NCBI GenBank assembly: GCA_951406725.2
Contig: OX597830.1
Location: 44,950,001 to 45,014,000, forward strand
Direction: 5' to 3'
DNA length: 64,000 nt
Origin: Octopus vulgaris
Taxonomy: Eukaryota
This document shows positions 1-64,000 of the stretch, piece after piece. How positions within the stretch are numbered: the first letter of the stretch is position 1; each line of letters begins with the position of its first letter. Under the pieces are notes generated by a model. That model did not search any database. It was not told where the DNA came from and was given only the letters and a program-made list of their open reading frames with translations. The position numbers and the translations under genes are program-made.

Positions 1-2
1 AT

Positions 3-36
<34 letters not shown>

Positions 37-109
37 CAAAACTGGGAGAAAGGGAAGTGGGACGAAATGATGAATCGAATCGACCCTGACGCGAACGCGC
101 TGTCAGACA

Positions 110-887
110 ATAATGCAATAAATAAAATATATGCATGCATACAAACATATATGTACGTACCTACATCTACATGTATATATACATGCATATATAAATATAT
201 ATATGTGAGTACAGGACACTGCAACTAGACGTAGAACTCAACGAAAAACGAAAACGGACAAGCCATATTTTTACAACAAAAAAACAGAGACGAAACGAAA
301 ACGGGAAAAACATTATTTTTTACAACAGAAAAACAAGGTACAGGACAAACCACACAGGAAAAATCCCCAGTTCATCAGCTGTCTCTAGCTAACTCAAGCG
401 TGTTTCGAAGGATAAAACAGGACATGACTCATCAACTAGTCCTTCATTGCGAGAGAATTAAAATAAAATTGCCTCGCATAGGGGCAAAAACAGACAAGAA
501 AAACATGTGTCTGTTTTTGCCCCTATGCGAGGCAATTTTATTTTAATTCTCTCGCAATGAAGGACTAGTTGATGAGTCATGTCCTGTTTTATCCTTCGAA
601 ACACGCTTGAGTTAGCTAGAGACAGCTGATGAACTGGGGATTTTTCCTGTGTGGTTTGTCCTGTACCTTGTTTTTCTGTTGTAAAAAATAATGTTTTTCC
701 CGTTTTCGTTTCGTCTGTTTTTTTGTTGTAAAAATATGGCTTGTCCGTTTTCGTTTTTCGTTGAGTTCTACGTCTAGTTGCAGTGTCCTGTACTCACGTA
801 TATATATTTATATATGCATGTATATATACATGTAGATGTAGGTACGTACATATATGTTTGTATGCATGCATATATTTTATTTATTAC

Positions 888-892
<5 letters not shown>
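110..892. repeat. Long near-perfect palindrome (arms 110-496 and 508-892, 11-nt loop) set between (TA)n tracts
   Basis: Arm-by-arm reverse complement shows two substitutions and one 2-bp indel. Confidence 0.97.
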
Positions 893-927
<35 letters not shown>

Positions 928-1058
928 TGTATACAAGCATATTTAACAAGTTTGTGTATACTTGGACATAGAACAGCATGTTGTTTTAATATAAGCACAA
1001 CCTCTTCTGTTCTTAGTAGCTGATGATATACAATAATTTCTTTCAATGCTGCCTCTAA

Positions 1059-1116
<58 letters not shown>

Positions 1117-1442
1117 TGTGCAAGTTTATGCTGTTCAGCTGGCTGGTTTTGAATGGGGTCTGAAGCAGTAATGCTGTCTGAAATGTTAGAGCAATGCTCC
1201 ATTATATGTCTCATTTAAGCCTTGTATTTGTTATGGAGGAAGAGGGCCAGTTTTTGTGATGTTTTATATTATCAGAAGAGATTATCAATGCTTTACAAGC
1301 AATGTATTTGCAACAATCTTGACAGATGTAGTTGCATGTTGGCCATAACCATGCAATATCCAATGAGCGTTTCACTTTTATATAGATAACCTCACACAAG
1401 TAAGCATACACTTATGTATAAAAGAAAGAAACAATAATAAAC

Positions 1443-1592
1443 CTCAGAGAACTTAGGATGTTCTTTAATGAAATTGGTAGCTTCTTCAGGTGTTAAATTA
1501 ATGACATGAATACCAGCAGGTAAGAGATCCATCTGTAGAAGAAGCAAACGAGCTTGTCGGACACAATATTCAGCATGGCGGAGGATATTATC
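1443..1592 (-). CDS. SPG11: SPG11 exon ([50 protein letters not shown])
   Basis: poly-T + ctag acceptor, gtttat donor, 150 nt; resembles DSCVRQAQHCQRLTKLITLQIHFL..LINL..LPRFYQ. Confidence 0.93.
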
Positions 1593-4500
1593 CTAGAAAA
1601 AAAAAAAAAAAAAACAGACCAGAAGAAACACTGAAGTTTGAGAAATTTGTTCAAAATTGAATTATTTCATTTTCTGTTTAGATCTTAAAATGTAAAATGC
1701 AATTTTAGGTGACTTTGAAGACAAACTCATAAAACAAAGTTTTATATTGTTAAGAACATATGTTAAGTAACATCATGTTTAAAACATGCTACCAGTTGAT
1801 CTACAAATTTAAAAATTGTAATGTCTCTTAGTTATTTACACTTAATTAAAAATTAAAAATCAAAAAGTAAAACCACCTTCATATAGCTTTTTGCAGCATC
1901 AGAAAAATATTGGTGAATCTTTTGTAACAACAATACAACTTCTGAAGAGTTCACTGCAAAATAATTAGAAATATTTTATACAAATAATATTAGCAATTTA
2001 TTTTTTAAGATTACAGAATTGTTATTGGGCAGTTAAAGTGTGCAGTTTAACTTTTGCAACTCTTCTTAATATTCTATCACAATTCAATTTGCATTGAGGA
2101 TGTTTTACAGGAATATTAAATCAATCATAGTACTTGACTGGTACTTTGTTTTATCAATCGCACAAGAACGAAAGGTGAAGTTCATCTCATTGGAATTTGA
2201 ATTCAAATTGTAAAAGGTCATAACTAAATCCATAGGCATTCTGCCCAAATAATAATTAAAATAATAGCAATGAAATTATTGTGTATAGTGTTCAGGTGCA
2301 CTACAGGTCATCATAGGTGCATGTACATTACATAGAATTATGTATAAAAGTCAGGAAATTGAACAGTGTATGAATTATGATATACATGTGTACATCCGTA
2401 TAAAAGAAGGGGCAATATCAGATGTAGTGTTGGCAAATTTCAGGAAGCATGGAGGTTTTAAAGGATGCAATGTCTCGGCAGCTAACAACTGATGCTTCAG
2501 CAACTCTGAGTGTGAAAAAAATGTTTCTGAAAGTCATGGGAGTTGTGCTGTTTTCTGACTTAGTAGGCTTGCCCACGTGTGTTAGACACCTGATGCTCAA
2601 AAAGGTGTTCAAGGTGGTTGTTGGCATGATGGTTATTAATTTTGTGGATGTTTGCTAAGTCAGTTGCCAGATGTCAGAGCTTCAATTAATCTATGCCCAG
2701 GGAAGCAAGGTGTTCAGAGTATTACAGATACCTGAGGGTACTCACTTTGTTGTACGTCTCTGAACAGTTTCCAGGAGGACAATGTCCTGAGCAAGATTGG
2801 GGTTCCAGACTGGTGATGCAAATTCCAAATGTGGCTGCACCATAGTCAGCTTTAAATAGACAGATGGAGAGTGGCTGACAAAGTGATGCCAAGACATCTT
2901 GACAATTTTTGAGATGTGCTTTGTCCCGATCAAATCACTACTGACAGTAATGTCCAGGTCACATTGACAAGAAGACTTCTTGATATTAGTGTTGTGGAGA
3001 GAGTATGTGGACACTGGGTATTTCCTCCCAAAATGCACAGTGGTACACTTGTCCACAGCCAGCTTGAGTTGCCAGCCCGTGATCCCTTTTTGCACTGTGT
3101 CCAGGTTCGATTGCAGGAAAGATCTATAGTGTTCTTTTTATCTCAAGGTACAGCTTGATGTCATCTGCATATTCCAGCACTGTAGCATTCTTTAAGTTGG
3201 CATCTATGTCAATGTATGCAGCAAAAAGGGGACTAGGAACAGATCCCTGTGGTACACCAGACATCTCTTAGGGTGAAGAATGCTGTCCTAAAACCGTGAC
3301 TACCTTTTTTTGGCTGAGAATGAAGGACTCCAACCAGTTAAAAAGATCATTTTTCACACCCATTGCAGAGAGTTTTGTCATAAATCTTTTGCGTGGCACA
3401 GAATTAAAAGCTTTAGCAAAGTCAAGGTAAACAACTGAAACTAGAGAGAGAAAAACATCCACCCATGAGCTGCCATCAGTAACCTGCTTGATGTCTTCAA
3501 GAAACTTGATAAGTTGGTCACAGCAGCTGGAGTTATGGATAAATCCAAATTGCATGGGCCAGATAAGGCTGTGAGAATTCCAGAAGTTCCAGAGTGTTTC
3601 TCCGACACAAGATTCCATCAGTTTGGCAATGCAGCTAATAAGACTGATTGGATGATAGTTGACAAGTGACGTGCAGTCACCCTTTTTCAACAGAAGAATG
3701 ACACTGGCAGTTTTCCATTGCTCCAGAGTAGCACCATTGTTAAGACAGAACTGAAAGAAAAGTGAAAGCTGGTGCAGAAGAAAGTACCCACCATGTTTGA
3801 GAAGCAGATATGTAACACCATCAAGACCAGAAGAGGCATTATTACACCTGTACTCAAATTATTCAACCGTTTAACTTCACATATCTTACTTGATAATCTG
3901 GTACAACAGTAAAAATTCTCATTTAAAAGTAATTTTCATGTGTCTGATATTATACAACTAAATGTATAAAAAAAATGAGAAAGTAAGAAAAAAATGACAA
4001 GAAGGATGTATTTTAAAAAGAATTTTGATCAATGAAATATCTTTCCTTGTAAGCATTATGCCTGCATGGATGAATAAACATTAAAGTGACACTAATAATG
4101 ACAGCTATGATGATCATAGTAAAAACCAGGGATGTGGAGTCAAAACACAAAAACTTCAACTCCTCTAGTATTGGCACCTCCAAATCCAATTCCTCTTTAT
4201 GAAATTAAGTGATAGTGGTCTACATATCTCATAAAGCATATGCATATGCTTGTACTTTGAGTAGGCCTATATGTTATAACTGGTTTATATTAAAGAATAA
4301 AGATATTATGAATTAGAGTCAGAGTTGGTAAAATTATACTGACTCTGACTACAGCTACCCCTTAATTGTTTCCGGCTCTGACTGCACAACCCTGGTAAAA
4401 ACTGGGGACTTATGACAAAGGCAGCAGTGATAGCTGTGGTGTTGAACTGCTAGCATGAATTATGTGTGTCTGCTCATGTACAATAATAACTATACAAATA

Positions 4501-7500
4501 TATTGGTGCTACTATGTGTACAAAAGCAAATGTTTCACAGGTGAATATGCTTTCTAGCAAGATTGATATATTTTCATAAACAATCTTTTAAAATAGAATT
4601 GCTGAATATTATTTACCTAGTGGTTTCCTTTTTAATATATCCAAATTCTTTTGGGCCAACTCCTCAAGCATTTGTCCAATCTCTCTAAACATTGTAAAAT
4701 TTAGGGCCACCATGGTGTAACTGTCACTGTCATTGGGATGAAAACGTTTGAGATAATCTAAAATTGCAGACCTCAGCTGATCTTCCTGGTAAACAAATAA
4801 GAAGAACAACAATTATTTCACACATGAAAATAGGCAAAACAATTTAACTTAAAATTATATATCAGCAATTAATAAATGATCCTGTCAACTGATTCTAATA
4901 ACTATCACTTACAAAAGTAGTCATCATTTATTTGAATAATATCAAATGCCTAAATGTTTAGAAGAAATTTTATTTACACTTGAAGTCATGAATTGAAATT
5001 TTATTTACACCTGAACCCATGTGTCTGCTCACATATTAGGGCAAACTACAAACTATGGAAAGTAGGAAATAAAAGTCTTCTTTCAGAACATGACAAATTA
5101 TAATTATTACTTAGATATTTAGAATAGTTGAGTTTTCTAAAGTTTTAAACCAGATTTGATTTTAGCAGGTTATAGCTTGCTGTAGTAGATGATCAGAGAA
5201 ATTTCTTCTTGTTGACACACAACATCAAACCTGCCTAACTTGTAGACATACAGAAAAAGAATATTTTCAAAATAAATTTCAAATTCAGATTAATAGTTTC
5301 TTTATCAACTCTTCAGAGAAAAATTAAAGCATATAATTATTGAATTCATACATTTTAAGTGGATATTTAAAGTTTTGATGTAAATTATGAGGTTGAAAAA
5401 TATTGATATAGAAGCAGAATGACAGTGATATTAAAAGTGTTAGAGAAATGATAACATAGTAATGAAATCAAGTTTTATGAGTGCATTGTTTCCCTAAATA
5501 ATCCTGCTTTCCTCAACTGATAATGTCTCATGTTAGGAAAGAAAACAATGTGAAAAATAGAATTGAAACACATTGAGTTGTTAGTCGTTTTACACAGTTC
5601 TTTTTATTTCATCTAGGTTTTATATAGCATTAATATTCATTAATTAATATCTATCAAATCAACAACATTAAATATGATAAAAATTTTGATGCTACAAATT
5701 TTGATGTAAACTTTTTTCTACTGGACCAAATCTCAATTTTTTTTTATGCCAAAATGTGGCTAGGGACCAGTCCTTTTCAAAAATGTTAACAGTTTTCAAT
5801 TTGGTTATGAAGTGAATTAGCAACAAGCTCTGAAAGATGTTGCATGTGAGTAAATTGCAGCCTTAAGAATATTATTCAACTACAATTGTAGGTGAATGAT
5901 TATCAATGACAGTGGCAGAAAGGGATGAACAAAATATTAGATAGTTTTTTACAAAAAGAAATAAAAGGTGCTGATATATTGTTAAAGTTCTGACAAGTGT
6001 AAGGAGGTTGATGGGAGCAATGAGTAAAGTACTTAAACTATAGCTAATTAAGCATTGTTGTTGATTAAGTAAATTTATTGGAACCATAGTTAATTAAGCA
6101 TTGTTTTTCCAATAAACAATATTTACATTTGACGGATATTTGTCCTCATCTTGTTTGTTGTTAACACGTTTCGGCTGATATACCCTCCAGCCTTCATCAG
6201 GTGTCTTGGGGAAATTTCGAACCTGGGTTCTCATTCCACTCATAATTCCACATCTCTTAAATATGGAACAGTGCTTTCTAATAAAGTTTGATAAACTAAA
6301 CTTATGATGCAAATCTCAATATTATAGCTAAAAATTTCACTGACAAATTGAATAATATAGGTGATACACTGTATATATTGAGAGTTATAAGAACAAAGAT
6401 AATAAAATTTTAGAGCATTTACAAAATTAAGAACCTCTAAAACAAAAGAACAACCAAATTACCTTTTCCATTCCTTTCCTCATCAGCAGCTCAAACTGAT
6501 GATGTTGCTTCAGCGCATCAAATATGTAGGTCATCTCATTGAAGCGGCCAACACCTGTTAATAGGCTGATCTATAACAACAGAAAGAGATATACACAATC
6601 ATTATTATTTCATATATACACAATGAATCAAACTGTTGGAAAGGAACAATTCCTAACAGTGAGCTACAAGTAACCTTAGATACTGAGAACCATCTTAAGT
6701 ATCCAAGTTGTACTTAATAATACGGTTTTCTTGAGCTGTACTGAATTAAGTTTTATGCCTATTTCCTCTATCTATTTGTTCAAATCTTTAGAGATAGTTC
6801 CTAATGCACTTGTAACTACAAGAATATATTTTACCCATACTTTCCACAGCCTCTGTAACTCAAAGGCTAGGTCCTGGTACTTAGCTATTTTTTCTATACC
6901 TCTCATATTGACTTTCTCATCATTTGGGACTGTAAAGTCAATTTCCTGCCACTTTCTATTCTTTTTGTCAGGCACAATGTTAAAATCCCACAACACCTTA
7001 CATTCCTTACTTTCTAACACTTTTCTAGGTTCGTGTTCATACCACTTAACAGTATGGTCAAATCCAAGCTTTCTACATAACTCTCAGAACACTTGGCAAA
7101 ATGTTTAGCGGCATTTCGTCTGTCTGCACATTCTGAGTTCAAATTCTGCTGAGGTCATCTTTACCTTTCATCCTTACAAGGTTGGTAAAATAAGTAATCG
7201 GCTCATCTCCTCCCTCAAAATTGCTGCCCTTGAGGCAAAATTTGAAACCATTATCATTATTATTATTGAGTGAGAGTAGCACATGCCATCAAAGTGACAC
7301 TGGGGTACAAATATATGAAACCCAATATACCTATCATGACTACCTATCTGATAAGGGCACATGCATCACAACCATATGTGCATGACATGGCGATTTCAAA
7401 TCAAGATAAACAGTGCATGATTTTGCAGGTAGGGCCCAGTTAGAATTTTCTTCAAGTTGAGTAGCCCATCCTGCTCAAGAGGTCCCTCAACAAGGGTCGT

Positions 7501-7749
7501 TTAAAGATGTCAAATGAAACACCCATGTTTCCAGAGGTGAATCTGTGATGCTCCCCAACTACTTTTGTTCATGATTACAGATGCACATATCATCACCCAC
7601 CAAGGGACGCACTTAACAGGTTAAGGTCAAAACAACTGACAAGTAGATCTGTGGTACTGAGCAGAACATTTGATAAAATGTACATGATAATACTTCCAAT
7701 CAGTTAAAATCAGAAGCCAATGAGAGCCAGTGCCTGGCATTGCATCAGG

Positions 7750-7790
<41 letters not shown>

Positions 7791-8606
7791 GATGATGATG
7801 ATGGTGACATTTACGTAAATTTCTATTGCATCACCAGATGTATCTTCTGTTCCTGAAATGTGTGACAAAGTAGAATTGCACAGGTATGCTACATCTGTTA
7901 TATTTTTGGTGTTATTTTATGGTTTCTATTGTGCAGAGAATGTGTAATATGAGTTGTGGTGATGGTGGTTGGGAGGTCATATATGCTGTATGACTGCAGT
8001 TAAGTGATTTAGTAATTAGATACGCCCCTCCATAATATTGACATTGTCTGTACAGATGCATAAGTGTACCATAAATCAACTGTCGAAATGTTCGTAGAGC
8101 AATGTGAAATGAAGAGTTTTGTTCAAGAACACAATGTGCTGCCTCGCCTGGGAATCAAACCCATGATCTAGAGGTCACATGTGCAATGCTCTAACCACAT
8201 GCCTTCACACACACACACACATATATAAATTTGCTGTGCAATATATGGATTCATAGAATCATGTGGCTGTCATGGAAAGCTCCTCAAGTGGACCTGGCTA
8301 GCAGAGCACATGGTAATCCAAAATGGAGGAGTACAGTGCAGAGTTCTAAGGAGCTGAAATCCAAGAGATCTAATCAATGAAATTATCTCATGAGGAGTAT
8401 ATAAACCATAAAAAGTCAGGAGGTATAAGAGGTGAATATATTTATTTAACCACTTGTTATCTTTAGGATTATGGCCTTTATATCATTCGTCTTGTTTACA
8501 TATCAAATGTTGTCAAACAGCCATAATCCAATAGCTAAGTGGTTAAATATATTCACCTCTCATACCTCTTCACTTTTTATGGTTTGTGTGTGTGTATGTA
8601 TGTATG

Positions 8607-8645
<39 letters not shown>

Positions 8646-11600
8646 TCTCAGATATATTGATATACATATTTTTATATACACACATTTTCACACACACAAA
8701 CTCTCCTATGCAGAGAGACAGAGAGACAGAGAAAGAGAAACAGATCCATGGAAAGTATAAAAATAAACCCTGAAAGGTTTCTATGAAGTTGCATAGGAAA
8801 CAGTCACAGTCCAGTACAAAATAGGACCATTGTTCCAAGGGAATGGTTGACTGACCATAAGTCCCCAAAAGATAAGGTAAGTGCTCAATGAACAATTTAA
8901 AAATGTCTTTACCTTCTCATTCAAATAAATAACCGGGCTGAGTTCTTTGAAATTACACCTCTGTAGTGAAAGGTGGCAACTACACTGACATTGTGGAGGT
9001 AGATGTAACAGTAGCCATAGATGAAGTTGGCTTAAACTTAGCCACTGGTCTTGATGGTTTCCCAGCTTTTCTCTTGAAGTCATGTAAGCAGGTTTTAGCA
9101 AAACTACTTCAGATACTTTTCCAGAGTTTACTTCAAGTGGTGAACTTCCTAAAAAGCTAAAAGGTGGTATCATATGCCCTATCCATAAAGATGGGAACAA
9201 AGCAGGGGGTAAAATATACAGACTCATCTCTTTGATTTCACACATCAGCAAGTCATGGAATGAATCATCATCATCATCATCATCGTTTAACGTCCGTTCT
9301 CCATGCTAGCATGGGTTGGACAGTTCGACCGGGGATCTGGGAAGCCAGAAGGCTGCACCAGGCTCCAGTCTTATCTGGCAATGTTTCTACAGCTGGATGC
9401 CCTTCCTAACGCCAACCACTCCGTGAGTGTAGTGGGTGCATTTTACGTGCCACCTGCACAGGTGCCAGGCGAGGCTGGCAACGGCCACGGTCGGATTGAT
9501 GTATTTTATGTGCCACCGGCACGGAAGCCAGTCGAGGCGGTGCTGGCATCGGCCATGAGTCGGATAGTGCTTTTTACGTACCACCAGACCAGGGATCCTG
9601 GCTGGTTCAATTCGATTTCGATTTCGCTTGCCCCAACATGTCTTCACAAGCAAAGGGGGTTGGCAAATAATAATAATAATAATAATAATAATGAAATTAT
9701 TGTATACAGTGCTCAGGTGCACCACAACTTGTCAGACAGTGCATATAAAGTATATGCAGTACAAATGTCTGGAAAGCGAACAATGTATGAGTCAGATACA
9801 TACTTGTGTGTGTATAGAGGGGAAAAAATCAGGTGTAGTGTTGGCGAATCTCAGAAAGCATGGAAGTTTTGAAGGATGCAGTGCTCCAACAACTAACAAC
9901 TGATGCCGGCAGTTTGTTCCATGCTTCAGCAACTTTCAGCGTGAAAAAATGTTTCGGAAAGTCATGGGAGTTGTGCTGTTTTCTGACTTTGTAAATATGT
10001 CCACAGGTGTTAGACGGGTGGAGTTTGAAAAGGTGCTCAGAGTTATTGTTTGTAAGATGATTAATAATTTTATAGGTGTCTGCCAAGTCAGCTGCCAGAC
10101 ATCGGAGTTTCAATGTGTCCATGCCCAGGGAAGTAAGGCATTACAGAATATGGCAAATGCCTGATGGAGGGTATTCTTTTGGTTGCACATCGCTGAACAG
10201 CTTCCAGACGATTAATATCCTGAGCAAGATAGGGGTTCCAGACCGGTGATGCAAATTCCAGGTGAGGTCTTACCATAGCTATATAAAGCCGCAGATAGAT
10301 AGCCGGAGAGCGGCTCACAATGGACTTGGTGAGTGATGCCAAGACACCCTAAGCCTTCTTGGCAATTTTAGTGATGTGTTTTGTCCAACGCAAATCGCTG
10401 TCGACAATAAAACCTAGGTCACGTTCACACGAAGACTTTTTGAGATTAGTGTTGTGGAGAGAGTAAGTGGACACTGGGTTTCTCCGTGGTACATTTGTCC
10501 ACAGCCAGCTTGAGTTGCCAGTCCATGATCCACTGCTGCATTGTGTCCAGGTCTGCTTGCAATAGAGATCTATAGTGTACAGGATCTGACCTCTTTATTT
10601 CGAGGTACAGCTTGATGTCATCTGCATATTTCAGCACTGTGGCATTCTTTAAGTTGGCATCTATGTCATTAACATACGCAACAAATAAAAGGGGGCCAAG
10701 AACAGTTCCCTGTGGTACACCAGATGTCATCTCATAGGGTGAAGAGTGCTGTCCTAGAACTGTGACAACCTCTTTTCAGCCAAAAATAAAGGACTTCAAC
10801 CAGTTATAGAGTTCGTCACTTACGCCTAACGCAGAGAGTTTCACCATAAGTCTTTTGTGTGGCACAGAGTTAAAAGCCTCAGCAAAGGCCAGGTAAACAA
10901 CATCCACCCAGGATCCGTGATCAGTGATTTGGGTAATGTCCTCAAGAAACTCGATGAGTTGATTACAGCAGCTGGAGTTAGGAATAAATCCAAATAGTGA
11001 TGGCTGGATGAGGCTCCGAGACTTCCAGAAGTTCCAGAGGGTTTCCCTGACACAGGATTCCATCAGTTTGGCGATGCAGCTAGTAAGACTAACAGGGCGA
11101 TAGTTGACAGGCGATGTGCAGTCACCTTTTTTGAACAGAAGGATAACACTGGCAGTTTTCCACTGCTCTGGAGTAACACCATTGTCAAGACAGAATTGGA
11201 AGAATAGAGAAAGTTGGCTTAGAAGAAAGTACCCACCGCGTTTGAGAAGTAGGTATGTAACACCATCGAGACCAGGAGAGGCATAGTTGCATTTATTCTT
11301 AAGGTGGCGTTGTAGCATTGCTGGTGTAAACTGTATAGTAGATATAGAGTCCAGTGTCAGTGGTGATGAAGATGGAGCATTTTGGTCTTTGACAGTAAAG
11401 ATGCCGGCATAGCATCCAGCAATGATTTCTACACATTCTTTGGGATTGCCAGTAATCTGTCCTGTGTGGGGATTGTGAAGGGGACCAACTGGAGAGTGAG
11501 GTCTCTGCTTTGAGTGCACATACTTCCAGAACACTTTGCTGTCAGGGTTGGTTGCAATGCGTTGTTCAAATTCAAGCACTGCCTTTTTTGTCACCTGCTT

Positions 11601-14600
11601 GATGTGGTTGGCTGACCTATTGCGCTTTTTCCTGTTGATCTCTGATTTGTGCAATTTGTAATCCTGTTCAGCATTACGGCGTCCTTTCCTGGCAAGTCGG
11701 ACTGCTGCAGTCTCCCAAATTGCACTATTGGGTGGTTTTGATAACTGATTCCTAGAAGAAAAGGACTTGCTGAACAATACCCAGCATGGTTTTTGTTGGG
11801 GTGCAAAAAGAAAACATTTGTTCCACTTTCAATTCAACTTTAATGCTCAATTTGTGAAGAGCATTCAAGTGAATTTTATTAGAAATGATTTTAATTAAAG
11901 ACACCAATGATCAAAAGTAAAACTAATATTGAATGAAATTGTTGAGGAACAGGTTTTCCTCAACTAATTTTAAGAGAACAATTTTTCTTTCATATACAAT
12001 TAACTCTTTGTAAATAATTTCACATCATAAAAATGTATTTTCAGTGAAATTCCATCTATTTATATTTCATGATGCACTCTTCCCTTTTGCAGTTTTGTTA
12101 CATTTTGGGAGTGGATACATTCTAACCTCCATAGACCCTTTTCTTTTATACTTACCTTTGTATATTTCTTTTGAGCGGAAAAGTGTGGAAAAATAAATTG
12201 ACAAGATAACAAGATCAGAAATTTTGTTTTTGCATATTAAATCTAATATGCATCAAATTAAATTAAATTAAATTCTTACCATCAAATTAAATTCTTCAGC
12301 CTGTGAAAGGCGCTGGTTTAAAACACGAGCAGCTCTTAGAACATTAGAAATTCCTTCCATGTTACATGCTGATGTGTGGCAATGATGGGCCAGGATAAGC
12401 ATATTAGTTTGTACAGTTAAAACTGTAAAAAGTAATCGAGAACAAAAATTTAATTTTAACTTCCTTTATTAATGTATTTGTATGATCAAAATTACTTAAC
12501 AAACCAATTTATAACCAATATACATTTTAGTTTATAGATCCTATCTTTTAGAGCAGCTATATGTTATGGTAATTAGATACATAATAGTGAAAATACATAC
12601 CAGTGGTAAAGAAGATGGGATTTAGTACTAAATAAAAAATAAAAATTTATACACAAACATTGTGTTGTTTTCTTTAGAAGAACACAAACTGCTTATTTTC
12701 CAAATCAACTAAATTTAGGGAAAATAAAATGCAAGGGAATGATTGCCACTTCATACCTGGGTAGTTAATATTAGTAAGAATATCCAGTTATATATAGCTG
12801 ATACAATTGACAATGTTGTTCCCTGTACTAACAACATATGTTCTAAGTTCAAAACATTAGTACAAGCAATTCAACATAAATGAAATGGCTAACAGGTATA
12901 GCAAAGTGAAATTATGTTGCCACTGCTACTGAGGATGATAATTATAACAGAGGACTCAATGAAACTCAAGAGGACAACAATATTTTATGTAAACTTTTTT
13001 GTAGAGAAATACAACTCAGTTCTATTAAGCTGATATCTGACCAAGTAAAGATAAATATATATAAACTGGATCATCCAGTAAGACCATTGAGGTATGGTAA
13101 CATCATTGAAGGCTTTTGTGTTTATGTAGTGTGAGAGGGACATGTGAGGTTGACAAAACTCATCCCTCAATAACATATATAATCACAATTCAATTTACAT
13201 GCATAAAGCATACTATTTTAGGAGCGGTGGGGGAGGGGGACACATAAAATTATGATATTCCAACCTTTTTCAATGAGAAGAAAGTGAAATGGTTAGATTT
13301 GGGAACTGAAACAACTTTTAAACCTTCACTGGGAACTTACTGCTTTTCTGTGATGAATAAGTTAAAAATCATCATCATCGTTTAACGTCTGCTTTCCATG
13401 CTAGCATGGGTTGGCTGATTTGACTGAGGTCTGGCGAACCAGATGGCTGCACCAGACTCCAATCTGATCTGGCAGAGTTTCTACAGCTAGATACCCTTCA
13501 TAATGCCAACCACTCCAAGAGTGTAGTGGGAACTTTTACGTGCCACCAGCACAAGGGCCAGTCAGGCGGTACTGGCAATGGCCACGCTCAAATGGTGCTT
13601 TTTATGTGCCACCTGCACAGGAGCCAGTCCAGCGGCACTGGCAAAGACCACGCTCAAATGTTTTTTCCTGTGCCACCAGCACAAGTGCCAGTAAGGTGAT
13701 GCAGGTAACGATTACACTCGAATGGTGCTTTTTACAAGCCACTGGCACAAAGGCCAGCTTGTTGCTCCGGCAATGATCACGCTCAGATGGTGCTCTCAGC
13801 ACTCCACTAGCACAGATGCCAGTCATCAAATTTGATTTTGATTTCACTTGCCTCAACAGGTCTTCGCAAGCAGAGTTTAGTGTCCAATGAAGGAAAGGTA
13901 CACATAAGTGGGCCGGTTACATCCCTGGCATAGGCCATGAGGTTATGGTCTCACTTGGGCTTGCTGAGTCTTCTTAAGCACAGCATATTTCCAAAGGTCC
14001 CAGTCACTAGTTATTGCCTTGGTGAGGCCCAATGTTCGAAGGTCATGCTTCACCACCTCATCCCAGGTCTTCCTCGGTCTTCCTCTTCCACAGGTTCCCT
14101 CAACTGCTAGGGTGTGATACTTTTTCACACAGCTATCCACATCCATTCTCGCCACATGGCCATAGCAGCGCAGTCGTCTCTTTGCACACCACATCTGATG
14201 CTTCTTAAGTCCAACTTTTCTCTCAAGGCACTAACACTCTGTCAAGTATGCACACTGACATTACACATCCAGCGGATCATACTGGTTTCATTTCTTGCGA
14301 GCTTATGCATGTCCTCAGCAGTCACGGCCCATGTTTCACTGCCATGTAGCATAGCTGTTCATACATATGCGTCATACAGTCTACCTTTTACTCTGAGCAA
14401 GAGGCCTTTTGTCACCAGCAGAGGTAAGAGCTCTCTGAACTTTGCCCAAGCTATTCTTATTCTAGCAGCTACACTTTCAGCGCACCCTCCCCCACTTCTG
14501 ACTTGGTCACCTAGGTAACGGAAGCTATCAACTACTTCTAGTTTTCCTCCCTGGAATGTGGCGGAAGTTGTTCTCTGCGCATTTTCAGAGTTTATTGCTC

Positions 14601-17600
14601 CTGAGCATCTGCCACATACAAAACTATCTTCCCAGTTAGCCTTTCTTTGATATTACTGCACCTCTTATGTGTCCATAGCTTACACTGGGTACATGTTATA
14701 GAGTTTCTACCTACGCCTTTTCTACAGATCGAGCAGGGCTATCTACCTGAAGGGATTTGTGGTTTGCCTGCCCTCCTACTTATTAGGACTTTGGTTTTAG
14801 CTAGGTTGACTCTAAGGCCCTTCGATTCTAATCCTTGTTTCCACACCTGAAACTTCTCTTCTAGTTCTGATAATGACTCAGCAAAAATATGTGTAAAATT
14901 GTGAAGGAAATAAAAGACAAAAAAATCAAAGCATATGATATTGTTATTTTAATCTTTACAGGAATGTAATGGAATGTGAGAAAAGATATTTACTGTCTTG
15001 ACTTGTATCTGATGCTAATGAAGCTACTGCATCCAATAAGCGGTTGCCAAGTTGACTGGGATCTTGGCATAGTTGAAGAATTTGGTAACTTTCTCCTCCA
15101 GCAATTGGGTTAAAGATAAGATCATTGCAGACAGATGATGGAGAATTTAGGCCTGTTCGGAAATACACAATGGTAATTGATATGATTTCAAGAAATTTAT
15201 CATGTGGAACAACAAACAATAACAAAAATAAAATCTCTTGCAAGATTTTTATGAGTCAAAGTTTGTCCCATGAGTGGGTGGGCATTTGGGTGTTGGGACC
15301 GTGGTGGTGACAGCAGCTGTGATGCTGATAGCAGTAGTATGATGATAATATCCATGAATAGAAACAAGTGAAATTGAGAAGTGAATTACATTGGCTTGTG
15401 GGATTCATGAAGAGAAGAAACTTGAAAGAATTTCTGAAGCTACAGTCAAATGAAGATATTAAAAAAAAAAAATTAGCTGAGGCTTAAGTAATACAAAGTG
15501 ATTTCACTGAGTGAAAGTGAAATGATTTTGAGAAATGTGATGTTTGGAATCATCCTAAGAAACTGAACTTTTATTTTAAAGAACAATTTCTAGATGGGAT
15601 TATGTAATATCCCTTCTAGATATTGTTCAATGTGTTCTTATACAGGAGGATGTAAAATAACTAGGCCTAAAGGGAATTGAGGCTATCAGTAATAAATATA
15701 GGTAATATATTAATACGAGTGTAAGTGTAGTATGTATGGGGACTGATGTTTATATGAGTGACTGTTACATTTTTGCCAACTGAGGTATATATATATTGGT
15801 GATTGAATTTCTTTTCTATTGATTAGGAGGAAAGAGTACATTTATGGTAATTTTATTCTTCAAAGACTGTTATGAAGCAGTGGCATGAATGTTTGCAATA
15901 AAGTGAACTTCATTAAAGACATCTAAGAACCAAGTAGCAATAGATTAAGTACACCTCCCAAGAACTCAGGGTGCAAAGAACAAATGCTACAAGCAATCTT
16001 GTTCTACACTCTGACACTTCTGCTAACCAATTCCTTGGATTGGTACTTTGTCATATCAAACCCCAAAAAGATAAAAGGTAAAGCAAACTTTGATGTATGG
16101 GTAATTTATGGGTAGTTTCTGAAGTGTATAATGCAAGAAAGTTTAATGATTCAAGTAGCTGTTATGGGGATTGATATATGAGTCTGGGGGAGATAGAGTT
16201 TATTACCAATTCAAAGCATTTCTTATATGCAAGAGAAGCTTGTAATATATTTAAATAACTTATATATGATATTTTATAGTTTAAAAATAGTTTTTAATAC
16301 TGGTAAAAAATTATGTCAATAATAAATCACTGGTTTGAATATTAAGAACATTAGTGAAAGATTGGATAATTTTAATACTGGTGTGCAATAACAATTGGTA
16401 AAAAATATGTCGGAGATGTATATTCATGTAAAAAATAAGAAATTTGTTACTTCATGAGAGCTTCAATAATATCAGCTTACAGGTAAGGCAGCAAGCTGGC
16501 AGAAACATTAGCATGCCGGGTGAAATGCTTAGCAGTATTTTGTCTGTCTTTACATCCTGAGTTCAAATTCTGACAAGGTCAACTTTGCCTTTCATCCTTT
16601 CAGAGTCGATAAATTAAGTATCAGTTGCATACTGGGGTCGATCTAATCAATTGGCCCCCTTCCCCTGTGAGGAATACAAGTAAAGATCCACTCTCAGTGA
16701 GGTTGTCTCTTGCTTTTAAACTCTCACACCATTACTATTACCATCGTCACAATTGTAGAACAGCAGATTATTATTACCTACCAGTTCACGGATGATGGTA
16801 TAACAAACAAAAATTAGCAATGCTGTGTTATTAGTTACATTAACATAATTTGTATTCCAAGGCCAACAGGAAATATGAAATACTATTAACTTTGGAACAA
16901 GCTAATACAAAACAATGATTCTATACTTATAAAAAAGAAATACTTACTTGGACTTCTCAATTCTGGAGCACACACTTTCAGAGATTTTATTATAGCATCA
17001 GACAGGAACCCAGCAAGCTGAAATAGAATGTAATTAAGATAGTTTGTAAAACATTTTTCATCAATCAAAACTGTTAATAGTTAGACTGACAACTACTCCT
17101 TTAAGGGAAGACAATCATCCCAAATCAGCACAAGGGGAATGAACAGTTTGGAGTGTAAAACAATTGTTATAGAAATAATATAAAGATTTCTCTTCTTCCA
17201 CATCTGAAAGTATTGTTTTTCATTTAACACAAAATTAAGAGTTGAAGGGATACAATTCAGTCCTTTAACCATTATCAACAAAATCTTCTGAGGATCACAG
17301 TTATCCCAGCTGGGTAGCAGGATAGGTGGAGTGGGAAAATTGTTAGCAGAGAAAAGGATAAATAATGTAAATGAGGCAGTCAGAGTGTAGAATAAAATAA
17401 CTAAGATTTATCAAATCTTGGAAAACACAGTAGCAACTTTTATTTTTGATTACCACTGCCTGGGTTAGATGATAAACAGAAGTCCACTTTTATAAGCTCT
17501 TCTGCTGACTAGCTTCAAGATGAATGGTAGTGACCTCATTATCTTTTATTTGCCACTGACAATTTTAATGGACATGCTGATCAACATTACAAGGGCTTGT

Positions 17601-19875
17601 CCAGTGCACATTAGGAGGGATTAAAACATCTGGAGTTCTGTGATGCAAATGATCTACGAGATAGGACTGGAAAGACTGAAAGAAAGGATGCAGATGTGAC
17701 TATTGATGCAGGTATGGCTGTATAGCTGAGAATTTTTCTTCCCAACTACATGGTTCTAGGTTCAATCCTACTGTATGGTACCTTATGCAAATGTTTTTTT
17801 TTTATTCTAGCCCCAGACTGACCAAAGCCTTGTGTGTGTGTTTTGTTTTGTTTTGGTCCTTCTTTCACACTTTGACATTTCCTAGCCTAGAACTATCACC
17901 TTCTTTATTGATGCACCACACAGTTGAAGAGGCTCTTTGTCAGCCAAGCTCACTTGTGATGATGCAAAGAAAAAAAAAAATACATGCTGTAAAGTCTCTG
18001 TCCATAAAAGCCATACAAAGTAGACATTGGAGCATGATGCAGTACTTACTCAAGCTGGCTGTGGACAAATGTACCACCATGCATTTTGAGAGGAAAAACC
18101 CAGCATCTACTTACTCCCTCCACAATACTAATCTCAAAAAGTCTTCTTGTGAACGTGACCTGGGCATTATTGTCGACAGCAATTTGCGTTGGACAAAACA
18201 CATTGCAAAAATTGACAAGAAGGCTGAGAGTGTCATGGCATCACTCACTAAATCATCTAACTGCAGCTTTACATAGCTATGGTGCGACCTCACCTGGAAT
18301 TTGCATCACCAGTCTGGAACCCCTATCTTGCTCAGGATATTAATCGTATGGAAGCCGTTCAATGACGTGCAACAAAGAGAATACCCTTCATCAGGCATTT
18401 GCCATATTCTGAACACCTTACTTCCCTGGCACCTTTTAAAACTCCACCTGTCTAACACCCGTGGACATGTTTACAAAGTCAGAAAACAGCACAGCTCCCA
18501 TGACTTTCGGAAACATTTTTTCATAAGAGTTGCTGAAGTATAGAACAAACTGCCAGCATCAGTTGTTAGTTGTCGGAGCACTGCATCCTTCAAAACTTCC
18601 TAGCTTCCTGAGATTCGCCAACACTGAACCTGATTTTCACCCCTCCATACACACACAAGCATGTATCTGAATCATACACTGTTCAGTTCCCAGACATTTG
18701 TACATTAATGCAAATGCTTTATACGTACTTTTGACAAGTTGTGGTGCACCTAAGCACTGTATACAATAATTTCATTATTATCATTATTAGACCTCTCTGT
18801 TCTTATCAAACTATCAACCCATGCAAGCATGAAACATGGATTTTAAAAGATGATGATGATTTTGATTAGCAATTCTAAACAATGAGGGATGGATATCAAT
18901 AGAAGTCAGGAGGGAAGGAGTAGTAATGAATTGTCATAATCAACATCTAACATTGACATTGCTGGCCAGTTTGACAGGGTCAAACAAACCAGAGGACAGT
19001 ACTGAGCACCAATGTCTGCTTTGGTATGGTCTCTACAGACGGATGTTCATCCTAACACCTACCACTTTGCAAAGTGTTATGGGTGCTTTCTTCACGGCAA
19101 CAACATGAGTGAGGTTGTGAAGAAATTTGCAAAACAAAAATGACCCCCTCAACTGAGGGGTACTGGTTGTAGAGAGAGAGGTGGCTTTATATCAGTTGTT
19201 AAGAGATTAAAATATGAAAGAGAAATAGTAATAGGTGTCTTGCTACAGAGGCGATTAAATGGCTACCCTGATTATATTAGTATGGATAAGAGTAACTGGA
19301 AAGAGAGATAAAGAGAGTGGTAATGAGGTGTAAGTGCATACTGTCAAGGTACAATAAGGTAAAGAAAAAAGAGAATGGGAACAAAGGGCCAAGAAGGGTG
19401 GCTAGGTAAGTTTGTATGAGTGTGAGGGAGGAGAATAACAGGCTTGATGGGGTTAGAAGGAAACTGAATTGCTAGAGGAGGTGAAGGAGGAGATAAGTGA
19501 AAGTAGAGAAAGAGTGTAGAATAGCAACATAATAAGACTGAAGACAGATAAAAAATAAGGAGATGATGTGTAAGGTAAATGGGCAAAGGAGGACTGTGGA
19601 TGGAGAGAGAGAGAGAGAATTGGAGATGAGCAGCACAGAGGAGCAAATAAAGTGAATGACAAAGGCATGTGTGGGGTGAGACAGTCAATGGCAGATATGA
19701 GAGGGTGTTAAGACTGAAATATGGCCATCATATGATGTAGGTCAGGGGAAAGGGAGAGATAATTGATAGCACAGAAAGGATGATCAGTTGAAAACAAACT
19801 AAGAAAAGATGATAATATTGAGAATGAAGGATGGAAGGTAAAAGACAGTGGTGAGAGAGTGAGAGAAGGAATGCA

Positions 19876-19944
<69 letters not shown>

Positions 19945-22900
19945 TAGTAACGCAAAAGGAGATGAAATATGTGTAGTTCTGCTCTCCTATAATTACACCA
20001 GCTGGATGGTAGAGAATTAAAGAGGAGTAAAGAGTGATGGAAAAATGAGAGGGTGGAGAAAGTTTGACAGAGATAAGAGATGTGTGCAGAAACATAAACA
20101 TAATACTTTTAGGGCTTCAGTTTTGCTGTGATGGACAGGTCTTCTTGAGCACAAAGAGTTGACAATCATCTCAGTACTCTGTTATCTCATCTGTGAGACT
20201 AAACATCCTTAGGTCAGTCTTCACTACTTTGTCCCATGTCTTTCTGGCTCTCTCTCTCTCTCTCTCTTCCACAGGTTCCATCCATAATTCCTCATCTACA
20301 TGCATCAAATGACGATACCAGCATAGATTTTTTTTCTGCTTACACATTACACCTGATTCCTCTTATGCCCAATTTTTCTCTCAACAGAATTGTATTTTGC
20401 GGTATATGCACACTAATGTTGCATATCCACTAGAACATGATAGCTTTATTCTTTTTTCAGTTTTCACACGTCCTCTGCATTCAGAGTTCATTTCCCACTA
20501 CCATGAGACATTGCTGTTTGTACACAATTAGTTGCCTTTTGTATTTACAGAAAAATCTTTTATTACCAACAGAGATTGGTAATAAAAATTTCTGAAGTTT
20601 CTCTATCCTGTTCTTATTCTAGCAACTATACTACTGCTAATTAGATAACCAAGGCAACAGAAAATATCTACCACCTCTAGAGATCTTCCAACAGCTGAAT
20701 AAAATGGTAGATAAAGGAATGAATGATAGGGAAATCAGCAATTGTAGACTTGACATGGACATATTTGGCAAGGGGATCTAATCTGTATATACACATCTAC
20801 ACTCCATTATAACATTAGTTTTTTCATGCTTTCATAGATGGACAAATTTTCTCAAGCAGAGTAAAATGTAAAGAGAAAGCGCAAAGGATTCCCTTACCTG
20901 ATTGTCTGTGACTGTGCTTGTTGCAAGAAATTCCTTAGCTAATTGAAAACGGGCATTGTTATTGACTTTCAGTAACATTTCAAGAATTGTAAACTCATCT
21001 GATGTGATCACAAACTCATATTTCTTTTCTAAAATCTATAAAAAAGAGATGACATTTGTATTAGATTCATTGACAGAAACTATAGATTTATCTAATGGTG
21101 ACATAGGAATTGATTCTAATTTTCCTTATTTCAAACTTTACATTTTTAATAATTGTGTATGTGGATGAGAGGGAGAGTAGAAAAAAAATTTTTTTTTCTG
21201 CCCAATATTCACAGGAACAAAAACAAGTTATGATGTAGCAAAGAAAATAGAGAGAAAATAATGCCTGCAAATGTTTAGATGAACCACTTTAAGCCACAAG
21301 AAACCAGCATTAGATACTTACCAGAGCTATTTTTTTCGCAATCAAAACTCTCCGACAGCATTCCTTGCCTTGGACACACAAACTAAACAGTTGCTCCATT
21401 ACAGAAATGAGTTGGTCTTGAGCAGGGGACAGAGTCAAATTACCAACACCTGTCAGGCTACCAAGACTTGCTGTAGTACACAAAATAAGGAAATTTATTC
21501 ATTATTTATCAGACTTGTAGGATAATAGCCTAGATATAAAGATAAAAACAATATGCTGTAAAGTAATCCCCCATCATATCATGGTCCACTTATTGCAGTT
21601 TATTGTTTAAGCTTACATCGTTTCCTCCATGATGCTGTTTTGCATTTCTAAGTAATGTTTCTACTTTGCGAATTTTCACCTATTGTGGGGAGTTTTGGAA
21701 TGTAATACCCGCACTAGTTGAAGGATTATTGTAGGGGCGGTGAACTTGGAGACCATTGCCACTAGAATAAGAATAGCCTGGGCAAAGTTCAGAAAGCCTC
21801 TACCTTTACTGGTGAAAAAGGGCTCTCAGAGTGAAAGGTAGATTGTATGATGCATGTGTGTGAACTGCCATGCTAAACAGCAGTGAAACATGGGCCATGA
21901 CTGCTGAAGACATGCATAGGCTTGAAAGAAATTAAACTAGTATGATTCACTGGATGTGTAATGTCAGTGTGCACACACTAGAGAGTGTAAGCACCCTGAG
22001 AGCAGATGTGGTGTGCAAGAGAGACGACAGCATTGGTATGGACATGTGCTGTGTATGGATGAGGAGACCTGTGTGAAGAAGTGTCACTCCCTAACATTGG
22101 AAGGAACATGTGGTACAGGGAAACCCAGGAAGACATGGGATGAGGTGGTGAAGCATGACCTTTGAATGTTGGGCCTCATAGAGGCAATGATGGAAGACAG
22201 AGACCTCTGGAGATGTGCTGTGATTGAGAAGACTCAGCAAGTAAAGTAGGATCACAGCCGTTGTGGCTGATGCCAGTGCCATTTGACTGGTTCCCATGCT
22301 GGTGGAACACAATAAGCACCATGCATGTGTGGGTTGTTGACAGTGCCACCTGACTGGCTCCCCATGCTAGTGCCATGTAAAAAGCACCATCTGAACATGG
22401 TCAATGCCAGCCTCCCTGCCCTGACTGGCTCCTGTGCTGGTAGTATGTAAAAAAGCACCATCCAAACGTGGCCGATGCCAGTGCAGCCTGACTGGCTCTC
22501 ATGCTGGTGGCACGTTAAAAGCATCTACTACATTCTCAGAGTGGTTGGCATTAGGAAGGGCATCCAGCTGTAGAAACACTGCCAGATTGGAGCCTGGTGC
22601 GGCCTCCTTGCTTGCCAGTCCCCAGTCAAACAGTCCAACCCATGCCAGCATGGAAAACAGACGTTAAACGATGATGATGATATATATACATATATATATA
22701 AATATATATATATAGCTATGTGGATGATGACAGTACCGCTTGATTGCAACTCATGCCAGTGGAACGTTAAAAGCACCATCTGAGCATGATCGTTGCCAAG
22801 GCTGCTGATTGGCTCCTGTGTAGGTAGAACGTAAAAAACACATTTTGAGCGTGGTCGTTGCCAGAACTGCCTGACTGGCCCTCGTGCTGGTGGCATGTAA

Positions 22901-25781
22901 AAGCACCCACTACAGAGAGGTTGGCATTAGAAAGGGATACCACCTGTAGAAACTTTGTAGATCAGATTGGAGCCTAGTGCAGTCTTCTGGCTCACCAGTC
23001 CTCAGTCAAACCGTCCAACCATGGAAAGTGGATGTCAAACAATGAGACTGTGCCAGTGGCATGTAAAAAGCATGATTCGTATGTGGCCAATGCCAGCGCT
23101 ACTTTGACTGGCTTCCGTGTCGGTGGCACGTAAAAAGCACCAACCGATCGTGGCCGTTGCCAGCCTCCCCTGGCACCTGTGCCAGTGGCACGTAAAAAGG
23201 CACCTTCTACACCCACGGAGTGGTTGGCATTAGGAAGGGCATCAAGTTGTAGAAACACTGCCAGATCAGACTGGAGCCTGGTGCAGCCTCCTGGCTTCCC
23301 AGTTGAACCGTCCAACCCATGCCAGCATGGGCAATGGATGTTAAATGATGATGATGATTATGTGGTAAGTAGCATCACTCTTTTGCCATTGTGTCTCATA
23401 GAGTTTTCTGTATTTTTATGCCTATGTAGACATCTAATACATGTGCCTAAAAGTTGCTTAATTTCATGTTGGCCCTGATCAACCAGATCCATGATCAAAG
23501 ACAATCAAGTAATGACCATCCTGTCTTTTTATCAGACATAATGTAATGTGTAGGTTCATTATTCAATGTATACTTGCTTAAGATAGTGAGGTATGGTTTA
23601 TTCTTTTACTTCTTTCAATCACTTGACTGCAGCCATACTGGGCACCACCTTGAAGGGTTTTAGTCGAACAAATCAACCATAGGACTTATCTCTTTCTTTA
23701 AGCCTAGCATTTATTCTCTCTGTCTCTTTTGCCAAAACACTAAGTTATTGGGATGTAAGCACACCAACACTGGTGGTGCAGGACAAAGACAGACACACAC
23801 ACATACATACACACATACAGACATATACATATATACAATGGGCTTCTTTCAGTTTCCAGCTTTGGTTGGCCACAAGTTATAGTAGAAGGTACTTGCCTAA
23901 GGTGTCACACAGTGGGACTGAATCCGGAACCATGTGGTTGGGAAGCAAGTTTCTTACCGTACAACCATTCTTGCACCTTTCGAGAGAGATTTACCATCTA
24001 TATCTAATGAGCTCAGCTCATGTGCATAAATATATGTTATATACGAAGATGTGTATCTCATATGTGTAGATGTGCATTATAAATGTATTAAAGTGAATTC
24101 ACCAACCATTAGAAAGCCGAAAGAAGGATGTGCCATTGTTGAATTGTCGAGAAAACTTGGTGGCTGGATTTTTGTTGATATCTGCAGACTCCAGCAGAAG
24201 TTGCTTTATTTCTGGTGCTATTTCATCAACACTGATGGAACCAATACTGAGTCGGATGCAAGTCTAAAGAGACGGGTGAAAAAAAAAAAAAAGAACAGAA
24301 TTAGTATTTTTCAAAGTTATTGCACTTTTTGCTTAGAATTTTTGCCTGTTTCTCTAAATTCTAATTTCAATGTTCACAATTACTTAACTTTTTACAGATG
24401 ATGGTTATGGATACTTCTTCATGAAAGAAGGAACCATTTCGACAAGATTCAAAAGGATATGTGTTCATCATCATCATCATCGTTTAACGTCCGTTTTCCG
24501 CGCTAGCACGGGTTGGACGGTTCGACCGGGGTCTGGGAAGCCAGGGGCTGCACCAGGCTCCAGTCTGATCTGGCAGTGTTTCTACAGCTGGATGCCCTTC
24601 CTAACGCCAACCACTCCGCGAGTGTAGTGGGTGCTTTTTACGTGCCACCTGTACAGGTTTATTACTTCAAATTCTGTAAAACAATAAATCAAACACTGCT
24701 GCCTCTTTCACCATTATTTTGATACTTTTCCATATTTGCATGGGTCAGACATAATTCATTGAGGCTGGTCTGCAATGCCTGACTGCCCATTTATTCATCA
24801 ATCCACATATGCTTCCAAGCAAGGGATGATGCCCATCTTTCAAGTAGAAAAATAGTAGGTGAAAGATTGGCTCAGTCATCTTATAACAATATAGTAACTA
24901 CAATTTGTTGACTTTATTTTATAATTTTACATTTGGTAATCTTATACAAGCAAAAACTTATATATAAACCCCGAGTCATGAAGTTAAAAGTTTGTCCTTC
25001 TCATTGACTTGATATTTTGCATTTTTGTTTCTGTATATAACACACTCTTTTACACTTTCAGCATAAGGTAGAGAAATTTAAATGAGGATTTTCCATCAAC
25101 CAAAACATATTCTTTGAATGTCATCTTTATTATGAAATATGTCACATTCATCTCTAATATTCAAGTCAAAAAAATTGTTATAGTCATTTACCAAAATGAT
25201 AGCAAGGTCTTGACTATAGAATGAAAACTCAGCAGCAACTCTACAGCAGTCAGACAGATGTGCTTCACTGAGAAGTTCCCCAATCAATAGACTTACAGCT
25301 CTTTGTTCCTGCAAAGAATAAACATCAAACAAGTTAAGATTTTAAGATCAATATTTAATATTTTTGTTACTTGAAAAGAATAAATAGATGAACAAGAAAC
25401 AGACATGACAGTTCTAATTCATAAAATATTATATATATTTACAAGAGTCATTCAGATAAAAAAAAAAATAGTTATTAATATTAGTTGTTATGTCCACCTA
25501 CACTATCAGAGAATTCACTTTGTTTCTGAGATATATTCGGCATTTTCCCATGCTGCAGAAGCTCGGTCTTCAATGCTGATGTTTTTGATCGAACTGGATA
25601 TGTTTCCTCAACTCCTAAAAATATTTCATCAATAGGTGCCACCAAAGAAGGGATTCGCTGAAAACAGATAACAGAAAAGAGCAAATCAACAATGCGAGAG
25701 AGAGAGCATGTATATGTGTGTGTGTCTGTGTGCGTGCCTATATGTAAATATATGTGTGTGCATGTCTGTATGTGTATATAT

Positions 25782-25846
<65 letters not shown>

Positions 25847-26358
25847 TATAAGGAAAACAGAAAATAGAGATAAAATTGATGAATAATAATTGATTTACAT
25901 CAATTATCATTTATCAATTAATTACAAAAAGACATTATCTAATCTTACAGCTGTTTCCATTAGTGTGATTCCCAGGCTTAACCATCTCAGTAATAATATA
26001 AGTTATCATTGTAGGTAATTAATTATACCAATTTGAATAGTGGAACTTCACCAGAGTGGAAAAGTAAAGAAAACTATAAAAAGAAAAAAGAAAAGGAGAA
26101 AGCGAAGAAACAATGATATATCAACTCATGTTACATGCTGTCCCTCTGGGAAACTTTTGAGCAACAAGAATTTAGAAATAGAATTGGGATAGTTACAATA
26201 TTTAGTGGTACATTCGTATATACAGAGGGAAGGCTACTGGTGGTGTGGGTTTACCTATCATTTATGAACATTAATACTAATACTCATGATCACAATATAA
26301 GTAATACACTCATTTGATACAAGTATCCCTTAGATGGTTGTTATAACCTCTAACTTAA

Positions 26359-26426
<68 letters not shown>

Positions 26427-28342
26427 TACCCCCTTGTTATCGAGTATGGCCATTGCACAAAGCTTAACTGTTATTGGTGCTGTGATCGAATGTGACATGT
26501 TAGCCCAGCTAAAGATCTACAATGTCTTGTACAGAATTGGCAGCTAAAGCCTTTACCGGCAGTAGCCGGCTGTAGTTGTAACTGGGCTTTATCTTTGCAT
26601 GTCATTTAAGTCCTCCTGCCGAATTACACTCTCTTCCACATGCCTGACAGATATGATTAGTATGGTGCATAATACCACCACCAGTGGCCAGGTTGTCACT
26701 CGTCTGTCTCACTTTATGACTACGAAGATGACTCTTGAGTCCAGCTTTACTGAGGCAGTGTCTTGCACAGACACTGCATGTCAGCATCATAAAAAGACCC
26801 TTCCCATCTGGAAGTGTAACAGCGATGCCCTTCCTGACATCCCTCCTTACTTTCTCATGCGCAACTCAAGATTTCTCAAAAGTAGCTGTCCCCTCGTGCA
26901 CAATCCTTCTCCACCTGCTACGATCAATAGCTATGCCCTCCCATGTGTCAGGAGAGATGCAAGCATCTCTTAAGGAAGCCTTCAGCAAGTCTTTATACCT
27001 CTTTTTTGGTTTATGTGGGGGTTGTTCTCCTTTAGCTAACTCTCCATAAAAGAGTTGTTTTGGCATCCTTGAATCCTTCATCCTGACCAGATGATCACTC
27101 CATTTGAGCCTTTGCTTTAACACAAGAGCTTCTATACTTTCACACCGAGAGCATTCCAATATTTCAAGATCACTGATGCAGTCCTTCCACTTAATGCCAT
27201 AGATCCGTCTAAGACACATCTGATGGAAATGTTCCAGTTGTTTAAGGTGGTATCGATATGTGACCCACGTCTCGCAGGCATAGAGAAGAGAAGGGAGCAC
27301 ACATGCCTTGTACACCTTTATCTTTGTCTTTCTACATATGTCTCGCCGACTCCAGAGGCACCTTTCTAGCCTTCTGAAAGCATTACTTCTTTCCTAATTC
27401 TGTATGGAATTTCATCATCCAAATTGCTATATCTATTAACAGTGTTTCCCATGTAGACAAACTGATCAACTACATCAAGTCGTTTACCATACACATAGAT
27501 ATTTGGTACACTATACTGCTTACCAGGGGCAGGTTGAAGCATGACAACAGTTTTCTTAAGACTGACTGTCAATCATAAGGCAGTGCAAGCATCAGAGAAT
27601 GCATTCAAAATGTGTTGCATATCAATCTCTGTGAGTGCTACTAGATCACAATCATCTGCATACAAAAGGTCTCTTATGATAGAGGTAAATACCTTTGTTT
27701 TTGCAGCAAAGCACCTGATATTAAATATGCTGCCAGAGGTTCGATAATGGATGTAAACACCATATCTGCAGTTTCTGAATGCAATACAGAAAATCATTGC
27801 AAAATATATGGCAAATAGAGTCGGTGCCAGAATATCCCTGTTTCACTCCATTTTGTATTGAAATGGGCTCCGACATATTCCCTCAAACATTAACCCTACC
27901 CTTCATGTCTTCATGAAAAGACCTAACCAAAGCAAGGAACTTTTCTGGACACCCAAGTTTCTGGAGAACTTTCCACAATGCTTTTCTATTAACGGTATCA
28001 AAGGCTATTGTCAAATTGACAAAAACCTGATACAAATCCAGACACTGTTCCACACACTTCTCCTGAATCTGTCTAGCTGAAAAGATCATATCAACAGTGC
28101 CACGTCCCACACGAAAGCCATATTGACTTTCTGGAAGAACACAATCTGCAATATGTTTCAGCAGACGATCCACGAGTACCCTGCATAAAACTTTTCCTAC
28201 GACAGAAAGCAATGATATTCCCCTTTAGTTACCACAATCATTCGTGTTGCCCTTTCCCTTATACAAGACCACCATCACAGTATCTCTCCAGTCCTCAGGT
28301 ACAGATTCACTAGCCCATATCTTACCAAACGAAGAGTATGTA

Positions 28343-28392
<50 letters not shown>

Positions 28393-28543
28393 CATATATA
28401 CATACATACATACATACATATATATATATACATACATATATATATATACATACATATATATATATACATACATACATATATATATATACATATATACATA
28501 CATATATATACATATATACATACATATATATGTATATACATAT

Positions 28544-28576
<33 letters not shown>

Positions 28577-28826
28577 CCATACACATAGATATTTGGTACA
28601 CTATACTGCTTACCAGGAACAGGTTGGTACATGACAACAGTTTTCTTAAGACTGACTGTCAATCATAAGGCAGTGCAAGCATCAGAGAATGCATTCAAAA
28701 TGTGTTGCATATCAATCTCTGTGTGTGCTACTAGATCACAATCATCTGCATACAAAAGGTCTCTTATGATAGAGGTAAATACCTTTGTTTTGCAGCAAAG
28801 CACCTGATATTAAATATGCTGCCATA

Positions 28827-28903
<77 letters not shown>

Positions 28904-29160
28904 CATATATACATTTACATATATACATACATACATATATACATACATGTATATATATACATACATATATACATATATGTATATATATACATACATATAT
29001 ACATACATATATACATTTACATACATACATATATACATACATACATATACACATACGTACATACATACATACATACATACACACATACATACATACATCC
29101 ATACATACATATACATACATACATACACACACACACACATATATATACATATACACACAC

Positions 29161-29191
<31 letters not shown>

Positions 29192-32100
29192 TATATATTC
29201 TCTACTTGTTTTTTCTGTGTACCTTTCTGTAGAAGAGCGTAGGCTCGAAACGTAAAAGACTTTTTCTATTCCTGAGCGTTATACTAATACATCTGTTTGT
29301 TTTGTACACCACCCGTCTTCGTTTTTTGTTTTTTTCGTAAACTTTCCCTATATATATGCATGCATGCATACATACATACATACATATATACATACATAAA
29401 TACATACATACATTACATACATTTGTACAATCCAAATTTGAAAGAGCAAGAAAAAAAACAACGCGAAGGCATGGAATACGTACAGTGTCATTGGATGCTC
29501 AGGAAAGGAAAGAAAAGCAAAAGGATTTCACATTTTGAGCGGAGCTCTTCGTCAGAAATATAGAAAAACTCCAAAGAAGGGAAGACGGAGAAAGGAAATC
29601 GCCAACGATACACACGTGGTCACATACTGAAATGACCGGAAGGGAAAGGGTGCAGAAAAAGTTCTTTCAAAGACAGGAGAGTACAAGAGAAGGAGGTATG
29701 TGTGTGTAATGATAGCACGTGTGGGTGCGTGTGTGTATGTGTGTGTGGTTGTGGCTGTTTATGTATGTGTGTGGTTGGACTTAGTGTTATTTAAGGTTAT
29801 ATGAAGAATTTATAATAAGAATTAGGTATGATTCCTTTTGGTACCACCTGGTTAACTATAGCGTTGACTAGACCATAACCAACACCACTAGATATTTTAA
29901 ACATCTTAGCGGTTATTCCTGATGGGCCAGGGTCCTCCACCCCCTCTTCATATCCTTCATGGTACTGTCTACAAAGCTACTGTCTATTTGGATTGCTGGT
30001 CCCTCTGTTGGATCAATATTGGGAAGACTTCCCTTCTCCCATGTATTCTCTTCATTTACTAGCCTTTCGTAGTGGCACCTCCAAGCCCCTTTCTTTGCAG
30101 AGTCACTAACTGCAAGTGAACCATCATCCGTGCGAACACATTTCTCTTCCACATCACAATTTTCCCTGGTACACTGTCTTATAAACCAAAACACTTCAAG
30201 CTATGGGTCTCATGCTGATGAACATTGGCAAACTTCTTCCTTTCTGTTTCACCCCTGGCTAAGTATATTAGCATCCTAGCTTCCCTTCTAGCTGCCTGAT
30301 ATAGCTCTTTGTTACCACCACCATCACAGTCCTTCCAAGCTTGTTTCTTTGCTCTAATGGCCCTGTCAACTACATTAATCCACCTCAATGTCACCCTAGG
30401 TCTGGTTGGGACTTTGCATGACAAACAAATTTGGTCTGTGGTTATTAGTAAGTTGTCTTATAGGAACTTCCAGATATCCTCTATATTGCAAGTCTGTAAC
30501 TCCTACTCCTTCTCACCAAATGCTTCAGTTAGGAAGTCCCTAAACCTCTGACTATTCAAAGGATCTTTAAGCTTCCAAATCTTTCTTCTCCAAACTGGCT
30601 TGCTTCTTGGAATCCTTTGTACCTGCAATTTGAAGTCACTAATGAGTAACCTATGCCGAAGGGTACACTCTTCATCAGAGAAGGACTTTGCATTTATGAA
30701 CAACCATGAATCCCATTTTCTGGTGAGAACGTAGTCAATCTGGCCAGCATGATCACTGGATTTATACGTTATCAGGTGACTGGCTGGTTTACTGAAGTTG
30801 GTGTTGCCTCTCATTAGGTCATTCACATTACAGAACTCCAGTAGCCTGTGCTTCCTCCTCATTTCAAGAGCCAATTTCATGGCCACCATACACCCCATCA
30901 GAAGACATCTGGACGCTGCTCAACATGCCCATTGAAATCACCAGCCATGAAGATAAGGTTGCTTGTCTTCAATGTTGCCTGCAAAGGAGTGTCATAAAAA
31001 CAGTCCTTTTGTTCATTTGGCAGGCCTGTTTGTGGAGTATAGGCAGAAATGATTGTAGCTGTGCTATTCTGCAAAACTAGTCTGAGCTTAAGTACCCCAA
31101 CACATACTCTGACTACCTCAGTCACCTTACTTACTCATTTCTCTGCTAGAAGTATGCCAAAAACTCTTACTCCATTATGGTTGCCCTCCCATAAGAGCCT
31201 ACACCTATGCTTTTTGCCTGTAAAGAACTTGGCTGAAGCTCCCCTCCACTGAGCTTCTTGTATACAGCACACATCAACACATCTCCTTTCAAGCATCTCA
31301 ACAATCTCACCAGACCTACCTTTCAATGTGCCTGCATTGGCTGTACTGACTCTGAGAGTGTGTAAAGGGAGGTAGGAGGTAACATGGAGAGGGGGAATTA
31401 TGGCTTTCAGCATCTGAGAAGAAGGTTGTAATGGGCATTGGCTAGCAGACATGTCATAGCAGTTGTCCTTGCATTATTCCACCATCAGTTATGCTGTTCT
31501 TGCCAACTCCTCTGGATGTAGGTGTCAAACTAACATTAGTATAAGCAATGTTAGTACAGGTATAAGTGAAGACATATATAGGCTAACTAGTTAATCATTG
31601 TCACCTCCGTTGATGGTGGGCATCATATATCCCAATAGTATTAGTACAGAGCAATGTTAGTGGAAGTACAGGTAAGTTAGGTAAATAAAATAGGATAGGG
31701 GTAGTTAATTTGTTATATGTAAGCAATAAAACTAAGTGATGCATAGTCATGCTTGTATTGCTGCCATATGAATGGAACAGACGAGGTAGGGGTCAAGGAG
31801 TGTGTTTGAATTTCAGCAATATGGATGCAACTAATGGGGGAGTGGGGTTAAAGGGGTAGCTATGAGATGTTTACGATATAAAGTTACGAAAATAAAATAA
31901 TCTCTTCACAAATTATTCTGATATGATTATAATAACTCACCTCAACTTTTGGTACTTTGGCCATAATTCTGCAATACCACATCTTATGACTGAAATCATT
32001 TATATAATTAGCATACAGATTTCCTGAAGGGTCAGGTGCATCTATCAAACTTTGTACACAGAGCTCATACATAATGGCCTGTTCATTCATGTTTGTGTTA

Positions 32101-35100
32101 TTCTGGTTACATTTGTTAATCTCATCCTAAGAAAATATCAGAAAGAAAATATTTGCAATTGGACAAAGAAGATAAACATATAAGCTACATTAGTCATACA
32201 AACCAATTATTCTATGGTCAACCATATAAAACAATTAGAAGATAAATGGTGAAAATATTAAAATTGAGATTTTGCACATCAAGTTTTACCACTGTCCTCA
32301 TCATCATCATCATCCTCATTTAACGTCCGCTTTCCATGCTAGCATGGGTTGGACGGTTCAACTGGAGTCTGGGGAGCCCGAAGGCTGCACCAGGCCAGTC
32401 AGATCTGGCAGTGTTTCTACAGCTGGATGCCCTTCCTAACGCCAACCACTCCGAGAGTGTAGTGGGTGATTTTATGTGCCACCGACACAGGTGCCAGACG
32501 AGGCTGGCGAACGGCCACGCTCGGATGGTGTTTTTTTTTATGTGCCACCGACACAGGTGCCAGACGAGGCTGGCAGACGGCCACGCTCGGATGGTGTTTT
32601 TATGTGCCACCGACACAAGTGCCAGATGAGGCTGGCGAACAGCCACGATCGGATGGAGTTTGTTACGTGCCCACAGCACGGAGGCCAGTCGATGCGGTAC
32701 TGGCTACGGCCACGTTCGGATGGTTTTCTTGTGTGCCACCGGCACTGGTACCACAAAGATACAAATTCCATTGATGTTCATCTATTTTGATTTGGTTTGA
32801 TTTGATTTTCACTTGCCTCAACAGGTCTTTACAAGTGTCACATACTTGCCTCAACAGGTCTTCACAAGTGTCATAAGAAGGAAGGTATGCACAGGTAGAC
32901 TGACTACGTCCCAGGTAGGGACCACGGGTTATGGCCTGACTAGTCTTGCCGGGTCTTTGGATGGTGTTTTTATGTGCCACCAACACAGGTGCCAGATGAG
33001 GCTGGCGAACGGCTACAATCGGATGGTGTTTGTTACGTGCCCACAGCACGATGTGGTACTGGCTACCGCCACGTTCGGATGGTTTTCTTGTGTGCCACCG
33101 GCATTGGTACCACAAAGATACAAATTCCATTGATGTTCATCTATTTTGATTTGTTTTGATTGGATTTGATGGCAATGGTAAAACTGTGCTTAATATGAGG
33201 TGGTATCAAAAAGTTCCTGGACTAGTTCTGTAGTGCACCAGCAGATGGCAGCACACTGTTGCATGTGCAGTGAGAGATAGCATGAGGTAGTGTGCCGAGG
33301 GACATCACTGCGTTTACTTTGTAAGTTGCAAAGTTTGTGTTTTTGTGATCACATGTGTCTGCTGTGGTCTGCAATTTTGTCATGGACAGGAACAAAGAGT
33401 CAACATGAAAATTTGAGTTAAACTTGGGAAGTCATCTGCCACAGAGACATTGAGCATGCTTCAGCAAGCTTACAGTGATAAGGCAATGGGTTGTACATAA
33501 TGTTTCAAGCGGCACAGGTGCTTCAAAAGTGAAAGAACATCCCTGGAAGATGATGAGTGATCTGGAAGACCTGCCATGAGTGTCAATCTGGAAATGTGGT
33601 ATTGGGCATTGAGAATTTGTTCCCTAGGGCCATCAATTGAGAGGTCTATTGTGACGTTTTGAAGTGTTTGAGGGAGGACATTCAATGAAAATGACCAGGT
33701 CTGTGGAGCATGAAGAATTGGATTCTTCACAAAGACAGTACACCTTGTCACCAAGCTTTCCTCACCATTGAATTTCTTGCCAAAAACAACAAGGTAATGC
33801 TTCCACACCCACCCTATTTGTCAAATTTAGCACCTGCAGACTTCCATCTTTTCCCAAAATGAAAATGCAGCCAAATGGTTGTCACTTTAACACCGTTGTT
33901 GAGATCAAGAACAAATTGCAGTAGGCCATCAACTTGCTTACAGTAAATGACTTCCAGGTTGGATTCCAAAAGTGGCAGGAATGCTGGGACCAGTGTATTG
34001 CTGTGCAAGGTGAGTATTTGGACAGAGATGATGTTAAAACATTGGTAAATAAGTTATTTTTCATTAAATGTAACCAGTCCAGGAACTATTTGATGCAACA
34101 TACAAAGAAGAAATACAAATCGCAACATACAATTAACTGACAACAATTTTTATTTTTTAAGTTATCCAATTAATTCAGAGGAAGCTATACTTTTGTCATG
34201 CTAATTTTATAAAGTCAGTAAGTATTGATTTGACAACAAAAAGCTAACACAATTTTCTTTCACAATATTTTACTTATTTAATATAAAACTGATAACAATG
34301 TAAAGCAGTATAATATAACAGTATGGAAGCTAATAACAAAATGAAATTTAAAATGTAACATTCAGTCAAGAAGCAAAAACAAAACTTTTATTTTCTTCTC
34401 TTGTATGACCAGATAATGTTGCCTTAGTAGTTAGTCAAATGATACATGTCATCTGCTCAGCATATTTATCTTTCTTCTTTCCAATTCGTTTCCATCTCAC
34501 CTTCTCTTTGTGGTAGCAGTTTCTTTTTTTTCTCACAGTATCTTCTCTCTCTCACTGTCATAGAATATATTCTGTTATCATCCTCTCTCACTAGTAATTT
34601 TCTCACTCTCTTCTGCTAGATGACTTTCACATTCTCACTTTCTCTATTCTGTCAACATTCTTCTTTTTACCATTTCTGAACATAGGCATACATCCCACAT
34701 ATATCTAATTTTTCTAAATAATGATGCTTTTTGTCAAAAGGTTAAAAGTTGAGCTTTTATTCTGATTGAAGAAGTAAACATAAGACTAATAACCAAAAAT
34801 ACAATATTAAGTAACCAATGAAACAAGGTGTAAAGTTAGAGAATGAATTAATTCACATATAGTTAATAAAATTATATGCACATTTAGGACAGAATTAAGT
34901 AAGATAGGAAATTACCTGGAAAAACTGCACAATTCTCATAGGAGATACACTGTATCTATTAAATTTTGCAAGACAATCTTTCCAGAAATTTACACGGATA
35001 AATTCAGACAACCAGCAATGACTTTTCTGAAGCTTTGACTTTTCATTGTTAATCTAAGAATTGAAATAAAATTTATGAAGTTCATCATCATTGGTATGTT

Positions 35101-36730
35101 TGCTTTTCAATACTGCTATGAATATATACAAAAGGAAAAGAATCCAAAATTAGGTTTGATATATTTAGTTAAAATGACCTCTTTTTAAGTTACAAAGGCA
35201 TCAATGTCTTATATGTTCAAACTTACATTTAAATAATTATCATCATCATCATCGTTTAATGTCCGCTTTCCATGCTAGCATGGGTTAGATGAATGACTGA
35301 GAGCTGGCGAACCAGATGGCTGCACCAGGCTTCAATCTTGATCTGGCAGAATTTCTACAGCTAGATGCTCTTCCTAAAGCCAACCGCTCCGAGAGTGTAG
35401 TGGGTACTTTTACGTGCCACTAGTATGGGGCCAGTCAGGCGGTACTGGCAACGACCTCGCTCAAATCCTTTACACATGCTACTGGCACAGGTGCCAGTAA
35501 GGCGATGCTGGTAACGATCACGCTCGAATGGTATCTCTTACTTGCCACCGGCACAGTGGCCAGATAGCTGCTCTGTCAATGATTACACTCGTATGTTGCT
35601 CTTTACAACCCACTAGCACAGACGCTCTGGCAATGATCATGCTTGGATGGTGCTCTTTAAGGCGACGCTGGTAACGATCAGGCTCGAATGGTGCCTTTTA
35701 AGTGCCACTGGCACAGAAGCCAGTTAGCCGTTCTGTCAATGATCACACTCGTATGTTGCTCTTTACAATATATTCAGCAAGATGGTGTTTCCATGATAAA
35801 TACTTAAAATATGAAATGAGTGCACAGATTAAAATTTAAGTAAGCTAGAGTTAATTTTTGTCAATCTGTCAACCACACCTTAAATATTTTAGGAGAAATG
35901 TTATTAATTACCTCAGTAAATGTTATTTCTTCGTGATTAATATCTGCAAACTCACACAACATACGAGCATCATCATAGAGCTTCTTGTTAACAATTTCTG
36001 CCACTAGGGGCTCCACCTGGGTGGCTAAATGTTGTCGATCTTTCACCAGGAAAGAGGAGAATGGGATAGTGAGTTGGTTCTTCTGAAGGATTTCAGCCAC
36101 TTGCAAGAGTTGAGAGTAATTCAAACCTGTTAAAATAGAGACATACTATTAAAATAACTTCAAATAGAAATTTAACATCAGCAAATCTTTGAATTAGATA
36201 TGAATCTATGTTAGCTGTCGGATTAGTTATAAGCAGAAATTACAAATCTGCCAATGAAAGAGCCTCTATAAAATCAGTCAACCTGCTAAAATAAATAACT
36301 GGATTGCTTCACATTTTACACTTTCTTATAAATGGATGAATATGTAGCATAAAGAATTTTAGCAGAATGCTATGATATAAGAGAAAACAGAATGTTGATA
36401 GGTGAAATTTGGTCAAACAATGGAATAATGACACACAAACATGTGTTCTAACTTCAAATATATATATTTATCTTTTATGTTTTACTTGTTTCAGTCATTA
36501 GACTGTGGCCATGCTGGGGCACCACCTTAAAGAATATTAGTCAAACAAATTAACCCCAATACTTATTTCTTTTAAGCCACAAACTTCTTTCTATTTGCTA
36601 AATTATGGGGATATAAACACACCAACACCAGTTGTCAAGAACTGGTGGAGGACACAGACACACACCCACATTTATTTGTATTTATATACGAATGCGGTGT
36701 TGCACACTCATTTTTCACTGTTCGATATAA

Positions 36731-36774
<44 letters not shown>

Positions 36775-37531
36775 TGGGCTTCTTTCAGTTTCCATCTACA
36801 AAATCCACTCACAAGGCTTTGGTCAGTGTGCATGAGCTAACGGGAGAGTTCCAACCTGCTAAAGTATAATAGCAGCACGACCATGACCACTAACAACAAC
36901 AACAATACTAAAGGTGATCAAGACGAAGATTTATCTTATTTAGGGTTAAAAGTTCTATTGCCACCACCATCACCACTAGCAACAATAATTAAGGTGCTGA
37001 CAATGATGATGATGACAATTGAAATATAAAAATATAAAAATCTCTGACAAAGGATATTTACAACATTTCTAAAAATAACCCAACAATTGCTGCTTCGGCC
37101 AGGGTCAAGATACAGGACTCTTGACCTGTCCAACAAAGCGTGATGCCTAAACCAATCAGCTCAACCAATCAGCTTAAGTAATTGAGTGATACTACACACT
37201 GATTGGTCAGAATACAGTTTGCAAAACCTAGCACTCTGGAGCCTACCCAGCTGTATTTATAGCACAGAATCACTCATCTTGCTACAGTCAAAAATTGTGA
37301 AGCATGACTGTCAACACTACTACATGAACCCGAAGATTGCAGAATTCAATGCATGAAAGTACTAGTTCAATCAGAATGAATATTTAACATTCTACTATTT
37401 CATTTTATTTTATTCAATTATAATATATTATCTTATAATATATCATTATAAGATTGTAAATAAAACGTGAAAATCAGACAAGGTTGGAATTCTTTTTATT
37501 AATATATTCTTCTATACACAATCACACACAC

Positions 37532-37575
<44 letters not shown>

Positions 37576-39983
37576 TGGGCTTCTTTCAGTTTCCATCTAC
37601 AAAATCCACTCACAAGGCTTTGGTCAGTGTGCATGAGCTAACAGGAGAGTTCCAACCTGCTGGAAATAGCAGCTAAATCTCCCTCAGATTATATCCTTTT
37701 GTCTTAAAGAGAGGTTTTCTCACCTATGCCTTTCAACCAATACCTCCACCGCCTTGTCACATTACCTTAAAATAGTGCCCTGAAATGCAAACAGCACTAC
37801 ATGCATATCTTCTACTATACTTGAGACAAACCTTCACCATTACATCAATCCTACATCAGTTATGTAGAAACTTGGCTCCCAAAATGAGAGACTTAAAATA
37901 GCACTTATCAAATCCACTGTCTTCGTCTTTAGTGGCATCATCAGAGACCATCAAGTACAACCAAACATCATACTCAAATTCATCACACCACACACACACA
38001 CACACACTACTTCTACAAAAAGGATGACATAGAATGTACAGGCATACTAAGAACATTTACAGGTACCATATTGTGCAAAAAGTTAAAATATAACAGTGTG
38101 CAAACAATGTATTTCAGCCATCATAGGTTATGCCTGCTTTTGTTGGGGCCCCTATTCTCTCCATTAAAAGAATACTATAATAGAAGAAAAAAGACAGAAG
38201 ACTGTCTATTATCACAAGCTGTTCACAGATACCTGCACACTGTAACAAAAATACAAAACATGAAAGACTACATCCAGGACAAGTGAGGAGCAGTTTGCTA
38301 CTACAGCAGACTCCAGTCCTCACAATCTTCACTAAACACCCTGACACATGAACACCACCACAGAACATGATTACAATAGTACACTAAAAACACTATCTCA
38401 TCCACTCAGCACAGTTAAACAGAAAAATAATATACACAGAAACAGATGCAACATGAATAACTTCATCAGTACCAAACACTATCTTTGGATGCAAACCATC
38501 AATAATAAACGTAGAGGAACAACAGCTGTCATGTTCTAACCAAGTCCACCTTGCCTGTCTTGGCTGTGGATATCACCAGAATCTCCAAGCAGCCATCAGA
38601 AATGGACTATAAAGGAAACTGTCACACTGCACTTCAATTCATCACTGAATGTCAGAGTGTGCACTATATTCATCAGTTATACATAGGCTTGGAATATCAG
38701 AAACAATAGGTCTGTGGGTTAGACCTTGTCATTCAGCTGGCTACCAAGATATCACAGGAGTGTTTAATCAGGTAATTAACAACAACTAAAACAGGTATGA
38801 GAGTGTGTAAATTATTTACCTGGTTGATATGTGAATACTGAAATGATATTATACTGAGTTAAGTATTTCAAGAGTTTCACAACATCAGAGATATTTGGCA
38901 AACCTGTCAACAGCTCTCTAATAAGGCATTGACAAGTTTCCTCTTGCCATGAAATGTCCCCAACCATTGGAAATACCTGGGCCATGTGATTAATAGAGGA
39001 CATCTTATCTTTAGATGGCTACAAAAAAAAAAAAAAAATTTACATATAGTAATGATAATAATAATGATGGAATAATAATGAATAATAATAATAGTATTGT
39101 TAATAATGGATAATAATAAGTTTATATTATTTGCAATTATTTAATAAATATATATATAGTTTAATAAATATCAGTGGTTTGAAAAGAATGCTTCATTATT
39201 TGCAATCATAAATTTTTTCCACCTAATATGTACTGTGAACGGCGTGATGCACATATTATTTTACTGGTATTATTAATATTATTAATAATAATACTAATGA
39301 TAATAATAATGATAATAATAATAATAATAATAATAATAGTAATAATAATGATAATAATAATAATATTAATGGCATTTTGTAACTTAATATAATGAACTCT
39401 TGACATTGTATATATACATTTGCATATGGATATGTGTATGTTTGTATATTGTAATATTCTAATATATTGATTTGACTAACTGTAACCTTATATATATATA
39501 TATGTGTATATTATTATATATCATTATGTATATACGTATATATATAGGTGCATGTGTATATACACTTATGTGTATGTGTATATTATATGTTATATATATG
39601 TGCTCATTCTTGTATGGGTGTACCTTCTCTGATATTCATACTTAGATTGTACTTTATAATCTCTGAAGAGGCCTTGGGATATATTTGTAAGTGTCTCATT
39701 TATAACCACATATTACTTATCACACCTGGCTAATATGGGCATAATGAGATACTCATATCTACATGGCTGAAACAGCTGTAAGATATAGTTTATATTTATA
39801 TTTATATTTATTTATACATATTGTACTTATTGTATCATATTACTCATTGATGTGCACTGTTTTGTTCTGTACTATTATGTTTGACCTTGATGTTCATATG
39901 TAGTTGGTTAATAAATTATGTGAATGGGTATTATCTGATAGTTGATTATTGATTAAGGTGTATTTCTCCATTTTCTTATTTTG

Positions 39984-40015
<32 letters not shown>

Positions 40016-43000
40016 TATGGATGAATGAATTATCCTTTGTTTACCGTTAACATGGAAAATTCAATAAACAGTTACCAGGGTAGCTTATATACATATATAT
40101 ATATATGTGTGTGACATGATGAAATAGCAAAAGTTCTGCATTGGAAACTGTGAAAAGAGAAGGAAGCATGAAGTAAGACATGGTATGGACACAAACCATA
40201 GAGTGACTGAGTCAGTCTTGCAAAATCCTGTGGGATTTCCAAATTCATACTGATTAGGTGCTTGAGCACAAAATACACCAGACTTAGCAGTGGTGATCAA
40301 AGAAAACTGTGTGCATGTGTGCTCTAATTGATGTTCTATGGTCATTTGACTCATGAATACTTAAGAAGGAAAGCGAGAAACTAAATGCTTACAGTCCTCT
40401 TAAACATGAGAAAGCCTGACTGTGGAAGTCAAAGATACTAAAGATGAAGACAGTGCTGATTATTATTGGGGACTTGGCAATAGTATCAAAAGATATTGAA
40501 ATGAATATAAACAAAATAAAATCAGTGTCCAGTAGAGCTGTTGCAAAAACTTCACCTCCTCGGCACAGCCAATTATTAGGAAAGTACGAGATTGTTGAAG
40601 AATACAAATAACATAATACTATAGGCTACAAGTAGCAAGCCTGCTGCTCATGCAAGATTTCAGGTGATTCAACAAAACCTGAGTACAACAACAACAATAA
40701 CAACAACGTCATTGTCATCGTAGTCATCGTCATCATCATTTAATGTCTGTTGTCCATGCTGGTTGGACAGTTTGACTGGGCTGGCACGCAGGACCAGACA
40801 CCGATCTGATTTAGCATGGTTTTCTATGGCTGGATGCCCTTCCTAATGCCAACCACTCTGAGAGTGTAATGGGAGCTTTTACTGGCCTCCAGTATGGGTG
40901 CCAATTTGCATGATACCAAATAGTAATAATAATAATCCATTCTATGATAGGCACATATCTTGTAAGTAAGGCAGGGGTTAGTTGATTACACCAACCCCAG
41001 TGCTCAACAGGGGCCCATTACATTGACTCAAAAAAAAAAATTAAATGCAACACTGACCTTGGGACTGACCTGGTGAAATAAGGAAAAAAATTGACCCTGA
41101 CAGGATAACAACACCATAACAACAGTGATCATTTGGCACAAGGTTACAAATTTGGGTGGGGGTGGGGTGGGGGGCTAGTTGATTAAATCAGTCTCAGTAC
41201 TTCACTGGGATTGATGAAAGGCAAAGTTAACCGTAGCAAGATTTGAACACAGAACATGAAAAGTCATAACAAATGTGCATCCCCCTTACTATTCTCAGGA
41301 GCAATGCCTCTCCCATTTCGTCTGCTTGTGCTATGAGAAATGTTTCTTAATTGTGAGAGGTTTTACCCGAAGATTTAACAATTTTTTTTAAACCATCAAA
41401 TTTATGTTTAATGCTAAAAGGCATTTAGCTGTGATTAGTTCTGGAAGATAATGATAATTCTTTACATTGGCATAATGCAACATATTACAAGAGAATTGAA
41501 TTGGCTACAGAATATGTCTAGAATCCATTTTAACCCGTGCTAGCATGGAAAACGGATGCTAAACGATGATGATGATGATGATGAAGCAAGATAAAAGATG
41601 AAGTCAGTCTCAAATATTGTAAGATATTCCAATGAAAAATGTAATTGTTAAGCCGAATAAAAAAAAAAAAAAAACATAATTATACAAAAATTATTTTAAA
41701 AGTTTATACAAGGAAAGGTTATATATTTCAGTAACTATATAAACTGTAATTGTTATGGTTAGTGTTGCTTATGTAGTTTTGGTATTGGAAGTCATATTGG
41801 TGGTAGTGTTGTTGGTACTGAATATAAGACGGGCTGTGATAGCATTGATGGTGATAATAATGCTGAGAGGCAATATGAAAGAAAGGGAACAGGAAGAAAA
41901 GTAACTTACTTTATATAGAACAGAATGTTTAAAACTTTCCAGATAAGTCTGAGCTTCTGCATAATCATATTTCTCCAGACAACAGTGAAGGAATTTTAGG
42001 AAGAATGCCATAGGTGTGTCCTGTATGAAAAGAAAACAGGACAGATAATGTAGTTGATGAAGACCACAAATCTTACAATGCCATATAAAGGGAAACAAAA
42101 TATAAATTAAAAAATTATCAAGTAATAATATTAAAAAATTATAAATGCCATTTTTTATGTGGAACCCACCCCCAGTTACTTCACAGGCAACCCATCTAGG
42201 AGGATCATAACTCTGATACAGAGTAGAGGAGAATTGATGACTCTATAAAATGTACTCAGTCCACTGTTAAGTCGTTGGTGGTACACTAGAAAATACACTT
42301 ATAAATGAAAAAAAAAAAGGGATCAGATTTAAATAAAATATTTCCTTCCTTGTAAAAATATATAAAATTTCAGAAAAATTATCTAAAAGCAATGTAACAT
42401 ATAAACATGCCAACACATTTTACAAAGTGCCACTGATCAAATGATTCTGACCATGTTTCCAGCATGTTACTTGAATGCCACTGACTAACTCCAAGCATTT
42501 GTTTACATAATTTTGCTGGACTGAGAAAAAAAAAATAAATAAATAAATAAAAAAGAACCTCAGTCACATGACCATACCTATCATAAGTCAACAGTTGTAC
42601 AATCTAAGGCCCTAATTTAGTACATCACAATATTGTTTGAAAATCAAAGGCTAAGAAAAACTGTGTACTTACTGTTTGGAAAATAGCAAATCCAACTGTT
42701 AGATTAGCTAACCATTTGTTTCTGATGAATATTTCAGTAAGTTCACGTAAATCCTTCAAGTTCCACTTGGTAACAGGCAAAACATGTTGCTTCAGGAAGT
42801 GTTGATGCTGCACATCATTCATAACAGCAATCAACCAACCACACAAGCAACTGAGAATGTTAGCTTCCTACAGAGAGAAAAATCATAATAAACATCAAAA
42901 TTATGCTATGGTTAATGTAAATTGAAGAGTTATTCAATGTTAAAAGTGGGTTTGCTGATTCTATTTTATGAAGACTAAAATATGTCCACAGTTGACACTT

Positions 43001-43918
43001 GAACTAATACTACCCATTTTTCTTTTTTTTTTTTTTTTTTTGCCTCACTATGGGTTGGACAGTTTGACCAGGGCTGGCAAGCTGGAAGGCTGCACTAGAT
43101 TCCAGTCTGTACTGGCATGGTTTCTACAGCTGGATGCCCTTCCTAACAGAATGGTTGGCATTAGGAAGGGTACCCAGCTGTAGAAACCATGCCAAAACAG
43201 GCTGGAGTCTGGTGCAGCTTTCCAGCTTGCCAGCCCTGGTCAAACTGTCCAACCCATGCAAGCATGGATAACAGACATTAAATGATGATGATGTTGCTGC
43301 CTATGATATCTTCATTTTCACAAGTTTGTTGCTGTACTTAATTTTTACACTTGAGTGCAATACCACTCTCCATGTTTGACCTTGGTATATTTTTTATATT
43401 AAATTTCTGGCATTATACCTGAGTAAATATTGGAGGTCTGTTCAATGAGGTCTGAAGTAGGGATAATTTACAATGTTATTTATAAGAATCAACATCAGTG
43501 TGAATCACATTGTTAAAAATCACTGCCTTTGCAAATTAATGCCAGTGGAGACCACTGTAGTGCAGTGGACATTTGCTAGTACTATTTATAATGAAATGTT
43601 GGCAGTTCATAAACTACAATGATATTCTAAATCCTACAATATTAACTTTGATGCCAGAAATAAAAATTCATTCAACTGGGAAAATAACTATATTTTGATG
43701 TAAAACAGCCAAGTCATTGTCTCAGTGTAAAAGCCTAGAATATTAATGTGTTTGTGTAGAATGGAAGTACTAGACTACTATATTTATTGTAGATTTCTCA
43801 AAAATATTAGTAATTTTAGTGAAGTGAAACAGAAATTTGACCCATCAAAATAACAGATCACCAGATGCCATACACAACTTTTGAATTCAATGATAAAATT
43901 ATACTTAGAGTGTAACTG

Positions 43919-43957
<39 letters not shown>

Positions 43958-46900
43958 GTGTATGTATATATATTTCTTGTAATAATTTTACAAAGAGACC
44001 AGAGTTTATAGTTTACTCAAAAATATTTTGTTTCTAAGTGCTCTACATTTCATAATTGACTCAACAATAAATTTACTTGGTCTAGTTTTCCAATTCCTTC
44101 TATAAGACTGAAAAGTAGGATATAAAAATTCAATAATTTAAAACAGAAACAGTAGATCTAATGCATTCTGTGTTGCCTAATTAGAAATCATTACTCAGAA
44201 ATTTTGACAGTCTTAATGTTAAAACTGCAGATTCAAACTTTAGCAACTTCATTATTTTTTCATTACTATAATGTGATTTAGTGTGAGCGAAATATTGTGG
44301 AAATATTTCTAAATGCAATAGTAAGTCCTCTGCAGAATGTCTGTTCTTATGATGAATGATACCAAATATCAATAAAGATACTCACTCTTTGACAAGCTGC
44401 TAGTTCTGTGAACAAGGGATTGCGTAACGCAATGCCATATGACAAAAGAGATTTCCAAACACTCCGACTTGCTTGGGCAGAAAAAATCACTCTGAAAACA
44501 TCTTCAGGAGCAGACATAGGGTTGAGATCAAATTCTGAAAATGGATTAAAACTATTAGTATTTTGTTTGAACAATAGCATTAATTATATGGTTATATGGT
44601 TAAGAAATTTGCTTGCCAACCACATGGTTTCACATTCAGTCCCACCATGTAGCAGTCACTACACCCCTCAACCAACCAATGCCTTCTGAGTAGATCTGAT
44701 AGGTCGACACTGAAAGTCCATCAATATAGGTGTGTGTGTGTATACATGTCCTTGCTTGACATCACAAGATAGTTCTAAACGAGCATTACCATTATACAAA
44801 TGTTGTCATTCATTAACCATACTCCATGAAAATGTTAGGTCAGGGGAAAATATTTCCTTGCTTGGAAATAAGTAAGGGATAGCAAGATAGGAAAAGTCAG
44901 ATAGCATCTGACTGTAGAAACTCAATTTTAATGAGTTCCATCTGACCTGAGTAAAATATACTTGCACATTTTTACAGATTAGGCACATGTAAAATGTCCA
45001 GTATGTTAGTCAAACTTAGTTTATTTGATATTTAACATTATTTTGGTCAAATCGTCATCAGAATCTAATACTATGTCTCAGATCCATATTAATAAAGAGT
45101 AATAAGATACTAAAGAAGAATTTTGCAATCAAAATAACAGATGTTCCTAAAACACAAATTTCAGTCTAAGTGTGACCTGGAGTGTGTTATTACTTTTTCC
45201 ATAGAGAAATTCAGCTGTTTGAGAAAAACAACGAGGAGGGAACCAGGCTGCTGGAGTTCGATGCGAATAGTCTTATGGTTCGCAACACTAACTTCAGGAA
45301 ACCTACAAGCCACCTAGTCAACTACCGATCTGGCCGACATACTAGCCAAATCGACTACATCCTTGCCAGAAAAAGGGAAAGATGGCTGCTTATAAATGCC
45401 AAAACCTTCCCAGGTGAAGAATGTACGCCACAACATAGACTGGTAGTTAGTGACTTTAGGATCAGGACTAAGAGGACGACTAGAAGACGACCAACATGGA
45501 GAAGAAGGGTCTGGAAGCTTAAAGATCCTGCGAATGAACAGAGATTTAGAGCCATATTACTTTAAGCCTTTGACGAAATAGAAGGGGGTATAGCTTCACA
45601 TGGGGTAGAAGACAACTGGAGGTCTCTAAGGGACAACCTGCTGAGAGCCACTGACCAAATCTGTGGTTGGTGCAAAGTCCCTGCAAGACCCAAAATAACG
45701 TGGTGGTGGAACAATATTGTTGACAGGGCTATTAGACAAAAGAAACAGGCTTGGAAGGACTGGAAGAACGGCGGTAGCAGGGAAGTGTATCAGACTATCA
45801 GAAGGGAAGTTAGGAGGCAGGTGTATTTAGCCAGAGGGGAAGCAGATAAGAAAAAATTTGCCAATGTTCTGCGCAGTGAGGATGAAAGACTTGAGGTTTT
45901 TCGTGTTGCAAGACAGTGTGTGAGAGAGAATCGCGATGTGGTAGGAGAGAAATGTGTTCGTATGGATGATGGTTCACTTGCGCTAAATGAGGATGCAAAG
46001 AGAGAGGTTTGGAGATGCCACTATGAAAGGTTGCTGAATAAAGAAAATGAATGGGATAAAGAGAGTCTGCCAAATGTTGACCCAACAGAGGGACTAGCTA
46101 TCCAAGTTGACAGTTCCTTGGTAGTTAAGGCAATTAGTAGCATGAAGACAGGGAAAGCCCAGGCCCATCAGGAATTACTGCAGAGATGCTCAAAATATCT
46201 GGTAGTGTCGACTATAGCCTAGTCACCCGTATAGTTAACCAGGTGATACACGAAGGAGTCATTCCCAATGACTGGTGTAGCAGCATAATAGTCAACTGCT
46301 ACAAAGGTAAAGGTGACACCCTAGATACAAATAACTACAGGGGTATCAAGCTGCTGGATCAGGTAATGAAGGTTACGGAGAGGGTCATAGCCCAACTAAT
46401 TAGAGAGAGAGTTAGCTTAGATGAGATGCAGTTTGGGTTCATGCCAGGGAAAAGTACTACTGATGCTATATTCCTGGTAAGACAGCTGCAGGAGAAATAC
46501 CTAGCCAAAGATAAGCCCCTGTATCTGGCTTTTGTTGACATGGAGAAAGCCTTCGACAGGGTCCCCCGATCCCTTATCTGGTGGTCAATGACGAAACTAG
46601 GGATAGATGAATGGTTAGTGGGAGCTGTGCGAGCCATGTACAGGGATGCTGTTAGTAAGGTGAGGGTTGGCAACGAGTACAGTGAAGAATTCCGAGTAGA
46701 GTTTGGGGTCCACCAAGGTTCAGTCCTCAGTCCCCTCCTATTTATCATAGTCCTCCAGGCAATAACGGAGGAATTCAAGACTGGATGCCCCTGGGAGCTC
46801 CTCTATGCTGATGACCTTGCTCTAATTGCTGAGTCACTATCAGAACTGGAGGAGAAGTTTCAGGTGTGGAAGCAAGGATTAGAATCGAAGGGCCTTAGAG

Positions 46901-49900
46901 TCAACCTAGCCAAAACCAAAGTCCTAATAAGTAGGAAGGTAAACAAATCACAAACGCCTTCAGGTAGATGGCCCTGCTCGATCTGTAGAAAAGGTGTAGG
47001 TAGAAACTCTATAAGATGCACCAAGTGTAAGCTATGGACACATAAGAGGTGCAGCAATGTCAAAGGAAGGCTAACGAGGAAAATAGTGTTTGTTTGTGGC
47101 AGATGCTCAGGAGCAATAAACACTGAAAATGTGCAGACACCAAATTCTACCACATTCCAGGGAGAAAAACTAGAAGTAGTTGATAGCTTCCGTTACCTAG
47201 GTGACCAAGTCAGTAGCGGGGGTGGGTGTGCTGAAAGTGTAACTGCTAGAGTAAGAATAGCCTGGGCAAAGTTCAGAGAGCCCTTACACCTGCCGGTGAC
47301 AAAAGGCCTTTCACTCAGAGTAAAAGGCAGACTGTATGATGCATGTGTACGAACAGCCATGCTACATGGTAGTGAAACATGGGCCGTGAGTGCTGAGGAT
47401 ATGCGTAAGCTCGCAAGAAATGAAGCCAGTATGCTCCGATGGATGTGTAATGTCAGGGTTCATACTCAACAGAGTGTAAGTACCTTGAGAGAAAAGTTGG
47501 ACCTAAGAAGCATCAGCTGTGGTGTGCAAGAGAGATGTTTGCACTGGTATGGTCATGTGACAAGAATGGTTGAAGATAGTTGTGTGAAAAAGTGCCACAC
47601 CCTAGTGGTTGAGAGAACCTGTGGAAGAGGTAGACCGAGGAAAACCTGGGATGAGGTGGTGAAGCATGACCTTCAAACGTTAGGTCTCACCAAGGAAATG
47701 ACTAGAGACCGAGACCTATGGAAGTATGCTGTGCGTGAGAAGACCCGGCAGAACAAGTGAGACCATAACCCATGGCCTCTACCTGAGATGTAGCCAGTCG
47801 ACTTATGCATACTTTTCCTTCTTGGGACACAAAACTCCACTTGTGAAAACCTGTTGAGGCAAGTGGAGATCAGAACCAAAATCGAAGTCGATCAACATCA
47901 ATGGAAATTGCAGCTGTGATACCAGTGCCGGTGGCACGTAAGCATACCATCCGATCGTGGCCGTTGCCAGCATCGCCCCATATGGCCTCCGTGCCAGTGG
48001 CACGTAAAAAGCACCATCCGATCGTGGCCATCGCCAGCCTCGCCTGGCCCCCGTGCTGGTGACATGTAACAAGCACCATCCGACCGTGGCCGTTTGCCAG
48101 CCCCGTCTGGCACTTGTGCCGGTGGCACGTAAAAAGCACCCACTACACTCATGGAGTGGTTGGCGTTAGGAAGGGCATCCAGCCATAGAAACATTGCCAG
48201 ATCAGACAAGGCCTGGTGCAGCCTTCTGGCTTCCCAGACCCCAGTTGAACCAGCCAACCCATGCTAGCATGGAAAGCGGACGCTAAATGATGATGATGTT
48301 ATGTTGGGATGCGGCCGTGCGACATACAAGAGGAGAAATATGTCACCAAACTCCTTACGTACGGTCGAATTCTAACACCTCCAACAAATCAAGAATAAAT
48401 TAACACCAAATGACTATCCTAGATAAAGATATCTCAAAAATATATAAAATATAAATGATCAAAAACATTCTTACCCTGATTAGTCTCTTTACTTTCTTCT
48501 TTATTTGAATTGATTATTAAAGCATCATCTTCATCAGAACTACTTTGCCCTAAAATGTAAAGAAATTATATTACTATAATCGTGGAATAAATAAGCTCAA
48601 AATAAAGACAAACATTCCAAATATTTAATTAAAATATTATTCACGTGTGAAATGAGCACCGTTACAATACTCAATAGCTAAAATGGAAGAGAAAAACAAT
48701 AAAAAAACGTTATGGGGAATAAACCTTTACAAAAAGACACTAGGGACAATTTAAAAAGTTAATAAATATCTGTTTAAATATTGATTTATCTGGATTTAAA
48801 ATGTATTAGTCTATAGATAAACCCTCAAGATGGTAGAAATGGTCTTAATATATTGGTGGTACTTTTTGCAGATAAATCTTCTGATGTTTGAAGAACAATA
48901 CTAATGCCAATAGGATTTAAGCTTAAAACCTTGCAAAATGAGACAAATCTGGCACATCATTTAGTGTACTATTATAGTCATCTTCATTACACAGGGTATT
49001 AAAATATTGGTATCATTTTAAATATTGATATAATTTCTCTTCAGTTTTATTACAAAGAATGCTTACACCAAATAAATCTTTATAAAGAAAATAACTCATA
49101 AAATGTGATCAGATAAAAACAGTAAAATCAAATGTATTTAGTGATATTAATTGTAAATCATGCATTAGAGAAGAGTTGAAATAATAGGTTAAAGTTGGTT
49201 TAGTCCTGCAGAAAATATGTTGTGCTTAGTTAAGGAACATAACTTTAGAAAAACAAGTTCAAATATATGTGAATTTCCACTCAACAAATTAATTAGCCAT
49301 CAAACTTTTCTATTTTTTAGGCTATAAGAATTATGATACATACGCTTTTCTTTAGGGAATTAACAGCATAAATGAAGTGAAATAGCAACAGAGTGCCCAA
49401 ATGACTTCAATTAAAATCCTGTTGCAATCTTAGCTTACCAGAAGATTACTTCTTACTCTACAGTCAAACTATGAATGCCAAGATTTCATACAGGTGTTTA
49501 AAATTTACAGATTTACCCAACTTGGCATATAGAGATTACATTTATAAAGTTAATAAACAGAGGCATTGACTAACCTGTGTCAGAAGCTACTCCTATCTTG
49601 CTATAAAAACCATAACGAAATGCTTTTGTAGCAGGTTTTTTCATTTCCGAGTCAGTTTTGGTAGTTGTCTCTTCAGTCTCAGTGAAAAGATTGTTTTGAG
49701 CATTATTTACAATGTAGAATATGTGATCTCGAAGATGAGGACTAGGAAACCATGGAACTAACTGTAAAAGCTGAAAGGAATGAGATGATAATATTTAGCT
49801 CAGTTAGGGTAGTGAATTGGCAGAATGTTATCACACTGGACAAAATGCTTAGCATTGTTCCTTCCATCTTTACGTTCCAAGTTCAAATGCTGCCAGGGCC

Positions 49901-52900
49901 AACTTTGTCGTTCATCCTTTTGAGGTCGATAAAATAAGTACCAGTTGAATGTTGGGGGTCAATGTAATCGACTTATCCCCTTCTCTTTATTTTCATTCCT
50001 ACAGAAAATGGTTCCTAATTTCTTTGGTCATATTTCCTTCAGGCAATATTTGTGGAGAAGCCTAGTGGAATGTTTAGTGTGAAAGACTGACCAAATAATT
50101 TTAACTTTTGTTCATCCACAATAGATCAAAAGTCTTGGAAAACGTCTCTATTGACAGAGCAGCCATCAATTTCATGAGATCCTCAGACACCAACAAAAAG
50201 AAATGACATAAAACATAAACATAAATGGGTTTTTTTTTTTAAACAGCAATATATAAGATGGTGATATATTAAGAATGGAGAATGGTGTTCCCAAAAAATA
50301 GCATCAAAGATAAAGAGGTAAAGGAATTATCATTTCTGCTTGTGAGAAAGGGGTTTTCTCTCCAAGTGAAGGGCAGAGTGTATGATGCTTGTATATGAAG
50401 TGTGGTGTTGCATGCTAATAATGCATAGGCACTAAATGTAGAGGATGCTCACCTCATTTATTTCTAGTGAAGGCCAGAAAGAAACGAGATGGGAATGATG
50501 TACTCTTTGTGTAAATGTTAGGCATGCTTTGAATGATGTAACACGAAAGAGCTAAGAAAGACTAGATATAAGCAGAATCAAATATAATGAGTAAGAGAGG
50601 ACAGAGCTGATAACACACATATGATGTGTATGGAGGATAACAGATAAAGAAGTATCAATCACTCCAAATGGAAGGAATGTGTGCATGAGTAAAACTAAAG
50701 AAAACATGGGTGGAAGTGGTGCACAATTCAGAGAACAGAAGCTTGTAAAGCATAGAGAAAACATGTAATAATGATTAAAATAATAATTTAGAGGTATAAT
50801 CTAGACATAGTGTTTCTATAAAGGCTGTTGATTATGGGAAATAAAAAGGAAAGAGTTTATTTCAAGCAGATGCAACAGAGAGAGCAGCCATTAAAATTAA
50901 TATCTATAGAGTAGCAATTGAAATTAAGGATATAAAGAGAGGCAATGCAGCTGAATAAGAAACATTTTAATCATCTCAGCAACTATCTTGATGAAGTAGA
51001 GCATGTGCTAGCAACTGAGATTGTCATTCAGATAATAGAGGAAGATGTCATAACCAATAACTGGTATACAGGAGCAAAGATGGGTGGCAACTGCAGAGAC
51101 ATCAAATTGTTAGATCAAATTATTAAAGTTACAGTAAAAGTTATTCACAATTGTTAAGGAAGAAGAGTGGCTTAGATGAGATGCAGTTCAGCTTTGTGTC
51201 AGGAACAGGCACAAGTGGTTCCATATTCTTAGTGAGACAATTAGAGGGAAAATACATAGCTAAGAGTAAATGTCTATATTATGTAATTATTGGCCTGGAA
51301 AATACCAGTGATATTTCAGATCAGATGCCCATAAAAACTCCTGTATGATCACAACCTGTTTCTTATAAATAAATCTGTAGATTTAGAGAAGAAATTTCAG
51401 TAATGGAAGCAAAACCAGGAAATGAAAGGACACAAAGTAAACTTGGTAATGACTAAAGTCTTAGTAAGTAGGAAAGAATGGAATAGAAAAGACCCTGCTA
51501 ATGATTATGGAAAGTGTTACAGCCTTACATGCAGAAAAGAAGTTGATAAAAATTCCATGGTGTACCCAAGTAAAGGCACATGGCCCATTGGTTAGAACAT
51601 CAGGCTCACTCACAATCACAAGGTAGTGAGTTTGACTTCCGGACAGGGCTGTGTGTTGTGCTCTTGAGCAAGAGACTTCATTTCCCATAGCCCCAGTTCA
51701 CTCATCTGTAGAAATGAGTTGCAATATCACTGGTGCAAAGCTGTATTAGCCCTTGCCTTTCCCTTTGATAAAATCGGTGATGTGGAACAGAGAGGTTGGT
51801 ATGCACAGGTGACTGCTGGTCATCCATAAAATAACCTTGCCCGGACCTGCTAGTTAACTTTCTAGGTGCAATCCCATGGTCATTCAAGACCAAAGCGGTT
51901 TTTTTTTACACATTATAAGTGATGGATGCAAAAGAGGTGGGATTACATGAAGGATGACAGAGATGCTAGACTTCATATGTGGCAATAAGAACTAGGAAGA
52001 CACAGGAAATAAATTTTTGCAAATGACCAGACATGTCCCCAGAAGTTGTTGGGTGCAATAAGAACTAAGAAGACACAGGAAATAAATTTTTGCAAATGAC
52101 CAGACATGTCCCCAGAAGTTGTTGATAGCTTTTGCTCCCTAGTTAACCTAATTAATCTAATTAGTAGTAGTGGTAGGTATTCTGAAAGCAGAAAAGCCAG
52201 AATAAGAATGGATTTGGAAATGTTCAGGAAATTCTAGAAACAAAAGGAGATGACAAAGCTATATACTGATTAGAAATGTGTGAGGCCGGAATGAAAAAAA
52301 GACCTATCCACTGTGCAAGTATGGTGAAACAAATGTTGAAAGAGTAGCAATGATGGTGGCTAGGAGATGCATACATCAAGTTAGATTTCTTACTTAATAT
52401 GTTTCTAGAAGTCTTCATCTACCTCCTCTTCCCATCCTTTTGATACCCTCAGATCTCTCTCATTCATCTCTGTCACTCAAGCTTTCTTCACTTACTGTCT
52501 ATCCTATGCATTATATGATGCTTTCCATGTAATTAAGTAATCAAGTGGATCTCTGCAAAGAACTATTCCATGATACCCATGTGCTCAGGGATGACACTGG
52601 ATTCATCCAACACACTTGTCTCACTCTACACATTCTCTCTCCTGTTCATTGTTCCATGCATTTGTGTAACAAGAGATAGCACTAGACATATCCCTATTCT
52701 GTCATCACACATATGCTACCTCAACACACTCCATAGCTTATACATAGCTGGCTATGTATAAGAGTTAGTCTCATATTTGTTCATTATTCCTTGCCAATGT
52801 TGTGACTCATTCATTACTACCTCTAATATTGACATTCTTTACTTACTCCCTCCTCTACCACCACCTTTGCACTCTAATCACTTTGCCTCTCCATTCATGC

Positions 52901-55900
52901 TTTTACTCACCTCTGCTCATACAACCCTATCATAGATGTTATCTAGCTTTGCCATGTACAAGGCATCTTTACTGATGCTAGTGCCATCATAAAATATGTA
53001 TCCTATACATACTGTAAAGTAGTTGACAAATGAGCAGAGACAATACAGAGCTAAGAGAACTGTTTGGTCTTGTCAAGGACATGACAATCTTTCTAATGCT
53101 GATGCTATGATAAAATGCATTCATTATACTCTGTTGAGTGGTTGATGTTAGGATGGGCATCCACCAACAGAATTCCCAACACAAATGAAGCATACAAATG
53201 AAAATTTCTCTAATCTGACTCATCCAACTCATTTTAGAATGGGTAACAGATGTAAAGATGAAAATTGCTGGTGGCAATGGTTTTTTTTTTAATAATAATA
53301 ATAATAATGATGATCATATAATTAAATGATATGTCACAAGTATTGAGATCATACTTGCTGAGCAAACTATAACCTACCATGTAAATGACTTCTTTTTTTT
53401 TACATAAATTTATTTGATTTTGTAAATGAACAATGTGATGAGTTTATTTCAATGACTAATCAACTGCTAAGGGATTTACCAGCTTGATCCTTTCGTTACC
53501 GTATTTATTTTGAGATGCAGTGTGTTTCTGTCATTTAATTTTAAATATAACAAAGAATTTAGTAAAATAACTTAGTTATCATTAAGCTAGTGTTAGGAAC
53601 ATAAATTGTGACTGGTGGAAGATTTTAATCCAAAACTTATGAAAACAAGACATTTAAATTACAGAGCCAGAGGTAGTTTCAGCCAGGTTGGTTTCGAAAG
53701 GGTTAATAATAATCCTTTCTACTAAAGGTACAAGGCCTGAAATTTTTTGGGGAGGCTACTAGTCAATTACATCGACCCAGTACACAACTGGTACATATTT
53801 TATCAACCATGAAAGGATGAAAAGCAAAGTTGATCTCGGCAGAATTTGAACTCAGAATGTAAGGACAGATGAAATGCTATTAAGCACTTTTGGCATGCTA
53901 ATGACTCTGCCAGCTGGCATTATTAATAATAATAAGAAGAAGAAGAAGGAAGAAAAAGAAGAAGATGACACCCTTTTGTATATCAATAGATCCAAGATTG
54001 AAATCTGATAGAAATTTGACTTATTTCTAGCAGAACATGGAATTATATACAAGGTCATTTGTAGACCTGATAATCCAATATTATAAGATATATAACCAGG
54101 TTTCTCCTCTCCAGCAAGGCACCTTTTCCTGTCCCACTATCATATCTTAACTTACCAAACACCTAGCATAAAACTACCTCCCTCAATATTATACTCCACA
54201 TGAGTTGAGGAGTTTTGTCTTATGACTTACTGGGTAACCTCACTAATGATGGTATTATATATAAAAAAGACACCCTGTATACTCTGTAAAGTGGTTGGCA
54301 TAAAGAAGGGCATCCAGCCATAGGAACCATGCCAAAACAAAAACATTGGAGCTTGTTGCAGTTTTATGGTTTATGGGTCCCTATTGAACCATCCACCCCA
54401 TGCCAGTGTAGAAACTGGATGTTAAATGATTATGATGGCGATGAGGATGATAATGTATAAATGAAAGATATCAAATTGTAGGTTTCTCCTAAAACTGACA
54501 TTATAGCCAAAAAATTTACAAGAAAATAAAAAAAAATGTTTACCTGATCTTTGGGATATTGGTGCAGCTGTGCAAACCAAAGGAATGGTAACCAGTTATT
54601 GGTTTTGGCACAATTCTCTAGAAATCTAGTAGAGTAAGGCAGATGAAGATGATAACACAATAGAATAGATTGTGTCCATAAATGACCGGCTTCGAAACCA
54701 AAACTAAAAAAATAAATAAACAAAATATCATAAATAAATTCTTAAATAAAGAGTTACTTTTAAGAGAGTAAACTAGTTACTATAAGACTTACGGTGAAAC
54801 TTCTTCCTTTTCAATGTCATACTCAGTAGCATCTTCTAAAGTATTGAGCAGCTCTGAGGCTGAATTCCGTTTCCGTTTAAGGCAGCCCATTAACAACTGA
54901 CCTAATCACAAAACACAATGGGAAAAAAGGTATGAAATTACAGCAACAGACACAGAAAATATAGCTTACGTTGGAGACAATATCCTCATTAAGTATAAAT
55001 GATACAAGAAATGCTTGAGAGAGAGAGAGAACATGTGCTTTACATTATTTAAACAAAACATGAAACTTTTCAGAAGCAAATGCCAAAACAGAATGAATGA
55101 CTATTATCTTGCTCGTTCAAATGGATCCTGTAGAGTAACTTGCTTGAATATTAACTTTTGTTTCAGCTGACAATGAACAGATGTCTTTAAACTTACACGT
55201 AAAGGGTTTACACTTTGACCTAAGTATACAATGTAAGTGATGTGATGCACACGTATATCACGGTAAAGTCATATTGTAGTGAGCCAAGAAAGTCTAATTA
55301 AAATAGAATATGAACACAGTGCCATTTTAACTATATGTAGTCTGTACGAAGATAGATATTTTCTCAGCCTTGCTACTCTTGACCCAGCTTCGCTTGTTGG
55401 ATCCTATGAAAATGTCCAAGCCATGCCAACACAGAAGACAGATGTTAACTGATGATATTGATATATACACATATACACACATAACTATGTGCCAGTGGCA
55501 CGTAAAAAGCACCATCTGAACGTGGCCAGTGCCAGGTATAAAGCACCATCCAAATGTGGTTGATGCCAGCCCCTCAACCCGTCTGGCTCCTGAGCTAGTG
55601 GCATGTAAAAAGCACCTACTACATGCTCAGAGTGGTTGGCTTAAGGAAGGGCACCCAGCTGTAGAAACATTGCCAGACCCTAGTCAAACCGTCCAACCCA
55701 AGCCAGCATGGAAATGGACATTAAACGATGATGATGATGACATACATACACATCTGCAATGTACTACTTTACAATACATATAACCTTCTATAATGCATAA
55801 GGCTTTAAAGAAACCTCTACATGGTCACTGAATACGGTAGAAGTAGCGGTCAAATCTCATTCAAACTAGCCTTAGTGTCTAATATAAAGACACAAAGGAT

Positions 55901-58900
55901 ACACACACATACACACACTATGGGATGATGTGGTGAGGACAGATCTGAAGTTGTGTAATCTCAAGAAAATAACAAACGGCCATACTGGCAGCCAATTTGC
56001 TGTATGTAAGGAAACCCACCCACCTATTCATACCAGGCAAGTGTGTGTCTGTATGTGTGTGTGTGTAAAGTCAAGCCCAGATCATCGGTTTCTATCATCA
56101 CTTCTCTTCCATCTAATAACTCTGTCTCTTATCTTCCACATTCTCCCCTATTACTTGTCTCCGTCTCTGTTATTACATATCCCTTTATCACTCTTCTGTC
56201 ATCCATACGACTGTCACACGCATTTCATGTCTTCACCCTTCATGAGTTCTTACCTCTATTTTCTTCTCCCATCTCTCAATTCTTTTCTCAATCTCATTTT
56301 TCTATGTCAGATCTCTTCTGTTTACCATACAGTGCAGCCAAAGATGCAACTTCACTTATCCGATTACCTACTACTCTTACCAACACTCAATGTGCCATTC
56401 ACTAGTACAGGACCCAACTACTTTCCATTCCTTCATTCACCATCTTTATTGATCAACTTCTCTAGCCCATCTCAAAGTCAGTCAACAGAAAGCAACCTTC
56501 ACCCTCTTCTCCTCTATTATCTGTCATCACCCCATTTTCACCCTGCTACCAAATTTTTGTACCTTCTCTCCTACACATCCTAAATTTCAGTCCTTGATCT
56601 ATCTCCTAAATCATGATGCTTTGTCATCACTGCAACCGCTTGCTCACACTGTTGTCCTGAATATGTATGTATCTCAGAATACTGCATACCGAATCCTTCC
56701 TTTTCTCACCACTCAGTCACCCCTTATCACACAACCTGCTTCTTACAGTCTTTCATTCTTGTCTTCTATGCTGCAAAGTGGCTTGCAAGTAAGCAAAGAC
56801 AAAGGGTTGGTAGCTTCTTTAAGTCATGTCAAGGATATGACTACCTCTCTAATGCTGATGTCATGAAGAATTCACCCAATGCATTATGTAAAGTGGTTGG
56901 TGTTAGGGAGGGCATCAAGCTATAGAAATCAAGCTTCACTACTAATATTTTTACTATAATCATTTCTTAAATATAGCCACAAAACACGTGTCATTCTTCT
57001 ACCAAATATATGTTTTATAATCATTTCTTAAATATAGCCATGGAACACGTGTCGTTATTCTACCAAATATATACGTTTTATTTATTATTTTTGCACATTA
57101 TTTAATCATCATTATATGTTTTATCGTATATTTAATCTTTCTATATGTAATTTTCTAGATGGTATAATTTAATATTTCATTATTGAATTGATAAAAGGTG
57201 TTTTTTTTCTAATTCATATATACACATATAATTTATATATACGATGATGATGATGATGATGATATATATACACATACATATAAATACACACATATATAAT
57301 TGTGCTCTACTACAAAGGTACCAACCAGTATACTGTTGTAAGAACTCAATATACTTATACTTCACAGAACTAGTAATCTCAAGTGGCAAGAATGTGTGAA
57401 GATAACTCTTGTTCACTTGTCATTCATTTATACATAAATTATATATACCTGTTTCTTGCTCAAATTGCTGGTTATAATCCTTTCTCCATTGAACAGAGCC
57501 TCCCCAAGACTTCAGCTTGTTCATTCTATAAGCAACAATCTTATTACCAATGTTCACCAACAAACGAAGCAAAATGCTATCAACTCCAAGCATTTCTACA
57601 AAAGCTGCACATGATGCGGATACTTGGCTTTGACTGAAATACTTAACAGCCAGTTTGGTGGAAATCTGACAAGCATATTGCACTCTAAGGTAGAAAATAA
57701 AAAGTAATAAATTAGAAAATTACTATTTTTAAATCTCACAATGAGAGATATTCAGCAACAATACTTTGCAGTATAGATTGTTTGCCAACATAACATGGCA
57801 GTCCTGGTTTAGGACTAACGTTGCTGTAATTTAGTCCCAGGAGACATCGTCTCCAGCTGGCTATATGATATATGGACACAGATCGTGTTGTACAGCCAGC
57901 TGGCGACGATGTCTCCTGGGGCTAAATTACAGCAACATTAGTCCTAAACCAGGACTACCGTGTTATGTTGGCAAACAATCTTTACTGCAAATAATAATAA
58001 AACATAGCATTCATAAATATAAAAAAAAAAGAGTTAAAGGAGTATTCAAAATTAATTTGAGATTATTCTGATCACAAAGACTGGATAGAATCATATATTC
58101 ACTCTTTGTGTATACGCAGAGCAATTTGTACTGCTGCTAATTTCTTTGTACTCTACAGCAGATAGTATTAAAAATGAAGGTGCTCATGAAACCTTTACTT
58201 TAGAAGTAACACATTATAAAATGAACTGTTGTTTCTGTTGTAATAATGATTAAATGATGTGACGATAACAAAGATACTAATGAAAAACTGATCATAGTAA
58301 ATTAGATGGATGTCTGATAAACTACTGGCTCACTGAAGTATCAGTGAAAAGCTTCATCAGCATGTGGTGTAGACAAGTCATGTTGGTAAAACCCACCTGT
58401 CTAAGTTTTGCCATGAAAGTACCTGGGTTCACTAGCTCAATCTATTGAATGAAACCTGTACCCTAAATATCTGAAATGTTTCATTATGTTTCTGGAGCTA
58501 ATTTTACTGTCTTCAGAGATAAAAAGCAAAGTTACCTCAAGTAGAATTTTTAAATTCAGAAATGTAAAGCACCAAAATGAATAGACTCAGACCCTCCCCT
58601 CTACCATGCACATCTACTATTCTGGCAGATTAATGCAGTCCTAATAAAACTTGTAGAATTTAATAAGTTTGTCTTCTGCAAGGAACTATGAAGTCTAACA
58701 TTTTGAGTAAGATATTTTATTAGAGAATAAGTGCAATGGATGCTTGTGAAAAATACCGAAGTGTAAGAAATATAAAAAAATTATTGGTGAGTTAACCAGG
58801 CAGATCAGTTGATAGTAGGAAACAATAACAAGGTGATAAAAAGAAAGAACAGGAGAAGAATGAGGCAAAGGATAAGGGTTAGATAAATTGCTGTATACAA

Positions 58901-60042
58901 ACATTCAGGCAAAACAAGAGTCACAATGTATGCACATACATGTGTATGTAGGCACTCCCACATGAACATATGCCCAAGCATGGAGAGAATAAAGGATTAA
59001 AATGATTAAGATACAGAATATTAAGTATACATTAAAAAATAAGCGCATATGCACCAAAAGTATATGTGCAAATATTGTACACACAAAGGTATGTACACAC
59101 ATTACATGAATATGAGTGAAGGGAGGAGATAGTTTGAGAGAGGACATTTCACAAAAGTGTATAATTTTTAAAAAATCCTAAACAGATACATCTATGTTCA
59201 ACTGCATTCACTCAGTGTTTCAAAAGATATCAAGTTAACTGAAGCCCTGAGATTAGAAAAGAAATAAAAATTATAAAGGAAAAGTGTCTGTTGCTGTTTA
59301 GACACAAGTCAGCTCTGATTGAGAATACCTAAGATTAAAAAATTTTCAATTGCAACCATCCTGTTTTTGCAAAATGTACATTATCCAACATTACAAAGAT
59401 ACACTACATTATCCAAAGTGTTTTTTTCCTAAGGAGGTTCAGTATGATTTGAAAGGAATCTAGCTACTATTTCTAGAAGGTTGAATTACTATGTTGTGGC
59501 TCCCTTGTTAATTTATGGAAGAAATGGTTGTTGATGCTAGTAGAAGTCATGTTGCTTATTTTTGGTTTATAAGAAAATAAATTGTTGTATGGTTCTAACA
59601 TAACAAATTATTATAAGCTTCCTGACAATTTTTAGTTTCTATCTACTGGAACTCTATAATCCCAAACTAGGAAAGCATCAGTCCATAAACTTGTCAGAAC
59701 TTGACTTTCTTTTGTAAGCTACCAAATATTTAGATATTCTATTGGTAGATTATTACACAGATTCCCCAGTTACTTAATGGCAGCTAATTAGGCTGAATGA
59801 AAGAGAGCTCTAGGATAGAGTTCTACACAAGTGATACATGGAAAATTAAATGAAAGCATTTCAAAGTGTTTACCTATGTTGAGCAATAACAGTGCCATGG
59901 TTGAATTCATCAGTTAAGAAAGAGCAGAAAGCAAATGTAGGTCTTCCTTGCCGCAGATAATATGTAAAGTCAATATCTTCATGTTGAGCATATTTAGAAA
60001 CAAGCTCAGGTAAAGAGAAGTGAGGCATCACTTTCAAATTTT
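1443..60042 (-). CDS. SPG11: Spatacsin (SPG11), partial multi-exon gene: 25 exons, 3731 nt, ~1243 aa, lacking the 5' exons and terminal exon(s)
   Basis: Manually spliced exons (listed below) all have AG/GT boundaries with matching phases and no in-frame stop. Peptides such as [60 protein letters not shown] and [31 protein letters not shown] match human spatacsin motifs as I recall them ([73 protein letters not shown]) in the same order. Confidence 0.96.
1877..1953 (-). CDS. SPG11: SPG11 exon ([25 protein letters not shown])
   Basis: tgcag/gtggtt, 77 nt; resembles LLLKALTLMLDAAESYAK. Confidence 0.92.
2268..3845 (-). mobile_element. 5'-truncated, decayed CR1-like LINE (RT and C-terminus)
   Basis: Fragments [51 protein letters not shown]; stops and frameshifts; same family as 9667-11810. 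Confidence 0.92.
4127..4394. mobile_element. hAT-type MITE (268 bp)
   Basis: Imperfect TIRs cagggatgtggagtc / gactgcacaaccctg; exact 8-bp TSD gtaaaaac at 4119-4126 and 4395-4402. Confidence 0.85.
4617..4785 (-). CDS. SPG11: SPG11 exon ([56 protein letters not shown])
   Basis: accag/gtaaat, 169 nt; strong spatacsin match. Confidence 0.96.
6163..6205 (-). ncRNA. Minimal type-I hammerhead-like motif lacking the NUH cleavage triplet, within a ~160-bp repeat
   Basis: Minus strand reads gacac-CTGATGA-a-ggctg(10 nt)cagcc-GAAAC-gtgtt; stem I gacac/gtgtt and stem II ggctg/cagcc. Confidence 0.6.
6463..6570 (-). CDS. SPG11: SPG11 exon ([36 protein letters not shown])
   Basis: tatag/gtaatt, 108 nt; near-identical to human [32 protein letters not shown]. 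Confidence 0.97.
6665..7090 (-). mobile_element. R4/Dong-like non-LTR retrotransposon 3' fragment (restriction-like endonuclease region)
   Basis: [50 protein letters not shown]. Confidence 0.8.
7265..7790. repeat. Interspersed repeat bounded by (ATT)n tracts, family not assigned
   Basis: GC-richer block between (att)n runs; recognised as a dispersed repeat by recall only. Confidence 0.45.
8860..9264 (+). mobile_element. Old CR1/Jockey-group LINE RT N-terminal fragment
   Basis: [49 protein letters not shown]. Confidence 0.75.
9265..9660 (-). mobile_element. 3'-end fragment of the PHD-RTE LINE family, with (GAT)n tail
   Basis: Reverse complement of the 47900-48298 terminus (ggaagggcatccagctgtagaaac...ccaacccatgctagcatgg..ggacgttaaacgatgatg). 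Confidence 0.88.
9667..11810 (-). mobile_element. CR1-like LINE, 5'-truncated, frameshifted ORF2, (ATT)n tail
   Basis: 333-aa ORF ([23 protein letters not shown]), [52 protein letters not shown]. Confidence 0.96.
12280..12422 (-). CDS. SPG11: SPG11 exon ([47 protein letters not shown])
   Basis: tacag/gtaaga, 143 nt; Spatacsin C-terminal domain signature. Confidence 0.96.
13369..14883 (-). mobile_element. 5'-truncated PHD-RTE LINE copy (RT C-terminal half, 3'UTR tandem units, (GAT)n tail)
   Basis: Colinear with 46825-48298; [28 protein letters not shown]. Confidence 0.93.
14994..15152 (-). CDS. SPG11: SPG11 exon ([52 protein letters not shown])
   Basis: aacag/gtaaat, 159 nt; resembles MFNP...LCQDRTLVGMKLLD. 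Confidence 0.92.
16485..16665 (+). mobile_element. tRNA-derived SINE (related copies at ~2125-2250, 7090-7255, 49815-49980, 53715-53917, 41150-41270)
   Basis: Shared agctggcagaa..ttagca..gagttcaaattc (B-box-like)..actttgcctttcatcctt..gtcgataaa core, repeated in the window in both orientations. Confidence 0.8.
16948..17017 (-). CDS. SPG11: SPG11 exon ([23 protein letters not shown])
   Basis: tttcag/gtaagt, 70 nt; supplies the required phase change; resembles VAELVAEEVTRELL. Confidence 0.87.
18047..18790 (+). mobile_element. CR1-like LINE 3' fragment (same family as 9667-11810, opposite strand)
   Basis: [48 protein letters not shown]; identical 3'UTR end. Confidence 0.93.
20898..21035 (-). 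CDS. SPG11: SPG11 exon ([46 protein letters not shown])
   Basis: tatag/gtaagg, 138 nt, phase 0-0. Confidence 0.9.
21322..21470 (-). CDS. SPG11: SPG11 exon ([49 protein letters not shown])
   Basis: tacag/gtaagt, 149 nt; resembles LEVLTSKCLHGKNYCRQVL. Confidence 0.92.
21735..23360 (+). mobile_element. PHD-RTE LINE 3' portion followed by two further 3'UTR/tail copies
   Basis: [37 protein letters not shown]; three consecutive ggaagggcatcc..ccaacccatg termini. Confidence 0.88.
23600..23978 (-). mobile_element. tRNA-derived SINE, second family (related copies ~36470-36830, 44585-44990, 17707-17835)
   Basis: tRNA-like head (ggttccggattcagtccc), central (CA)n, shared gcagccatactggg/tttcagtttcc blocks. 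Confidence 0.75.
24107..24263 (-). CDS. SPG11: SPG11 exon ([31 protein letters not shown]...RLSN)
   Basis: tttag acceptor, gttggt donor chosen for phase, 157 nt; resembles HCRALASGEASMEDLHPEIHALLQSA. Confidence 0.88.
24465..24655 (-). mobile_element. Short, young 3'-end copy of the PHD-RTE LINE
   Basis: CpG-rich, (CAT)n start, matches the family terminus. Confidence 0.88.
25192..25308 (-). CDS. SPG11: SPG11 exon ([39 protein letters not shown])
   Basis: tgcag/gtaaat, 117 nt; resembles EQESLNFLIGRLLDDG..ASRVCRYFHFYNPDVALVL. Confidence 0.94.
25502..25657 (-). CDS. SPG11: SPG11 exon ([52 protein letters not shown])
   Basis: tttcag acceptor; the gtaggt donor was chosen because the next exon needs phase 0; 156 nt; weakly conserved. 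Confidence 0.8.
26420..28335 (-). mobile_element. RTE (BovB-like) LINE, 5'-truncated and decayed, with C-terminal C2H2 zinc fingers
   Basis: [85 protein letters not shown]. Confidence 0.94.
28338..29197. repeat. Compound (TA)n/(TACA)n/(CA)n microsatellite blocks (28338-28574 and 28830-29197)
   Basis: Direct inspection. Confidence 0.97.
28575..28824 (-). repeat. Local duplicate of RTE segment 27485-27735, sandwiched between compound (TA/CA) microsatellites
   Basis: ~250 bp with only a handful of differences. Confidence 0.95.
29223..29258 (+). ncRNA. Minimal type-I hammerhead-like motif (A6U core variant)
   Basis: cttt-CTGTAGA-a-gagc(gtag)gctc-GAAAC-GTA-aaag; palindromic ACGT stem III. Confidence 0.6.
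29525..29559 (-). ncRNA. Decayed minimal hammerhead-like motif
   Basis: Minus strand reads attt-CTGACGA-a-gagc(tcc)gctc-AAAAT-GTG-aaat; GAAAC appears mutated by CpG-type transitions. Confidence 0.5.
29815..31420 (-). mobile_element. 5' half (APE endonuclease + linker) of a decayed RTE LINE related to 45225-48298
   Basis: [61 protein letters not shown]. Confidence 0.92.
31941..32126 (-). CDS. SPG11: SPG11 exon ([23 protein letters not shown]...[15 protein letters not shown])
   Basis: cttag/gtgagt, 186 nt; resembles KQIWLCRI. Confidence 0.9.
32298..33170 (-). mobile_element. PHD-RTE 3'UTR copy with expanded and internally duplicated tandem units
   Basis: Repeated ttttatgtgccaccgacacaggtgccagacgaggctggc..cggatggt units; (CAT)n start. 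Confidence 0.9.
33196..34100 (+). mobile_element. Internally deleted mariner-like element
   Basis: TIRs atcaaaaagttcctggact / agtccaggaactatttgat, TA flanks; remnants [47 protein letters not shown]. Confidence 0.9.
34916..35053 (-). CDS. SPG11: SPG11 exon ([46 protein letters not shown])
   Basis: cttag/gtaatt, 138 nt; resembles W..QARIDFWKKCHENF. Confidence 0.92.
35240..35768 (-). mobile_element. PHD-RTE 3'UTR copy with tandem units
   Basis: Family terminus plus about 6 diverged aacgatcacgctcgaatggt units. Confidence 0.87.
35912..36126 (-). CDS. SPG11: SPG11 exon ([18 protein letters not shown]...[24 protein letters not shown])
   Basis: aacag/gtaatt, 215 nt; resembles FALARRVAELAELPVDNLVIKE. 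Confidence 0.9.
36861..37533 (+). mobile_element. ~670-bp non-coding insertion with promoter motifs and hammerhead motif (Penelope pLTR / retrozyme-like), flanked by a long direct duplication
   Basis: Flanks 36769-36860 and 37569-37660 are identical except one base, each preceded by (TA)n; CCAAT boxes at 37152, 37165 and 37202 (reverse); TATTTATA at 37254; hammerhead motif at 37325. Confidence 0.7.
37325..37369 (+). ncRNA. Minimal type-I hammerhead ribozyme motif (U4C variant)
   Basis: tgaac-CCGAAGA-ttgca(gaattcaa)tgcat-GAAA-gtac-TA-gttca; 5-bp stem I, palindromic AGTACT stem III, CUA site. Confidence 0.72.
38820..39018 (-). CDS. SPG11: SPG11 exon ([37 protein letters not shown]...FTYQP)
   Basis: poly-T tract + tgtag acceptor, gtaaat donor, 199 nt, phase-consistent. 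Confidence 0.88.
39659..39784 (+). ncRNA. Type-I hammerhead ribozyme with canonical core and ~99-nt extended stem II
   Basis: atct-CTGAAGA-ggcc...ggct-GAAAC-agct-GTA-agat; stem II continues ttgggatat/atatctaca and has an 11-bp inner helix 39690-39700/39743-39753; palindromic ACAGCTGT stem III. Confidence 0.8.
40365..40600 (+). mobile_element. Decayed R4/Dong-like LINE C-terminal fragment
   Basis: [35 protein letters not shown]; resembles 6665-7090. Confidence 0.55.
41910..42020 (-). CDS. SPG11: SPG11 exon ([37 protein letters not shown])
   Basis: tacag/gtaagt, 111 nt; resembles DSPLL..NYKEAEAKLLEF. Confidence 0.91.
42673..42867 (-). CDS. SPG11: SPG11 exon ([16 protein letters not shown]...[13 protein letters not shown]...GFAIFQT)
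   Basis: tgtag/gtaagt, 195 nt; resembles ISCLCVWII..WNLEDL..GFQLF. Confidence 0.93.
43050..43257. repeat. Fold-back of two LINE-terminus copies (arms 43050-43146 and 43161-43257)
   Basis: ~97-bp inverted arms with scattered mismatches and a 14-nt spacer. Confidence 0.92.
44386..44534 (-). CDS. SPG11: SPG11 exon ([49 protein letters not shown])
   Basis: tttcag/gtgagt, 149 nt; resembles DLFEILL..W..LL...PILSVLASC. Confidence 0.91.
45225..48298 (+). mobile_element. RTE-clade LINE, 5'-truncated in the APE domain; RT ORF 46186-47760 still open; 3'UTR tandem units; (GAT)n tail
   Basis: [10 protein letters not shown] (APE), [57 protein letters not shown]; one stop at ~45563 and a frameshift near 46160. 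Confidence 0.96.
48475..48549 (-). CDS. SPG11: SPG11 small acidic exon ([24 protein letters not shown])
   Basis: ttttag/gtaaga, 75 nt, phase 1-1, open frame; no recognisable homology, so supported by splice signals only. Confidence 0.7.
49575..49770 (-). CDS. SPG11: SPG11 exon ([25 protein letters not shown]...GVASDT)
   Basis: tttcag/gttagt, 196 nt, open frame; resembles FSPVIQDHLRLAF. Confidence 0.87.
50240..52260 (+). mobile_element. Heavily decayed RTE fragments interrupted by a tRNA-SINE (~51572-51900)
   Basis: [40 protein letters not shown]. Confidence 0.7.
51982..52124. repeat. Tandem duplication, 73-bp period, two copies
   Basis: gcaataagaacta(g/a)gaagacacaggaaat...ccccagaagttgttg occurs twice. 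Confidence 0.95.
53488..53702. mobile_element. piggyBac-like MITE
   Basis: Imperfect TIRs (t)cctttcgttacc / ggtttcgaaaggg; flanks ttga / ttaa. Confidence 0.6.
54544..54703 (-). CDS. SPG11: SPG11 exon ([53 protein letters not shown])
   Basis: ttag/gtaaac, 160 nt; resembles YLRECAKANDWLQFIIHSQLHNY. Confidence 0.93.
54793..54901 (-). CDS. SPG11: SPG11 exon ([35 protein letters not shown])
   Basis: ttag/gtaagt, 109 nt, phase-consistent; resembles EELLVLLEEGT. Confidence 0.88.
56955..57080. repeat. Tandem duplication, 61-bp period, each unit with palindromic ACACGTGT
   Basis: tataatcatttcttaaatatagcca..aacacgtgtc..ttctaccaaatatat occurs twice. Confidence 0.92.
57449..57684 (-). CDS. SPG11: SPG11 exon ([49 protein letters not shown]...FEQET)
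   Basis: ttag/gtatat, 236 nt, phase-consistent; resembles human AACVCFLELLGLDSLKLRV. Confidence 0.92.
57765..57991. repeat. ~227-bp fold-back element (~100-bp imperfect arms, short loop)
   Basis: tttgcagt.tagattgtttgccaacataaca...ccagctggct / agccagctgg...tgttatgttggcaaacaatct.tactgcaaa. Confidence 0.94.
59874..60042 (-). CDS. SPG11: SPG11 exon ([55 protein letters not shown])
   Basis: tgcag acceptor, gtaaac donor, 169 nt, strong spatacsin motif. Confidence 0.93.
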
Positions 60043-61559
60043 CTGCAAGAAGAAATCAAAATCAAGTGTAAGTATAACTGTATCGGGAAATCTGTCTCAA
60101 AAGAAGCTAGAATTAAGACAGGAGAAATATTTTGTATAAAGTTTGAAAATTAAAGACAATACCCACTTCCACTTCAATTTGTTCTTGTACATGCTAGATG
60201 AATTGAGGAACTTTGTTCATAAGGACATTAAATTTGTAAATGACAATAATATTTGGATTGATTAAAATTAGAAAGAACAAATTTGGAAATAGGAAGGAAA
60301 AATCAAAATCTTGAATTTTATGCAACTCTCAGTTTTTACTCCTGTTCATAGGAAGACATATACAAGGAACAAAAGAAACTGAATAGATTTTATATTGAAG
60401 AAAATTCTAGTTTAAGTCAATAATTTAATAAAAATTAATTTCTGAGCATAGTCACTGAAATAGTTAGCAAAAAGGTAAACAAAAATAATAATGGAGTCAA
60501 TTCAAAGAGATGTTTCACAACTATTTTATTTCTGATATCAAGGATCCTCTCACTGAAAAGACACCTAATTTCGATTTGAAAATCTGGTAAAAAGAACTTA
60601 AAAGTAGGGCCTCAACACTTTCACTTGGTTTACCAAAATGTTTAGTTAAAGGTTTAGTGATATGTAAATCCTATTGTTCATTTAGAGTCTGCATGTTTTC
60701 CTTTCAGTAAAAGGAAAACCTGGGCTGAAAAGTTTGTGTGTGTGTGAAAGTATAGTGACATGCAAAGTTTAGCATTGATAATCTTCTCCTAGCTTGTGAA
60801 ACTGTAACTTTTGGTCTCTATGTTTTTGGAGCATATTTTAGGAAATAAAGATCATCCACACCAGTGAGAAAAAATACTGTTAATTAGCTGAGTACATTAA
60901 TTAGTTCAGTAAGTTACATGTATTTATATCAACATTATTATTTCAATATCCACTTTTCTGTGTATGAATGGGTCTGATGGAATTTATTAAGGTAGCACTT
61001 CTATGGCAGGAAGCCCTTCCTGTTGCTAACTTTTACCTGTTTCCAAGCAAGATAATATTTTGATATGGCCACATGTGTTTCCATGGAACATTGGAAATGA
61101 ATGACATAGCTTGCAAGGCACTGATGTTCATTTTCATCTATCACTCAAAGTCAAAGGAAGGAAATGCTTTCTGTCTTATCTTTTACCATTTTCTGAAGAG
61201 CTTCTTTGCTGACATGGGTTGGACAGTTTTAAAGAACATGCTAATTATATATTAAAAAAATTTTAATCTAAGCAGTTTTTTTTATAAGTAGTGAATATAT
61301 CAGCATAATAGCTTTATATAAGCTGAGCATGAAATTTATAGAGATACAAGACTTCGAATAATTTTATAAATAAATAAAAAAAAAGCTAGTTATAAAATAA
61401 AATAATCAAGGGCAGAACACAATAGAAAAGGAATAAAATGGTTTAATTACTAATACTATGGTAAAGTATATTTAGCTTGTCAACACCAATAGAGAAGATT
61501 TTTTTAGAAAAAAGTATAATAATTCAAAATATATTGGACTAAAAACTATATTTACTTAG

Positions 61560-61727
61560 TAATAATTAATATTACTATTTTCATTTTGGGGGTTTAAGTT
61601 ATAGCTGACAGGACTATTACTATCATTATTAATATAATTATTATTATTGCTATTGTTATTCTTATTTTTATTATTATTGTTAATGTTACTATTGTTATTA
61701 TTATTATTATTGTTAATGTTACTATTA

Positions 61728-61767
<40 letters not shown>

Positions 61768-62160
61768 TAGTTTCAACATTTCTGGCCAATCTTATATTCT
61801 TCCTATTTAATCTAGCTATGATGGTACTTATATTGGGGAGAGTAGAGTATGAGAATCTGTCTTACATGAAAAGATTCCATTATATCTGTGGGAAGTAGAG
61901 AAGTTTTTTTCTAAAATAGCCATAAATTTACTATATTTGTTTGTGGATATTCCACAGTTGAATGGGATAGTGCACCATACGAGATTTTTACCTTTAAATT
62001 TTTTATGTAAGTAAGGGTGGGATAAATTTGTGCTTGCCCTGCTCCCTAGAATTGTGCCATGATTAATAGTTTTGTATATATTTCTACTGGGTCCTTTATC
62101 TGGAGGAGTAACCATTTCTTTTTCTTTCTCACCTATTTTATTTAACCCGAGTTTTTTACA
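61560..62160 (-). mobile_element. Penelope-like element fragment (linker between RT and GIY-YIG), with poly-Asn (AAT)n expansion
   Basis: KNLVWCTIPFNCGISTNKYSKFMAILEKNFSTSHRYNGIFS, frameshift, RFSYSTLPNISTIIARLNRKNI; resembles the PLE consensus IIWFNPPY..TNIG..F..L..KHFP..H....IFN...KISYS..PNI..II..HN as I recall it. Confidence 0.75.
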
Positions 62161-62163
62161 CTT

Positions 62164-62420
62164 GTGCATAAACTTATCATGAAGTGCATTGAGGCAAATA
62201 TTCGTACTGGTTGTGGTAAAGGTGAGACTGTTTTCATTCCTCACATACCAGTTATACCATATAATGTCCCATTCCAATTTAAGTGGTTACAGTTTCCTAT
62301 CCAAGTTTCTTTTGCCATGAGCATTAATAAAAGTCAGGGCCAAATACTAAAACTTGCTGGATTGCAACTTGAACAACCATGCTTTTCACAAGGTCAACTT
62401 TATGCACTCCAAAATAAAAT
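62164..62420 (+). mobile_element. Helitron PIF1-like helicase C-terminal fragment
   Basis: GKGETVFIPHIP..PFQFKWLQFPIQVSFAMSINKSQGQ..AGLQLEQPCFSQGQLY. Confidence 0.9.
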
Positions 62421-62715
62421 AAAAAACATTGCTTATAAAAAAATATTCACTCTTAATACAACATGAATACTTCAATAACTTAATTTACCATTGCTATCAT
62501 TACATTCAAGAATGAGTGAATTATCTCTTTAAATGAATTGTATTATATATTTGCCATTACTGTATTGATAAATAAAATAACACATACTACTCACTAGTTA
62601 TTATCATATAATAAACAAACAGAAGTTCATGTATGAAATTATCTTTTTTCTACTTCACTTATTACATATTTTTCTCTTATAAAAATACACACATACAGGA
62701 GGAGTAAATTGTATA

Positions 62716-63966
62716 CAGGGTCTGTAAGATATTTGAGGACATATCTTTTTGGGGTCATTGCTGCATTTTTTTGCTAAATCTGTATAATCTTTGTTTCAGA
62801 AAATAATAATGGCAGACCCTCAGCTTACTCAATAAATGAAGAGGCATGCTGTTATTGTGGTTATAAAGGCTGAGCATAGTGATTTAGAAATATCTCGATT
62901 TTTAAAAATTGCCAGATCTTTTGTCTACAAAGTTTGTAAGGAGCTAGAGACTGAAAATGGAAACATATCATCAGCACCAAAGCATAAAAAACATTCTAAA
63001 TGCTCTGAAATCATCAGAACACCTGAACCTACCCAGCAAGTTCAACAGAACTTTGATTACAATCACAGAATGTCCATGAGGTCAGTTGCAAAAGATCTTC
63101 ATGTGCCACAAGGAAAAGTCAGAAATGCTGTCTACGAAGATTTCAGATATAAGTCTTATATGATGAGGAAAGGTCAATTTATCAGAAAAAGCAAAAGAAA
63201 ATCACTACATCAGATCTAAAAGGCTTTTAAACAAACTGAAAAATCCAGCAGATTGGATTTGGTTTTTCTCGAGCGAGAAAAACTTTGACCAAGATCAAAA
63301 AGTTAACAGAATAAATGACAGATGGTTATGTGCAGCTTCTTCTAAAGTTCCAAGTGTTATGCATACAAAATTTCCTGCACCTGTCATGGTTTTAGGAGTT
63401 GTCAGCAATGAAGGACATGTGATGCCTCCTTACTTCTTTCCACAAGGCCTTAGAGTTAACTCTGCCACCTACATTGAGATCCTGGAAAAAAAATTTAAGC
63501 CCTGGATAGACAGTGTATGCATATGTGCTTCAGTAAGACTCTGCACTATCACAGATGACTCTAGTAACACAAAAATGGATGGCTGAAAATTTTCATGATC
63601 ATGTAACCCCTAACATTTGGCCTCCTAATTCCCCAGATCTGAATCCATTTGACTATTACATGTGGAGTGTTGTTGAGAGAGAGGTCAATGAACAGGCCCA
63701 TAACACCAAAGATTCTTTGAAAGCTGCCATAGTCACAGTAATTTCCAAAATGAACCAGGACCACTTGATTCAAGCATGTAGATGATTTAGATTTTATATA
63801 GAAGCAGTTGTTGAAGCTGAAGGTAGCTTTATTGAATAACATTATAGAAAAGGTCTACTTTTATCCTCATAGCATTTTTTGATAAATAAAGTTATCTGTT
63901 ATTATATATATGTTTTTTGTTTTTTTTATAAACATAAATCTGTCCTCAAATATCTTATGCACCCTG
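62716..63966 (+). mobile_element. Full-length but decayed Tc1/mariner-superfamily transposon, DD37D (maT) family
   Basis: TIRs cagggt..taagatatttgaggaca / tgtcctcaaatatctta..accctg; TA TSDs at 62714-15 and 63967-68; DSALS...WPPNSPDLNPFD has 37 residues between the catalytic Asp residues; stops and frameshifts. Confidence 0.94.
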
Positions 63967-64000
63967 TATATAATAATACTTTGAATGTGGTAACCGAGAA

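Follow-up and report, generated by a model that had tools for sequence, protein, structure and literature searches.

A 656-bp insert on the plus strand of an Octopus vulgaris SPG11 intron (36877-37532) is an ordinary, truncated copy of an element type already known, one of its junctions being rare. Positions refer to the window, the whole 64,000-nucleotide stretch of DNA analyzed here (assembly GCA_951406725.2, contig OX597830.1, positions 44,950,001 to 45,014,000). The insert represents the truncated 3' end of a young, (TA)n-targeting Penelope-like retrotransposon (PLE), and the 141-145-bp repeat flanking it is probably a rare, oversized target-site duplication that arose from the insertion. 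More important than the duplication are the family-level data, specifically the footprint of a start site and a variant ribozyme core in a young subfamily.

Insert identity and genomic context

36877..37532, plus strand: 5'-truncated 3' end (3' UTR/pseudo-LTR); the element is young, EN+ and Penelope-like, and the copy spans reference 3601-4270 of its 4.27-kb unit
36920..36921, plus strand: site of a 10-bp deletion private to the window copy, 1 match in the genome
37508..37532, plus strand: optional 25-nt PLE tail
35912..36126, minus strand: candidate SPG11 exon closest to the insert and, in gene direction, downstream of it; an open frame bounded by AG/GT, assigned to the gene through the Spatacsin_C exons
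36460..36690: high-copy SINE-like repeat of the host, next to the targeted (TA) tract; each position has 45-90 hits in the 1 Mb of loci fetched

Searching the genome with 36861-37530 returned 1,213 candidates, and the 39 other scored hits align from 36877 at 98%. Compared with copy L033, the window copy shows zero substitutions and two deletions (10 and 4 bp), and the lack of substitutions over 656 bp agrees with the recent insertion proposed in the earlier note. Upstream of the insert's counterpart, sister copies extend for up to 4.2 kb (37 fetched 10-kb loci); these 37 loci are the best matches to the insert query and their identity thus overstates the homogeneity of the family. Position-ordered copies on contig C1 mostly show 98-100% identity. 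Full-length copies encode a 430-aa ORF1 followed by an overlapping frame (about 775-777 aa) with a reverse transcriptase (RT) plus a GIY-YIG domain at the C-terminal end. In the 777-aa frame of L033, Pfam detects GIY-YIG (E 3e-5) and RVT_1, the latter at E 3e-6, which falls short of the curated cut-off of Pfam, and 985 homologues were found at E<=1e-50, many of them with the same domains. Between RT and endonuclease, the translation contains a CX4CxxC motif (CNDSRCGTC) fitting the CX2-5CxxC of Neptune/Nematis. Near-identity to the 3' end of these full-length elements bears out the suggested Penelope-like pseudo-LTR (pLTR) origin, while the self-contained promoter and ribozyme cassette once envisaged is instead a 5'-truncated copy of a protein-coding 4.27-kb PLE. 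Non-LTR retrozymes are non-coding, tandemly repeated monomers without a parent ORF. The retrozyme alternative can be dropped because the segment is the 3' end of a coding unit whose sister copies run upstream into the RT/GIY-YIG ORF.

The family contains partial tandems of the pLTR (L032, L033, L039, L057 and L104) and inverted 5'-truncated copies (30 inverted units among 76). The 3' ends of family copies lie at reference 4245 or 4270 and define the optional tail. At least 1,098 copies of the young element carry the hammerhead as an exact 47-nt match. Beyond the 1,700 exact-pattern copies, the wider family may have more members; in contigs of four public runs, element depth (36877-37525) is thousands of times that of the junction bin, although summed contig depth does not equal copy number.

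Several further features of the family were observed. In full-length copies, among them L036 (L036:4880-5030), about 90 nt are shared between ORF1 and the RT frame, with the overlap in the -1 frame and containing an invariant T-rich run. Within the overlap, 75 nt are identical in 27 of 28 copies, the remaining copy being cut off. The overlap is a candidate for programmed frameshifting, which the available text of one study (PMC8557442) describes in some PLEs. At the tandem junctions of L032 and L033 (~3660-3730), a 10-bp inverted repeat around an (AT)n spacer was read by eye, its arms being formed by the tail and the beginning of the following unit. This repeat may correspond to the AC-rich stem-loop at which reverse transcription of the Anolis element begins. 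Promoterless mini-copies of 220-250 bp, running from the start site to the tail, are numerous and include L108, L112, L118, L124, L154, L162, L171, L175 and others, and many inverted units of about 450 bp resemble two such mini-copies placed back to back.

SPG11 lies on the minus strand, based on Spatacsin_C in 3 of 13 candidate exon peptides tested (exons at 1395-12465). For the exons nearest the insert, no Pfam match and one weak PDB spatacsin match (E 0.54) were obtained, and four single exons searched against PDB gave results too weak to identify the gene. The nearest candidate exon, 35912-36126, places the insert in an intron and pointing antisense to the gene, and the plus-strand insert set against minus-strand Spatacsin_C exons upholds the antisense orientation reported earlier. 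Scanning 36127-41909 for exons yielded none under the filters applied, though exon phases suggest that one is missing. The high-copy repeat at 36460..36690 is presumably a SINE. Just before the left (TA) tract it is interrupted by a 46-nt stretch (36686-36732) with no significant match in the 1 Mb of fetched loci. Elsewhere in SPG11 introns, RT/endonuclease-like frames of other LINE-type elements, labeled by eye, are located at 45176-47760 (plus strand), 26566-28224 (minus) and 29913-31473 (minus), with the frame at 46141-47760 staying open for 539 aa. Dispersed short arrays of a related 62-66-bp unit are found at 13534-13692, 32465-32745 and 47925-48140.

The flanking duplication and its origin

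36732..36876, plus strand: left copy of the target, made up of the (TA) tract, some 50 bp of a SINE-like repeat with high copy number, and DNA unique to the locus
37533..37673, plus strand: right copy of the target, presumably the original site
36733..36769: left (TA) tract, 37 nt
37534..37570: right (TA) tract, 37 nt; the family's 3' junction and probable priming site
36861..36876, plus strand: 16-nt altered end or filler at the 5' junction, last 9 nt matching the target

The direct repeat pairs 36732-36860 with 37533-37661 over 129 nt with one mismatch (36842/37643), and BLAST stretches it to 36876/37673 (145 columns, 95%). The 92-bp duplication of the earlier note is real and does carry one mismatch; its pairing was off by one (at an offset of 801, 36769-36860 pairs with 37570-37661), and the duplication, rightly called long, is longer than stated, covering 36732-36876 (145 bp) and 37533-37673 (141 bp). 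The left copy runs up to the first base of the element (36877) and the right copy follows on from its last, which is the geometry of a target duplication. The last 16 nt of the left copy are an altered form of the last 12 of the right copy. This filler closes a small hairpin (z -2.86; 2/200 shuffles) and comes after a 5-nt microhomology (CTGCT) between the target and the upstream sequence that the element has lost. While about 50 bp of the duplication consist of high-copy repeat, its unique part, 36820-36876, is confined to these two sites genome-wide. The element itself lacks the duplicated DNA, which confirms the assignment to host target DNA and removes the possibility that the 92-mer belongs to the element.

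Long duplications are not the family's mode of insertion, as none was found among 164 distinct sister insertions (95% upper bound about 2%), and the proposal that the duplication lies far above the family norm is thereby supported. Scoring looked in the flanks for direct repeats whose end lay no more than 40 nt from the 5' junction, with a detector that recovers the window copy. In a first set, 76 of 97 paralogous loci were scored, 17 lacking a full 3' end or any hit and 4 having short flanks. A second set comprised 15 of those 17, now rescued, together with 26 of 42 CUGAAGA-core loci, and a third set contributed 49 of 56 further loci, two of them repeating earlier ones. The family target is (TA)n, with most copies located between two (TA) tracts and TA present at the 5' side in 70/76 (loose pattern). 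Tract lengths are equal in only 2 of 46 simple paralogues as compared with 37 and 37 nt at the window copy, where the tract was thus probably copied whole. Short templated fillers are common at 5' junctions of the family (L032, L101, L104, L107, L142 and L153).

For eleven copies whose 5' junction is not TA, a search reaching about 10 kb downstream turned up diverged repeat matches but no distant duplication. A 21-nt, 81% low-complexity match 1.2 kb away from L224 was dismissed as chance. Two copies, L163 and L099, have 5' junctions about 43 and 28 nt beyond the TA tract and carry no second flank copy downstream; these junctions are possibly the deletion counterpart of the window event.

We favor formation of the duplication during insertion. 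The GIY-YIG endonuclease would have introduced a bottom-strand nick close to the left end of the (TA) tract, with reverse transcription being primed at the nick and stopping after about 670 nt. The other strand would have been opened about 105 bp past the (TA) tract and not inside it, and the cDNA end would have been joined via the CTGCT microhomology with error-prone fill-in, resulting in the 16-nt filler. The same error-prone joining possibly left the private 10-bp deletion, located 43 nt inside the element. Two observations weigh on this mechanism. The family holds no second case of it (0/164), giving the duplication the standing of a one-off, and the duplicated copies differ (one substitution and the altered 3' end) while the 656-bp element has no substitution. 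Based on these differences, copying from another allele fits at least as well.

Repair after insertion is the main rival, although we regard it as rather unlikely. It would start with an ordinary insertion into (TA), the duplication being added later by aborted repair. A break in the 5' part of a longer copy would let the left (TA) end invade another (TA) tract, on the sister chromatid or an empty homologue, after which about 105 bp of right flank would be copied, synthesis aborted and the element rejoined by microhomology. Such repair yields exactly the observed order of parts and accounts for the mismatch (through an allelic template), the filler, the nearby private deletion and the lack of any such duplication at the other 164 insertions. 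However, two events are needed in a copy without a substitution over 656 bp, and junction fillers arise at insertion in this family anyway. It is very improbable that a chimeric join of empty and filled haplotypes during assembly made the duplication. The site is repeat-rich and the TA lengths are equal, as such an artefact would suggest, but the filler and 10-bp deletion of the left junction are found nowhere else in the assembly and the two duplicated copies differ by a substitution, neither of which a simple misjoin would create. In four short-read contig sets, depth in the bin 36850-36875 is at a single-copy level of 7-17 (4/4 runs), which fits empty or filled alleles alike, with repeat copies swamping the mapping. 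Formation during insertion would make the long duplication a single repair accident and show that, as with L1, a PLE insertion can on occasion duplicate over 100 bp.

Probable start site and hammerhead-like motif

37152..37206, plus strand: two CCAAT boxes and one reverse CCAAT, common to sister copies, with the number of forward boxes varying
37254..37261, plus strand: TATA-like box TATTTATA; older subfamilies carry TATTTAAG/A at the same 30-31 nt spacing
37284, plus strand: probable transcription start (A of ACAGTC), at the family 5'-end pile-up
37325..37369, plus strand: type I minimal hammerhead-like motif, predicted cut 37364/37365

The promoter motifs are located as previously placed, with CCAAT at 37152 and 37165, ATTGG at 37202 and TATTTATA at 37254. 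At least three CCAAT on either strand occur in 496 of 2000 dinucleotide shuffles of the insert, so the count alone means little. The 30-31 nt spacing of the TATA-like box in older subfamilies is based on 33 matches in 78 loci, many of which are truncated. A start had been predicted at 37280-37290, and the 5' ends of the family indeed pile up at 37284. Here, a TA tract is joined exactly to ACAGTC in 80 copies, 30 nt after the start of TATTTATA; of the start-site junctions, 24 are of the TATAT type in the young subfamily alone. Among young non-inverted C1 copies, 7 of 42 begin in reference 4021-4032 (12 nt) as compared with 0.12 expected, a range that was chosen after the data had been seen, yet lies where the TATA box predicts. 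In a mostly older set, 15/32 begin within reference 4012-4034. As a control, a 30-nt window upstream, probed with a young-biased anchor, held 7 loci. It should be noted that the anchors of the first cut-site and upstream controls detect mainly the young subfamily (1/30 and 0/30 older loci detected) while the start-site anchor detects both subfamilies, and our conclusions thus rest on the C1, TATAT, shared-anchor and mostly-older-set counts. Forward match counts were inflated by overlapping matches and distinct loci were counted instead.

The simplest reading of the pile-up is reverse transcription reaching the 5' end of the RNA, and judging from these genomic junctions, the element RNA likely starts at 37284. 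We considered whether the start junction holds an untemplated G derived from the cap and rejected this, as the base before ACAGTC is G in 9/80 and C in 18/80 junctions, both fitting microsatellite microhomology. The 5' pLTRs of three out of four partial tandems begin at reference 3633-3711, whereas the window copy begins at 3601 and therefore holds at least as much promoter. With its pLTR promoter kept upstream of the probable start, the window copy carries a putative promoter that would be able to fire antisense into the SPG11 intron.

A hammerhead-like motif is present where the earlier note described it. It consists of a 5-bp stem I, a U4C core, U.U at 10.1/11.1, a 4-bp stem II and a palindromic helix III, and dinucleotide shuffling of the insert yields a motif of the hammerhead type in 1 case out of 2000. 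Within the window, no Rfam family scored at or above its gathering threshold. Monomeric hammerhead folding was no more stable than that of shuffles (z -0.14 and -0.07), and folding energy thus lends the hammerhead no support; the palindromic helix III would form a 6-bp intermolecular duplex of -6.8 kcal/mol. In the same 47-mer, a CCGAAGA core is found in 1,098 copies and CTGAAGA in 12. A looser pattern recovers 577 copies with the canonical core (CUGAAGA), which are older and more diverged, indicating that U4C is derived. Tested against the PLE-hammerhead core (C3-U4-G5-A6-N7-G8-A9 plus GAAA), the window copy fails at position 4 while older subfamilies pass. A family consensus of CUGAAGA, raised as a possibility beforehand, therefore holds for the older subfamilies and not for the young one, which has CCGAAGA. 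The G10.1-C11.1 pair closing stem II is present in none of 77 older copies, and the window copy has U.U. Stem II is intact over 4 bp in 67 of these 77, with variation lying in loop II, and no compensatory stem changes were seen among the 77, copies too similar to each other to be informative on this point. According to the available part of one report, U4C considerably lowers activity in vitro and is tolerated by a viroid (PMC3088659), suggesting that the motif is probably weak in the young subfamily, not necessarily dead.

Six loci begin within 8 nt of the predicted cut and 2-3 exactly at it when an anchor common to both subfamilies is used; with a young-biased anchor, 8 loci begin in a 30-nt window at the cut site. 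Copies starting at 37284 run through the motif uncut in both subfamilies. The idea that self-cleavage sets the 5' end is not supported, given the lack of a pile-up at 37365, the U4C core and the missing 10.1-11.1 pair. The hammerhead-like motif is inherited as part of the pLTR, the 5' ends of integrated copies are not marked by it, and the element RNA is likely copied without being cut there. The 5'-end record covers integrated copies, and RNAs that were cleaved and then not integrated may have left no such record.

These results also bear on the view of the insert as a self-contained promoter and ribozyme unit, or retrozyme, with self-cleavage fixing the RNA 5' end and long duplications arising from the way it inserts. 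Its promoter and hammerhead-like motifs are real and its start site lies as predicted. However, sister copies continue upstream into the RT/GIY-YIG ORF, long duplications are missing from all 164 sister insertions and 5' ends do not accumulate at the cut site, while the core is U4C and the 10.1-11.1 pair is lacking. This view is largely refuted and we give it hardly any credence.

Returning to the truncated PLE copy, a broader reading can be put forward tentatively. The youngest and most homogeneous expansion would have spread with a crippled U4C hammerhead, and the integrated copies of both subfamilies would record uncut RNA from the Pol II start, amounting to genome-scale in vivo evidence that cleavage is dispensable. 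Solo pLTRs would then be live promoters that seed the 220-250-bp mini-copies in a SINE-like manner and fire antisense into introns. With regard to the role of PLE hammerheads, RNA processing was proposed by Cervera and de la Pena (PMC4209133), whereas cleavage was dispensable in vitro according to Frangieh et al. (PMC11167929), as stated in the portions of both papers available. The octopus offers matched subfamilies, an older one with a canonical core and the youngest with U4C, together with a precise start-site footprint, which makes this question directly testable. If the U4C expansion did proceed with uncut RNA, PLE ribozyme cleavage would be dispensable for retrotransposition in vivo.

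Comparison with known systems

A literature search, outside of which lay most subscription papers and Repbase, returned no paper with a PLE duplication of such length or such a start-site footprint. The comparisons below draw on portions of the cited papers. The octopus element appears to be of the Neptune/Nematis type, a placement by shared features rather than an RT tree. As in the EN+ Neptune/Nematis PLEs (Craig et al. 2021, PMC8557442), RT is combined with a C-terminal GIY-YIG domain, a CX4CxxC linker and a frameshift-separated ORF1. Also shared are 5' truncation, pLTR partial tandems, inverted 5' copies, an optional tail, (TA)n targets and the location of hammerhead and start site in the pLTR. 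Unlike the elements described there, the window copy has a 141-145-bp flank duplication, and the octopus tail measures 25 nt instead of 30-40.

With PAc, a Poseidon element of Anolis (Frangieh et al. 2024, PMC11167929), the octopus family shares AT-rich targets and two 3' ends that define the tail. In the portion available, hammerhead cleavage of PAc was not needed for insertion in vitro, unprocessed RNA was the dominant substrate and no reads were found at the cut site. In contrast to PAc, the octopus evidence is genomic, with a pile-up at the start and not at the cut, and the youngest octopus subfamily is U4C. The motif resembles the minimal hammerheads of PLEs (Cervera and de la Pena 2014, PMC4209133) in being type I with a short stem I and a dimer-suited palindromic helix III, in its location in the pLTR and in the low activity expected of it. 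It differs from those described in the U4C of the young subfamily, in a stem II of 4-5 bp and in the missing G10.1-C11.1 pair (77/77 older copies and the window copy).

Solo pLTRs and microhomology-mediated 5' junctions are shared with Penelope insertions of Adineta vaga (Arkhipova et al. 2013, PMC3846280). In the text available, target duplications of the latter are short or absent, measuring 8-10 bp where reported, and the window duplication is about 15 times longer. For L1, target duplications above 100 bp are a known minority outcome, accounting for at most 10% in HeLa cells according to the accessible part of the source (PMC5223499). The octopus duplication differs in that it involves a different element class and was found in a genome assembly, while the L1 events come from cell culture. 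It resembles these large L1 duplications in the target-primed insertion, the distant second nick and the length above 100 bp that our preferred mechanism would entail.

Follow-up and report, generated by a model that had tools for sequence, protein, structure and literature searches.

The hammerhead motif at positions 39659–39784 of the forward strand belongs, with a probability that we put at about 0.8, to the pLTR of a Hydra-clade Penelope-like element (PLE), in which it carries a paired stem II of 85–118 nt and likely cuts the transcript after GUA, in a reaction that probably involves a dimer or the aid of a protein, the copy in the window (the whole 64-kb stretch of DNA that was analysed) being probably a passive leftover. 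Support for this reading comes from the motif and the covariation of its long stem II, from the elements in which its relatives lie, and from the ends of genomic copies. It is a sister family, family C, that provides the evidence for cutting; family A, to which the window copy belongs, does not.

A hammerhead with an extended stem II

The type I motif was recognized in the sequence and by a descriptor scan. It starts with the 5' strand of stem I (atct, 39659–39662), which pairs with agat at 39781–39784, and continues with the catalytic core CUGAAGA (C3 to A9; 39663–39669) and a 99-nt insert, ggcc...ggct, that forms the extended stem II hairpin (39670–39768). The 3' half reads GAAAC (39769–39773), agct, GTA (39778–39780) and agat; its segment 39769–39780 comprises the core GAAA, the palindromic stem III ACAGCUGU (39772–39779) and the GUA triplet, and cleavage is predicted between 39780 and 39781, a site whose equivalent in family C coincides with copy junctions. 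This layout agrees base for base with that of the original prediction. The core elements CUGANGA, GAAA and UH are present, stems II and III are closed, and stem I is open, with the pairing kept, as in type I hammerheads. With a descriptor that required CTGANGA, a spacer of up to about 200 nt and at least 4, 3 and 2 pairs in stems I, II and III, the motif was the sole match on both strands of the window.

Folding of the region 39640–39800 gave −38.9 kcal/mol (z = −2.98), a value equalled by 1 of 200 shuffles, and the 99-nt insert folded alone reached z = −4.1 (60 shuffles). The predicted fold of the insert consists of 12 basal pairs (4 + 2 + 6), an 11-bp inner helix (39690–39700/39743–39753) and a further apical helix; about 13 basal pairs and this same 11-bp helix had been proposed. 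The stem III sequence ACAGCTGT is a perfect 8-nt palindrome with a self-duplex energy of −11.1 kcal/mol against +2.4 kcal/mol for the monomer hairpin, which bears out its supposed aptness for dimers. The active fold is not the one of lowest energy: its pair probabilities are 0.02–0.11 in a 147-nt context, and its penalty is 2.8 kcal/mol in a tight context. Stem I is weak, with two core-proximal pairs in all 12 aligned subfamilies and the outer two unpaired in 6 of them. Contigs of sequencing runs from four organism labels span parts of the motif; ends, strand and level are not readable from contigs.

As had been foreseen, standard models miss the motif. Rfam returned no match at gathering anywhere in the window, and at E ≤ 1 in four loci it returned no hammerhead family but microsatellite-driven miRNA-type matches far below gathering, a miss that we attribute to the length limits of the models and not to loss of the core. 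Copies of the motif are numerous. For the 161-nt region, 40 full-length matches were scored at 96–100% identity in the 2.8-Gb genome, a 26-mer of the motif occurs in 30 exact copies, and a degenerate long-stem-II pattern with a 75–105 nt gap gave 2,864 matches, with none for its reversed control. These three counts show that the motif is not a product of chance, and the last is a lower bound, because the pattern was built from families already seen.

Next, we grouped 111 motifs at 88% identity into 13 clusters (subfamilies), with inserts of 85–118 nt; most family-A copies have 100 nt where the window copy has 99. The inserts of 12 of the 13 subfamilies fold at z ≤ −2.3, and that of the L144 subfamily folds no better than its shuffles. 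Twelve subfamilies were aligned, leaving out L079 (118 nt, with an internal duplication). Their core and stem III are invariant bar positions 4 and 7 and the cleavage base. RNAalifold on the 12 rows predicted 17 pairs, 10 of them with two-sided change. When the window copy's own fold was taken as the structure to be counted, across rows that are related to each other, 82.9% of 351 cells were paired compared with 34–47% for slid partners, and 12 of its 30 pairs showed two-sided change. In the distal extension, i.e., the 19 pairs beyond the canonical four, 78.5% of cells were paired (slid, 35–58%) and two-sided change was seen in 9 pairs, a count equalled in 21 of 500 shuffles. The foot pair of stem II is G-C in five, G-U in four and A-U in three subfamilies. 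The search for paralogues and for covariation in the long stem II proposed with the original prediction therefore returned many paralogues whose pairing is kept by two-sided changes. Judged from these comparisons, the lineage has extended stem II into a paired hairpin of 85–118 nt that selection keeps paired.

What the hairpin is kept for admits a second reading, which we consider possible at well below even odds: that the long stem II acts as a further functional domain, e.g., a binding or regulatory site for the RT-endonuclease, and that cleavage takes place only in the RNP, as in a protein-gated ribozyme. Pairing far from the core persists among subfamilies with a mean identity of 68% in their aligned columns, arms of 55–60 nt also occur in more distant Hydra-type families of the same genome (L121, L124) whose ORFs are only 37–42% identical to that of family C, the hammerhead of an anole PLE is described as unable to cut unless its protein is present (PMC11167929), and most arms run through the cut site uncut. 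Against this, the length of the arm (85–118 nt) and its apical sequence vary freely among subfamilies, and selection for any stable hairpin would account equally for the covariation. An ADAR-type A>G excess was not detected in stem II, either in family A (8 A>G and 8 T>C changes in 82 copies, P = 0.81, with a failed flank control) or in family C (0 versus 2 in 32 genomic copies).

The Penelope-like element around the motif

The motif lies in a 5'-truncated, single-armed family-A copy (39212–39986, forward strand) that consists of the distal 3' UTR and the pLTR up to a "short" 3' end. Homology to other copies begins at 39212, upstream of which those copies run on with other sequence, and includes an (AAT)n-type microsatellite of the 3' UTR that is common to other copies (39268–39370, forward strand). 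At the other side, the terminal TTTTGTA merges into the (TA)n target microsatellite (39984–40011), an end that most of 30 copies share. Homology in 29 other copies either stops at 39986, before the (TA)n, or goes ~174 nt further to a second, longer end that is likewise TTTGTA plus (TA)n, and their left ends vary. Around the hammerhead the copy is 88% identical to L107 and L069, both of which extend into an ORF with RT and GIY-YIG domains. These elements of the same family uphold the PLE link that had been made earlier from weakly PLE-like coding debris at 39110–39225. The debris itself did not stand: it gave no tblastn match with nine PLE proteins and falls nearly all outside the element.

No ORF is found in the window copy, and the window holds no second family-A hammerhead; the upstream portion of the UTR is missing from the copy as well. 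Cutting would hence need a host transcript that carries the copy, which is probably an inert, passive leftover. Its description as the best candidate for an active ribozyme is hence borne out for the motif as a sequence, but not for the copy, a lone 5'-truncated arm without ORF or second hammerhead; by itself, this single copy is of little importance. Its intact core could be taken to mean that it was co-opted as a host regulatory ribozyme, which we hold to be highly improbable: an exact core is the family norm (28 of the 41 family-A arms that contain the whole motif) and the copy is 96–99% identical to dozens of others, so that intactness reflects youth. The G-U pair at the base of stem II, which had been ascribed to CpG decay in this copy, has U in 50 of 52 family-A copies and was consequently inherited. 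Nearby CpGs in family-A copies mostly survive (in 23 of 25 cases at one site and in 9 of 17 at a second), and the U may have arisen by deamination in a source copy.

We then characterized the complete elements. A protein search of the genome gave 138 scored RT matches, and 20 long stretches yielded whole elements, often with an inverted arm. The full unit runs from a pLTR through a ~145 nt 5' UTR, an ORF of ~945 aa (RT, Asn-rich linker and GIY-YIG, in that order) and a ~2.2 kb 3' UTR to a second pLTR. With a pLTR at both ends, two hammerheads flank a unit of 4.3–5.6 kb, and the ATG lies ~515 nt downstream of the predicted cut. The target of insertion is (TA)n. Two fixed 3' ends exist, separated by ~174 nt, and two-armed copies carry one of them on each arm; one long and one short end were found in 13 of 14 such insertions of family A and 6 of 7 of family C. 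Other features of a PLE are present, too: pLTRs with a hammerhead, 5' truncation, an inverted arm and a tail at one end.

In the family-A copies examined the ORF is frameshifted or stopped, and intact frames were seen in family C only, which shares 78% amino acid identity with family A and has open frames of 955–962 codons and a 947-aa protein. Pfam matched family-A copies with PF00078 (E = 1e-5) and PF01541 (E = 0.004–0.006); with the full-length proteins it returned no family. Family A (L107) carries RIRWK and SDKT, and family C RIRWR and SDKT; the CxCx5C linker, CxxC and CxH are present, and no CCHH was seen by eye. The Hydra clade is defined by RWK/RWR, DKT, CxCx5C, CxxC, CxH and (TA)n, among other traits (PMC8557442, section 11). 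On these motifs the element is assigned to the Hydra clade of C-terminal EN+ Penelope-like elements, and it departs from the clade in size, since units of 4.3–5.6 kb exceed the "generally <3 kb" that is typical, not strict, for it. Nematis, with a CX2-5CxxC linker and CCHH, and Naiad, with an N-terminal EN, were considered and set aside, as neither arrangement was found.

A non-autonomous retrozyme, i.e., a short non-coding repeat, would also agree with a window copy that does not code. This origin is very unlikely, however, because family-A copies run unbroken into the ~2 kb 3' UTR and the RT/GIY-YIG ORF (L069 and L107 largely refute it), the loci examined showed no short tandem unit, and the left ends vary as expected for 5' truncation. 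The identity of a non-LTR retrozyme was rejected for the family too: its units are not short non-coding tandem units without an ORF.

Some further properties of these families were observed. The ORFs of L116, L121 and L069 have an Asn-rich, partly microsatellite-encoded linker between RT and endonuclease, and their proteins measure 947–1071 aa compared with ~700 aa in most database relatives. At G000:C20, 8.78–8.83 Mb (L061–L066), four family-A copies lie in a ~13-kb tandem segmental duplication that also carries an unrelated open frame of 536–736 codons. In the abundant subfamily B (L106, L108, L110, L128, L132, L143), every copy seen has the core CCGAAGA (U4C), a change that reduces in vitro activity and yet supports a viroid (PMC3088659).

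Genomic copy ends at the predicted cut

To look for traces of cleavage, we mapped the 5' ends of the first 100 of 291 family-A matches and of 82 of 852 family-C matches, in genome order. A motif downstream of the cut served to pick the arms, so that their choice was blind to the position of the 5' end. In family A, 53 of the 100 arms cross the cut site and no peak of 5' ends was found at +1, the first base after the predicted cut; seven ends fall in +1 to +10, mostly within an AT-rich run, and L205 alone fits +1, via microhomology. In family C, 68 of the 82 arms cross the site, and 11 ends lie in +1 to +44 compared with 3 in +45 to +127 and 12 in −1 to −299. The 11 ends come from seven insertions, four of which have both arms there.

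Because the +1 to +44 range had been chosen after seeing the data, we ran a test of exact positions in family C. For each of five positions, the whole genome was searched with a pattern whose base just ahead of that position differs from the element's, and matches were classed by eye. Position +1 gave eight matches (six junctions, one point change and one small internal deletion), −21 gave five matches with one junction, +128 gave two matches with one junction, and no junction was found genome-wide at −3 or +7. Six of the eight family-C junctions therefore fall on +1, the site predicted beforehand (binomial P = 0.0012, on raw counts that are not scaled to the copies carrying each 22-mer), and around four of the six are ambiguous by 1–3 nt through microhomology. 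The junction excess at +1 is moderate evidence, of a genomic kind, and suggests that reverse transcription in the germline used family-C RNA that had been cut at GUC/A.

The same ends could in principle mark an RT stop at a structured edge, the motif being a conserved but catalytically near-silent relic whose hairpin serves the stability or structure of the RNA. We find this improbable. The lack of a +1 peak in family A, U4C in subfamily B, the weak stem I, and hammerhead mutants that still insert in vitro (PMC11167929) would all agree with a relic, but all 12 of 12 subfamilies keep the rest of the core bases and the palindrome unchanged, and the junctions fall on the very base that had been predicted, with none at −3 or +7.

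In the mechanism that we propose for the cutting hammerhead, transcripts spanning two pLTRs would bring two palindromic stems III together, and cutting would free a unit-length RNA with base +1 as its 5' end. RT, primed at (TA)n, would start ~205 or 380 nt downstream of the cut; on cut RNA it would run off at +1 and leave short copies, and on uncut or re-ligated RNA it would cross the site and leave most copies. The most likely role of the long arm would be to steady the basal stem II where the RNA is AU-rich; it may, in addition, dock the protein of the element. A more far-reaching proposal, which we advance tentatively and think rather doubtful, is that the stem II domain of 55–118 nt is a protein-docking switch and that the copy junctions are a direct in vivo record of a PLE ribozyme cutting germline RNA that was later reverse-transcribed. 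If true, thousands of overlooked long-arm hammerheads would form a natural test set for the role of PLE ribozymes, a role described as unclear in PMC8557442.

Another cluster of ends was seen in family C 541–578 nt upstream of the cut (L116 as reference), where 17 of the 82 arms end within 38 nt (e.g., L175, L176, L302, L310). It lies ~50–60 nt downstream of two CCAAT boxes, many loci are too short to show what lies beyond −585, and it is possibly the transcription start of the pLTR.

Relation to known hammerheads and other traces in the window

Hydra PLE hammerheads have been published before, including an octopus one (PMC8557442). As described there, Hydra-1_Obim and other Hydra PLEs share with our element a single ORF with RT plus GIY-YIG at its C terminus, the RWK, DKT and CxCx5C motifs, the (TA)n target, a type I hammerhead close to the 3' end, pLTRs in tandem, and inverted 5' arms; the N-terminal RT motifs of Hydra-1_Obim match when compared by eye. 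The most marked difference concerns stem II, which with its loop measures 85–118 nt here and 10–24 nt in that paper's File S2, as given by its 26 Hydra rows; the longest row of the table (~50 nt) belongs to a non-Hydra element. The unit is also longer than the <3 kb of Hydra PLEs, the ORF of ~945 aa with its Asn-rich insert exceeds the ~700 aa of most database relatives, the 3' UTR of ~2.2 kb is a further difference, and the tail between the two ends spans ~174 nt where 30–40 bp are described for PLEs (PMC8557442). In the literature covered, which did not extend to Repbase, Dfam, subscription journals, bioRxiv supplements or figure panels, we found no PLE hammerhead with a stem II near 100 nt; the "long helix II" mentioned in PMC13725137 is one of 6–8 bp.

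Metazoan PLE hammerheads as reported by Cervera and De la Pena (2014; PMC4209133) have in common with ours the location in pLTRs, a short stem I, a palindromic helix III for dimers and mass dispersal in the form of truncated single copies. The helix II that is called "larger than usual" there has 7–8 bp, whereas here it is a multi-helix hairpin of ~30 pairs, and most of our subfamilies have no bulged base after A9. According to the same source, such hammerheads cleave weakly as dimers, and in many of them the contact between loops 1 and 2 is absent or unclear.

The anole Poseidon element PAc (PMC11167929) resembles our element in having two RT start sites downstream of the hammerhead that define the tail; uncut RNA is reported as its main template and the ribozyme needs the protein. 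The ORF of PAc begins inside stem II and not ~515 nt downstream of the cut. For PAc, the one element studied in vitro, RNA ends at the cut, RNA-seq ends among them, were not found (PMC11167929), whereas genomic junctions mark the cut in one of our families. Family C, young and ORF-intact, offers a ready construct and, in the genome, a base-precise trace of the predicted cleavage.

Animal non-LTR retrozymes (PMC7229834; bioRxiv 10.64898/2026.07.22.740005) likewise have type I hammerhead repeats tied to PLE pLTRs, but are described as short non-coding tandem units, unlike the present family, which is autonomous in origin. As in the discontinuous Clec2 hammerheads reviewed in PMC2950038, a large insertion hides the motif from pattern searches; the search for those admitted insertions in loop 1 or 3 of ribozymes in mammalian mRNA, and ours, in a retroelement, is stem II in paired form. 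In this one genome, at least 2,864 motifs escape descriptor and Rfam searches, and the "half core" search in PMC8557442 used a spacer limit of 7–17 nt. Elements listed without a hammerhead or with a "half core" merit a re-scan using a long stem II.

Finally, we recorded other hammerhead and PLE traces. Two loci elsewhere, L115 (~250 nt upstream of a truncated ORF) and L113, have short-stem hammerheads of other families with stems II of 12 and 21 nt, adjacent to the elements studied here and in (TA)n runs. Within the window, identical hammerhead-like motifs with a TTGATGA core and GAAACAC form an inverted pair at ~370–470 (reverse strand) and ~540–640 (forward strand), which is probably another two-armed insertion. 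A short-stem hammerhead-like motif of yet another family lies at ~6140–6240 on the reverse strand (CTGATGA, 5-bp stem II, GAAACGT, poor stem I). The reverse strand also holds, at ~25930–26000, a half site, GAAACAGCTGTAAGAT, that equals the 3' core of the window family and has a damaged 5' core ~25 nt upstream, and, at 61627–62007, part of the ORF of a Hydra-type PLE that is more distant (the L123 protein matches it by tblastn, E = 9e-12).
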